Part shown: positions 1 through 64,000 of the stretch, piece by piece | Numbering within the stretch: position 1 is the stretch's first letter | Layout: every line of letters starts with the position of its first letter | Assembly: GCF_004010195.1 (NCBI RefSeq) | Contig: NC_057746.1 | Coordinates: forward strand, 34,631,086-34,695,085 | Reading direction: 5' to 3' | Length of the DNA stretch: 64,000 bases | DNA from: Chiloscyllium plagiosum | Taxonomy: Eukaryota | The notes under the pieces: generated by a model | Told to the model about the DNA's origin: nothing | Database searches by the model: none | The model's input: only the letters and a program-made list of their open reading frames with translations | Made by a program: the position numbers and the translations under genes

Positions 1-1020
1 GATAGGTTGGGGGGGTGTTTGGAGCAGATAGTTTGAAAGGAGGATGGACAGGTAGGACAGTTTAAAAGGGTGGTGCCGAATTGGAGGGTTGGATCTGGGA
101 TGAGGTGGGGGGGAGGAGAGATGAGGAAACTGGTGAAATCGACATTGATGCCTTGTGGTTGGAGGGTCCCAAGGTGGAAAATGAGGCATTCTTCCTCCAG
201 GTGCCGAGTGGCTTGGATTTGGTGGTGGAGGCGCCACAGGACTTGCATGTCCTTGGTGGAGCTGGAAGGAGAGTTGAAGTGTTCGGCTGCAGGGCAGCGT
301 GGTTGTTTGGTGCGTGAGTCCCAGAGATGTTCTCTGAAATGTTCTGCGAGTTGGCATCCTGTCTCCTCAATGTAGACGAGAGCACATTGAGAGCAATGAA
401 CACAGTAGATGAGATATTTAGATGTGCAGGGAAATCCCTGCCAGATGTGAAAGAATCCTTTGGGGCCTTGGACAGGGGTGAGGGGGGCAGGTGTGGGCGC
501 AGGTTTTACACCTCTTGCTGCAGCATGGGAAGGTGCCAAGAGTGGAGGGTGGGTTAGTGGGAAGTGCGGATTTAACGGGGGAGTGGGCTCTGTGGAACGC
601 TGATCGGGGTGGAAGGGAAATACAGTACATCTCTGGTAATGGGGTCTGATTGTAGGTGGTGGAAATGGCAGAGGATAATGCATTGTATCTGGTGATTAGT
701 GGGGTGGAAAGTGAGGACTCGGGGGGGGGGGTTCAATCCTTGTTGCAGTTGGAGGGGTGGGTTCAAGGGTGGAGGTGCAAGAAGTGGAGGAGATGCACTG
801 GAGGGTGTTGTTGACTATGTGGGAGGGGAAATTGACGTGCTTGAAATAGGAGGCCGTCTGGGATGTCCTGGAGCGGAATTGTTCCTTCTGTGAGCAAAAA
901 TGGCAGAGGTGAAAGAATTGGGAGTAAGGGTCAGCGTTTTTACAGGAGTGGGGTGGGGCACGTGGTTGTTCCTCAGATGCTGCCTGACCTGCTGTGCTTT
1001 TCCAGCACCACACTTTTTGA
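1..1020 (-). mobile_element. Penelope-like element fragment
   Basis: PYSQF, FPSHIV, VLTFHPTN..IQCIILCHF motifs, same family as 3300-3585 and 51050-52745. Confidence 0.8.
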
Positions 1021-3009
1021 CAATACCAGATTAGTAAAGCTTGCTCTCTGGTCAGTTCCAAAATGTACCCTCTAAAACCTAGTCTGAAAACATTCTATGA
1101 AGTCCTAACCTAGACTAGTGTTGCTTATCTTTTTCACCTTACTGTGCTCACCCGATTTTTCCAGTCCCTGAGCACTTACATAGAGTTGTATAGCATGGAA
1201 ACAGACCCTTTGGTACAACCCGTCCATGCAGACCACATATCCTCAATTTATCTCGACCCAATTACCAGCATTTGGGCCTGTTCACTCTAAATCCCTTCTA
1301 TTCATGCTCAGTTTGAGTTGGTCAATGGTACAAAACAAATTCCTGGTAATGACCATCTCCAATAAGAGATCATCTAACCATCACCCCTTGATCTTCAATG
1401 ACCATTGCTGAATCCTTCATTTTCAATGTCCTGGTGCTTACTATTGATTAGAAGCTGAACTAGTCTAGCCATATAAATACTGTGGTTACTGTGGTTAGTT
1501 GCTAGGAATTCAGCAGTAAATAATTCACCTCCAGACTCCACAAAGCCAGCTCAGCATCAACAAGCTACAAGTCAGGAGAAGGGTAGAATATTCCCTACTT
1601 GCAGTTTCAAAAATAGTTAAGAAACTCAAACCAATCCAGGACAAAGCATCCTGCTTGATTGACAAATCCATGCACCAACTTCAACGTTCATGAATGCCAC
1701 CACCAATGCACAGCGTCATTTACAAGATGCTAGGAAAGTTCCTTCCAAACCCATGACCCAGAAGGACAAGGGCATCAGACACATGGGAATACCTGCAAGT
1801 TCCCCTCCAAGCCACTCCCATCCTGACTTGGAAATATATCACCGTTTCTTCAGTGTCACTGGGTCAAAATCCTGAAACTCCTTCCCTAACAACATTGTGG
1901 GTGTGCCTACATCTGGTAGTGGTTCAAGGAAGTGTCACCAGGGTACTTCTCCAGAGAATTAAGGATAGTCAATAAATATTAGTCTAACCAATGTCATGCA
2001 CATCCTACAAATTCACAAAACAAAGTTTTAAGATTCCTAACCTGGTGCAGACATTCACTAGCAGTGAATCTGAATCAAAAGATATGTGAGTGGGATCTCT
2101 GGGACCCAAGCGGGTTTCTTAAAAGGAGAGAAACCAGAGTTAATGTTCTGAGTCTAAAATAACCTGTACAGTGTGGAAGCACAGTCATTCCAGACTTGAA
2201 ATGGTTAACTCTGTTTCTCTGTCCACAGATGCTGCCAGAACTGCTACATTTTTCCAGCGCTGGGGTTTTAATTTCAGGACTCCAACATCTGTACTACTGT
2301 ACATTTGTTCTGAAGGGCGGGATCAGTTTGAGTTCCTGCTCAGCAAAAGAATGTTTTTGTGTTTTTAATCATGACTTGTTCTAACGATGTTCTGGTTCTG
2401 CTGTGCAGTGTAACATTTTAGCAATTTCCTTGCCCTCTGCTAGCCTGACTGATTCTGGGAGTCATTTAAGTCTCCTTAGAGCAAAGTGGTCAGGAGTAGT
2501 GGATTGGATTCATTTGGCATTCTGTAAACACTATGATTTTGGCAAGAAAGAGGAGTTTGAGAAGATGTAGGCACATATGACTCAAGACATCTGATCCATC
2601 ACTGGAGAACACAACTAGCCGAATTTGTCAGATTAGACCGAAATTTAAAGGCTCCACCTCACAAGAGCAGCTGTCCTCATGTACAAAGCACCTTTCACAG
2701 GTCTACAGTGACACTAGGCATCCCAGAGACAATAAATGACTTTTGAAATTGAGTCATTAATTGTACAAATATAGAGAGCTCGTAATCAGCAGGGTGAGCT
2801 ATTATTGGAGTATGCTTAGCTGAAATAAAGCTCTCACTACAACTGTGCACTGAGACAGTTCAAAAACAGGTATTTTCTTGGATATGACAATTGTTGTTAT
2901 GTAGCTCCCAATTTCAACATTTTAAAATCATAAAGAAACAAATGTAAATGATATAGCAATTTGAAGAAGGTTCTCAATTCTGAAGAAGGGTCATGAGACT
3001 CAAACTGTT

Positions 3010-4710
3010 GATTACAACAGGATCTTGACCAGGTGGGCCAATGGTCTGAGAAGTGGCAGATGGAGTTTAATTCAGATAAATCCGAGGTGCTGCATTTTGG
3101 GAAAGCAAATCTTAACAGGACTTATACACTTAATGGTAATGTCCTGGGGAGTGTTGCTGAACAAAGAGACCTTGGAGTGCAGGTTCATAGCTCGTTGAAA
3201 GTGGAGTCGCAGGTAGATAGGATAGTGAAGGAGGCGTTTGGTATGCTTTCCTTTATTGTTCAGAGTATTGAGTACAGGAGTTGGGAGGTCATGTTGCGGC
3301 TCTGCTCCCAGGAGGATCAGTTCCATCACAGAACTCACCAGATGGCCTCCTTCTTTAGAGACCGCAATTTCCCTTCCCACGTGGTTAAAGATGCCCTCCA
3401 ACGCACCTCGTCCACATCTCGCACCTCTGCCCTCAGACCCCACCCCTCCAACCGTAACAAGGACAGAACACCCCTGGTGCTCACCTTCCACCCTACCAAC
3501 CTTCGCATAAACCAAATCATCCGCCGACATTTCTGCCACCTCCAAAAAGACCCCACCACCAGAGATATATTTCCCTCCCCACCCCNNNNNNNNNNNNNNN
3601 NNNNNNNNNNNNNNNNNNNNNNNNNNNNNNNNNNNNNNNNNNNNNNNNNNNNNNNNNNNNNNNNNNNNNNNNNNNNNNNNNNNNNNNNNNNNNNNNNNNN
3701 NNNNNNNNNNNNNNNNNNNNNNNNNNNNNNNNNNNNNNNNNNNNNNNNNNNNNNNNNNNNNNNNNNNNNNNNNNNNNNNNNNNNNNNNNNNNNNNNNNNN
3801 NNNNNNNNNNNNNNNNNNNNNNNNNNNNNNNNNNNNNNNNNNNNNNNNNNNNNNNNNNNNNNNNNNNNNNNNNNNNNNNNNNNNNNNNNNNNNNNNNNNN
3901 NNNNNNNNNNNNNNNNNNNNNNNNNNNNNNNNNNNNNNNNNNNNNNNNNNNNNNNNNNNNNNNNNNNNNNNNNNNNNNNNNNNNNNNNNNNNNNNNNNNN
4001 NNNNNNNNNNNNNNNNNNNNNNNNNNNNNNNNNNNNNNNNNNNNNNNNNNNNNNNNNNNNNNNNNNNNNNNNNNNNNNNNNNNNNNNNNNNNNNNNNNNN
4101 NNNNNNNNNNNNNNNNNNNNNNNNNNNNNNNNNNNNNNNNNNNNNNNNNNNNNNNNNNNNNNNNNNNNNNNNNNNNNNNNNNNNNNNNNNNNNNNNNNNN
4201 NNGATGTTGTGAAACTTGAAAGGGTTCAGAAAAGATTTACAAGGATGTTGCCAGGGTTGGAGGATCTGAGCTACAGGGAGAGGCTGAACAGGTTGGGGCT
4301 GTTTTCCCTGGAGCGTCGGAGGCTGAGGGGTGACCTTATAGAGGTTTACAAAATTATGAGGGGCATGGATAGGATAAATAGGCAAAGTCTTTTCCCTGGA
4401 GCCCGGGAGTCCAGAACTAGTGAGCATAGGTTTAGGGTGAGAGGGGAAAGATATAAAAGAGACCTAAGGGGCAACTTTTTCACGCAGAGGGTGGTACGTG
4501 TATGGAATGAGCTGCCAGAAGATGTGGTGGAGGCTGATAGAATTGCAACATTTGAGAGGGATTTGGATGGGTATATGAATAGGAAGGGTTTGGAGGGATA
4601 TGGGCCAGGTGCTGGCAGGTGGGACTAGATTGGGTTGGGATATTTGGTTGGCATGGACAGGTTGGACTGAAGGGTCTGTTTCCATGCTGTACATCTCTGT
4701 GACTCTATGT
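3010..4710 (+). mobile_element. CR1/HER1 3' fragment interrupted by a Penelope fragment (3300-3585) and an N-gap
   Basis: KWQMEFN..RDLGVQVH (CR1), then PLVLTFHPTN (Penelope), then LERVQKRFTRM..RGDLIEVYK (CR1). Confidence 0.85.
3586..4202. other. Assembly gap (others at 6834-7333, 8599-9187, 17130-17183)
   Basis: Runs of N. Confidence 1.
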
Positions 4711-5653
4711 TAACTCTGCCTTCTCTTCACAGATGCTGCCAGACTTGCTGAGTTTCTCCAGCAAATTCTGGTTTTGTAGCAAATTGAGTTCTTTTGCTTA
4801 AAACTGGCCTTGGTTCAGGGATAAATGGGAGAGCAGCCCAGCACCTTGACCATATATCTGAATCTATTCTGACTATATATTGCCGTTCCTTCACTGTTGC
4901 TGGGTCAAAATGCTCGAATTAACCTCCGCAAGAATACATTGGGTGTTTCTAATCTCCAGGCATTGCAGCATTTCAGGAAGGCAGCTCAGCGAAGCCAGTG
5001 ATGCTCTAGTAACATGTGTATTTTTAAGAAATGACTGTTTTAGCTGCTTTTAAGGAAAACAAATAAAGTTATGCATTGATTTTTACAAAAAGAACATCTT
5101 AAATTGCTTTACAGTCAAAAAAGTACTGTCAAAGTGCAGTTATAATCATAATGTGGGAAACATATAGGTAACTGTGTCAAACTGGCGAAAGTGAGGACTG
5201 CAGATGCTGGAGATCACAGTCAACATTAGAGTGGTATTGGAAAAGCACAGCAAGTCAGACAGCTTCTCAGATGCTGCCTGACCTGCTGTGCTTTTCCAAC
5301 TCCCTCAAACAACAGTGATAAATGCTTAGACAATCTGTTTCAATGATGATGGCTGAAGGAAATACATTTAGTCAGAGATAAAAAAACCTGCAGATTCTGG
5401 AATCCAAAGTAGTCAGTCAGGAGGCTGGAAAAAACACAGCAAGCCAGGCTGCATCAGGAGTGTAGAAGTTTCGGGTTACACCTTCTGATGCTGCCTGGCT
5501 TGCTGTGTTCTTTCAGCCTCCTGCCTGTCTAATTCAGCAGGTAGAAGCAGAGTTGAAAAACAGGTTGGACAAAAAGAGAAAACACATACACATATGTTTC
5601 ACAGGAATAACAAAATGGTTTCTTTACTTAAACAAATTGCAATTATTTCTTAC

Positions 5654-5772
5654 CTATAACAAAATAGGAACCTAAAGACGCAAATAATAGAAGATGCTTC
5701 ATTTTTATGCTTGGTGATTGAAGTGATATAACACTTTGGCAAAAGAAGTCATAATTCAGTTCCAAATCAAAC
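5654..5772 (-). other. Candidate signal-peptide (leader) exon of an unidentified gene
   Basis: ttttacag| at 5772; aaaATG at 5702; 49 coding nt MKHLLLFASLGSYFVI(G); phase-1 donor TAG|gtaaga. No downstream exon found. Confidence 0.35.
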
Positions 5773-6159
5773 CTGTAAAATATTTTAAATATGAAGGACA
5801 TAGAATTATTTCTTCCCTTTAATATTACTTTGACGTCCGAGAAGAAGCATTTCTGGTTACTGTTAATTCAGTTGGTTAATTCTTGTCTAAACTTTGCAAT
5901 ACAACAGCCTCCATTTGACTCACAATGGAAAATTGTTGGCATTTGACTGCCATTTATTGCTGACTCTGAGTTAGGTTTAACTCTGCAGCCTCTTAGACTG
6001 CTTCAGGAAGCAGTTGGTGATCATAGTGGAATGGGCTTGGAATTATGTTTAGGCATCACCCTGTTTAGGATGATGTTTCCTTCACTGAAAAACATCAGTT
6101 CTGGTTAGGTTTTTACAACAATCGTTTATAGTGCTTGTTATCATCATGTTACTTTAATT

Positions 6160-6833
6160 CACTCATGGGATGTGGGCATTACTAACTGGGCCAGCATTTA
6201 CTGCCATTCCCTAGTTGCCCCTTGTGAAGGTGGTGGTGAGCTGCCTTTTTTGTAACACGGCAGTCCATGTACAAGGATATTGCCAGGGTTGGAGGATTTG
6301 AGCTATAGGGAGAGGTTGAATTGGCTGGGGTTGCTTTCCCTGAAGTGTCGGAGGCTGAGGGGTGACCTTGTAGAAGATTGTAAAATCATGAGGGGCATGG
6401 ATAGGGTAAATAGATAAGGTCTTTTCCTGGGGTGGAGGAGTGCAGAACTAGAGGGCATAGGTTTAGGGTGAGAGGGAAAGATATAAAAGAGACCTAAGGG
6501 GCAACTTTTTCACGCAGAGGGTGGCATGTGTATGGAATGAGCTGCCAGAGGAAGTGGTGGAGGCTGGTACAATTACAACATTTAAAAGGCATTTGGATGG
6601 ATATATGAATAGGAAAGGTTTGGAGGGATATGGGCCAGGTGCTGGCAGGTGGGACGAGATTGGGTTGGGATATCTGGTCGACATGGATGAGTTGGACCAA
6701 AGGGTCTGTTTCCGCTGTACATCTCTATGACTCTATGTGCTGTAGGTTGACCCATAATGCTCTTAGGGAGGGAAGTCCAGGATTTTGACGCAGTAACAGT
6801 GAAAGACTGGTGATATATTCCCAAGTCAGGATG
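6160..6833. mobile_element. CR1/HER1 3' end (6271-6735) nested in another LINE tail
   Basis: Nearly the same tail as 4203-4710; ATGT on both sides. Confidence 0.8.
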
Positions 6834-7544
6834 NNNNNNNNNNNNNNNNNNNNNNNNNNNNNNNNNNNNNNNNNNNNNNNNNNNNNNNNNNNNNNNNNNN
6901 NNNNNNNNNNNNNNNNNNNNNNNNNNNNNNNNNNNNNNNNNNNNNNNNNNNNNNNNNNNNNNNNNNNNNNNNNNNNNNNNNNNNNNNNNNNNNNNNNNNN
7001 NNNNNNNNNNNNNNNNNNNNNNNNNNNNNNNNNNNNNNNNNNNNNNNNNNNNNNNNNNNNNNNNNNNNNNNNNNNNNNNNNNNNNNNNNNNNNNNNNNNN
7101 NNNNNNNNNNNNNNNNNNNNNNNNNNNNNNNNNNNNNNNNNNNNNNNNNNNNNNNNNNNNNNNNNNNNNNNNNNNNNNNNNNNNNNNNNNNNNNNNNNNN
7201 NNNNNNNNNNNNNNNNNNNNNNNNNNNNNNNNNNNNNNNNNNNNNNNNNNNNNNNNNNNNNNNNNNNNNNNNNNNNNNNNNNNNNNNNNNNNNNNNNNNN
7301 NNNNNNNNNNNNNNNNNNNNNNNNNNNNNNNNNCTGGTCACTGCTGGGGTGAGTAACAATCCTGGTTCTCTCGCTGACTCATAGCCCTGCTACAATTTGC
7401 TGTGAAATCCAAAATCTTCGTTTTTAAATGAACTATGAGATTAAGTGACATTTGATCAATGTGATGAATATCAGATCGCTTTAAAATGTGGTTCCAGTGA
7501 GCTTTCACAGGAAGGGAAAGATATGTGGAGCCTCGACACCCCTG

Positions 7545-7882
7545 CTCAGTCTCCCTCTCCCTCAGTCTCCTCTCCCATCCCCCCCTCCCTCCGTCTCGCT
7601 CTCCCTCCCTCTCCCTCCCCCTCCTCCGTCCTCGTCTCCCTTCTTTCTTCCCCCACTCTCCCCTTCCCTCCCACCTCTCCCTCAGTCTCCCTCTCTTTCC
7701 TTCCCTCCTTCCCCGTCAGTCTCCCTCTCCATCCTTCCTTCCCTCTCTCCCTCCTTCTGTCACCCCTCTCCCTCAGTCTCCCTCTCCCTCTCTATCAGTT
7801 TGTCACTCCCACGTCTCCCTCAGTCTCCCTCTCCCTTCCCCTTCTCCCTCAGTCTCCCTCTCCCTTCTTCACTCCCACCTCA
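7545..7882 (+). repeat. Polypyrimidine low-complexity tract
   Basis: tctccctcagtctccc-type runs. Confidence 0.9.
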
Positions 7883-7894
7883 TGATGAATGGGA

Positions 7895-8237
7895 AAAGTG
7901 ACCTTGTAGAGATTTATAAAATCATGAGGGGCATGGATAGGGTAAATAGACAAGGTCGTTTCCCTGGAGTGGGGGAGTCCGGAGCTAGAGGGCATAGGTT
8001 TAAGGTGAGAGGGGAAAGATATAAGGGGCAACGTTTTCACACAGAGGGTGGTACGTGTATGGAATGACCTGCCAGAGGATGTGGTGGAGGCTGGTACAAT
8101 TACAGCATTTAAGAGGCATCTGGATGGGTATATGAATAGGAAGGGTTTGGAGGGATATGGGCCAAATGAGACTGGAGTAGGTTAGGATATCTGGTCAGCA
8201 TGGATGGTTTCCGTGCTGTATGTCTTTATGACTCTAA
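7895..8237 (+). mobile_element. CR1/HER1 3' end
   Basis: DLVEIYKIMRGMDRVN and the conserved tail. Confidence 0.85.
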
Positions 8238-9868
8238 CTGATGGTGAGTGGAGCCACTGATGTGTGATTGGGGGGTGATGGTTAATGATAATGGGGCTAT
8301 TGATGGCAGTGGTGGGGGTGGTGGGGGGGGGGGAGCCAGTGATGGTTCACATGGCCTTTCAATCCACCTTTGCCCTGGATGAGTTTTATGAGTGTCTGTG
8401 AGAGAATTGACGTGAGACCTGGCTGACTCTAACTATTCCCCCCCCCCCCGCTCCCAACTTCCCTCTCAAATCCCTTCAAACATTTCCAGGACTGCAATCC
8501 ATCCATATCCTGAAACCTGAACTGTCAATTTCACCCTCGGAATACCCGCAGCTTGTTCGAGGGAATATTCACTGCACTCTTCCATCCCCACCCCCCCCNN
8601 NNNNNNNNNNNNNNNNNNNNNNNNNNNNNNNNNNNNNNNNNNNNNNNNNNNNNNNNNNNNNNNNNNNNNNNNNNNNNNNNNNNNNNNNNNNNNNNNNNNN
8701 NNNNNNNNNNNNNNNNNNNNNNNNNNNNNNNNNNNNNNNNNNNNNNNNNNNNNNNNNNNNNNNNNNNNNNNNNNNNNNNNNNNNNNNNNNNNNNNNNNNN
8801 NNNNNNNNNNNNNNNNNNNNNNNNNNNNNNNNNNNNNNNNNNNNNNNNNNNNNNNNNNNNNNNNNNNNNNNNNNNNNNNNNNNNNNNNNNNNNNNNNNNN
8901 NNNNNNNNNNNNNNNNNNNNNNNNNNNNNNNNNNNNNNNNNNNNNNNNNNNNNNNNNNNNNNNNNNNNNNNNNNNNNNNNNNNNNNNNNNNNNNNNNNNN
9001 NNNNNNNNNNNNNNNNNNNNNNNNNNNNNNNNNNNNNNNNNNNNNNNNNNNNNNNNNNNNNNNNNNNNNNNNNNNNNNNNNNNNNNNNNNNNNNNNNNNN
9101 NNNNNNNNNNNNNNNNNNNNNNNNNNNNNNNNNNNNNNNNNNNNNNNNNNNNNNNNNNNNNNNNNNNNNNNNNNNNNNNNNNNNNNNCAGACACACACTC
9201 TCTCACTCTATCACACACACTCTCACTCACACACACGCACACAAACACACTCACTCACTCACAGAGACAGACACTCTCTCTGTCACAGATACACACTCTC
9301 ACACACACACACACTCACATACACACACACTCACATACCCACAGACACACACACACTCTCTCCCTCTCTCTCTCTCTCACTGACTTACACGCTCAGTGGC
9401 GTACACAGTCACAGACAGACCCCACTCTTCAGAACATTGGCAGGATAGTCACAGACAGGATAGTGCCGGGTGTGTATGAGGGGTGGATCAGGAAAGTGGC
9501 AGGGATGAACAGTTCCACAGCTGGGAAAATGAAGGCGGGGGGAAGGAGTGAAAGGGACTGAGCCGGGCTGTGACCAAAACCGGAGGGAAGAATGTCACTC
9601 CTCTGAGTCAGACGTCTTGCATGTGGGTGACCTTTGAGTGAGAAAGGTGCCGAGGATGAATTCTGTTGGTCTCACGTCCCCAATCATCACGGGGAGTTTT
9701 TGTATGTCATCACAGTTAGTCAGAGGGTGACAGAGACCAGGGAGCTGCCGATGACAGACTGAGTTTCAGTCTGATGAACTGAAAGTCCCGGGGTTTAGTA
9801 ACCAGCCCTCTGTCCTACTCTTTCTGGTTACTCAGGGTTAAAGCAGAGGGCTCCTGACTTGCCTGGCC

Positions 9869-10095
9869 ATGAGCTTGCTGTTTGTGAAACAAGCAGACAG
9901 CTTCCTGAGGAGCTGGAAGGGTTCTCTGTCCATGAAGGAAGCTGGTGAAGATCAGAAGGACTGGCACCACGATACCAGGGCCGACCAGGGATTCGACCAC
10001 AAATACTACTGCGGGGCGTGTGAGCACCTGATGAGGGACCCTGTTCAAACAGAGTGCGGCCACCGTTTCTGCCTGGAATGTCACTGGGCCCTCCT
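9869..10095 (+). CDS. TRAF2-like: TRAF2-like coding exon 1 (N-terminus and RING start)
   Basis: gccATG at 9869, acceptor ctcag| at 9835, donor CT|gtaagt at 10096; [25 protein letters not shown]. Confidence 0.9.
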
Positions 10096-13000
10096 GTAAG
10101 TTTCCATTGGGTATACACCGGGCCCTCCTGTAAGTTTCCACTGAGTATACACTGGGGGCGTCCTGTAAGTTTCCACTGAGTATACACTGGGGGCGTCCTG
10201 TAAGTTTCCATTGAGTATACACCGGGACCTCCTGTAAGTTTCCATTGAGTATACACTGGGCCCTCCTGTGTGTTTCCATTGGGTATACACTGGAGCTCTC
10301 CTGTAAGTTTTCATTGGGTATACACCGGGACCTCCTGTAAGTTTCCACTGGGTATACACTGGAGCATTCCTGTAAGTTTCCATTGGGTATACACTGGGCC
10401 CTCCTGTGAGTTTCCATTGGGTATACAATGGGCCCTCCTGTAAGTTTCCATTGAGTATACACCGGGACATCCTGTAAGTTTCCATTGGGTATACATTGGG
10501 GCCCTCCTGTAAGTTTCCATTGGGTATACACTCAAGTCCTCCTGTGAGTTTCCATTGGGTATACACTGGGGCCCTCCTGTAAGTTTCCATTGGGTATACA
10601 CTGGGGGCCTCCTGTAAGTTTCCATTGGGTATACATTGGGTCCCTCCTGTGAGTTTCCATTGGGTATACACTCAAGTCCTCCTGTAAGTTTCCATTGGGT
10701 ATACACTGGGGCCCTCCTGTAAGTTTCCATTGGGTATACACTGGGGGCCTCCTGTAAGTTTCCATTGAATATACACCGGGGCTCTCCTGCGTGTTTCCAT
10801 TGGGTATACACCGGGACCTCCTGTAAGTTTCCATTGGATATACACTCGAGCCCCCCTGTAAGTTTCCATTGGGTATACACTGGGGCCCTCCTGTAAGTTT
10901 CCATTGGGTATACACTGGGGCCCTCCTGTGAGTTTCCATTGGGTATACAATGGGCCCCTCTTGTAAGTTTCCATTGAATACACACTGGGGCCCTCCTGCG
11001 TGTTTCCATTGGGTATACACTGGGGCCCTCCTGTAAGTTTCCATTGGGTATACACCGGGGCCCTCCTGTGTGTTTCCATTGGGTATACACTGGGGCCCGC
11101 CTGTGTGTTTCCATTGGGTATACACTGGGGCCCTCCTGTGAGTTTGATCCTTTTAAACACCTCAGTCGATCCTTCCTCATTCTGCTTCATCAGTAGCACC
11201 ATTGGATTGTGCTGTTGCCCCTGAGCTGATGTGTGGAATACCCCGAGTTTGGAGTTCAGCCTCAGATATAGTCTGCCTTTCCCCGAGGAATTGCTCAGGT
11301 TCTCTACATTGGTCGAAGTAACAGTAATAAGGATTATTATTTAAAGGGTAAGACGTTGCAGCATGCTGCTATGCAGGGGGACCTGGGTGTCCTTGTGCAT
11401 GAATCGCAGGAGCTTGGTCTGCTGGTGCAGCAGGTCATTAGGAAGGCCAATGGAATATTATCCTTCATTGCTAACGGGATTGAGTTTAAAAGCAGGGAGG
11501 TTATGTTGCAGCTGTACACGGTGCTGGTGAGAGTATACGTGGAGCTCTGCGTGCAGTTTTGGTCTCCTTTCTTGAGAAAGGATGTATTGGCACTGGAGGG
11601 GGTGCAGAGGAGGGTCACTCGGTTGATTCCAGAGTTGAGGGGGTTGGTTTATGAGGAGAGACTGAGCAGACTGGGATTATATTGATTGGAATCCAGAAGA
11701 ATGAGAGGGGATCTAACAGAAACATATAAAATTATGAAGGGAATGAATGAGCTAGAAGCAGGGAGAATGTTTCCACTGGCAGGTGAAACTAGAATTAGGG
11801 GGCGCAGTCTCAAAATGAGGGGGAGCAGATTTCGGACAGAGCTGAGGAGGAACTTCATCACCCAGGGGGTTGGGAATCTGTGGGCTCCCCTGCAGTTAAG
11901 GCTACTCCCGTTGAATGTTTTTAAGGTAAAGGTAGATTTTGGGACAAATTAGGGGTTACGGTGAGAGGGCAAGTCAGTGGAGCTCAGCCCATGAGAAGAT
12001 CAGCCATGATCTTATGAAATGGTGGAGCAGGCGCGAGGGGCCGAATGGCCTCCTCCTGCTCCAGGTTCTTACCGTCGCTGGTGGAGATGCTGATCTCCCC
12101 ACACTGCCTGCTCTCTGAGCTGGAGCTCAAATCTCCTGCCGATGGTCGTATGAACAAGTGAGAACCTAGGAGTCTCCCCCTGATTGTCAGTTACCGTTGG
12201 ATCGGGAACCCCATGGCCACTGTGTGCACTTTGATTCCCTCTGCTCTGACAGAGAGGTCAGTGAGACAACAGAACCGTTGTGAGGTTTTCGGACGTTGGG
12301 GGCTTTTAGAAATGCAAATGACTCCCCTTTCTCTGACCAGGCCGGAACATTCTGGGCTGGGTGCTGAGCGGGGAAACCTCCTGTTCACTGTCTCGCCGCC
12401 CCCACCCCGGTCCCCAGGACAGTCACGAGAAAGAGAACACCCCACACAACGTCCCAAGGGTGTTTAGCTCTACCCGGACTCAGTGCCATGGAGCATTGGC
12501 GCAGACAGAGATGTGTTATCCATCAGGACCCAATGCAAGAATGCCAAAGAATCAAGACAATTTGCGCTACAGGGGCAAAGGTCATTGCTTGGTGGGCTCT
12601 GATTGGCTGCGGTGTTGCTGTTGAAGAAGGCAGCTATGGGCTCCTGAGGTTTCTTTTATTGGAATAAATCACAGAAGGCGCAAGGCTTAAGCATGTCCCT
12701 TTTGTTTGCGGTGAACACAGGTCCCTATGTGTCAGTTGTTAGTGAGCCCCATTGCAAGCTGGATGGGTGATCTGAGATAGTGTGTTCTTGCTCCTGCAGG
12801 TTCACCCATCACATACTGCCCCAGCAACAGAACCACCTCTCAGTGTCAGCGATTCATTGGCATTTTGCAAACGTGGGCAGGTTGAGCACCTGTCGAGAGC
12901 AGCTGGATTGGGGAGGGGGGGGGGGGGTGGGAAGAGAGAGGACGTGCTGTGTCAGAATTACTGAAGCATTTTGCCTGGCATCAGATTGGCACTGGATTCC

Positions 13001-16000
13001 GAACACCACCAACACTGCTGTTGGTCTGGCAGGGCATTGTGTAAACAGTGGAGCTGAACAAAGTCCGATCTCAGAGTCAGTGTGATTCCCATCGGAGATT
13101 GGTGAAAGTTGGGGGTGGGAGGGGGTGTAGCAATCATTGCAGCTCTGAAATTCCGATGCTGCAGAAGTGACCTCGATAATAAGGTCCTGTGGGCGATGCC
13201 AATGTGAGGACAGGCGATGGTAAGGACATTCGGTGTTGAATTAACCCCTGAATTAAAACGCTTCCCCCTCCTCCTGCCAACAGGAAAGAATCTATGCCTT
13301 GCCCATCCTGCTTACGAGATAACGGAATGGTTGAGAATGGTTCGTGTGCCACGCTGGAGAAAGTAAGCACGCGTGTTCTGTATGTTCTGTTACATATGTG
13401 TTCTGCTCGAGACATGCCAGCGATTGGCTGAAAATTCTGAAACACCAGCGAGAGGTTATGAGACTGAGGTGGTGGGTTTATACCGAACCCCCTCACTGCT
13501 TAACAATAGGTCCAGATACTTTACATAATCGACAATTTCAAACAAAGATATCGAGAGAAGGCGTTCAGAGTTTATTTTACGCGCCGAGTGAATTGGGCGT
13601 GACTCATTGCATCGGGAACATGCCTCCCATTCCTGCTATACCATTCGATTGGTCCTCAGCTGGTGTGAGTCTGATTGAAACTCCAACCTCCTGTCTACCT
13701 CTGTCTCACAATCTCTCAAATGCACACACACACACACACACACCCCCTCACTCACTCATACACATTGTACACACACACAGTCACACAGAGCCACACATAC
13801 ACACACTCTCTCTCACACACAGTCACACGTACACATATGCACACACACACACTCTCATACACATTGTACACACACACAGTCACACAGAGCCACACATACA
13901 CACACTCTCTCTCACACACAGTCACACGTACACATATGCACACACACACACTCTCATACACATTGTACACACACACAGTCACACAGAGCCACACATACAC
14001 ACACTCTCTCTCACACACAGTCACACGTACACATATGCACACACACACACTCTCATACACATTGTACACACACACAGTCACACAGAGCCACACATACACA
14101 CACTCTCTCTCACACACAGTCACACGTACACATATGCACACACACACACTCTCATACACATTGTACACACACACAGTCACACAGAGCCACACATACACAC
14201 ACTCTCTCTCACACACAGTCACACGTACACATATGCACACACACACACTCTCATACACATTGTACACACACACAGTCACACAGAGCCACACATACACACA
14301 CTCTCTCTCACACACAGTCACACGTACACATATGCACACACACACACTCTCATACACATTGTACACACACACAGTCACACAGAGCCACACATACACACAC
14401 ACACACACACAACCTTTCACAAGAGGAATCGAGGGTTCTGGGGAAAGTGGATGTGAGAAATGTCAGATCAGCTGAGGACAGTAGAGCAGGTTGGAGGGGC
14501 TGACCAGCCTCCTGCTCTTCCTGTTTCCTCTGCTCTTCTGGTGGTGAGATGTCAGACCCAGTCACACAAGCCAGACACTAGTCCCTGGGTATATACTCCC
14601 AGCCGGTCAGGGCTGACGGTATTTTCTGGTCCTTTGCCTGACTGTTGCTTTCTGCCTGTCCTGTTACAGTGTTTCAGGGACAGAGCCATTGCTAAGGAGA
14701 TCCTCAACCTGCAGGTCTACTGTCGCAACGAAGGCTGTGACTGGAGCGGACCACTCCGGGAGCTGGAGGTAAGATCCTACTCCCAGAGCCGTCTCACCGT
14801 GAGGGTCCGGGCTGAGGAGCAGAGCAGAGCAGCGACGGGAGGGAGGTGCCAATGGCAGATACTCACCACATCCTCACCACCCCCCCAAGTCTAACCCTTG
14901 CCCCACCACCCAATGGCCGATAGTGTCGGGCAAGTCTCAGGGGGGCCTAGATCAGAGAGAGGCAAAACGCTGTCTCTTCCAGGGTGTCCGAGTGAGGCGG
15001 GCTGGGCCGCAGGCGCCTTCCTACAGTGAACAGCCCACTGCACGCTGCACCCGCACATCCGAAACCCCCAGCCGGGTAACGGTGGCTGGCCTTCTCTGGG
15101 GCGCAGGCAGGGTGGGGTTGGGGGCGGTGGGGTGTGGAAGTTGGGACTACGCTCTGGTGGCCAAGAGAGATGCCGGGGGTGGGGAGGAAAGGGGGGACTG
15201 GGGATGGGAATGGGTGGATGTTAGGAAGGCCTCAGGCCTCAGTGTCCAGTGAGTGACCCTACCCTCTCCCTCTCCCTCTCCCTCTGTTGGTCTGTTGCCT
15301 TGTCGCAGGGTAAGCATGGGCCGAGCTGTGAGCGCAGGTTGCTGAGATGTCCCTTCAGCTTCGTCGGCTGCAGAGAGATGGTGAGTGATCTCCTGCCCAT
15401 CCCCAGCCTCGCCCCACCCCTCTGTTCCCTCCCTCCCTCCCCCTCCGCTCTTGCCCCCTCCCCATCCCACCCCGGTCTGCTCCCCCAGCCCGGTGTCACT
15501 GATGCTATGAGACTGTTGGTGTCCCGGGCGCTATCTAAACGTAGACCGCTGCCAAAGGGAAGGATTCGGGGGGGTGGGGGGTGGGGACATGGTGGTGGGG
15601 TTGTGGCAGGGGGGTGTCAGATGCCCGGAATGCCGTCCTCTCTGTCTCAGGGTGGGGATTGGCACCAGGACTCCCAGCAGGTGTTTCCAGCCTGATGTTG
15701 GGGAGCGTTGGGTGGGGTGCGGTTCTTCACCCAGAGAGTGGTGGCTGTGTGGAATGCTCTGCCCCAGAGGGCAGTGGAGGCCCAGTCTCTGGATACTTTC
15801 AAGAAAGAGTTGGATAGAGCTCTTAGAGATAGTGAAATCAAGGGTTATGGGGATAAGGCAGGGACAGGATACTGATTGAAGATGACCACCCATGATCATA
15901 ATGAATGGTTGTGCTGGCTCAAAGGGCCGAATGGCCTACCCCTGCACCTATATTGTGTGACCGCAAGCGGGTCTTGGATTCTAACCCCTCCGAGAGGAAG

Positions 16001-17688
16001 GGACGCTGCCCCGCGTCCCAGGAGCTGGTGCTGCCTGGCGGAGGTGGAAGTGGAATATGGAACAGTCAGGAACAGTCAGGCTCCCTTCCCAGGACAGGCC
16101 CCAGGCTCCTCACCTCTCCCCAGCCTTTAACTCCAGGCCTGGTCGGGCTGGGCCAGGCCTGGGGGTGGGTTACGGGTGCTCCCACATCCCTGGGCTGATC
16201 CAGCTGCTGATGTGTGTGCCTTTCCCAGGTTTCAGGGGCTGACCTGCACCAACACAAGCTGAGCTGTATTCAGCAGCACCTGGACTACATGCTTGAGGCC
16301 TTTCGGCAGGGCCTGGCGAAACAGGCCCCAGGATCAGGAGCCAGCCTGGCTCTGCCGGAGGGGGTCCTGGGCGACAGTGACGGTGAGGAACTGCCGAGGG
16401 ACACAGAGGAACAGCATGATCTGAGGGTGAGGGTGCAGACCTTTGAAAACATCGTGACCGTGCTGAATCGGGAAGTGGCAAACACGTCTAATACTCTGAT
16501 GGCCCAGGAGAGGAAGCTGAAGGAACAGGAGACAGTGACCACACAGCTCAGAAACAAGGTGGGTATTTCACAACAGCCTCTGTGTGTCTGTGTGTGTCGG
16601 TGCCTCGGTGCGTGTCTGTGTTTGCCTGTGTGTGCATGTGTGCGTGTTCGCGCATGTCTGTCTGTGCATGTGTTTCTGTGCATGTGTTTCTGTGTGTGTG
16701 TGTATGCATCTGTGTGTGTCTGCCTGTCTGTGTGTTTGTGCATGTGTTTCTCTATGTGTGTATCTGTGTCTTTGTATGTGTGCCTGTCTGTGTTTTGCCT
16801 GTGTGTCGCCTGTCTGTGTGTGTCTGTGCATGTGTGTCTGTTGCCTGTATCTGTGTGTGCATCTGACTGTATGTCTGTGTCTGTGTTGCCTGTGTGTGTT
16901 TGACCTTATCAAACAGGGACAGGGGGAGGCCATTCAGCCCCTCCAGCCTGCTCCACCATTCAAGTGTGTGTGTGTGTGTGAGAGAAAGTGTCTATGTTTG
17001 TGAGTGTGTGTGTCTGTGTGAGTGTGAGTGTGTGTGGGGGGGGGAGAGTGTGCGAGTGTGAGAGAGAGAGTATGTCTGTCTGTGTGTGCGTGTGAGTGTG
17101 TGCTGGGTAGAGAGTGTGTGTGTGTGTGTNNNNNNNNNNNNNNNNNNNNNNNNNNNNNNNNNNNNNNNNNNNNNNNNNNNNNNATATCTGTTTAATGCCA
17201 GGAGACAGAGTGTTGGTAGGTGGGGTGTCTGTGTGTGTTTTATTTTCTGTGTAAGTCTGTTTAATAGTAGCTGATAGGGTGGTGGTGCAGGGTTGTGTGT
17301 GTTTTTCTGTATATATCTGCTTAATGACAGGAGACAGACTGGTGGTGGTGGTGGAGGGTTGTGTGCGTGTGTGTTTCTGTGCATATTCGATTAATTGCAG
17401 GAAACAGGGCTGTGGTGGAGGGTTGTGCGTGTGTTTCTGTGTATATCTGTTTAATGGCAGGAGGCAGAGTGGTCGTGGAGGGTTGTGTGTGTGTGTTTCT
17501 GTGTATATCTGTTTTCGGGCTGGAGACAGAGTGGTTGTGGAGGGTTATACGTGTGTGGTTCTGTGTATATTTGATTAACGGCAGGAAACAGAGTGGTGGT
17601 CGGGGGATGTGTGTGTTGGTTTCTGTGTCCATCTGTTTAATGTCAGGAGGCAGGATGGGAGTGAGTGTGTGTGTGTGTGTGTGTTTCT

Positions 17689-17722
<34 letters not shown>

Positions 17723-20700
17723 GGAGGGGGTCAGTGTCTTGTCAATATTGGAGTTTAGCAGCGATGATGATGGACAGGTCGATGACACAGGATCGCCACT
17801 GTAGGCTAACCCCAGCACACTGCCCCTCACTGCGAATGAACAGAGAGGCAGAGTCCACCCAAGAGCATCTCGGGTGAACTTTACATCAGAACCAGGAACA
17901 GGAGTGGGCCGTTTGGCCCATCAATCCTACCCCGCCATTCAATAAGACTGTCCCTAGTTGCCCTCCTTGAGAAGGTGGGGGTGAGCTGCATTTACTGACC
18001 CTGTCGCTAGTTGCCCCCCTTGAGAAGGTGGGAGTGAGCTGCATTTCCTGCCCCTGTCCCTAGTTGCCCCCCCCTTGAGAAGGTGGGGTTGAGCTGCATT
18101 TACTGCCCCTGTCCCTAGTTGCCCCCCTTGAGGAGGTGGGGGTGAGCTGCATTTACTGCCCCAGTCCCTAGTTGCCCCCTTGAGAAGGTGGGGGTGAGCT
18201 GCCTTCTTGAACCGCTGCAGTCCATGTGCTGTGGGTAGACCCACAATGTCCCTTAGGGAGGGAATTCCAGGATTGGGACCCAGCCACACTGAAGGAACGG
18301 CCGATATATTTCCAAGTCGGGATGGGGAGGGGCTCGGAGGGGAACTTGCCATGGATCTGCTGCCCTGGTGCTTTGAGAAGGTAGTGTCTGAGGAATTTAA
18401 CCCCTTACTGCTGCCGACACTGGCGAGTTTCTAAGCCTGTCAGACCTTAGTGAGACACTAGGCACTGTGCACAAACCCCGGGGGTTGGGGAGATATGACA
18501 CCAGACAAACACCCTCATCCTTCGCTCATGATCTTGCTTGAGCTGTGTTGTTTAACCGCCTGCAAATGCCTTCCTCAGATCCAGCAGCACGAGAAATCGA
18601 TCTGCCTGAAGGACCTGGTCATCGCTGACCTCCAACTGCGTCTCGATATCCTTGAGCACACATCCTACGACGGCACTTTGGTCTGGGCCATCTCCGACTT
18701 CACCCGCAAGATGCAAGACGCCATTGACAGAAAAGTGCCCTCCATCTTCTCCCCACGTAAGGCCTCGTTCACTGGCCCCATCCCCACCCCGCGCCCACGT
18801 TCGCTTCCTCGGAGAGAGGTGATATTTCTCCCCAGCTCTGTTCCCCGCAGTGGGCGATCCCTCCTTCTGAGGTGTTCCCGGATCTCCTACACAAGGCAGA
18901 AGGGGAACGCCCTCTTCCCATCCATCCGCAAACATTGCGGCACGTTGTTGTCAGTCGCTGGTTGGGCCCAGCATTTCTTACCTGTCCCTTATTGCCCCTC
19001 GAGAAGGTGTTGGTTTGGAGGGGGGTGGGGGAAAAGAGCCCTGTGGTGTGTACAGTGCAGACCCAGACACCGTGCTGATGGTGAGGACATTGTTTCTGTT
19101 GTGGTTCAGTACACCTCGCGCAGCTCACTCCCATCAGATACAGGAACAGGTTTAGGGTATTCGGCCCATCGAGTCTGTCCACCATTCCATCATGGCTGAC
19201 GCGTTTCTCTCTCTCTCTCTCTCTCTCTCTGCCACAAAGTGCCAGCCATGTTACACATGACCCCAGGCCCAAGGACAGATGTGACGGAAGTGGTTTTGTT
19301 CCGATTAAAACCAACTTGTCCCCGTCCCTGTTCCCGATGCAAAGGTTTTGATTCCAGGGGGTGTTACCTGGGTCGAGATTGGGCCCGTCGCCGTGGTGTT
19401 GGCTCTTTGGGTTAGCGGTGTAGAGAGTGAGAATTCTCCGGGCGCCCTCCTGTCCGAATTATCCGCTGATTTCTTTTCTCTCTCCCCGACAGCGTTCTTC
19501 ACAGCTCACTGCGGATACGTGCTGTGTCTGCGCCTCTACCTCAACGGGGACGGAATCGGGGCAAACACTCACCTCTCACTCTTCCTGGTCATCATGAAGG
19601 GAAAGTACGACGCCATCTTGGAATGGCCCTTCAGCAAGAAGGTAACTCGGTGACAGAGTAAAGGGGGTCACTGTGACGTGGTGAGGAATGATGGGAGTGC
19701 AGCCCTGATGGTGATCACCCTGATGGAGTGAGGGATGATGGGAGTGTCGTGCTGACGGGGGTCACTGTGATGGAGTGAGGGATGATGGGAGTGCGGCCCT
19801 GACAGGAGTCATGGTGACAGAGTGAGGGATGATGGGGGAATAGAGCTGATGGAGGCCGCCCTAACGTTGTGAGGGATGATGGGAAAGTGGAGGTGATGGG
19901 GGTACTGTGATGGAGTGAGCAATCATGGGAGCATGGAGCTAATGGGGGTCACTGTGACAGAATGAGGGATGATGGGAGCGTGAAGTTGATGGGGGGGTCA
20001 ATGTGATGGAGTGAGGAATGATGGGAGTGCAGCCCTGATGGAGTCACCCTGACGGACTGAGGAATGATGGGAGTGCAGCCCTGATGGAGTCACCCTGACG
20101 GACTGAGGAATGATGGGAGTGCAGCCCTGATGGAGTCACCCTGATGGAGTGAGGGATGATGGGAGTGTGGAGCTGATGGAGTCACCCTGACAGAGTGAGG
20201 GATGATGGGAGTGTGGACCTGATGGAGTCACCCTGATGGAGTGAGGGATGATGGGAGTGTGGAGCTGATGGAGTCACCCTGACAGAGTGAGGGATGATGG
20301 GAGTGCGGCCCTGATGGAGTCACCCTGACAGAGTGAGGGATGATGGGAGTGCGGCCCTGATGGGGGTCACTGTGATGGAGTGAGGGATGATGGGAGCGTG
20401 GAACTGATGGGGGTCACTGTGATGGAGTGAGGGATGATGGGAGTGCGGCCCTGATGGAGTCACCCTGACGGACTGAGGAATGATGGGAGTGCGGAGCTAA
20501 TGGGGGTCACTGTGATGGAGTGAGGGATGATGGGAGTGCACCCCTGATGGAGTCACCCTGACGGAGTAAGGAATGATGGGAGTGCGGCCCTGATGGAGTC
20601 ATCCTGACAGAGTGAGGGATGATGGGAGTGCGGCCCTAATGGGGCTCACTGTGATGGAGTGAGGGATGATGGGAGTGCGGCCCTGATGGAGTTACCCTGA

Positions 20701-21615
20701 TGGAGTGAGGGATGATGGGAGTGCAGCCCTGATGGAGTCACCCTGACAGAGTGAGGGATGATGGGAGTGCGGCCCTGATGGAGTTACCCTGACGGAGTGA
20801 GGGATGATGGGAGTGTGGAGCTGATGGGGGTCACTGTGATGGAGTGAGGGATGATGGGAGTGCGGCCCTGATGGAGTCACCCTGACGGAGTGAGGAATGA
20901 TGGGAGTGTGGAGCTGATGGAGTTACCCCGACGGAGTGAGGAATGATGGGAGTGTGGAGCTGATTGGGGTCACTGTGATGGAGTGAGGGATGATGGGAGT
21001 ACGGCCCTGATGGAGTTACCCTGACGGAGTGAGGGGGGGTGGGAGTGCGGCCCTGATGGAGTCACCCTGATGGAGTGAGGGATGATGGGAGTGCGGCCCT
21101 GATGGAGTCACCCTGACGGAGTGAGGGATGATGGGAGTGCGGAACTGATGGGGGTCACTGTGATGGAGTGAGGGATGATGGGAGTGCGGAGCTGATGGGG
21201 GTCACTGTGATGGAGTGAGGGATGATGGGAGTGCGGCCCTGATGGAGTCACCCTGACGGAGTGAGGGGTGGTGGGAGTGCGGCCCTGATGGAGTTACCCT
21301 GACGGAGTGAGGGATGATGGGAGAGTGGAGCTGACAGGAGAGAGTGTGTCAGCATGAACAAGAGGAGTAAGGCCGTCTCTCTCTCTGCTTTGCCCCCAGG
21401 TGACCTTCCGCCTGTTGGATCAGAGTGCCAGGCGTCAGCACGTGGTGACTGCCTTCAAACCAGACATTAGCTCTGCCTCCTTCCAAAGGCCCGTCCAGGC
21501 CATGAACATCGCCAGTGGCTGCCCAGAGTTCCTGCCCCTTACCCAGCTCCATGCCAACTGGCAGGGTTATGTCACCGATGATGTCATGTTCATTAAGGCC
21601 AGCGTGGACTCTTAG
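9869..21615 (+). CDS. TRAF2-like: TNF receptor-associated factor, TRAF1/TRAF2 clade (TRAF2-like), 8 coding exons, 449 aa
   Basis: Coding exons 9869-10095, 13284-13362, 14670-14768, 15309-15380, 16229-16558, 18579-18756, 19493-19641, 21400-21615. All are GT-AG with compatible phases, total 1350 nt. C3HC4 [25 protein letters not shown] zinc fingers, [12 protein letters not shown] coiled coil, MATH domain ([34 protein letters not shown]). Confidence 0.93.
10082..11143 (+). repeat. Minisatellite, 34-35 bp unit, about 30 copies
   Basis: Unit cactggggccctcctgtaagtttccattgggtata; the first copy overlaps the TRAF exon/intron junction. Confidence 0.97.
11330..12070 (+). mobile_element. CR1-type LINE 3' fragment
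   Basis: [42 protein letters not shown]. Confidence 0.88.
13284..13362 (+). CDS. TRAF2-like: TRAF2-like coding exon 2 (RING end)
   Basis: ccaacag|G...AAA|gtaagc; 79 nt; [14 protein letters not shown] supplies the last CxxC of the RING. Not visible in the ORF track. Confidence 0.88.
13722..14410 (+). repeat. CA-rich 99 bp tandem repeat, about 6.5 near-identical copies
   Basis: cacattgtac recurs at 13761, 13860, 13959 and onward. Confidence 0.95.
14670..14768 (+). CDS. TRAF2-like: TRAF2-like coding exon 3 (zinc finger 1)
   Basis: ttacag|TGT...GAG|gtaaga; 99 nt; [33 protein letters not shown]. Confidence 0.92.
15309..15380 (+). CDS. TRAF2-like: TRAF2-like coding exon 4 (zinc finger)
   Basis: tcgcag|GGT...ATG|gtgagt; 72 nt; [24 protein letters not shown]. 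Confidence 0.88.
16229..16558 (+). CDS. TRAF2-like: TRAF2-like coding exon 5 (zinc finger end and coiled coil)
   Basis: tcccag|GTT...AAG|gtgggt; 330 nt; [13 protein letters not shown]...[13 protein letters not shown]. Confidence 0.92.
16580..17720 (+). repeat. TG-rich low complexity plus degenerate ~60 bp tandem repeat (17184-17650)
   Basis: Recurrent atatctgtttaatggcaggagacagagtggtggtggagggttgtgtg. Confidence 0.85.
17951..18350 (-). mobile_element. LINE 3' end with tandemly amplified ~57 bp tail segment
   Basis: tccctagttgcccccttgagaaggtgggggtgagctgc x5, followed by LINE 3' sequence also present at 52930-53550. Confidence 0.75.
18579..18756 (+). CDS. TRAF2-like: TRAF2-like coding exon 6 (TRAF-N and MATH start)
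   Basis: cctcag|ATC...CCAC|gtaagg; 178 nt; [12 protein letters not shown]...[13 protein letters not shown]...SIFSP. Confidence 0.93.
19493..19641 (+). CDS. TRAF2-like: TRAF2-like coding exon 7 (MATH)
   Basis: cgacag|CG...AAG|gtaact; 149 nt; [43 protein letters not shown]. Confidence 0.94.
19660..21335 (+). repeat. G-rich minisatellite, ~45 bp unit, filling the last TRAF intron
   Basis: Unit gagtgagggatgatgggagtgcggccctgatggagtcaccctgac, more than 30 copies. Confidence 0.96.
21400..21615 (+). CDS. TRAF2-like: TRAF2-like terminal coding exon (MATH end)
   Basis: ccccag|GTG; VTFRLLDQ...[37 protein letters not shown] then TAG. Confidence 0.94.
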   Translation: MTFRLLDQSARRQHVVTAFKPDISSASFQRPVQAMNIASGCPEFLPLTQLHANWQGYVTDDVMFIKASVDS

Positions 21616-22059
21616 AGGGGGGAACACTGGGGCTGGGACAGGGGGGAATAGGGGCCGTGACCTGGAACCTACCTCTGGACACTGTGGGTGAGAAACAGGA
21701 GCCACCCGGTGGTGATGTTGGCAGAGTTACGGTGATTATTCACAGTGAGCTCCAGGCTGGCCTGGATCCCAGACATCTCAACATCCTAACGCTTCAAGTT
21801 CTGGACTGCACTTCGGTCGTGAAACCTGTCTCTCAGCGAGCATCAGGAATTCTTATTTATATATTTAAATATGTACATGATATCAATCATACAGATCAAA
21901 CCGAGAGGGGAGGGAGGGGCACTGATACCCTGCTGGGCGATACGGCCTTGCCCTGTGCTGACCCTTACATCAAACTCCTCAGAATGAAGATGGGCAAGCG
22001 TTCAGGAAGTTAGCCTTCAACTCATTCACTTACTCACTCCCAGATTTTAGCAGGGAGGC

Positions 22060-22400
22060 AGAGAGTGAGAGACACTCACTCAGAGAGTGAGTGACAGAGA
22101 GAGAGAGACGGAGACAGAGTCAGAGAGAGAGATGGAGACAGAGAGAGAGAGAGACGGAGACAGAGTCAGAGAGAGAGATGGAGACAGAGTCAGAGAGAGA
22201 GATGGAGACAGAGAGATGGAGACAGAGGAGATACACAGAGAGAGAGAGAGACACACACACACAGAGACACATGCACAGAGAGACACAGAGCGAGACACAT
22301 AGAGGTACAGAGAACGACACACGCACACACACACAGAGACACAGAGGCACATAGAGAGAGAGAGAGAGACACACGCACTGACAGAGTGACACAGACACCT
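22060..22400 (+). repeat. GA/CA-rich low complexity downstream of the TRAF stop codon
   Basis: gagacagagagaga runs. Confidence 0.9.
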
Positions 22401-22942
22401 TATTAAGAGGAAGTGATGATAGTCTCTGGTGGATCTGGTGAGGTATTCCAGAAATGTGAACACCAATCCCAACCACAGCAGTGCAGGAGAATGGAACCTA
22501 TCAATAGCTCCTGGATTGTGGCCTGACCCCCCCCCCTTTAGTTCACGGATGTGTTTTGAGAGGAAATCCGCAGAAGCCTGACCAACAGTGTGACTCCGAG
22601 CCTACAGGGACAGAGTGGACTCTGAAACAGCCTAGCACACTCATCAGGGTCAGGCCAAGACACTGTGCTGGACGACAGAAGATGGGGTGGGCTTGAGACT
22701 GGGGGTGAACCTGGGCTGGGCTGGGGGAATTGAACAGGCTTCCTGCGGTGGGGCTCTGAGCAGCCAGAGAACTGGGAAGGTGAGCTGACAGCGATCAGGC
22801 CCTCACCTGGGCCATGCAGAGACAGGCTCTTCCAAACGAGGAGCCCGCTTCCCCATGCAATACTCCCCATTCAGCGGTCAGGGATCAAACTACCTCCGCC
22901 GTAACAACATTCAAACATCCTGCATTCGATGGGCTTTTCGAT

Positions 22943-23165
22943 GTGGAGATGCTGGTGTTGGACTGGGGTGGACAAAGTTAACAATCACACGACACCAGGT
23001 TATAGTGGTGATTTGGAAGCACTAGCTTCTGGAGCACTGCTCCTTCGGCAGGTGAAATCTGAAGTCTACCCTTCTCCTGATGAAGGAGCGGTGCTCCGAA
23101 AGCTTGTGATTCTAAGTAAACCTGTCTGACTGTAACCTGGTGTTGTGTGACTTCTGACCTTGTCC
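22943..23165. mobile_element. Inverted pair of Penelope terminal-repeat fragments
   Basis: Left arm ggacaaagtt..cacacgacaccaggttatagt pairs with right arm actgtaacctggtgttgtgtg..ttgtcc; related element at 59519-59710. Confidence 0.75.
23074..23108 (+). ncRNA. Minimal type I hammerhead ribozyme motif (Penelope-derived)
   Basis: CTGATGA-a-GGAGC ggt GCTCC-GAAA-GCTT: intact core, 5 bp helix II, palindromic AAGCTT helix III, weak helix I. Confidence 0.65.
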
Positions 23166-23929
23166 TTTTTGACAAAGGGAATTCCAAAAAGAGACATACT
23201 CACTGACAGCCCCGGGAGACAAAACAATGGTTGTCTTTGGTTTAAATGTGCACACCTTACTTTTACCCAAGAGCCCCCTCCCCCATTTTGAGAATCTCCC
23301 AGGAAACATCTTCCCACGTCCACCCGGTCAAACTCCTCAGTGTCAAGTTCAGTCACCCCTGATCGTTGTAAATTCCAGAGGAGAGTGAGCTCAGTCTGGT
23401 GAGACCCTCTCTGAATCACTCCTGACACATGACCAGCTTACTGCTGTGGGGTATCCTTTTGCGTTTGAACTCCAAACTTGAGTTTCCACCAGCAAACCGC
23501 AGGAAGTGGCAGACAGAGAGCTTCCTAATAGTGCGAATACAGTCAGTGCTGTGCTGTCTCTGGGATTGATCGAGGCTGAATCTCCAACTACTGGCTGGGA
23601 CTAGTGTTGTTCGGATCCCACACTGTGTTGTGGGACTGTGTGAAAGTTCAAACCATTGCTCAGTTGAAACACTACAGAAAACAAGTTTGTATTTAAACCT
23701 GAAGTTGTCAGCTGTTTTATTTTGTGATAAATAATAAGATGCAGAGTAAACTGATAATGACACAAACATAAGGTCAGCTCTTTGTCATTTGTGTCTGTTT
23801 AACAACTGACTGGGTGCAGACTGGCTGAGAGATTTGTTTTAACCTGGGATAGCAGTCCTCAGTTCTGAAGTGCATTGCTGGCTGTGGGGTGTATTATCTC
23901 CCCCTGACAATACCCATTCCCAGAGAGAA

Positions 23930-24680
23930 ACTACAATCGTGCAGGTGGAAAGAGGCCATTCAGCCCATTGAGTCTGCACTGACCCTCCAATGGGTTTCCC
24001 ACCAAGGCCCCCTCCATAATCTTGCATTTTCCATGGCTCACCTCCCCATCCCTGGGCACGATGGGACAATTTCCCATGGCCAATCCACCCGAACCTGCAC
24101 ATCCCTGGGACACTATGGGACAATTTCCCATGGCCAAACCACCCTAACCTGCACATCCCTGGGCACTATGGGACAATTTCCCATGGCCAATCCACCCTTA
24201 CCTGCAAATCCCTGGGCACTATGGGACAATTTCCCATGGCCAATCCACCCGAACCTACACATCCCTGGACACTATGGGACAATTTCCCATGGCCAATCCA
24301 CACTAACCTGCACATCCCTGGGCACTATGGGACAATTTCCCATGGCCAATCCACACTAACCTGCACATCCCTGGGCACTATGGGACAATTTCCCATGGCC
24401 AATCCACCCTAACCTGCACATCCCTGGGACACTATGGGACAATTTCCCATGGCCAATCCACCCTAACTTGCACATCCCTGGGCACTATGGGACAATTTCC
24501 CATGGCCAATCCACCCTAACCTACACATCTTTGGACTGTGGAGGAAACCGGAGCACCCGGAGGAAACCCACGCAGACACGGGGAGAATGTGCAAACTGCA
24601 CACAGAGAGTCTGTCCGAGGGTGGGATCGAACCCGGCTCCCTGGCACCGTGAGGCAGCCGTGCTAACCAGTGAGCCTTTG
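23930..24680 (-). mobile_element. HE1-type tRNA-derived SINE with an internal 53 bp tandem array (about 9 copies)
   Basis: Minus-strand head with A box (ggctcactggttag) and B box (gggttcgatccc); repeat unit ctgcacatccctgggcactatgggacaatttcccatggccaatccaccctaac. Confidence 0.85.
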
Positions 24681-24865
24681 ATTTTTGAATTGTTTGACGT
24701 TGTCAGCCTGCCTACCACCCCACTTCTCCCTCAACGTCCGGGCGAGCGTGGATTGTTGTTCCGGGTGGGATAACGTGGAGCTGTTTTCCGATGGGTTTGA
24801 CTCTCAGTTCGGAAGGTGTGGGTTGGATTGGGAAATTCTGACAGGGTCCAAAGAGAGAGGCTGGT

Positions 24866-25220
24866 GATGGAATCACAGCACAGGAGCAGGAGGAGTAGGC
24901 CACTCTGCCCATCCCAGCCCCTCCTGCTGGCCCACAGGAGGCGGCCACTCTGCCCATCCCAGCCCCTCCTGCTGGCCCACAGGACGCGGCCATTCCGCCC
25001 ATCCCAGCCCCTCCTGCTGGCCCACAGGAGGAGGTCACTCTGCCCATCCCAGCCCCTCCTGGTGGCCCACAGGAGGAGGTCACTCTGCCCATCCCAGTCA
25101 CTCCTGCTGGCCCATAGGAGGTGGCTACTCTGCCCATACCAGCCCCTCCTGCTGGCCCATAGGAGGCGGCCGATGAGGGAATCACAGCGCAGGAGCAGGA
25201 GGCCACTCTGCCCATCCCCG
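24866..25220 (-). repeat. 45 bp minisatellite in the NFKBIL1 3' UTR
   Basis: cactctgcccatcccagcccctcctgctggcccacaggag at 45 bp period, about 6-7 copies. Confidence 0.93.
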
Positions 25221-25239
25221 CCCTGTACTGTCCAGCCCA

Positions 25240-25778
25240 TCAGCGGGCACCGTCAGCCAGCCTGTTGAGGGCCTGGGACAGGGCAATGACAGTGTCCAGG
25301 ATCCTCTGGCGGTCAGCCTGTGCCAGGCGGTCCCCGCACCGCTGAGTGAAGCGGTCAGGGTGCCACATGACCTGCTGTCCCCTCAGGTAGCGGCGGTAGA
25401 CACCCGGATCTCCACGCTCCACCCCGTGCAGGATCACTGCCACCATCTCCTCCACTGTGCCTCTGGGAGCAGGCCAAGGGATGTCGCTGTAGCTCAGCGG
25501 GGTCCCGGTGCCCGGAGAGCCCTGACCGAAGATGTGGGCACAGCCTCGCTCATATCGCTGCTTGTGGCTAGCCGCCCGCTCCGTCTGGAGCCTCTGTGCC
25601 TGCTCCAGGTATCGCCGGTGTTCCTGCTCCTGCTGCTCCCACTCCTTCTCCTTGGCCCACTGCTCCCTGCTCCAGCTGTTCCCCGCCCCTCTGCATCGCT
25701 TCGCCGCATACTCCCTCGCCAGGCGGTCAGCCCAGGTATCGTACGTCTCAGGCTCCGCCTCTCCCGTGGACAGGTCCT
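25240..25778 (-). CDS. NFKBIL1: NFKBIL1 terminal coding exon
   Basis: ctgcag|AG; ETYDTWADRLAREY...SYSDIPWP...QQVMWHPDRFTQRCG...LSQALN, then TGA. Confidence 0.93.
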
Positions 25779-28700
25779 CTGCAGGAGAAGGAGAAGGAGG
25801 AATGGTGGGTCAGTACCTGTCCACCCCACCCACCACCCACCAGCATCCCACGCCCCACCCCCCCGACCCAACATTTCTACATCTCAGAGCCCAGGCTTCA
25901 GTGTCACTCTCATAACCCTCAAAACAACACACACACACACACAGGCAGACAGACACACACAGGCAGACAGACACACACAGGCAGACACACACACAGACAG
26001 GCAGACACACACACAGACAGGCAGACACACAGGCAGACACACACAGACACAGACTAAAAAAGAGCAGTCCAGCTGAGGAACCGGCCATTCGGCCCCTCCA
26101 AGCCTGTGCTGATCATCATGCCCTGACTGTACGAAACATCAAACCTCCTGCTCTTAAATCGGTCTTACAGATTAGATTCCCTACAGCGTGGAAACCTCCA
26201 AAGAGCAACCCACCCAGACCCATTCACCCCTGACTAATGCACCCAACTCTACGGGCAATTTAACATGGCCAATTCACCTGCCCTGCACATCTTTAGATTG
26301 TGGGAGGAAACCGGAGCACCCAGAGGAAACCCATGTAGACACGGGGAGTATGTCTGTGTGGAGTGTGCACAGTCGTCCAAGGCTGGAATCTGGGTCCCTG
26401 GTGCTGTGAGGCAGCCGTGCTAACCACTGAGCCACCATGCCGCCCCTGATTCGGTCCATATCCCTCTATTCCCCTCCCCCCTATTCAGGTGCCTCTGAAA
26501 TGTCCCCACCTGTTCCCACCCCCTCTTCAGGCAGTGTGTTCCAGCTCTCTGCGTGAAAAACCTCCCTCACAGTTAATGCTCTCGAGACCAGGCAGTGTCC
26601 TGGTGAACCCTCCCTGCACTCTCTCTCTCCCTCTCTCCCCAAAGTTTCCACCCCCTTCTGATTGTGTATCTGGCAGTGTAGCCCCAACCGAGTCAATCTC
26701 TCCTCCCAAGACAAGCCTCTCAGCTCCGAGATCAACCTCCTCTCTACACCCATCCTGTACAGATACACCCTTTCTCCAGTAAGGAGATCAAAAGGGGAAG
26801 GGAGAGTGGTGGGGGGGGGGGTTTCTCAAAATGTTGACCAGCCTGGAGCTCAGCACAGAGCAGGGGTGTTCAGTAATGCCTCTGCAGAAGGTGGGACACT
26901 CTGGCTTGCCCCCCCTCCTCGGTATCCAAGGCCCCGGGACACACCTTGCAGGGTGAAGCAGCTTTGCCTCTTGGCCATCCTCCTGCCTGGTCTGCAGTCT
27001 TCAGTGCCCAGACCTGGCTGCACCAGCCCCAGCTTTACTTGGTGAGACCGGGTGACCGCTCCGCACTAACACAGGTAACGTTTCAGATTGGGGAGGGGGG
27101 TGTCTTTATTCAGAACCGTGGGAGGATGGGAATGGAAGGGGGGGGTGGACGGAGGGGAAGAGACAGTGAGTGATGACAGGGACGGAGGACCCAGGATTTG
27201 GGAAGGTTCGGTACGGGACACGCTGAGAAGGGGGGTGGGGGGGTGGCAGGAATGCTGAGCTAACCACCTGCCTGGCGCAGGCCCAGGAGCACACAGCCAG
27301 GGAATGCTGGGAATTAACCCTCAGTAATACAGGTCTGGGGAGACACAGAGACCCCTTCAGCATCTCGGCTCTGAGGTTATCTCTAATGTTCACTCTCTTC
27401 CTCACCTCTCCTGCTTCGGTCTTGCTATCACTGCTATACTGCTTGGGTGTCCTTTTGAGAAAGGCGGACACACCTTTTTTAGTTTAGAATTTGCCAGGGG
27501 TCAGATGGAGAATGAGTGTGGAGAAGATGTTTACACCTGTGAGGGAGGAAGGCCAGAGCTAGTGATCTTCCACAGAGAGTACCCGCTGTTATTTCATAGA
27601 ACCCCTGCAGTGTGGAAACAGGCCCTTCAGCCCAACAGGTCCACACCGACCCTCCAAACCCATTCCCCCGCATTTTTCCCTGACTAATGCTCCTAACCAG
27701 CACATCCCTGGGCACTATGGGGCAATTTCCCATGGCCAATCCACCCTAACCTGCACATCCCTGGGCACTATGGGACAATTTCCCATGGCCAATCCACCCC
27801 AACCTGCACATCCCTGCACACTATGGGACAATTCCCCATGGCCAATCCACCCTAACCTGTACATCCCTCGGCACTATGGGACAATTTAACACAGAGGGTG
27901 GTACGTGTATGGAATGAGCTGCCAGAGGATGTGGTGGAGACTGGTACAATTGCAACATTTAAGAGGCATCTGGATGGGTATATGAATAGGAAGGGTTTGG
28001 AGGGATATGGGCCGGGTGCTGGCAGGTGGGACTAGATTGGGTTGGGATATCTGGTTGGCAAGGATGGGTTGGGCTGAAGGGTCTGAGAGACTCTCTGAGT
28101 GTGCAGCACAGCGTAGTTCTGAGCCTTTCCTCCCCCTGCTCCATTCTCCTCACCTTCATAGCGCCCACACTGGGTGTAGAACTCAGCCTCACATTCAGCA
28201 GAGAGCTTCTGGTACCACTCCCTGTCGGCTTGACCCTTGGCTGTCTCGTTCTCTTCCTCAGCCCCTGGACATTGCTGTGACATTGGAAGGAAACAGTTAG
28301 CCAGGGTGGATTTTCTCAATCAATCAATCAGCCAACGATCAACATGTGGTCACCCCCCACAGCACTGGCAATGCAAGTGCTACCCCATGTGATCACATGC
28401 TGGTGGACAATTGTGCGCACTGAGCGCAGACTTCACTGCAGCTACTGTAGAGCCAGCTGTAAAATACATGTTTGACACGTGTGAGATGGGGGTCACAGTT
28501 CAGCTGTCACCCTTGGTCACTTGCCTGTGTTTTACACACCCTCCTACAACTGGCATTAACAGGGGAACAGTGTGCACACTCACCCGGTTAAGCAGTGTGC
28601 CAGCACAGCGGTTATCTCACTGGCCTAGTGACCCAGGGACTGGGGTGAAAGAGCTACAGGATACATGAAGTGAATCCCACAGCAGCTGCAGCTTGGAGGG

Positions 28701-31700
28701 GGCACAGAGATCTCAGACTACTGGAAAGCTTAAAGACAACTGCAGAGCTGGAGAGAGAATGATTGGAATACAAGGGGCTGCCGGCGGGGGGGGGGGGAAG
28801 AAAGAGGAGGAAGCTTTAAGCTTGGGGCATTGCTGAACAACGGAGGTTTACAAACACTGCAGCGACAGGGACTTGTTGTCGGTTTGAGCTGTTGATGGGT
28901 TTAGGGCACTCCCCTTTCGGCAGAGCAAACTACCAGGCTGGCCCACACGTGACTCCAGACCCACAGCCACGGAGTTGGCCCCCCGAGCTGGAGATTTATT
29001 AGGAACGGGCAACAACAAATGCCGGCCAAGCCCAGGATGCCGACATCTCAGAACCAGGCAAACGATTGGGTTGGAGCTAATCCACCCAGAGGCTGGGATC
29101 TGCACGGAAACCAAATGCTGGGGATGACGGTGGGCCAGGCAGTATCCACGGAGAGAGAGCTAGCTAACGTCCTAGCTAGGATGACTCCTAGCTGGGTCTT
29201 GCAATGCCTCTCACTCGTGCCTCGTGCCTATTTTCCTCATTAAAACAGGAAGCTGTCTTGTTGCTGGATGTGTAGGAGTTGAACAAGGGAACAGATTTGG
29301 GGGGTTGCTCACTTGGAGAATGGGAACACCAGCCACAGCCATGCTGACTGGAAAACAGATCTCTGCTCCTTCAATGATGCTGTGCCAGGAATACCCTTCC
29401 AGACGGTGCTGTGGGGGGGGTCCCCACACCCCAAAGCCTGCAGCCATTTGATGAGGAGACTCAGCATTACCTTCTCAAGGGACAGCCAGTACACGCTGTC
29501 CCAGCCAACAACGCACACGCTCCCCACAAACCAATGATTAAAATAAAACCCACCAACTGACAGTTCAGCTCAAAGTCCAGCCGGTGATGGAGTTGCTGAT
29601 ATCGGAATACCGTTAAGGTGGAAGGGAGCAGAGGGAAGCCAGGAACCAGCAGTTACCTGCCGCATCTTCATCGACCCGAGCAGGTCTCCAGGAGTGAGGC
29701 CTTCCCTGTTGAGCACATCCATAGCCGCTGGGCAAGACTTCCTGAGGGGGACAACCAGATCCTCATAGACTGGAGAGAAGCAGAGTGGCCACAGTTAGAC
29801 ACCAAAGCTCCTCACTGCCTGGCTCAGACATCAACACATGGCTCACAGGGCAACATCTGCTTCCAGCTCATAGAACAGTCAAAGGCAGGCTGCAGGGGAA
29901 ACAGGCGGCTATCCAAATGTACCTGATAAGGTCAGGGCAGAGGGAGCTTTACTCTGTATCTGACCCCATACTGTCCCAGTCCTGGGAGTGCTTGATTGAG
30001 GGGCTGGGGGGGGGGGGGGGTGGAAACAGTGTAGAAAATAGAAGATCAGAGAGCATTCCAGCGCAGTACAGGCCCTTCAGCCCTCGATGTTGCACCAACC
30101 TGTGGAACTGATCTGAAGCCCGTCTAACCTACACTATTCCATTCTCATCCATATGTTTATCCAATGACCATTCAAATGTCCTTAAAGTTGTCAAGTCTAC
30201 TACTGTTGCAGGCAGGCCATTCCACGCCCCTCCTACTCTCTGAGTCAAGAAACTAATCTCTGACATCTGTCCTATATCTATCACCCCTCAATTTAAAGCT
30301 ATGTCCCCTCGTGCTAGCCATCACCATCCAAGGAAATCTCAATTAAGTCACCTCTCAACCTTCTTCTCTCTAACAAAAGCAGCCTCAAGTCCCTCAGCCT
30401 TTCCTTGTAAGACCTCCTCTCCATACCAGGCAACATCCCAGGAAATCTCCTCGACATCCTTTCCAAAGCTTCCACATCCTTCCTACAAAGCAGTGACCAG
30501 AACCGTCCGCAATGCTCCAAGTGCGGCAGCACCAGAGTTTTCTACAGCTGCAGCATGACCTTGTGGCTCTGAAACTCAATCCCTCAGCCAATAAAAGCTA
30601 ACACACTGTACGCCTTCTTAACAACCTTATCAATCTGGGTGGCAACTTTTAGGGATCTATATACATGGATACCGAGATCTCTCTGTTCATGGCCACTACC
30701 AAGAATCTTACCATTAGCCCAGTACTCTGCATTCCTGTTACTCCTTCCAGAGTGAATCACCTCACAATTTTCTGCATTAAACTCCATTTGCCACCTCTCA
30801 GCCCAGCTCTGCAGCTTATCTATGTCCCTCTGTAACCTACAACATCCTTTGGCACTATCCACAGCTCTATCAACCTGAGTGTCATCTGCAAATTTACTAA
30901 CCCACCCTTCTATGCCCTCATTCAGGTGGCCCCTTGCAGTACATCACTAGTAACTGTGCTCCAGGATGAATATTTCCCATCAGCCACCACTCCCTGTCTT
31001 CTTTCAGCCAGACAATTTCTGATCCAAACCGCTAAATCCCCCACAATCCCCCATGCCTCCGTATATTGTGCAATAGCCTATCGTGGGGAACCTTATCAAA
31101 CACCTTACTGAAATCCATATACACCACATCAACCGCTTTACCCTCATCCACCTGTTTGGTCACCATCTCAAAGAGCTCAATAAGGCATGACCTACCCTTC
31201 ACAAAACCGTGCTGACTATCCCTAATCAACTTATTCCTTTCTAGATGATTATAAATCCTGTCTTTTCTAACCTTTACCAACACTTTACTGACAACTGAAG
31301 TAAGGCTCACTGGCCTATAATTACCGGGGTTGTCTCTACTCCCCTTCTTGAACAAGGGGACAACATTTGCTATCCTCCAGTCTTCTGGCACTATTCTTGT
31401 CGACAACGATGACATCAAGATCAAAGCCAAAGGCTCTGCAATCTCCGCTTTGACTTCCCAGAGAATCCTCAGATAAATCCCATCTGGCCCAGGAGACTTA
31501 CCTATTCTCACACTTTCCAGAATTGCTAACACCTTCTCCTTCTGAACGTCAATCCTGTCTAGCATAGTAGCTTGTATCTCAGTATTCTCCTCAACAACAT
31601 TGTCGTTTTCCAGTGTGAATACCGACAAAAAACATTCATTTAGCACTTCCCCTATCTCCTCTGACTCCACACACAACTGCCTACTACTGGCCTTGATTGG

Positions 31701-33290
31701 CCCCAATCTTACTCTAGTCATTCTTTTATTCCTGATATACCTATCGAAGGCCTTAGGGTTGTCCTTGAGCTTATCCGCCAACGACATCTCATGTCCTCTC
31801 CTGGTTCTTCTTCGCCCTCTCTTTAGGTTTTTCCAGGCTAACATAACTCTCATGTGCCCTAACTGAGCCTTCACATCTCATCCTCACATAAGCCTCTTCC
31901 TTCCTTGTGTAGAGGCAGCTTTACTCTGTATCTAACATTGTGCTATCCCGGTCCTGGGAGTGTTGATGGGGGGGGGTTGCAGTGTAGAGGGCAAGGATGG
32001 AGTGTTAGCCTGCCTGTTTGGGGGTGTCCTGTCCTGGGAGTGTTGATGGGGGAGGGGGGAGACAGTGTAGAGGCAGTGTTCCCTCCCCGTGTACAGAGGG
32101 AGTGTTAGCCTGCCTGTTTGGGAGTGTCCCTGTCCTGGGAGTGTTGATGGGGAGGGGGGAAACAGTGTAGAGGCAGTTTTCCCTCCCTGTGTACAGAGAG
32201 AGTGTTAGCCTGCCTGTTTGGGGGTGTCCCTGTCCTGGGAGTGTTGATGAGGAGAGGGGAGGGAGTTTTTCCTCCCCATGTACAGAGGGAGGGTTAGCCT
32301 GCCTGTTTGGGGGTGTCCCTGTCCTGGGAGTGTTGATGAGGAGAGGGGAGGGAGTTTTTCCTCCCCATTGGGAGTGTTGATGAGGAGGGGGGGGGAAACA
32401 GTGTAGAGGCAGTTTTCCCTCCCCGTGTAAGGATGGAGTGTTAGCCTGCCTGTTTGGGGGTGTCCCTGTCCTGGGAGTGTTGATGGCGGGGGACAGTGTA
32501 GAGGGAGTTTTAGCCTGCCTGTTTGGGGGTGCCCCTGTCCTGGGAGTGTTGTTCTGGAGGAGGGAGGGGGGAGAGACAGTGTAGAGGAAGTTTTCCCTCC
32601 CCGTGTACAGGGTAAGGATGGAGTGTTAGCCTGCCTGTTTGGGGGTGTCCCTGTCCTGGGAGTGTTGATGAGGAGAGGGGAGGGAGACAACATAGAGGGA
32701 GTTTTTCCTCCCCATGTACAGAGGGAGGGTTAGCCTGCCTGTTTGGGGGTGTCCCTGTCCTGGGAGTGTTGATGAGGAGAGGGGAGGGAGACAGCACAGA
32801 GGGAGTTTTTCCTCCCCATGTACAGAGGGAGGGTTAGTCTGCCTGTTTGGGGGTGTCTCTGTCCTGGGAGTGTTGATGAGGGGGGTGGCGGGGAAGACAG
32901 CGTAGAGGGAGTTTTCCCTCCCCGTGTACAGAGGGAGTGTTAGCCTGCTGTTTGATGGGTGTCCCTGGCCTGATGGTGATCTCCCCTGCTGAGCTGTGTG
33001 AGCAGAGGTTGCTCCTTACCTCTGGTTCCTCTCTTCACTGCCTGGCGGGCAGCAAGGTGCAGTGGGGTATTGCCCCTGTGGTCCTGGAGTAGGGGGTCTG
33101 CTCCGTGTTGCAGGAGCAGCCTGGTGATAGCGTCGTCTCTCTGGGAGCAGGCCACATGGAGTGGGCTTCGGCCCTTCCGTCCCCTGAACGTCACTGACAG
33201 CCCGTGGTGTCTGCGCAGGTAGGACTTCACCTTCAGCACATTGCCATCCTCCACATAGCGCAGTAACCTCTCCTGCTTCCGAGAAACCAT
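25240..33290 (-). CDS. NFKBIL1: NF-kappa-B inhibitor-like protein 1, 4 coding exons, 347 aa
   Basis: Exons 33290-33020, 29769-29657, 28274-28154, 25778-25240. GT-AG, phases 1/0/1, total 1044 nt. Ankyrin repeats (SPLHVAC, GNTPLHLAA), CPAAMDVLNREGLTPGDLL, WADRLAREY, DIPWP and QQVMWHPDRF are NFKBIL1 signatures. Confidence 0.93.
26168..26445 (-). mobile_element. HE1-type SINE
   Basis: Head ggcggcatggtggctcagtggttagcacggctgcctcac on -, same body as the other copies. Confidence 0.85.
27595..28085. mobile_element. SINE fragment with 53 bp repeats joined to a CR1/HER1 3' end
   Basis: About 3.5 copies of the 53-mer, then acacagagggtggtacgtgtatggaatgagctgcc CR1 tail. Confidence 0.8.
28154..28274 (-). 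CDS. NFKBIL1: NFKBIL1 coding exon 3
   Basis: tcacag|CAA...GAAG|gtgagg; DREWYQKLSAECEAEFYTQCGRYE. Confidence 0.88.
29657..29769 (-). CDS. NFKBIL1: NFKBIL1 coding exon 2
   Basis: ctccag|TC...CAG|gtaact; YEDLVVPLRKSCPAAMDVLNREGLTPGDLL. Confidence 0.9.
30050..31905 (-). mobile_element. CR1/HER1-like LINE, degenerate reverse transcriptase, in the NFKBIL1 intron
   Basis: KSPGPDGI, WRIANVVPLFKKG, NYRPVSLTS, QHGFVKGRSCL, VDVVYMDFSKVFDKVPH, WQMEFN; frameshifts and deletions. Confidence 0.93.
31907..32965 (+). repeat. Degenerate ~100 bp tandem repeat
   Basis: gttagcctgcctgtttgggggtgtccctgtcctgggagtgttgatg recurs about 10 times; related monomer at 29940-30035. Confidence 0.9.
33020..33290 (-). CDS. 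NFKBIL1: NFKBIL1 coding exon 1 (ankyrin repeats)
   Basis: gccATGG start; upstream acceptor (branch-like cactgac, pyrimidine tract, ccag|) with exon starting at 33312; donor G|gtaagg. Confidence 0.92.
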
Positions 33291-34237
33291 GGCAATGGCA
33301 GCGACGATGACCCTGGCCAGTACCACAAACAAAAAGGTCAGTGAGGCTCCTCATGGACTATCCCAGACAGCGGGAACAATCAGCAACGGGATCCGGGCAT
33401 ACCCGGACACAGCACACCGACAAAACTCCCAGACAGCTTCCTCGCTACGGGAGAGGCACCGATCCCCCGGGATCACCAATCCTTTTATTCCCTGATCTCT
33501 ACAATATCCAGAAACCTCTCGATTTGTCTCTGGAACATACAGGTATTTCTTCCAGAACGCGACAGATGCGTTGCTGTCCAACTCCGCACTATACAAAAGT
33601 TACGCATTACGAATACACTAAAAGACTTGGTGATGTAAGTGCGTTACAGCCAACACACACTTTAAAAGTTCACGCTTTAGAAACAGCATTCCCTCTTCAC
33701 CTGATGGCGTAACCCGCATTAACAAAAGACCCGTTACAGCAGAACTACCTGTACTGCAAGACTGACCATTCACTGCCTTCTCTGCTGGAGAGGACTTCAG
33801 ACTGAGATGAAGAGGAATTTCTTCTGTCTGAGGATGGAGAGTCTCACTGCCACAGAGGGCTGAGGGGACAGAGTCCTGAAGGCTGAGATCGAGAGATTCC
33901 TGATCAGTCAGAGAAACCGAAGGAACGGGCAAGGAAGGAGGCAGGAGGAATGTCGAATCAGCTCCGATCCCATTCAGTGACTGAATGGCCTGCTGCTCTT
34001 CCTGTGTCTTACGGTTAAAATCCCAAGGATTCATCTGCCTCCCAGTGAACAAGGACCGGGAATAGCTGCCCATTTGAAGATAGGAATGGGAGGAATTTCT
34101 TCTCTCTCTGAAGGGAGTGAATTTGTGGGAATCCCTACAGCAGATGACTGTTGGGGTATTGACTATATTCAAGGCAGAGATAGAGAGAAAGAGACTCCAC
34201 AGCCACAACAATGAGGTTGACTCTCTTAACTGTCATG

Positions 34238-34385
34238 GAGGAGAAAGTGAGGACTGCAGATGCTGGAGATCAGAGCTGAAAATGTGTTGCTGGAAAAGCG
34301 CAGCAGGTCAGGCAGCATCCAAGGAGCAGGAGAATTTTCAGGAATTCCTGAAGAAGGGATTATGCCCGAAACGTCGATTCTCCTG
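34238..34385. mobile_element. Short Penelope-terminal-derived insertion with 16 bp target site duplication
   Basis: tctcttaactgtcatg at 34222-34237 and 34386-34401. Confidence 0.85.
34342..34380 (+). ncRNA. Minimal type I hammerhead ribozyme motif (Penelope-derived)
   Basis: gaattc-CTGAAGA-a-GGGattatgCCC-GAAA-CGTC-gattc; GUC cleavage triplet. Confidence 0.6.
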
Positions 34386-34409
34386 TCTCTTAACTGTCAT
34401 GCCTAGATG

Positions 34410-35414
34410 AGGGGTTCAGGGGTAACTGGAAGTGGGTCATGTCTGGGTGAGTGGGGGTTAAGGGGTAAGAGGAAGTGGGCCATGTCTGGCAGAGGAAGGG
34501 TAACCAAAAGTGGGTCATGTCTGGGTGAGGGGGGTAACGAAAAGTGGGTCATGTCTGGGTGAGGAAGTAACAGGAAGTGGGTCATGTCCGGGTGAGGGGG
34601 GTAACCGGAAGTGGGTCATGTCCGGGTGAGGGGGTAACCGGAAGTGGGTCATGTCTGGGTGAGGGGGTAACCGGAAGTGAGTCATGTCCGGGTGAGGGTA
34701 ACCGGAAGTGGGTCATGTCCGGGTGAGGGGAGTAACCAGAAGTGAGTCATGTCCGGGTGAGGGTAACCGGAAGTGGGTCATGTCCGGGTGAGGGGAGTAA
34801 CCAGAAGTGAGTCATGTCCGGGTGAGGGTAACCGGAAGTGGGTCATGTCCGGGTGAGGGGAGTAACCAGAAGTGAGTCATGTCCGGGTGAGGGTAACCGG
34901 AAGTGGGTCATGTCCGGGTGAGGGGAGTAACCAGAAGTGAGTCATGTCCGGGTGAGGGTAACCGGAAGTGGGTCATGTCCGGGTGAGGGGAGTAACCAGA
35001 AGTGAGTCATGTCCGGGTGAGGGTAACCGGAAGTGGGTCATGTCCGGGTGAGGGGAGTAACCAGAAGTGAGTCATGTCCGGGTGAGGGTAACCGGAAGTG
35101 GGTCATGTCCGGGTGAGGGGAGTAACCAGAAGTGAGTCATGTCCGGGTGAGGGTAACCGGAAGTGGGTCATGTCCGGGTGAGGGGAGTAACCAGAAGTGA
35201 GTCATGTCCGGGTGAGGGTAACCGGAAGTGGGTCATGTCCGGGTGAGGGGAGTAACCAGAAGTGAGTCATGTCCGGGTGAGGGTAACCGGAAGTGGGTCA
35301 TGTCCGGGTGAGGGGAGTAACCAGAAGTGAGTCATGTCCGGGTGAGGGTAACCGGAAGTGGGTCATGTCCGGGTGAGGGGAGTAACCAGAAGTGAGTCAT
35401 GTCCGGGTGAGGGT
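34410..35414 (+). repeat. Minisatellite of 31/34 bp units forming a 65 bp dimer, rich in ETS and AP-1 motifs
   Basis: ACCGGAAGTG at exact 65 bp period from 34701 to 35351; TGAGTCA in alternate units. Confidence 0.97.
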
Positions 35415-35865
35415 AGCGTGGGGCGGGGAATCGACGACGGGCGGCTCCGGTATGTGTTTGTGTGTGGGGTGGGAGGGGGGGTGGGAGAGAAGGGGGCGCG
35501 CGGTGCCTGACGGTAAATGTAGTCGTGATGTGACGTACATGGCGGCGGCGGCTGCTGCTACGGCGCGGTGTCCGACGGTAAATGCAGTCGTGAGGTGATC
35601 CCCCGGACGTGACGTACGGCCGACGGTAAATGTAGTCCGAGCGGGTGGGTGGCCGGCCGGAAGTGACGGCGGTTGCGAGTCCGCAAGCCGCCGTGCGCAG
35701 GCGCGGTGCCATCACATCTCTCCCTCCCCCCCATTCCAGGGAAGCAGGGCCACGTTTGATAGTGTCTGTCCTCCTCCACATCAACCCAAATCCCACACAC
35801 GGCCTGCCGACTCCCGGGACACAGGTCAGACACCTCTCCGCGCCGCCGCTGCCGCCGCCCTGATT
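35415..35865. promoter_or_regulatory. CpG island, probable bidirectional NFKBIL1/CSNK2B promoter
   Basis: Densest non-repeat CpG stretch between the two divergent genes. Three GACTRCATTTACC motifs on - (35512, 35577, 35625; ACTACAnnTCCC-like), GTGACGTAC x2, YY1-like ACATGGCGGC, ETS-CRE CCGGAAGTGACG at 35657, candidate + donor acag|gtcaga at 35824. Confidence 0.75.
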
Positions 35866-37610
35866 GGTCTGGTTTGTTACAGTCTGGTATTACGGTGGCT
35901 GTACCTTCCCCTCCCCCCTCCATTTGGATGCTGACCTCCTTCCCAACATCAGCACTGTCTCTCGCTCACTGTGCTGTGTGTGTGTGTCTCTCTCTCTCTC
36001 TCTCCCTTTCCGGGGGGAGAGGGATGGATGGGGGTTACACAGGTGGTGGGAGGAGGAAGGGGAGGTCCTCTCCACACCAGCCCAGGTTGGGGTTTGGAGG
36101 GTGGGTTGAGTCAGAGCAAACAGAAAAGCAAAACAGAGTCGTTTGCAATGTCTCTGGCTTTAAAATCTCTGCCTGGATTTAGTGGGCTGGCTCTCTCCGT
36201 TGCAGAAACGTAGATTAGTGGCAGTGCAGTCTTGTGTGTGCACTTAGGTTTTTAGAAATCGGTTTATTTGGTAAGGCTTAGCTGACTTGGTTTCCGTTTG
36301 ATTGCTGTAAGCTGCCAGGATCGTTTGTCGTTGTCTTTTTTTTTAGTTTATGGTGTTGCTGCTTATGTTTAGCTCCTGAACACCAGCAGAGGTTGTTGGA
36401 AAAGCTCAGCAGGTATGGCAGCACCTGTAGAGAGAAAGTAGAGTTAACATTTTGGGTCTAGTGACCCTTCCTTAGACAGATGATGGTGAGGTAGGATCAC
36501 TTGACCTGAAATAGTAACTGATTTCTCTCCACTGATGCTGAACCTTTCCAGCAATTTGATTCTGATTTACAGCATTTGCAGTTCTTTTGGTTTTAACTCA
36601 TGTAAGCTTTTGTGTTGTGTATGCTATGTTAGATGAGACCCAAAGTAATGTTTTGCTGTTGGTAGTTGGGCTATTCCTAGATATTATTGTTTTGACATGT
36701 ACAACATGCTTTTGATGTTAAATGCTCTATGCATTCGGGTCCATGCATAACATACTGAAAGGCTTTCTGTTATTTGTATGAAAAATGACCATAATGGTAA
36801 TTTTCCTGGGATTAGGAGGTGTGAGATGCTGGTCTTATTTGAGGTCGCGCCATCTCCAAGATGGCAAACTGAGCAATGCAAATTCTGAAGGAAGTCAGTC
36901 ATCAGTGTCAGAATTAGTAACGCAATGTACAAACAAGGTAAGTGGTGGAAAACTTCAGGAACTCTTCCGGATTGATTATCCAGCTCAAGGCAATGCAAAT
37001 GTGAACCTATGATTGCGTGAAAGAGAGGGCTCTGAACATCACCCAGATACATTCTTGCTGCTGTATCTATCAGTCTACAGTATTGCGAAGGTGTTTGCTC
37101 CCACCTAATTAAACTCAGCAGTGTATACCTCGTGTATACTGAAGCTGTACTGAGAATGTGCAGTTGTCAGGAAAACCTTGTTTTTGAGTGAGTTTTGCAG
37201 CATGCTTTTACAACGGTTAGATATAACTTCCACAACAAATTTTCTTCATATGATAGCTTTTCCAACAGCATTACAAGAATTAAGAGTAGGAGGAGGCCAC
37301 TTGACTCCTAGAGCCTGCTCTGCCATGGATCATGGTTGATTAGATTGTGGCCTGAGCTCGACTTTCTGGCATCCCAGAAACCTTGATTGTCTAACCCCAT
37401 CTTAAATATGTTCATTGATCCCATTTCGGCTGCTTGTTGGGCCAGAGGATCCCTGAAGTTGACAGTCAGAAGAATTTCTCCTCATCTTCTGAAAATGGAG
37501 AGTCTTCATTTTAAAATCATGCCCTTTTGCTGTAAATTTCCTGACAAGAGGAAACATGCATTCAGCATCCACTCTCTCAGCCCCCTCCGGATCATTGTGT
37601 GTTTCAATAA

Positions 37611-38303
37611 TCTTACGACACTGGGTAAACCCTCTGCTTAACTTAAACTGGCAACAGAGAAAGATTTATCCCGTGCAGTCATCTGAAAATTCAAGAGGCC
37701 AAGAACTATCCCAAAGGTCACGACTTAAAGTAAAAATTAACAACTTTATTTCTTAAAGTATAACAGAATAGTTAACTAACAACTATTTACAACTCCTTCC
37801 TCTAACCTATCTTTTACATTGACAATACTGGTCCAATTAAAACCCTCGATTAAGATTTACTGAAAAATTCAAATTTGACAACCAGCCAGCTGTTGAGTCT
37901 TCTGTAGATTTGCTGTCCAGGTCAGTGTCAATGTTTTTTTTCTCTCTCTGCAAGCTCCTTCTCGAGACAGGTACCTGTTGGTCCTTTGGCGGTTCTCTCT
38001 CAACTGTTCAATTTTTCCCGGTCTTCTACCCCCAAAGCATCAGATTGTGTCATCGGTTTGAATATTGTCCATATACTTAATTCAAACTTGATTGGCGGTT
38101 GATATCTTGGTGTTTTCATTTAAACTGCTTGGCCAAGTTCAGATTTGATTTGTTTTGTCATTTCCAGGCAACCCCCCAGTTACACTAACTGTTGGACCAA
38201 ATGGTTATGTTATATCTTGTTCAGAACACATGGTGCTGTATCGGGTAGTTCTGCTAGTGTTTGAACTCTGCAAAAGGTACAGTGCACCCACATCTTCATA
38301 ACA
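37611..38303 (-). mobile_element. Probable solo LTR inserted in an old CR1 fragment
   Basis: Termini tcttacga...tcataaca (degenerate TG..CA), 4 bp ATAA duplication, AATAAA on -, CR1 remnant continues on both sides. Confidence 0.6.
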
Positions 38304-39829
38304 ATAAAATCACCTTGCCTTCCTGATCTGTAATGAGTGTCAGCACTCTTTGCTCACCCTTTCCACATAACGTACCGGCTTCATCCCAGGAATGGGTTGC
38401 ATGAACCCTTCTCTAAACTGCTTCTAAGGCAAGTCTGTTTCTCCCTTGATTTGCTTACTGTGTGACCAATGTCTCGTCAGTAAGACCCAGGAAATATTTC
38501 AAAACAAAGCACTTGTATTGCTGTAGAGTCACATCCTCAGACATCATGTAATTCTTCACTGCCAACAAAGTGTGTAGGAAGTGTAGGCGCTGTTATAATG
38601 GAGCACATGGACAGCTGGTTTGTGCACAGAAAGCTCCTGCCAGCACTCATGTGATAATGACCACATCATCTTTTTTTCTCTCTTGTAAGCAGCTTGATTG
38701 AGGTTAGGATACCAATGAGAATGTGGTGGCTTTTGAAAACAGTGCCTTCTGCTCCTTGCTCCCATAATAAATGTGGGCAGGATGTCCCTGATGATCAGGG
38801 GAGTCCTGAACCAAGAGTTCACAGTCTGAGGGTACTGGGTCGGCCATTTACAACTGAGATAAGGAGGCATGTCTTCACCCAGAGAGGGGGGAGCTGTGGA
38901 ATTCTCTGCTACAGAAAGTGGTTGAGCCCAAAACATCAACTGTTTTCAAGAGCCAGTTAGATTGTAAGGTTAAAGGGATCAAAAGGCTGCACAGAAAAAG
39001 CAGGAAGGGTATTGAGTTGGATCTGAGCCGTGATCATATTGATGGGTGAACGGGCTCAAAGGGCCGAATGGCCACCTCCTATTCTTTATGCTGTGTGCTC
39101 TGTTTAACAAGCCGTGGATGACAGTCCGCCAGCCCCCTGCCCTGAGGTGACAGTCTGCGGGTGGGGGCCTCAATTCCTGAAGGGAGGTTTGGCCCCCTTC
39201 ACCTCTGGCCACCCTGGGGGAGTGCTACCTGGAGCTGCAATATATCCAGCTTTAAGGCAGGCAGAGCACCAAAGCTTGAAAGAGTGACTGTAAAGGAAGG
39301 TGTGGGGAGATTTTGTAGATTTGCATTTCACCGTGCTCCCTACCGCTGAGTAAAATCCCTGGACTGAGCCTTCCTTTCTGATTGGGTGTGTGACTTCAGG
39401 TGAGGAAAGGTATGGCCAAGACTTTGCATAACTAAGTACTGGAAGTAGTGTTCATTGTACATCATTTATGCAGCAGTGTGGTGTGTTTGGCTGCTCTTGT
39501 ACACAATGGGCTGTGAAGAGCTCTGTTCCTGGTTTCCAGGGAGTCAGAGGTTCTCATTTGGTGACTTGCAATCACGGGCATGCAGTTAAACAGTGAGTGT
39601 AAAGGGAAGTCAGGACCCTTGCATCTTTTGTAAAACAGAAACAAGGCTTGTGGGGACTGCAGGTGCTGGAGATCAGAGTCGAGAGTGTAGTGCTGGAAAA
39701 GCACAGCAGGTCAGGCAGCATCTGAGGAGCAGGAGAATCAACGTTTCAGGCAAAAGCCCTTTGTCAGGAATTGTCTTTCTGCCATGACAGCTTTGAATGA
39801 AACGAGATTAAAAAATATTGATCATCCTG

Positions 39830-40860
39830 AAAGGAGTGAAGTCAGCCTGTCTGAATGAGCAATCTCTCCAGTGAAAGCAGAAGTGTTGAAATTGAAAAGG
39901 AAACAAAACACAGATAAACAAAGTAAACCAGTTAGCTTAATGTCTGTTGTCAGGGAAATATTAAATCTGTTATCAAGGACGTTAAAGCAAAGCATTTAGA
40001 AGTGCATCATGTATTTAAACAAAGTCAGCTTGGCCTCATGAAGGGGATGTCAGGCCTGAAAAATTCAGTAGAATTCTTTGTGGAGATAACATGCAGGGTA
40101 GATGAAAGGAAAACAGTGGATGTACTATACTTGGATTTCTCAGAAGGTGTTTGATGAGATACCATGCATTTGGCTACATGCAAGAGCCCATGGTTTTGGA
40201 GGTAATCTTTTAACACCGATGCAGGATTGACAAACTCGGAGGACAAAGATTTGGTATGCAAGCAGCTGCAATACTGAGAACAGTTTTGGATCCCTCATCT
40301 CGGGGAAGGTAGGCTTGCACTGGGAGCAGTCTGGAGAAGGTCAGCTTAACTCACAGTATAGAGGCACTTTCTAAAGAGGAGGGTTGAGTAGGTTGGCTCT
40401 GTACTCGAGATTAGAAGGATGAGAGGTGACCTTATTAGAACATACAGGATTCTTTGAGGTCAAAACAATGACTACAGACGCTGGAAACCAGATTCTGGAT
40501 TAGATTAGATTAGATTACTCAGTATGGAAACAGGCCCTTTGGCCCAACAAGTCCACACCTCCCCGCTGAAGCGCAACCCACCCATTCCCCTACATTTACC
40601 CCTTACCTAACACTATGGGCAATTTAGCATGGTCAATTCACCTGACCTGCACATCTTTGGACTGTGGGAGGAAACCGGAGCACCCGGAGGGAACCCACGC
40701 AGACACAGGGAGAACATGCACACTCCACACAGTCAGTCGCCTGAGGCGGGAATTGAATCTGTGGGGTTCCCTATCGCAGAGGGCTGTTGAGGCTGGGGCA
40801 TTCAATGTATTCACGGCTGAGAGGAAGAGATAGAGAGAGATGTTTAATCAGGAAGGGTTG
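39830..40860. mobile_element. Old CR1 fragment with a nested HE1-type SINE (40500-40760)
   Basis: Degenerate RT nucleotide motifs; ttaga-repeat tail and SINE body. Confidence 0.7.
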
Positions 40861-43800
40861 GGGGAGTAGGTGCCCAGTAATGATTGGCTGGGGAAGGGAA
40901 TAACTTTTAAGGTAGGGGTATCTGTGACAAAATAGCTTGGTACTTGGATTTGTGTTGTTGACCAGCATGTGTCTAGTGATTTTGTGTTTTGATTATTTTT
41001 GGTTATGATCTCCAAATTTAGTGAGAAGGTTAACGTTGGGAGTATATTTGATGTGGGCAGTGGGGTGGAGCTCTGGTGCTTGCCAAGGTAGCCGTGGTTA
41101 TAACATTGAATGCCATGGCACCGCGGCAGATTGGGTTGAGGTCAGAGTTGTGTGGTGCTGGAAAAGCACAGCAGGTCAGGCAGCATCTGAGGAGCAGGAG
41201 AATCGACGTTTCGGGACTAGCTCTTCACCAGGAATGAGGCTTGTGGACTGAGGGGGTGGAGAGATAAATGGAGGGGTGTGTGGCTGGGGGCGAGTATGCA
41301 ATCGGTCCCAAAGGAGCCTTCCACATCCATCAGAGTTTCACCTGCACTTCCACATGTCATTTACTGTATCCTTTGTTCCTGATATGGTCTCCTCTACATT
41401 GGGGGGACAGGACACCTGCTCACAGAGTGCTTCACTTTCTCCTGGGTTGTAAATTATCCTGGAGTCAGACAGCATCATCCTGGTGTTCCTTTATAGGCTG
41501 CAGACAGGTACACAGCAGTGTTCCCTAAGGTCAGTCTGAACACCACTGCCCCTGAGCGACTGGGAACAGCCTGGGTCAGCTGGAATTTGAGTTTGCAGCT
41601 GATATGGAAGATAAGCAAGCTAATTGTCATAGGCTTTCAGTGGGATGCAAACTGACGTGGTGAATGGTTATGAGCACAGGTATAAAACAGCACATTTCAG
41701 CCTGGACGGTTGGGAGATGCACGATAAAAGGAACTGAAACTCAGGAGGAGAGCAGTCTTTAAAGTTGGCAGGACATGTGAGTCAAAAGATGCTGGAAATA
41801 CTCGCTCAGTCTGGTCGCTCCTCTGTAGAGAGAAATACAGTTAATAGTTCCTGACAGGAGGTCATCAATCTGTAACAGTAACTCTGCGTATCTCTGTGTG
41901 GTGACTTGGATAAGAAGGGGTTTTCTCTCTGTCAAATGCATAAACATTTGTTGCTATTATCATAATGGTGCCCCAATAGGAATCGAAGAAGATCCTTTAG
42001 TCCATTTCTGACCTATTACTATCTGTATTCTCCTGTTCACTTGAGCCCTCCTTCAACACTTCACTGGTGTAAATGGCCTGTGGTGCTTTGTTTTAACCTG
42101 CTGTCTGTCCCTTCTTCCAGTCCTATTCAAGCAGTGCTCATCTCCACCTACACTTCCCTTCTGTCCCAACATGAGCTGGTAACTTTCAAACGTTGGCAAC
42201 TGCAGCGATGTCATCATCACTTCCCAGACACCCGTGTGCTGTAAAGGCTGTTCAGACCCTGCAGAAGCTCACCTGCCTTCTGTGTGAGCATATCTTCCCA
42301 CCAAATCATGGAAAGCAGGGCCACTTCCAAAGATCCCGTTGTTTTTACTCTGTTTCTTGTCTCAAAATTTCTTTCAAGGAAGGGAAAGCGGATGGGTGCT
42401 TGGCTGTGGGGCAAATGACCTTTCTCTTTCAGAGAGCTAGCATGGCCAAGGAATCCTGAATGGCCTCCTCTTGCTGTGCAGAGGGACTGAGTGGCTGTTG
42501 CTGCAGTGGGAGTAAGGATTTCCAGGGCTGGCTCACTGTTACAGTCAGCATATGTTTGCTGATTTACAGAGAGGTTAGCTCATAATTCTAATTTTAACAG
42601 CGCTTAAAGCAAGTGGAAGCTTGTGGATTTTATATTAAATGAAGAGATTTGGAAGGCTTATAATCAGTTCTCATGGCTAGCAATAGCCAAGTACAGAGTT
42701 GCAGATAACACGTTTGCTGGGGAGGAGGGGGGAATGTCTGTGTTTGGAAGAAGCTTGTACAGAAACTGCAATCGTTTTGGCAAATAGCTATTAATGATTG
42801 CTGGAGTTTGTCCTTTTGGGTGGTTGAAGGACATTAAATTCTTCCTGCCCCCTTGTGCATCACAGAAATAGCAGGCGGGCAGACTGCAGCAACATCTCCT
42901 GATCTTTATTAAAACCTCCCCTTGTTTAATCTGTCTTCCCACACCGTCATCCTGCTTTCCCACTCTGTACTAGGCTGTGTTTAACCGATCAACGTGCAAA
43001 CACACCTGGGAGGCTTTCCCAACCCTCCTGCCCGGGTCAGTCACCATTTCCCCTTCCTTTCTTCCTGTCACTGAGAATGGTATGTTTGTCCAAAACAATC
43101 CGAGTCAGACCATTGAATATCGGGTGCTGTTAATCTGTCAGCTCGGAACACCTGCCTGAGTCTCTCACATTTAGGATTGAACCTCCCTCCAGGGCTACGA
43201 GGGGGGTGAATCTAGACTGATTTATTGAGATGCTGGGCGAGATCCAGCTGCCAAAAAACCTCTGGGCAGGTCTCCCAATGTCCTGGTCAAATTGTCCCCA
43301 AAGCTGATCTGGTCATGTTGTTTTGTTGCTGGAGGGGGAAGCTTGCAGTGTGTGAACTGGCTGCTGTGTCTCTCACGTTACCCCTCACTAAGTTACTCCG
43401 GTGTAAGGTATTTTGTGAATTTGAGAGTCCGGTACACAGCATAGCAAGAGGCCCTATGACTTACTGTATCTCTCCTGACTAGATTACATTAATTCATTAT
43501 TTTCCTGTTCTTGGTCTCTGGTCTTTTCCGCCCCTGGTGTATTCAGTGCTTATCCAGGTGGTTCTGAAACGTTGCAAGAGTGCATCCCTCCCCCACATCA
43601 TCAGGCTGCATGGTATTCATATCACCCCTCTTGTTATTTTCCCAGCTCTCCTCAAAACCGCTTGCTCCCCTCCTGAAGCCTAAGCCCTTTGGTCTTCGCG
43701 TGGGGAAGAGATTCTCACGATCTACTCTGTCTATTCCTCTCGTAATTTAGTATACCTCAATCAGATTTTGCCCCTCAGCCTGTACTGCTCCAGCCTATCC

Positions 43801-45097
43801 TTGTCTCTCCTTGTTACGGAGACTTTTCCATTCCCGGCAACATCCTGGTGAATATCCTCTGCACCCTCTCCAGCGCAGTCACCTCCTTCCTTGGAGCGTG
43901 ATTGTAGAATTATGTGTTGTCCTTTTGAAGAGCTTGCCCTGTCTCGGTGTTTCCAGTTCAGCGTGCTGCTCAGCCACACCCCATCTTTTTAGTTTGTCAC
44001 TGCTACTCCTGAGCGTTTCCCACCATCTGAAACTTGAGCACTCGTTGAAATCCTTGCTGCAGCTTTGCTCAGACGGTTTTGCAGTAGTGAGAAAGTTCTC
44101 CGGGTTTGGGGATTGACGCAGTAGTCTCCGTTCGCCTTGACGTTGCTTGAGTGTGCAGTTTTTGGGGCTGGCAGGAAGAGGAGCAACCTTTATCTATTCA
44201 CCGGAAGTGGGCGTTGCTGTCTGGAGCCATTTATAATTTTCATGGAGAAGGTGTTGAGCTATCTTCTGATAATGGAATCCTGGCTTTCACAATTCAGTCC
44301 TTTTGCAATAAAAGTAAGGAAGCATTGTTATAATGAGAGAAGGCATTGCTGAGACCATACCTTGAGCATTGTGTCCCATTTTGGTCTCCTTCCTTGAGTG
44401 ATGTGGTGCCGGTTCAGAGGAGCTTCACCAGATTGATTCCAGGGATGAAAGGGCTCTAGTACAAGGAGCAACCTGGACTTGTTTTTGCTGGAATTCAGCA
44501 GAATGAGAGGAGGGATCTAATGAGGTATATAAGATGCGAAAGGGGATTGTTGAGGTAGACATAGAACAGATGCTCCCCCCTTCTCGGACAGCCTCGAGCA
44601 AGAGGTTTTTAGATATATATTGAGAGGAGGCAGGTTCAAACCTGAGGTGAGGTGGAACTGCTTCTGTCCAAGGATTTGTGAAGCTGTGGAACTCACTGTC
44701 CCAGAATGTTGTGGAGGCGGAGTCAGTCAACAGATTCAACAAAAAAAATCCAAATGTTTCTGATGAGAAGCAGAACCAAGGACTCCAGGGAGCAGGCAGC
44801 AGCGAGGGGTTAAGACCAGAATAAGATCAGCCATAATCATATTAAATAGCGGAGCGGGAGTAAAGGGCCGAATTGGCTACTGCAGCTTCTAATTCCTATG
44901 TTCCTGTTGCACTGATCCACAATGTGGTCCGGAAGGGAATTTCAGGATTTTGACCCAGTGACACTGAAGGAATGGTGATATCTTTCCAAGTCAGGATGCT
45001 GGGGATTTTGCTGGGGGTGGGGTTCCCATGTGTCTGCTGCCCCTTGTCCTTCTGGATGGAAGTGGCCGTGGGTTTGGAAGGTGCTGTCTGAGGGTCT

Positions 45098-45374
45098 TTG
45101 GTGAGTTTCTGCAGGGTACCTTGTAGATGGTACACACTGCTGTTACTGAGCATCGGGGGGTGGAGGGAGGGGATGTTTGGTGAGTTTCTGCAGGATATCT
45201 TGTAGATGGTACACACTGCTGTTACTGAGCATCGGAGGGTGGAGGGAGAGGATGTTTGGTGAGTTTCTGCAGGGTATCTTGTAGATGGTACACACTGCTG
45301 TTACTGAGTGTCGGGGGTGGAGGGAGGGGATGTTTGGTGAGTTTCTGCAGGGTACCTTGTAGATGGTACACACT
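45098..45374 (-). repeat. ~79 bp tandem amplification of a LINE 3' segment (3.5 copies)
   Basis: ttggtgagtttctgcagggtaccttgtagatggtacacactgctgttactgag repeats. Confidence 0.9.
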
Positions 45375-46296
45375 CGTGGTGCCCAATGAGGTCACGGTGC
45401 CCTGTCATCCCTGACAGTTGGTGAGGTCGTGGTGCCCAATGAGGTCACGGTGCCCTGTCATCCCTGACAGTTGGTGAGGTCGTGGTGCCCAATGAGGTCA
45501 CGGTGCCCTGTCATCCCTGACAGTTGGTGAGGTCGTGGTGCCCAATGAGGTCACGGTGCCCTGTCATCCCTGACAGTTGGTGAGGTCGTGGTGCCCAGTG
45601 AGGTCACAGTGCCCTGTCATCCCTGACAGTTGGTGAGGTCGTGGTGCCCAATGAGGTCACGGTGCCCTGTCATCCCTGACAGTTGGTGAGGTCGTGGTGC
45701 CCAATGAGGTCACGGTGCCCTGTCATCCCTGACAGTTGGTGAGGTCGTGGTGCCCAATGAGGTCACGGTGCCCTGTCATCCCTGACAGTTGGTGAGGTCG
45801 TGGTGCCCAATGAGGTCACGGTGCCCTGTCATCCCTGACAGTTGGTGAGGTCGTGGTGCCCAATGAGGTCACGGTGCCCTGTCATCCCTGACAGTTGGTG
45901 AGGTCGTGGTGCCCAGTGAGGTCACAGTGCCCTGTCATCCCTGACAGTTGGTGAGGTCGTGGTGCCCAATGAGGTCACGGTGCCCTGTCATCCCTGACAG
46001 TTGGTGAGGTCGTGGTGCCCAATGAGGTCACGGTGCCCTGTCATCCCTGACAGTTGGTGAGGTCGTGGTGCCCAATGAGGTCACGGTGCCCTGTCATCCC
46101 TGACAGTTGGTGAGGTCGTGGTGCCCAGTGAGGTCACAGTGCCCTGTCATCCCTGACAGTTGGTGAGGTCGTGGTGCCCAGTGAGGTCACAGTGCCCTGT
46201 CATCCCTGACAGTTGGTGAGGTCGTGGTGCCCAGTGAGGTCACAGTGCCCTGTCGTCCCTGACAGTTGGTGAGGTCGTGGTGCCCAGTGAGGTCAC
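45375..46296 (+). repeat. 53 bp minisatellite, about 17 near-identical copies
   Basis: cgtggtgcccaatgaggtcacggtgccctgtcatccctgacagttggtgaggt. Confidence 0.97.
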
Positions 46297-49200
46297 CGGT
46301 AACGCCATTACCTTGTGTGCTTGGCACTTGTGAACTGCGTTGAGGAAATTGATTGATTGTTTCACCTTCACGTAACCATGCCCAGGCACAAGGCAGTAAG
46401 CAGCTCTTTTCTTGAAGATGGGCATTTTCAACGCCCTAGCTCCAATGAAAAAACAAGTAGGTTCTTTAAAGTGGCATCAGTGTTTTCAGATCCATGTGTG
46501 CAGTAGATTTATAACTGGCACTTCGGTGGAAACTGATTTCCAGGTAACACGCTTCAGGACAAATCATGTGTTGACTTTTTGAACTGTCTTTTCCCCAGCA
46601 TCTTGCAGCTACTGTGTACTGAGCAGAGCAGGAACTGAGGGCTAAATCCAAGAACAGGACTTTGTGGGATACCTATGTCATGTGTAAACTGAAAATGGCT
46701 AAAGGGAGCATGGAGGTGAACACATGGCTGAAGGAATAGTATAGAAAGGGGTTGGCCCTTTTTCTTCGGGGAGACAGAAAGGGAATGTATGGATCGTAGA
46801 GGTCTTCAGCATCCTCCATAAAGTCCACACCTTTCAAAAACCAATCTCCGAACTACTCTCGCCCCCTTTTCCAGTACTTAGCCTGTCTGCCTTGTATGGA
46901 GTAGCAAGCGCACATCTAAATCCTACTCCAACATCCTGAGGGGTCTGTCCGTCTCCCACCCTGACATGCAGTGAGTTCCAGATATACAGAGGGACAGTGA
47001 TTATCCAGCATTCCATGAACTGAATTTCTGATGATCCAAACCAGATCGCCAGGCCCCAGTGTGTGGCCAACTGTTATCCGGCATCAATTAACCCCCACCT
47101 GTGTCCTTCAGATCATTTGAGGATCCTGTGTACACAGCTTCTGGGGTTGGGGGTGGGTGGGAAATCAAATTCCTTAAATTCCCACCCCTCACCTTCAATC
47201 TAGCCTTCCCCCACCCCCCCCCCAGTCACAGCTCTCTCCATCAAGGGGAGAGGTTTCTCCCTATTTCTGCTAATCCTAATTTTCTCCATCTCAACCATAT
47301 CCCATGTCAATCTCCTTGGCTCAAAGGAAAGCAACCAGAGTCTGTCCAATCTCTTTCCAGCCCCCGGGACAGCATCCTTCTACACCCTCCCCAGTGCTAA
47401 AACCATCCCTCCATAATGTTATTTCCCAGAACTGCACCAAATACTCCAGCTGTGACCGGAGCCATGTCTTGTACAGTTCCAGTGACCGCGCCCCCCCCCC
47501 TTCGTATGTTACAATGGGTAATGTTTGATCTGGACTTGGATGTAAGATTGAAACAAAATCTTAAGGTATGTCCGTAAGGCATCACTGAAGTTTGCAAACC
47601 CCAGAAGTAAAAATTCTTGTTTCTTGGCTGAAATAGTGTTTTGGAGTATTGGGAATGCAGTGGTTAAAGATCCCCTATTAGAGTGACTCACTGTATGTTG
47701 GATTGTGTACCTATCCTTTGACAGACTGAGATCGGAAATCCCAGCGGGTGCCTTGCTCCCATCTGGGAGCCATAGGTGTGTAGTTTGCTCCCAGCCCTGG
47801 GCAAAGGTGTTTGTTGCCCTGAATAAGACTGTTAGCCGTGGTTATAAATCTTATTAACTGACTCCTGTTCCAGTTAACATGCTTCCTTACCTATTAACAA
47901 GGGTATGTGCAGACCAACAACACTAAATCAGATGATCTAACCTCCTTTCCTATTAACATAATACAGTAAAAGCTCCTGTGAACGATTCACTACCCATCAC
48001 AAGAAGGTAGCAATCGCTAGTCACTGAGATTGCTGTTATATGGTTAAAACGGGTATTTTTCAATCCACCATGTGATGCTAAGAACACAAAGTATAAAATA
48101 TACTGCTTGCATGTAATGTTCAGAGAGTCATCGAGGAGTGTCACCACAAGAAGGTTAAGAGACTCCTTTTTATTGTCACCCAGAATCTCTCTCCGGCTGT
48201 TCAGTAATAACTTTGAACTGAAACTTGGTTGTCCTGAGTTAAGAGTCACCATCACAAGGAGGTTAAACACCACGAATGGTCATGGGAATGCTGGGGTGAA
48301 AAGGAGAATCCAGGCAATACAGAGTTAAAGAGACACTCCCCTTGGGTGTTATGATGTTATGGTAATACTGAATGTTTGTATTTAGCAATGAGAGAATCTA
48401 CAGACAAACACCACCCTGTTTACACCATCCATAGCCCCTGTCAAAAACTCCCCATCGAAAGGCAGGGAATCTGAGAATCTCAGCCAGTCAGGCAGCGTCC
48501 GTGAGAGTTGTACCAGGTCAGTGACTTTCCACTGTAACTGAGAGAAGGTTGGAGGTGGGCAGAGGTATCTGAGCAGGAGGTGGTTGGGGTATGGACAGAA
48601 GGAAGGTCTGTCAAACAGTGGAGGATGGCAGTGATTGAATGGTGGAGTAAGTGACCAAGACTTGAAGTCATGGATCTGGGTCAAATAAAGCTACTGAGGA
48701 ATGGGAGAGATACCTCCAGCTGGTCTGTGAAATGGAGGGGAGAAGAAAGAGTAAATAAATGGGATATGGGCCAGGAGCAGGCAGGTGGGACGAGTTTGCG
48801 ATTGTGGTTGGCATGGACTGGTTGGGCTGAGGGGTCTGTGTCCATGCTGTATAACTCTTAAGACTTTGACTATAAACTCATTGTTCAAAAGATGCTTTAG
48901 ATTTAATATTTTTTCAACTTAATATTTCCACAATCTTTCAAACTTTGATTTGTTTTCAGTTTTGCGGAGCTATCTGGACTGGTTTATTTACTGTGGGGCA
49001 TCGTTAAGGGGCATCAGTAGGCATTGGAGATTTTTTTTAAAACAGCCTCCCAGAGACAATATGAACAATGATAACTGGCAGCTGGGTTGTAGCTCAGTAC
49101 TCGAACTGGGTAGAGTGTGCGCTGGGGTCTGTGGGGGTGGGGGGTGGCAGCTAACAAAACCGGTGAGGAAGGGCTGAACAGCTGATCTCTCCCATTTCGC

Positions 49201-50835
49201 CAAGAGCCTTCCTCTGAAACTGGTTTGTTCTTTGGGATGTGTGATTGGAGAACGTTCTCTATTGGATTTCTTGAGTTTTGCGTGCCTGCCAGCCTCCAGA
49301 GACAGCCATGATTACTCAGTGCGTGCTAGAACATCAGCGTGGCAGAATTTGGGGCATTCTGCACTGTTTTTCTCTGAAGGCTAGGGAAATGCATTATTTG
49401 TCCCTTTTACCTTGGAATGTGGAAGGAGTCTTACTTATACCTCTGTACATGTTTGTTAACCAATCATCTCACCATCATTGTACAAGGTTTATCTTGGTAA
49501 TGTGCCAGTACTTGTGTTTATGAGGAAACCGGGTTGCTAGGTCCTAATGCAGAGAAAGTATTTCGTTGGTCATTGTGTTCACTGGGAAACTATATTTATG
49601 AGATGTTGTGACCTGTGGAGCAGTGGGATGAGAGCAATTGGGCCCTGCTCCAGCCTCCGATGTAACACAGTCACAAAGGGAGCAGCGATTGTGTGCTGTA
49701 AGGGTGTTGAATTCCACATGGAGTCTGGGAATCTGTCAAGTGCCCATGCGAGCAGGTGCAGGGCATTTCCTCACGCTCCAAGTTTCCCTTTGGATTTTGG
49801 ATCTTTATAAGTAGCTCTGTGCCTTAAGGAGGCAGGTCTCAATTGTGGGTTCTAACATTTCATTTACTGCCATATTATTTCATTGTTTTAACCTCAGCAA
49901 GTACCTCCCCAGGCTGCCATCAGTTCCCCAAACTACTGGAATCCGTGTTTGTCCAATCCTGTGTTTAATCCATTGGGATCCGTGTTTTTCCAGTCCCGTG
50001 TCCTTATGTTTGCAGACTGTACTGACTGCACTGTCTTGGCCTTCAATTGATTTTTTTTCCCAAAACTCCCTCTTTTTTTCTCGTGCGCTCTCTCTCCCTC
50101 CCTCGTTTTCCCAAGGAACTCGGTCAGTTTCTTCCCTGTGCTCTAGTGCCAGAGATGTCATTCTGATGGTGCTGTTGATGTTTGGCTGTGTTAAATGTCA
50201 GTGCAGAAAGCAGCAGGAAGCCATCTGTTCTGTGATGTCTATGGCAACTCTCTGCAAGACCTCTTCAACTGTCCTCCCCGCCCCCATTAACCCTGTAATT
50301 TGGCTTGGCCCCTTCGGGTGCCTACTCATTTCCATTTGAAAGTGCGTATATCTGCTTTGATCAACCCTTTGGCCAGTGCATTCCAGATCCGAACTGCCTG
50401 CTGCATTTACCACCACGGAACATTGCCCTTGTGTTCTTTTCCAGCTGCCTTATGTGATGTTCCCCTGCCATTTGGCCAAAAAGAGTGATATCCCCCTTTT
50501 CTGTGAGGTCATCAAAGGCTTTGACCTTTTTTCCTTCGGGAGAAATGATACAGGTCTGCCTTAATGATCCACGTAACTAAAGCATCTCTGCATCCAACTT
50601 TTCTGCACCCTCTTCTTCAAAGCCATCCTGTCCTTCCTCCTCCTGAGGACTGGGGGCGGGGGGTGGGTGTAAGGGAGAGCTGCAGCTAAAGGGGATGGGA
50701 GGGCAGAGTGGTGAAGTGGGGATAGGTGAACGCAGTTAGAGGGTACCACCTGGTTGGTCAATGGGAAGGATGAATCCGGCTAGTGACAGGGAGGGGAGGG
50801 GCTGGGATGGGAAGGGAGGTTATTTGAAATTAGCG

Positions 50836-52745
50836 AAAGTGGGTACTGCAGATGCTGGACATTAGAGTGCTGCTGGAAAAGCACAGTAGGTCAGGCAGCA
50901 TCTGAGGAACAGGAAAATCAACGTTTCGGGCAAAGGCCTTCATCAGGAATCATTTCTGACCAACAGGTCAACCCCCGAAACATTGATTTTCCTGCTCCTT
51001 GGATTCTGCCTGACCTATTGTGCTTTTCCAGCATTACTTTAATCTTGGCGATCTCCAGTGTTGAGTCCTTCGGGCTGGAGGCTGTCCAGGTGGAAGATAC
51101 GGTGTTCCTCCAACTTGCAGTCTGATTTGATGTGATAATGGAGGAGGCCAAGTATGGTCATGTTGGAAAGGGAATGGTATGGGGGATTAAAATGGCAGTG
51201 ACTGAGAGGTCTGGTTGGCCCCTGTGGGCCCACAGATGCTTGGTGAGCCATTTCCGAAGTTTACATTTGCTCTCCTATATGTATAGAAGACCACATTGGG
51301 CGCACCTGATACAGTAAACTAGGTTGGAGGAGAGGCAGGTAAACCTCTGTCTGACCTCGAAGGATTGTCCAGAGCCTTGGACAGAGCTGAGGGGAGTGGT
51401 GTACCGGCAGGTTTTGCATCTTTTCCGGTTGTAGGACAAGGTACCTGGGGGTTCAGAGGGGTCAGTGGGCAAAGTGGTTTGAACCAAGGACTGTCAACGG
51501 GAGTGGGCCTTGTGGAAGGCAGAGAGGGGTCAGGATGAGATGATGTTCCTGGTGGTGGGGTCTAGTTGGAGTTAGCACAAGTGTTAAAGGATGATGCGGA
51601 GATTGGTGGGGTAGTAGGTTACGATAAGGGGGACTCTGCCTTTATTGTGTTGGAGCGGGTTTAGAGCAGTGGAACGGGGAATGGAGGGAGTGCAGCAGAT
51701 TCCTGTCTGGATTACAGAGGGAGGAAGAAGTATGTTGTTCAAAATGGTGGGCTTTGGAAATACACGTGAGTGGAATGTCTCCTCGTCTGAGTGGAGGTGG
51801 AGGAATTGGGAGAACAGGATGGAGTTCTTGTAGGGTAGTCCAGATTGGTGAGAGTCAATGGGTTTATAGTAAACGACCATCTGGAGAGTGTCACCACAGA
51901 TGGAAATGGGGAGGTGAAGAAAAGGGGGTGGAGGTGTCCGAGATGGACCACGTGAATTTGAGGGCGGGGTGTGATTTGTGGGTGAAGTCGATGAGCCGCT
52001 CCATTTCAGCCTGGTTGCAGGACGCTGCACCAATGCAGTCATCGATGGAAGAGTGAAGGGACAGTACCTGTGTACGTACTAAAGAGGGACTGTTGGACAT
52101 AACCAACAAAGGCAGGCGTATCTGGGGCCCATCTGAGTGCCCATGGAGGGTACTGGTGGAGGGGGACCTGCTGGGTCTGTTGGAGAGGAAGAAGCGAAGG
52201 GCCTGGAGACCATCCTTGTGGGGTATGGATGTGTACAAGGACTGCACACCCACAGTGAAGAGAAAGTACTGAGGGCAGGGGAACTGGAAGTTAACTGAAG
52301 AGATGGAGGGCATGGTTGTTGTCACGGATGTAGGTGGGAAGTGCCTAAACCAAACTGGAAGGGGGATGGAGTCGAGGTTGGGCGAGGTGAGTTCAGTGGG
52401 GCAGGAGCGTGCGGAGGTGATGGGTCAGCCAGAGTAGTTGGGCTTGTGGACCTTGAGGAGCAGGTAGAACCAGGCAGTGCCAGGCTGGGGGCGACGAGGG
52501 CACAGACAGTGTGAGTGATTTTAGCCTGACAGGTCACCATAGGGTCATGGGCAAGGGGGAAGTAGGACATGGTGTCGGAGAGTTGGCTTTTGGCCTCTGC
52601 GACACAGGTCCGTTCTCCAGACTATGACTGACTGCCACGCCATTGTCAGCGGGTTTGATGGTGAACCAGGGATTGGCATGGAGAGGTTGGAGGGGGTGAG
52701 GTTGGATGGAGAAGTTGAGGTGGCTGATGTCACATCAGCAGGCAA
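50836..52745 (-). mobile_element. Penelope-like retroelement, degenerate RT and GIY-YIG, with inverted terminal repeat
   Basis: VQSLYTSIPHKDGLQALRFFL, IDDCIG, HPALKFTW, YYKPIDSH, RCKTC, SNLVYCIRCAQCGLLYI across several frames. Confidence 0.9.
50915..50951 (-). ncRNA. Minimal type I hammerhead motif at a Penelope terminus
   Basis: Minus strand attc-CTGATGA-aggcctttgccc-GAAA-CGTT-gatt, at the 3' end of the large Penelope copy; helix II imperfect. Confidence 0.55.
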
Positions 52746-52929
52746 TAATGAAGAGGTCTTGGGCGGGTTAAGGCTGAGCCAGAGCTGCTTATAAAATGTA
52801 TTTCTGGTACCCCATGCCACTGTTTATAAAACTCCATGTACCTGATGTCACTTAAGCAATTTCTCAGTCTACTGTGATATATGTCAGAAGCTGAGAATCC
52901 TGCAGTAGCTGACCCTGAAAGCCTGGCCT

Positions 52930-53550
52930 ACCATTGACAAGGTGTAGAAGTCCGGAATGGGATGGGATCCACTCTATTTGCCCAACAACAAGAAGTTTGA
53001 TAGCCTCCAAAACAAGCAACCCACTTTATCACCTTCAGCATCTACTCCCTCCTCCACTGAAACTCTCACTGACAGAAACTCACCAAACATCCCCTCTCTC
53101 CACCCCCCGACGCTCAGTAACAGCAGTGTGTACCATCTACAAGGTACCCTGCCGAAACTCAAAGACCCTCAGGCAGCACCTTCCAAACCCACGGCCACTT
53201 CCATCCAGAAGGACAAGGGCCAGCAGGTCCATGGGAACCCCACCCCCTGCAAGTTCCCCTCCGAGTTCCTCCCCATCCCGACTTGGAAATATATCGGCCG
53301 TTCCTTCAGTGGGGCTGGGTCCCAATCCTGGAATTCCCTCCCTAAGGAACATGTGGGTCTACCCCACAGCACATGGACTGCAGCGGTTCAAGAAGGCAGC
53401 TCACCCCCACCTTCTCAAGGGGGGCAACTAGGGACATGGGCAGTAAATGCAGCTCACCCCCACCTTCTCAAGGGGGGCAACTAGGGACAGGGCATGTAAA
53501 TGCTCAGCCCAGCCAGCAACACCCACATCCTGAGAGTGAATTAAATAAAA
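52930..53550 (+). mobile_element. LINE 3' end with duplicated tail
   Basis: AVCTIYKVPCRNSKTLRQHLPNPRPLP and WNSLP-type motifs; related copies at 1500-2010, 44915-45370, 54830-55330. Confidence 0.75.
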
Positions 53551-56249
53551 ACTGCAGAATGTCTGTCTGCATCTTTCTGGCCCTTGTGAGAGGCAGGTGT
53601 AGATATGCCCTCCAGCAGCGGTTTGGGTGAGGAGCAGTCAACCTTGGTCACCTCGTGCCGTTTACATAGCTGAGCCGAGATCATCTCCACACCCACCATC
53701 TCCATCTCTGAGCTGGCTTCAAGCCGTTCCCACCCACAACAGCCCGACAGTCAGATTTGCCTCTCCATGCTTCTGGTTGGAAGCCCAATCAATTGGGATT
53801 CTGATATCTTTGTACAGCTGATCACTGCCTGTGAGTGTCACTCTTTGCTTCGGCGGGGTGTGCGTTTACTAGACAGCCCGTCAACCCCTGCTCACAAGTA
53901 CATATTTAAAGCTGCTACTGCCTCTTTCCATGTTGCTCATTTCCCGGTCACCACCACTCATGAGAAGACAAATTCATTTCCAATATTGCCTCCCCTGGAT
54001 GTCTCCATTTACTAATTGCAAAGATCTGGCCTCTGGCCTGGTCGCTGAGCAGTTTTCTGCGGTTTGAATTTTCCTGTTGCTTTTTTTAGGGTCAGGGCTC
54101 AAGATGTTGGTGGTTTTTCTGTTCCGGGACTCTAACTGGCTCACTGAATGTGTGACAGAGAGAGAAGTGTGAAAATAGTGTGTCTGTGAGGCACAGAGCA
54201 AAAACTGACTTGTCCGTCTTCCCTCCCTCCCTTCCACAGTAGGCAAGGTTGGTGTCTGCTGCTCAGAGGGATGTTGGTGACGACATTTGGGCAATAATTT
54301 TGCAAGCATTTCCCCCCTCTGCTGAAAGAGGATGTGTGGTGGTGAGTTCAGTTATAGTGGTAAGGCTGGATTGACGGTCACACGGGAGCTATTGGGGAGG
54401 GTCTCCAATCATGCAGACCCCTGCTTTGAATTGCAGTCTGATTCGGATTCTGCAGCTGCTGCTTGCTGTGCTTCAGGTATCTTTTCCCCACCCTCACCCG
54501 CTGCACTCCAACTTGACGATCTGAACGAATTGAACAAAGAAATCTCAGCAATAAATGCTAATGATTGATCCAGATCTTGTTTAATTTCACTTCCGGGAGG
54601 AGATTGCCACCTCAGCGACGTTCCTGCTATCATCCAGCCGCACACCCTGATCTGATCGCAACATTGGAGATGCCGCGTCACAATTAGACTGACATTTCCG
54701 GCGAATCTGTGAAAAAGGAACATTGGTGGTGGGTCTGAAATTTACAAAAACAATCCCAATTCGTTATTTCCCCAAGTGCTTTGCAGCATGCTTCATTTTA
54801 ACTTGCTGACAGGGTGGGTGAGGGTGTTGCTACCTGGGCCCAGCAATCATTGCCCATCCCCTTTCCCGAGATGGTGAGCCACAGTTCTTGGGGAATAGGT
54901 TACACCTTGTCCTTCTGGATGGAAGTGGTCGTGGGTTTGGAAGTTGCTGCCTGAGGAGCCTTGGTGAATTTCTGCAGAGCATCGGTGGCGGAGGGAGTGG
55001 ATGTGGTGCCAATCCAGCGCGGGCTGCTTTCTCCTGGATGATGTCGAGTTTCTTGAGTATTGTTGGAGCTGTCCCCCTCCAGGGCAAGTGGGGAGTATTC
55101 CATCGCCCTCCTGACTTTGCTTTATAGACTCTGGGGAGTTACTCGCTGCAGGATTTCCAGCCTCTGACCTGTTCTGGTAGCCATGGTATTTTGGCTTACT
55201 CTGTTTCTGGTGAATGGTTATGCCCCCCTCAGGGTGGTACTAATGAGAGATTCAGTGATGGTCACACCATTGAATGTCTAAGGACAGTGGTGAGATTACC
55301 GGTTGGAGACCATCACAGTTTGGATGTTGTCCCTTGCTGCATATTGAAACTGAACATTGTATAATAGTCAGTAAACAGCCCCACTACTGCCCCCAGGAGG
55401 GTGGGGTGGAAGGTTACTGATACAGTTGCTGTAGATGGCTGCACCTGCAACCGTATCCAGAGGAAGTGCTTTTGTGGTGCAGTGATAGTGGCCTTTCCTC
55501 TGGGCCGGGGGGAGGGGTTCCAAGTCCCATGTGCTGCAGTGGTGTGTGATTACACCTCCTGAACAAGTTGAAGAAGACTATCTTCCCTGGGAAACGGCAG
55601 CGCTGACTTGCTGGAGCTTTGCTAGGTAGCCTCCACCAACCCAGCCTGTCTGCCGCATGTGAGGTCGAATCCAACTGCAGAGAGAGTCTTTCCCCTTTCC
55701 CGTTACTCAGGCTGCTTATCACCATACTCTGTTGAATGCTGCATCGATGTCACAGGCCTTCGAGTTGAGCAGCACCTCCATGTTGGTGAACTGGGCTCGA
55801 CCCTGAGGAGTCGACAGTGTCGTGCTGGGAAAAGCACAGCAGGTCAGGCAGCATCCGAGGAGCAGGAGAGTCGCGTTTCGGGTATAAGCCTTTCATTCGG
55901 AATGAGGCTTATGCCTGAAACATTGATTCTCCTCCTTCCCAGATGTGCTGTGCTTTTCCAGCACCACACTCTCGACTCTGATCTCCAGTACCTGCAGTCC
56001 TCACTTTCTCCCAGACACATGGAGGGGTGTTTTAAACTGTTAGATCAGTGTGAACCTGAGTGGAAGCCAAACACACTCTCGGGTCATAATCTAACGGAGT
56101 ACCACCAGTACATGTTCAAGGGGCTGAATGTTCAGCTCATGTCTCTGATGCTGCATTCCTGCTGCCTTTTGACTGGGTGGCTGGGAGCCTATAATCTGAC
56201 AGCCACAGTCAGACAACAGCTCACCAGGACAAAAGACCTGATACCCAGC

Positions 56250-56730
56250 ATGTGCACGACTAATTGTCATTTCCAGGTTTCCATGCAGAGACTGCACAAA
56301 ACACTGTCTGGGGCAAACAGGCAGACTAGCAATCCGCATCCACGAACACCAACTCACCAGGAAAACGCCACGACCACCTGGCCTGGGTAGTCAAGCGCAC
56401 ACAGATGGCAGTGTCCACAAATTCAACTGGGACATCACAACAATCATGTGACAAGCAAAACCGAGAATTCCTAGAAGCATAGCACTCCTCCACGGACCCC
56501 ATCAACATGCACGTAGACCGAGATCCAGTTTACCGGCCAGTCCAACAAACAACCGGAAACAGCAGGAACGGAACTGGATAAATTCCAGACACAGTACAGC
56601 AGCATTTCACAGGTAGCTCCAAAGCACTGAGCATGTCACCGGGACAGGACGAAATGTCTGCAAATCCGCTTCCCAGCTCAGCAAACATACCAACAACCAG
56701 CACCGCAGCTACAAGTCTTTCCACAAACCA
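56250..56730 (+). mobile_element. Penelope GIY-YIG 3' fragment of a second family
   Basis: Degenerate PCRDCTKH..GQTGRLAIRIHEHQL, terminal ctgagcatgtc...gacgaaatgtc hammerhead-like remnant. Confidence 0.7.
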
Positions 56731-58068
56731 TGATCTCCTGGTCTTCATTAAGAAGATTAGACGGGAGTCCTGTTTGAGTTGTTTTGATCACCCTCTGTCC
56801 CAAGGAGTATTTTTCATTACCCGTCATAAATGTGCCAGTCTTGCCCAGTTGCCTTCTGGGGGTATTGCCAGTGATTGCTGCAGATTTACTCCGACCTGTT
56901 GCATGTCTGCTCAGTTATCTTGCGTGTTTGAGGTGGTTTGGAGCCAGTGTTTCTGAAGGAATAAGCTTAGGTCACTATCGGTGTGTCACAGCTGACTATC
57001 AGGTGGCTGGCCGTATTAGTCAAACAGTTTAGATTGCTGCCACACCCCATTCACAGGATAACTCGCTGATGCAGTTCTGCGCAGGTGACCTTTGCTCCCT
57101 GCCCTCCGAGGCTGGGGTGCCGTTTTAACGTAGCCTTTTGAAGCTTCATGTTGAGTAACTGGCTTCCCCTTGGTTGTGATTGTGACGGGCTGCTGTCTTT
57201 CTGGAGCCAGGCAGCTCCCTTGTGTCTCAGACTGCCTGTTAGGTGAGTGAAGATGTTTCTGCTACACTCTCCCATACAGACCAGTTCTTAAAGAAAAAGG
57301 GATCAGGAACAGACTGTACAGTTCCTGAGCCCGCTGCCCTGTTCCTTAGGATCATAGCCGATCCACTGTTCACATTTCCACCCAATTCCCCCATCTCTCA
57401 AATTCCTTGTGCTCAGATTTATCAGCCTTGGGTTCAAATATAGCCAATCACGTGAGCTCCCACAACCAGTTTCCCACAGTTTATAACACTAGAGGTGAAA
57501 GCTCGGCTTCTCAGCTCGGAGCTAAATGGTCAATCCTTTTTCTTCCCAAGACCATGTCTGGATTCTTCACTGATGGGAACAGTAGCAGCTCAGTACCTCC
57601 CTTGTTTAACCCCTGTGTGCCTGTGCGTTTCAGTGCCCTAGTTTGTGTACCTGCTCAGTGAGTGTAGCTCCTCCAGGTTTCCCGGTCTGATCCCAGTCCC
57701 GTTGAGTCATCCAGGTTTCCAGCATTCACACAGGCCCTTCAGCCCAACTCACCCATGCCCGCCCAGTTTTCCCAATTTAAACTAGTCCCATTTGTCTGTG
57801 TTTGGTCCGTATCCCTCCGTCCCCTATCCCATCCATGTACCTGTCTAAATGTTTCTGAAATGATAAAATTGTACTGTCCACCACCACCACTACCTCTGGC
57901 AGCCTGTTCCAGACCCTCCCCACCCTCTGTGTGAAAAACATTGTCCCTGTGCACCCTTCTGTATCTCTCCCCTCAAACCCACGCCCTGTAGTTTTAGACT
58001 CCCCTACCCTGGGGAAACACTGTTTCCCACCTTCCTTATCTATGTTCCTCATGATTTTATAGACCTCT

Positions 58069-58708
58069 GGGCCAGACCACTCTCGACATTCTTAAGCAGG
58101 CAGCCCAGACCATAACTTTGCAACTTGTTTTGGTAAATGTACAGTGGAAATTACTCGGATTAAGTTAGCGAGGTTAACTACCAGGTTTAAAAGCGGTCAA
58201 AAAATTTATTCTGAAAATTACCCAATGAAACACTAAGAACAGAATACAGAACCCCTATAGAGCTCAGTCTATCCAAACTAGACTTTATTATGCTTTTCGA
58301 ATATACACAACAGTCCCAATAAGCAAATCCCCTTTAAAACCCAGTATCAATGGAACACGCTTACAGGTTGAAATTGATGGGCAGAAAGAGTGAGTGAGTT
58401 TCCACACAGCTTACTGTTGAATTCCCAACCAGTTCTGGACTGAACTAAAATTGCTCCGCTCAGTTAGAGAGCTGACCACTCCCCTTTCATTATACAGGTC
58501 ACTTCTAAAACATGATCCCTTTGGCCTGAGGTCTCATCTGTTTACATAGAAACAAAAGGCCTCTCAAAATCCTTTTCATTTCTACACCAAACCAGTCTAA
58601 TTGGAGCCCGGCCTGGTTTATTACCCGTCTGAACAAAAATCAAGGACAGAGTCTCCTTGAGCCAAGGAACAACTTTTAGTAAAAAAAAACGTGACTATCT
58701 TTGTGACC
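58069..58708 (-). mobile_element. Probable solo LTR inside a CR1 fragment (57730-59090)
   Basis: CCTCT duplicated on both sides; the CR1 tail resumes across the insertion. Confidence 0.55.
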
Positions 58709-59935
58709 CCTCTAAAAGATCATCCCTCTGTCTCCTACACTCCAGGGGAAAAATGTCCAGCCTCTCCTTATAATTCAAAACCTTCCAGTCCAAGTAGCAT
58801 CCTAGTAAATCTTTCCTGCACTCTTTCTGGTTTAATAATAACGTTTCTATAGGAGGGTGACCAGAGTTGCATGCTGTGTTTCCAATATGGCCTCACCCAT
58901 GTCTTGTACATCTGCAACATGACCTTCCACCTCCTGTACTCAGTGCTGTGACTGATGAAAGCAAGCATTCAGAAAGCAGCCTTGACCGCTCTGCCTACCC
59001 GTGGCTCCGTTTACAAGGAGCTGTGAACCTGTACTCTGAGATCTCCTCTTTGTTCGCTAACACTCCCCAGGGCCCTATCACTGACCAAAATGCAGCTGAC
59101 CTAAATTAATCTCCATCTGCTGTTCCTCGGCCCACTGGGGAGTGCGTACATCTTGCATTGGTGAGTTGAGGCAGGGTGATGGTGTGTTGTTGCCTTAATT
59201 ACTCTGTCAAGGCACTGCTCCAGTTGCTGACTGTGGATTGCTATTCCACTCAGACTGAAAGCTCGGCTGGATGAGTTGCTGTGCACCAGGGAGCTGTGCT
59301 GCAATCTATCTGCAGTATTCCCAGGAGACGGGTTGCAGTAAGGGTTAGCCTGTACATGCTGTCAGCTGCTCCTCAGATCCCTGAGAAAATGAGACTGTGA
59401 GTGTCTGTGTCTGTGTGTACATGCGTGCAAGTGAATGGGAGCGGGGGTTGGACGTACCAATTCAGTGTACAGAGTGATGCCTCAAGACACAAGGAGGGCA
59501 AAGAGGGATGCAGTTTGATGTGGAGGTGCCAGTGTTGGGCGGGGGTGGACAAAAGTTTAAAAATCACACAATGGCAGGTGACAGTCCAAAAGATTTCTTT
59601 AGAACTGCAAGCTTTCAGAACACCATTCCATCGTCAGGCAGAGCTAGCTCCCTGAGGCAGGAGCAGCACTCCAAATAAACCTGTTGGACTATAGCCTGGC
59701 GTTGTGGGCTGCAGTTTGCTCAGGGCTAGTGCTGAGTTTGAGTGGGAACTTCAGGCCCTGTGAAGTTGGGCAATTAGGGGCAGGCTGTAATCATTGGGGG
59801 GGGGGTGGCACAGGAGGTGCCACAAGGCGTTTGGTTTACCTGATCACTTGCTCACTCCCCCTCCCTCGCTCTCTGTTCCCCCACCTTCCTCCTCCTGCTT
59901 TTCTCGCCCCCCGCCCCCTTTCAGAGGATACGAAG

Positions 59936-60007
59936 ATGAGCAGCTCGGAGGAAGTATCATGGATCTCCTGGTTCTGCGGACTGCGAGGCAATGAGTTCTT
60001 CTGTGAG
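59936..60007 (+). CDS. CSNK2B: Casein kinase II beta subunit, first coding exon
   Basis: tttcag| then 11 nt of UTR, ATG; [24 protein letters not shown], donor |gtgggt. Confidence 0.97.
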
Positions 60008-60469
60008 GTGGGTTTCTGAGCGCGGCCTGGGTTAGTGGGTGCTGTGCAGTAAACCCTGCTATCCCGAGGCCAGGTAGCTGCAGCTTCATTCTCATGGAGA
60101 CTGAGCTCATTCCACTCACTGCTAGGGCCTCAGTACGCTCACCCATATACGTTCATCTGCACCGCAGGCTCAGCCCCGTTCCACTCCACCTCTCCTCCCC
60201 TCCCCTTGTTGGGAAGGAAGAGACCGGCTCTTGTTGCAGGAGTGGGACAGAGGCAAGAGGATCACGTTTCAAAGTGGGGGTTGGGGGAGGGTGTGGACAT
60301 GCCTCAGTTGGCTGGCAGGTTAACTCTGGTCAAGGTGTTGCTGTGGTGACTGCACGTTGGTTGTCTTTGAAAAATACATCTCCGGTAGGCGCACTGCCCA
60401 GCTACACTCGACTCCTTGACACTGACTGATGGTATCATCACTGCACTGTTATCCCAGGGATCCATGGTG

Positions 60470-60990
60470 ACTGAAAATTCCTACAGTGTCCTTGGACCCA
60501 ACAAGCCCACAATGACCCTCCGAAGAGTGACCCGCCCAGACTGACTCCCCTACCCCTGACTAATGCATCTAACCTGCACATCCCTGGGCACTATGGGACA
60601 ATTTCCCATGGCCAATCCACACTAACCTGCACATCCCTGGGCACAATGGGACAATTTCCCACGGCCAATCCACCCTAACCTGCACATCTTTGGACTGTGG
60701 GAGGAAACCGGAGCACCCGGACGAAACCCACACAGGCACGGGGAGAATGTGCACAATTCACACAGACTGTCTGCTCGAGGTTGGAATCGGACCCGGGTCC
60801 CTGGTGCCGTGAGGCAGCCGTGCCTGCACATCTTTGGACTGTGGGAGGAAACCGGAGCACCCGGACGAAACCCACACAGACATGGGGAGAATGTGCACAA
60901 TTCACACAGACAGTCTGCTCGAGGTTGGAATCGGACCCGGGTCCCTGGTGCCGTGAGGCAGCCGTGCTACCCCCTGAGCCACCGTGCCAG
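60470..60990 (-). mobile_element. HE1-type SINE with a duplicated ~143 bp head segment
   Basis: ctgcacatctttggactgtgggaggaaaccggagcacccgg occurs twice, plus two 53-mers. Confidence 0.85.
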
Positions 60991-61759
60991 TGTGATGTTG
61001 TGAGGACCTGGGTTTGAATCTGACCATGGCAGATGGTGGAATTGGAGTTGAGAATCTAACAATGATGATGAAATGGAGGGGAAGAATGGTTCCCTCCTGT
61101 CCTTGAGGGAAGGAAACTGCTGACTTTACCCGATCTGGCCTACCCGTGACTCCGGACGCACATCAATGTGGTTGATCTTTACTGCCCTCTGGGCCATTGG
61201 GGGTGGCCAATACTGGTCTAGAGAGCGATGCCAACATCCCACGAATGGATGTAAAGAAACAAATAGAGCATCCAGCAAGCATGATTGGCTGATGAGCAGC
61301 ATCCTTTTCTTGGGCAATGTAAATTGGTACAAAGTGCATCAACTGCACTAGCCTCATGACACAGCTGGTCGTTCCTCAAACATCCAATCAAATTTGAGAG
61401 GTAGGACTTGCTGCTAACACAGCCATGCAGCCTATCCCTGATCAAACCGTAACACTCAAGTGTAAGTTAATTCTCTCCTCCCAAATTATCATCCTTTCTG
61501 AAGAATGGAACCAAATTCACTATCCTCCAGTCCTCTGGCACCTCCCCTGTGGTCAGACGGGAGTTAAAAATTTGGGTCACAGCCCCTCTGATTTCCTCCC
61601 CCCTCTCCCACAGCAGCCTGGGATGCAACTCATCCCAGATCTGAGGATTTATCCAGTTTTAAACCTGCCTAAACCTCCACCACCACCTCGATCTCTGTGT
61701 CAAACTGCTCCAGAACTTGCTCAGTGCTGCTTTCCAAGTTCTGCACCTACAGAGAAAGG

Positions 61760-62235
61760 TGGTGTGCTACCTCAGCGGTTAGCACTCGTGCCTCACAGGA
61801 CCCAGGATCTGCGTTCGATTCCACCCTTGGGTGCTGTTCTCCAAGACAAATTATCTCCCCTTCTTTAGCTTGGCCATGGTGTGAGACAGTTGGGAAACCT
61901 GGTCACTATGCAGCTTTGGACCGAAGGGTCAGTTTCTGTGCTGTATGACTCTGATAGTATGTCTGCATGGAGTTAGCACATTCTGCCCACGTGTGTGTGG
62001 GTTTCCTCTAGGTGCTCCAGTTTCATTCCACAGACACCGATGTGCACATTAGAGTGAATTGGCCGTGCTAAATTAACCTGTGGTATCCAGGGATGGACAG
62101 ACTCGGTGGATGAGCCATGAGCAATGCGGGCTTACAGGGTTAGGCTAGGGGCTGGGTCTTGGGTGCGATGCTCTTCAGAGGGTCGGTGTGGACCCGATGG
62201 GCTGAATGGCCTGCTTCCAACTGTAGGGAATGTAT
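61760..62235 (+). mobile_element. Degenerate HE1-type SINE
   Basis: ctcagcggttagcact..gcgttcgattcc head; another copy at 62970-63220. Confidence 0.7.
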
Positions 62236-63324
62236 GATTGAAGTGGGAATCCCATCAGGAATCTGCCTGCCGTTCTAACAGCTTCAGACCATGAGCCCCA
62301 CTTTGATTCCGTTTTATTGTACCAAGGTTCAGTCTCCCCTTGATCAGAAAATGAAACAATGATATTAACGGATACATTGAGTCAGTTGAGTTTTTCCAGC
62401 ATTCGCTGTTTTTATTTTGAAAAATGGAATCTGGGCATCTCTTCCCCAAAATTAATCTGTCGGGCAGGAAAGAGTTGAAATCTTCCAATGTGAGGTTGAT
62501 GGGGCTTTTGTTTTGCAATACAGAGGTCATTAAAGGTGAGCAGACCAAGGTGGGTGGGTGGTCTTGTCTTACAGATGGAATTTGAGGAAGCTGAGTGGTC
62601 AGACCCTGATCCTTTACTCCAGGCTATGACCCTCGGAGCTGCAGCAAGGGCGAGTTGTGCTGGTTCTGCTGCAGGAACCCCCGAACAGGAACCGGGGACT
62701 GCCAAAGTCAGCCCAGAAGCTCCACTGCCTCAGACTCCTCGAAGATGCTTAGTGCCGGGAAAACTGTCCCTTACCCCCTTGAGTTATCTCTGGTGTTGAA
62801 TGTCTTAAAGGTCAGGTTTGTTGATCCTTCACGAACCTGGTATTAATTGGGGTGGGGGCTAAGTCCAGAGTGTCTGCTGTAGCCTATGTCCATCTGTGAG
62901 AAGGCTGTTGTCTCTCTCCTCAATCCCCATACCAACGAGGGCCTGTCCCCCTCCTTACTGATGGTCAGGTAACCACTGCTGCCTCCCAACACCCAGGCTC
63001 GATTCCAGCCTCGGGCGACTGTCTGTGTGGAGTTCCTCCCACGGTCTAAAGATATGCAGATTAGGGTGGATTGGCTATGCTAAATTACCCACTGTATTCA
63101 CGGCTCTGCAGGCTGGTTGGAATAATTGTAGGAAATGCAGGGGTCTGGGTATAGGCGGGTGGGATGCTCTTCAGACGGTCGGTATTGACTCAGTGGGCCG
63201 AATGGCCTGCTTGCACACTGAGAGTTGGCCTTGGGTTACTGGTTCAGTTGTTGGAGTGAGTGACTGACTTGCCACTGTTCCAGTCCTGTATGTTCACAGC
63301 CCCCTGTCTGTTTCTCTCATCTAG

Positions 63325-63427
63325 GTCGATGAAGATTATATTCAGGACAAGTTCAATCTGACCGGCCTGAATGAGCAGGTGCCTCATTACCGCCAGGCGC
63401 TGGATATGATTCTGGATCTTGAGCCCG
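63325..63427 (+). CDS. CSNK2B: Casein kinase II beta subunit, second coding exon (gene continues beyond window)
   Basis: atctag|GTC; [35 protein letters not shown]|gtacgt; 103 nt. Confidence 0.97.
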
Positions 63428-64000
63428 GTACGTGGTGGTAAAGGTGATGGGAGCTGTGGGGTCCGGACTGACAGTGCAGTTGTCCTGTCCCTCTGCTCCA
63501 GGGCTGGCTGTTCCAGCACTCTGCCATACAGCTGGAGGGGGGGGGAGAGAGACGGTGTCAGTGAGAGTCCCACTCCCTCCCTCCCTCCCTCCCCCACGAT
63601 GACACCCATTCCTTTCCTGTCTGGACAGCGTCGGGGTGAAGGCACATTGTTGACTGAGTTTGGGAGGACCAGTCCATCTTATCTTGCAGAAATACTGGGT
63701 AAGGAGTCACGCACTTGACCACCAAAGCTTTATATCCCTGGAGTACAGGGATACAGCAGTTACACAAAGCCCTGGTGAGAGCCCACTTGGAGTACTGAGA
63801 GCAGATCTGGGCCCTGCACCTTCAGAAGGGTGGTGTCTCCGTGGAGGGAGAACAAGCATGTGGACCTGGACTGCACGGGTGACGTTATAAGGAGCAGTTA
63901 TACAAATGAGGCCTGTTTTCTCCAGATGTTTTAGAAGGTAAAGGATGATCTGATTAAAGTCTTCAGGATATTAACAGGAAAAGACAGGGTAGATAAGCTA

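Follow-up and report, generated by a model that had tools for sequence, protein, structure and literature searches.

The 64,000-nucleotide stretch of Chiloscyllium plagiosum DNA examined here (the window; all positions count from its first letter) carries a minisatellite at the bidirectional promoter of NFKBIL1 and CSNK2B. Our leading reading is that the true array is an old, ETS-bearing minisatellite of perhaps a dozen units and that the perfect ETS/AP-1 block seen in the window is an assembly fill, a reading to which we assign roughly even chances. A real lineage-specific deletion and expansion, counted over all its forms, is a weighty alternative that we would place a little under even, and the small remainder belongs to other histories. 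The earlier note on this DNA had proposed an amplified, alternating ETS/AP-1 enhancer, and that proposal has fared poorly: unit B is unmatched exactly in the covering records of independent sequencing runs, and in one of them (X1) the junction with the CpG island differs by about 450 letters.

Architecture of the array

When 34380-35440 is split at the unit start, 30 monomers of 31-43 bp run head to tail over 34422-35415, and TRF reports a period of 65 with 97% matches, as befits a minisatellite. Its parts, with the repeat fragment beside it, are as follows.

34240..34385, no strand assigned: interspersed-repeat fragment directly left of the array (self-BLAST matches at 967, 5184, 39650, 41126, 50835, 55823 and others)
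34422..34666, + strand: old, decayed monomers 1-7 (33-43 bp), with ETS intact in 2/7, AP-1 in 0/7 and a CpG o/e of 0.40
34667..34697, + strand: monomer 8, in which ETS and AP-1 sites overlap, one G>A away from the ancestral monomer
34698..35415, + strand: 11 identical A+B dimers and the opening 3 letters of a 12th, the suspect block

Monomers 9-30 make up the 11 identical A+B dimers, of 34+31 bp each. The error-free run (34674-35415) is 742 bp long, or 11.4 copies, and the perfect block breaks off 3 letters inside a unit; monomers 8 and 30 have 27 letters in common. As a description of the window, the earlier note was accurate in several respects: a 65-bp dimer that alternates an ETS unit (A) with an AP-1 unit (B), one unit that holds both sites (monomer 8, 34667-34697), and an array that is perfect on the island side (monomers 9-30) and decayed away from it (monomers 1-7). 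Its tally of 14 ETS sites (ACCGGAAGTG) and 12 AP-1 sites (TGAGTCA) likewise agrees with our recount inside 34410-35414.

The array unit has no second copy elsewhere in the window, and a dispersed repeat family is disfavoured by low depth in run X1. A coding role for the array or the island was also set aside, as the two ORFs across both are without a Pfam match, against matches for 3 of the 5 proteins scanned. Rfam gave 0 matches within the window, and the strict G-quadruplex pattern gave 0 matches as against 14 for a relaxed pattern with loops up to 12. On the + (CSNK2B) strand, each monomer across 34422-35415 contains a site resembling a splice donor (7 of 9), with a second one in B; these sites would be relevant only to RNA that begins within the array or to its left.

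Other tandem repeats are found in the window. A TRAF2/3/5-type RING exon at 10001-10096 (Pfam TRAF3_RING, 4e-07; PDB TRAF2/TRAF3) runs into a 35-bp minisatellite at 10082-11145, most of whose ~30 units repeat the end of the RING exon with a GTAAGT or GTGAGT donor-like site. At 13755-14400 lies an error-free array of 99 bp x 6.5 in CA-rich microsatellite sequence, which is either very young or another assembly fill. The array of 53 bp x 17.4 in CSNK2B intron 1 (45374-46296) begins abruptly within a 79-bp tandem, and 754 bp of it follow a higher-order period of 318 bp perfectly.

The rest of the window, both strands included, holds 1 ACCGGAAGTG and 13 TGAGTCA. With a panel of 30 motifs, ETS and AP-1 appeared together in 0/50,000 shuffles of the dimer and in 0/19,039 random 65-mers of the window, and 0/11 other repeat units of the window, taken at approximate places, hold either site. 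At least three motifs of the panel occur in 4% of shuffles and in 7% of window 65-mers; the dimer has three (ETS, AP-1 and RORE), the "broken AP-1" site of unit A being also a RORE-type nuclear-receptor site. The ETS/AP-1 combination exceeds chance as a named pair, yet it has one founder. The 26 sites are copies of one dimer, and thus n = 1; the alternation consists of two point changes copied in one block, and is therefore one event.

Comparison of the monomers suggests an order of changes in which an ETS-only monomer gained AP-1 by a G>A (monomer 8), a CG>CA then destroyed the ETS site (B), and the dimer was repeated; monomer 8 is likely the founder of unit B. ETS binding is sensitive to CpG methylation, and only 4 of monomers 1-10 retain the CpG of the ETS site. 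The CpG o/e of the old monomers lies near that of the window (0.32). Their excess of CpG transitions gives p 0.01-0.11 when all events are counted, and falls short of significance when only distinct changes are (p 0.09-0.27). The loss of CpG hints that these monomers were once methylated. Composite ETS/AP-1 spacing, within 20 bp, is found in the window sequence only, as the overlap in monomer 8 and as the 18 bp from AP-1 (B) to the next ETS (A).

First exons and CpG island of NFKBIL1 and CSNK2B

The two genes and the elements between them were placed from protein matches, motif scans and the contigs of public runs.

33021..33312, - strand: NFKBIL1 exon 2, the first coding exon, with ATG at 33290 and acceptor AG at 33314-33313 (Pfam ankyrin; P0020; edge at the loose end of X4 record 20)
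33313..35415, - strand: NFKBIL1 intron 1, a 5' UTR intron that contains the array (X4 record 20; donor absent from the expected place in the window)
35416..35449, no strand assigned: piece common to the first exon of CSNK2B (+), whose donor follows 35449, and that of NFKBIL1 (-) (X4 record 20, with a loose end at either side)
35450..35900, no strand assigned: CpG island at the start of CSNK2B intron 1 and upstream of NFKBIL1 (consensus matches)
35712..35824, + strand: candidate alternative CSNK2B first exon, a weak hint from organism C (X18 record 12)
59925..60007, + strand: CSNK2B exon 2, with ATG at 59936, 24.5 kb downstream (PDB casein kinase II beta, E 6e-12)

NFKBIL1 and CSNK2B, which the earlier note had named as the two genes, are correctly identified by the P0020 identity, the casein kinase II beta match and a contig of run X4. 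The minus-strand exon matches P0020, a protein named Chiloscyllium plagiosum NFKBIL1, at 100% over 90 aa; identity with P0020 extends over residues 1-90 and 169-347, and the first coding exon is 94% identical to that of Hemiscyllium ocellatum. A literature search, covering main texts only, found no publication on this locus or repeat, and NFKBIL is not mentioned in the accessible portion of the main text of PMC10751288.

The X4 contig (record 20, 2029 letters) joins the edge of NFKBIL1 exon 2 (33312) to 6 letters, then to 35416-35449, and then to CSNK2B exon 2, whose opening 30 letters (59925) come directly after 35449. The 6 letters, which belong to NFKBIL1 exon 1 and lie left of 35416, are absent from that place in the window. 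The lengths of the two arms fit both full mRNAs (1185 against 1072 plus UTR, and 810 against 659 plus UTR). Since both second exons are spliced to 35416-35449 in X4, this run is of RNA type, which places the array inside intron 1 of NFKBIL1 and ahead of exon 1 of CSNK2B. We read CSNK2B exon 1 as ending at 35449 and NFKBIL1 exon 1 as ending 6 letters left of 35416. A single unstranded contig over two genes is not a single transcript and gives no start site; as judged from this contig, the genes would stand head to head, their first exons overlapping within the ~40 letters between the donors. Head-to-head starts less than 1 kb apart, the mark of a bidirectional promoter, would follow from this one contig of one run (X4). 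Within the array, the best donor-like sites on the NFKBIL1 strand score 5-6 of 9. The window version has 30 upstream ATGs on the same strand.

Counted from where the array ends, the island (35416-35900, 485 bp) has a GC content of 0.65 and a CpG o/e of 1.02, against 0.32 for the window. GC boxes were found by motif scan at 35421 and 35439, and further predicted motifs are an ETS-CRE at 35657, NRF1 at 35695, a YY1-like site at 35539, CCAAT at 35863, CRE half sites and three imperfect ZNF143-like copies at 35512, 35577 and 35625. The predicted sites thus include the motif set of CpG-island bidirectional promoters (GABPA, NRF1, YY1, NFY and ZNF143). The three ZNF143-like copies, a 12-letter element within 35510-35640 followed in two cases by CRE half sites, look like a small internal duplication. 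Record 12 of X18 (depth 203), on which the candidate alternative CSNK2B first exon is based, opens with adapter letters near 35712, and a splice at 35824 followed by 30 letters would account for its length.

A second CpG-rich patch lies in NFKBIL1 intron 1 beside exon 2 (33330-33760; o/e 0.87, GC 0.48) and could be an alternative promoter; visual inspection picked out two ZNF143-like words in it, near 33358 and 33421. We set it aside as a separate NFKBIL1 promoter because splicing in X4 proceeds from the island side, although the patch may hold an additional start. NFKBIL1 intron 2 contains a broken LINE-type reverse transcriptase (Pfam RVT_1; 30584-31877, - strand).

Independent sequencing runs and the origin of the perfect block

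Four of 24 matching public runs (X1, X4, X13 and X18; organisms A, B and C) were aligned as contigs on 35348-36350, which spans the last dimer and the island, the last dimer being the part of the array that is covered. Contigs drop rare variants, and summed contig depth does not equal copy number. None of the 24 listed runs is from the window's own animal: the best shares 0.64 of window words, the figure predicted by 1.45% divergence. X1 differs from the window at 14/965 letters (1.45%), plus indels; X1 and X4 are from one organism, 1.45% diverged, and X1 may represent another population or species. X13 (organism B), an RNA-type run, has 0 differences in 150 letters at 36094-36243; none of the RNA-type runs is catalogued as RNA. 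Places without cover (35450-36350 in X4; 35416-35449 in X13 and X18) were not counted as evidence.

The junction of array and island takes another form in X1, a whole-genome-sized run, whose record 1 passes from an exact A monomer through 483 other letters to 35416-35962. The corresponding place in the window is short.

35384..35415, no strand assigned: 32 window letters where X1 has 483 others (X1 record 1)

These 483 letters may include further decayed monomers. The abutment of array and island described in the earlier note therefore holds in the window and fails in X1, in which the 483 letters lie between them. The junction of monomers 1 and 2 is present in X1 too, at a loose end, and the order of monomers in X1 differs from that in the window, old part included. 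Depth in X1 is 38-48 on the repeat against 6.0-6.6 on unique DNA, and by a crude estimate the X1 array has roughly a dozen monomers. Array contigs in X4 have depths of 85-1683 (one at 4.9) against 376 for the spliced two-gene contig.

Words of the ETS-bearing A type occur in 4/4 runs from three organisms, and A-type and decayed monomers are seen in X1, X4, X13 and X18. The A-type words of X18 (organism C) have 1-2 differences in 27-33 letters, and the nearby island is visibly diverged. The B place (35382-35412), by contrast with the A-type words, is matched exactly by no covering record in X1, X4 or X13, and in X18 0/4 records reach it. Differences there number 3, 4 and 4 in X4 (3/3 spanning records, all 7 aligned records being listed), 3 and 6 in X13 (2/2 spanning records, 3/3 records listed), and 3, 3, 6 and 7 in X1 among the 6 of 31 records listed. 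The covering records explain the reported bin depth (38.6 against 38.1, 1048.1 against 1048.1, and 28.0 against 28.0). Replacing the dimer by an A+A pair changes exactly 3 positions, and on the simplest reading the 3-difference records would be A+A pairs, two of the three letters being unlisted. In the related sharks checked, an ETS-bearing repeat stands by the promoter in three organisms, and the alternating block was not seen.

These observations would be best explained if the perfect block were an assembly fill attached to an old array. An old G-rich 33-34-bp minisatellite, with one class-I ETS site per monomer, lies in NFKBIL1 intron 1, upstream of the CSNK2B first exon, and probably grew by slippage or unequal exchange from promoter-edge DNA with an existing ETS site; such an origin would mean that the ETS site was inherited without selection. 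The true array would be short and set apart from the exon by 483 letters, as in X1. Looping extension is a gap-closure error mechanism, and the near-identical monomers 8 and 10 may have let extension loop, with the loop replacing a missing GC-rich stretch. The source animal would have to carry one or two real AP-1 monomers as seed; B has its own substitution, which implies that at least one real B exists. Any influence on the two genes would presumably amount to that of a few clustered ETS sites next to a housekeeping CpG island with sites that already suffice.

Several findings are consistent with such a fill. The block stands in place of unique sequence found in independent data (483 letters in X1 and 6 exon letters in X4, from a 1.45% diverged organism), and because the 6 exon letters of X4 are missing from the window, the window version has lost a used NFKBIL1 exon end. 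The window block and the X1 stretch are of the same order of length (682 letters against 483). The window has four N runs (3586-4202, 617; 6834-7333, 500; 8599-9187, 589; 17130-17183, 54), and the 99 bp x 6.5 array is a second error-free array within it. According to the accessible portion of 10.1101/602136, a published Chiloscyllium plagiosum assembly, which may not be the window's own, was built from 100-bp reads with Platanus, KGF and GapCloser; with reads of that length a 742-bp perfect repeat could not be counted. Gap closers can overfill, as the part of 10.1101/2021.02.26.432990 at hand shows for long-read tools. Against a fill stand the absence of N at the array/exon junction and of an overlap that accounts for the join, the 1.45% divergence of X1, given which the structural difference may be real, the appearance of the closer organism B in an RNA-type run only, and the other window arrays (35- and 46-bp units), which are heterogeneous and look real. 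That the perfect copies are artefacts, a possibility by which the earlier note would have withdrawn its own inference, is now the leading reading, at roughly even odds.

If the block is real, it may be a true allele or species state in which ~480 bp beside the shared exon were deleted and A+B recently expanded, with the motifs as neutral passengers, a possibility that we hold only tentatively. The CG>CA that is B's own is a typical methyl-CpG change, the window has many other minisatellites, and the junction is without N; X1, at 1.45% divergence, has a different monomer order, also among the old monomers. Minisatellites are commonly polarised, one end being young and homogeneous. Such a deletion would, however, take away the last part of NFKBIL1 exon 1 together with the DNA that immediately precedes CSNK2B exon 1, and X13, with 0/150 differences nearby, has array words of which none is exactly B.

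Compatible with either origin, though rather doubtful in our judgement, is the idea that the older ETS-only array has a function of its own, as a cluster of ETS sites close to the promoter or as a place where alternative transcripts begin, and that it has been preserved among related sharks. The A-type words in 4/4 runs and 3 organisms, differing in X18 by only 1-2 letters per 27-33, agree with this idea, but the near-identity fits homogenisation too. Array words are also present in the RNA-type run X4, for which contig depth is a poor measure, whereas RNA of intron 1 would contain the array anyway. The few intact ETS CpGs (4 of monomers 1-10) and the old-part o/e of 0.40 likewise weigh against a working array. 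A modest contribution of the ETS-only array, via bidirectional activity or the setting of start sites, is possible.

It is unlikely that a real block serves CSNK2B and/or NFKBIL1 as an ETS/AP-1 enhancer tuned by copy number and sensitive to methylation, or as a replacement promoter. Each motif fits its consensus perfectly, and chance would rarely produce the pair; the distance from AP-1 to the next ETS is 18 bp, inside the 20-bp rule of PMC4231772, in which a RAS/ERK-responsive reporter is driven by three ETS/AP-1 copies. GABP sites are able to support transcription in both directions (PMC2077898) and can fix start sites (10.64898/2026.05.04.722487), as the available sections of these sources describe. 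However, a single founder dimer shows no repeated selection, monomers 1-7 lack AP-1, none was observed in the 4 runs, and sites of the ETS-CRE, NRF1, YY1-like, CCAAT and GC-box types are already present in the island. It seems similarly improbable that in a true allele the promoter DNA and the end of NFKBIL1 exon 1 were replaced by an 11-fold minisatellite that is now the CSNK2B upstream promoter, making the pair RAS/ERK-responsive by copy number, with NFKBIL1 on another first exon or donor. That a long array would be a repressed motif cluster of the MORC3-closed kind rather than an active enhancer is most improbable: tandem repeats densely packed with SPI, AP-1 or SP/KLF motifs stay closed, with only ~50 of ~1000 human clusters of more than 15 SPI motifs accessible even without MORC3 (PMC13373173, in its accessible portion), and the array bears signs of past CpG decay, but the long block must then be real and the site is an active housekeeping promoter.

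Should assembly fill prove to be the origin of the block, error-free arrays by GC-rich promoters in draft shark genomes can be mistaken for regulatory arrays of deliberate design and can conceal a genuine exon end, as here for NFKBIL1. A real block would instead offer a testable instance in which promoter DNA of a housekeeping pair has given way to a tandem repeat. The modest by-products are solid, namely the head-to-head arrangement of NFKBIL1 and CSNK2B in these sharks, with first exons that appear to overlap, and the ETS minisatellite at their promoter in three organisms.

Comparison with known systems

Our findings fit into a broader set of repeat and promoter elements, which we compare here on the basis of those portions of the cited sources that were available. 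Repeats with one ETS-family site per unit and copy-number-dependent binding are already known (PMC11701250, PMC13373173). The human MAD1L1 VNTR bound by PU.1 (PMC11701250) is likewise a minisatellite in or beside a gene with an ETS-family core in each unit, and in both arrays additional units could bind more factor; for the MAD1L1 VNTR, length variation, binding and a reporter dose effect have been measured. Unlike the PU.1 motif of MAD1L1, the shark site is of class I (GABP/ELK type) and contains a CpG. The MORC3-repressed element of IFNB1 (PMC13373173) is similarly a tandem repeat with dense ETS-family motifs, and repeats with AP-1 clusters are listed in the same source. That element, however, is a distal enhancer with 45 PU.1 sites that is repressed at rest, whereas the shark array is promoter-proximal with at most 14 predicted ETS sites.

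At the level of single sites, monomer 8 resembles the ETS1 composite site (PMC4231772) in layout, with the AP-1 core in the opposite orientation, and the shark dimers satisfy the 20-bp spacing rule of the RAS-response element from that source. An overlap similar to the ETS-CRE overlap of PMC4555227 is predicted in the shark island at 35657. The elements of these two sources are single ones or synthetic 3x reporters, whereas the alternating array of the window, if it exists, would be a natural 11x one.

The filling of gaps offers a further parallel. As in overfilled gap closure (10.1101/2021.02.26.432990), the shark block is error-free, cut mid-unit, in place of sequence found in another run, and near N gaps; in contrast, the shark junction is without N or overlap, and the accessible portion of that source does not describe this loop. 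The surroundings of the array also have precedents. Bidirectional CpG-island promoters with GABPA, NRF1, NFY, YY1 and ZNF143 (PMC3082894, PMC2077898) have the same motif set and a head-to-head pair, and genes that overlap at their 5' ends are known (PMC11890862, PMC8076222), as the shark first exons appear to do on one unstranded contig.
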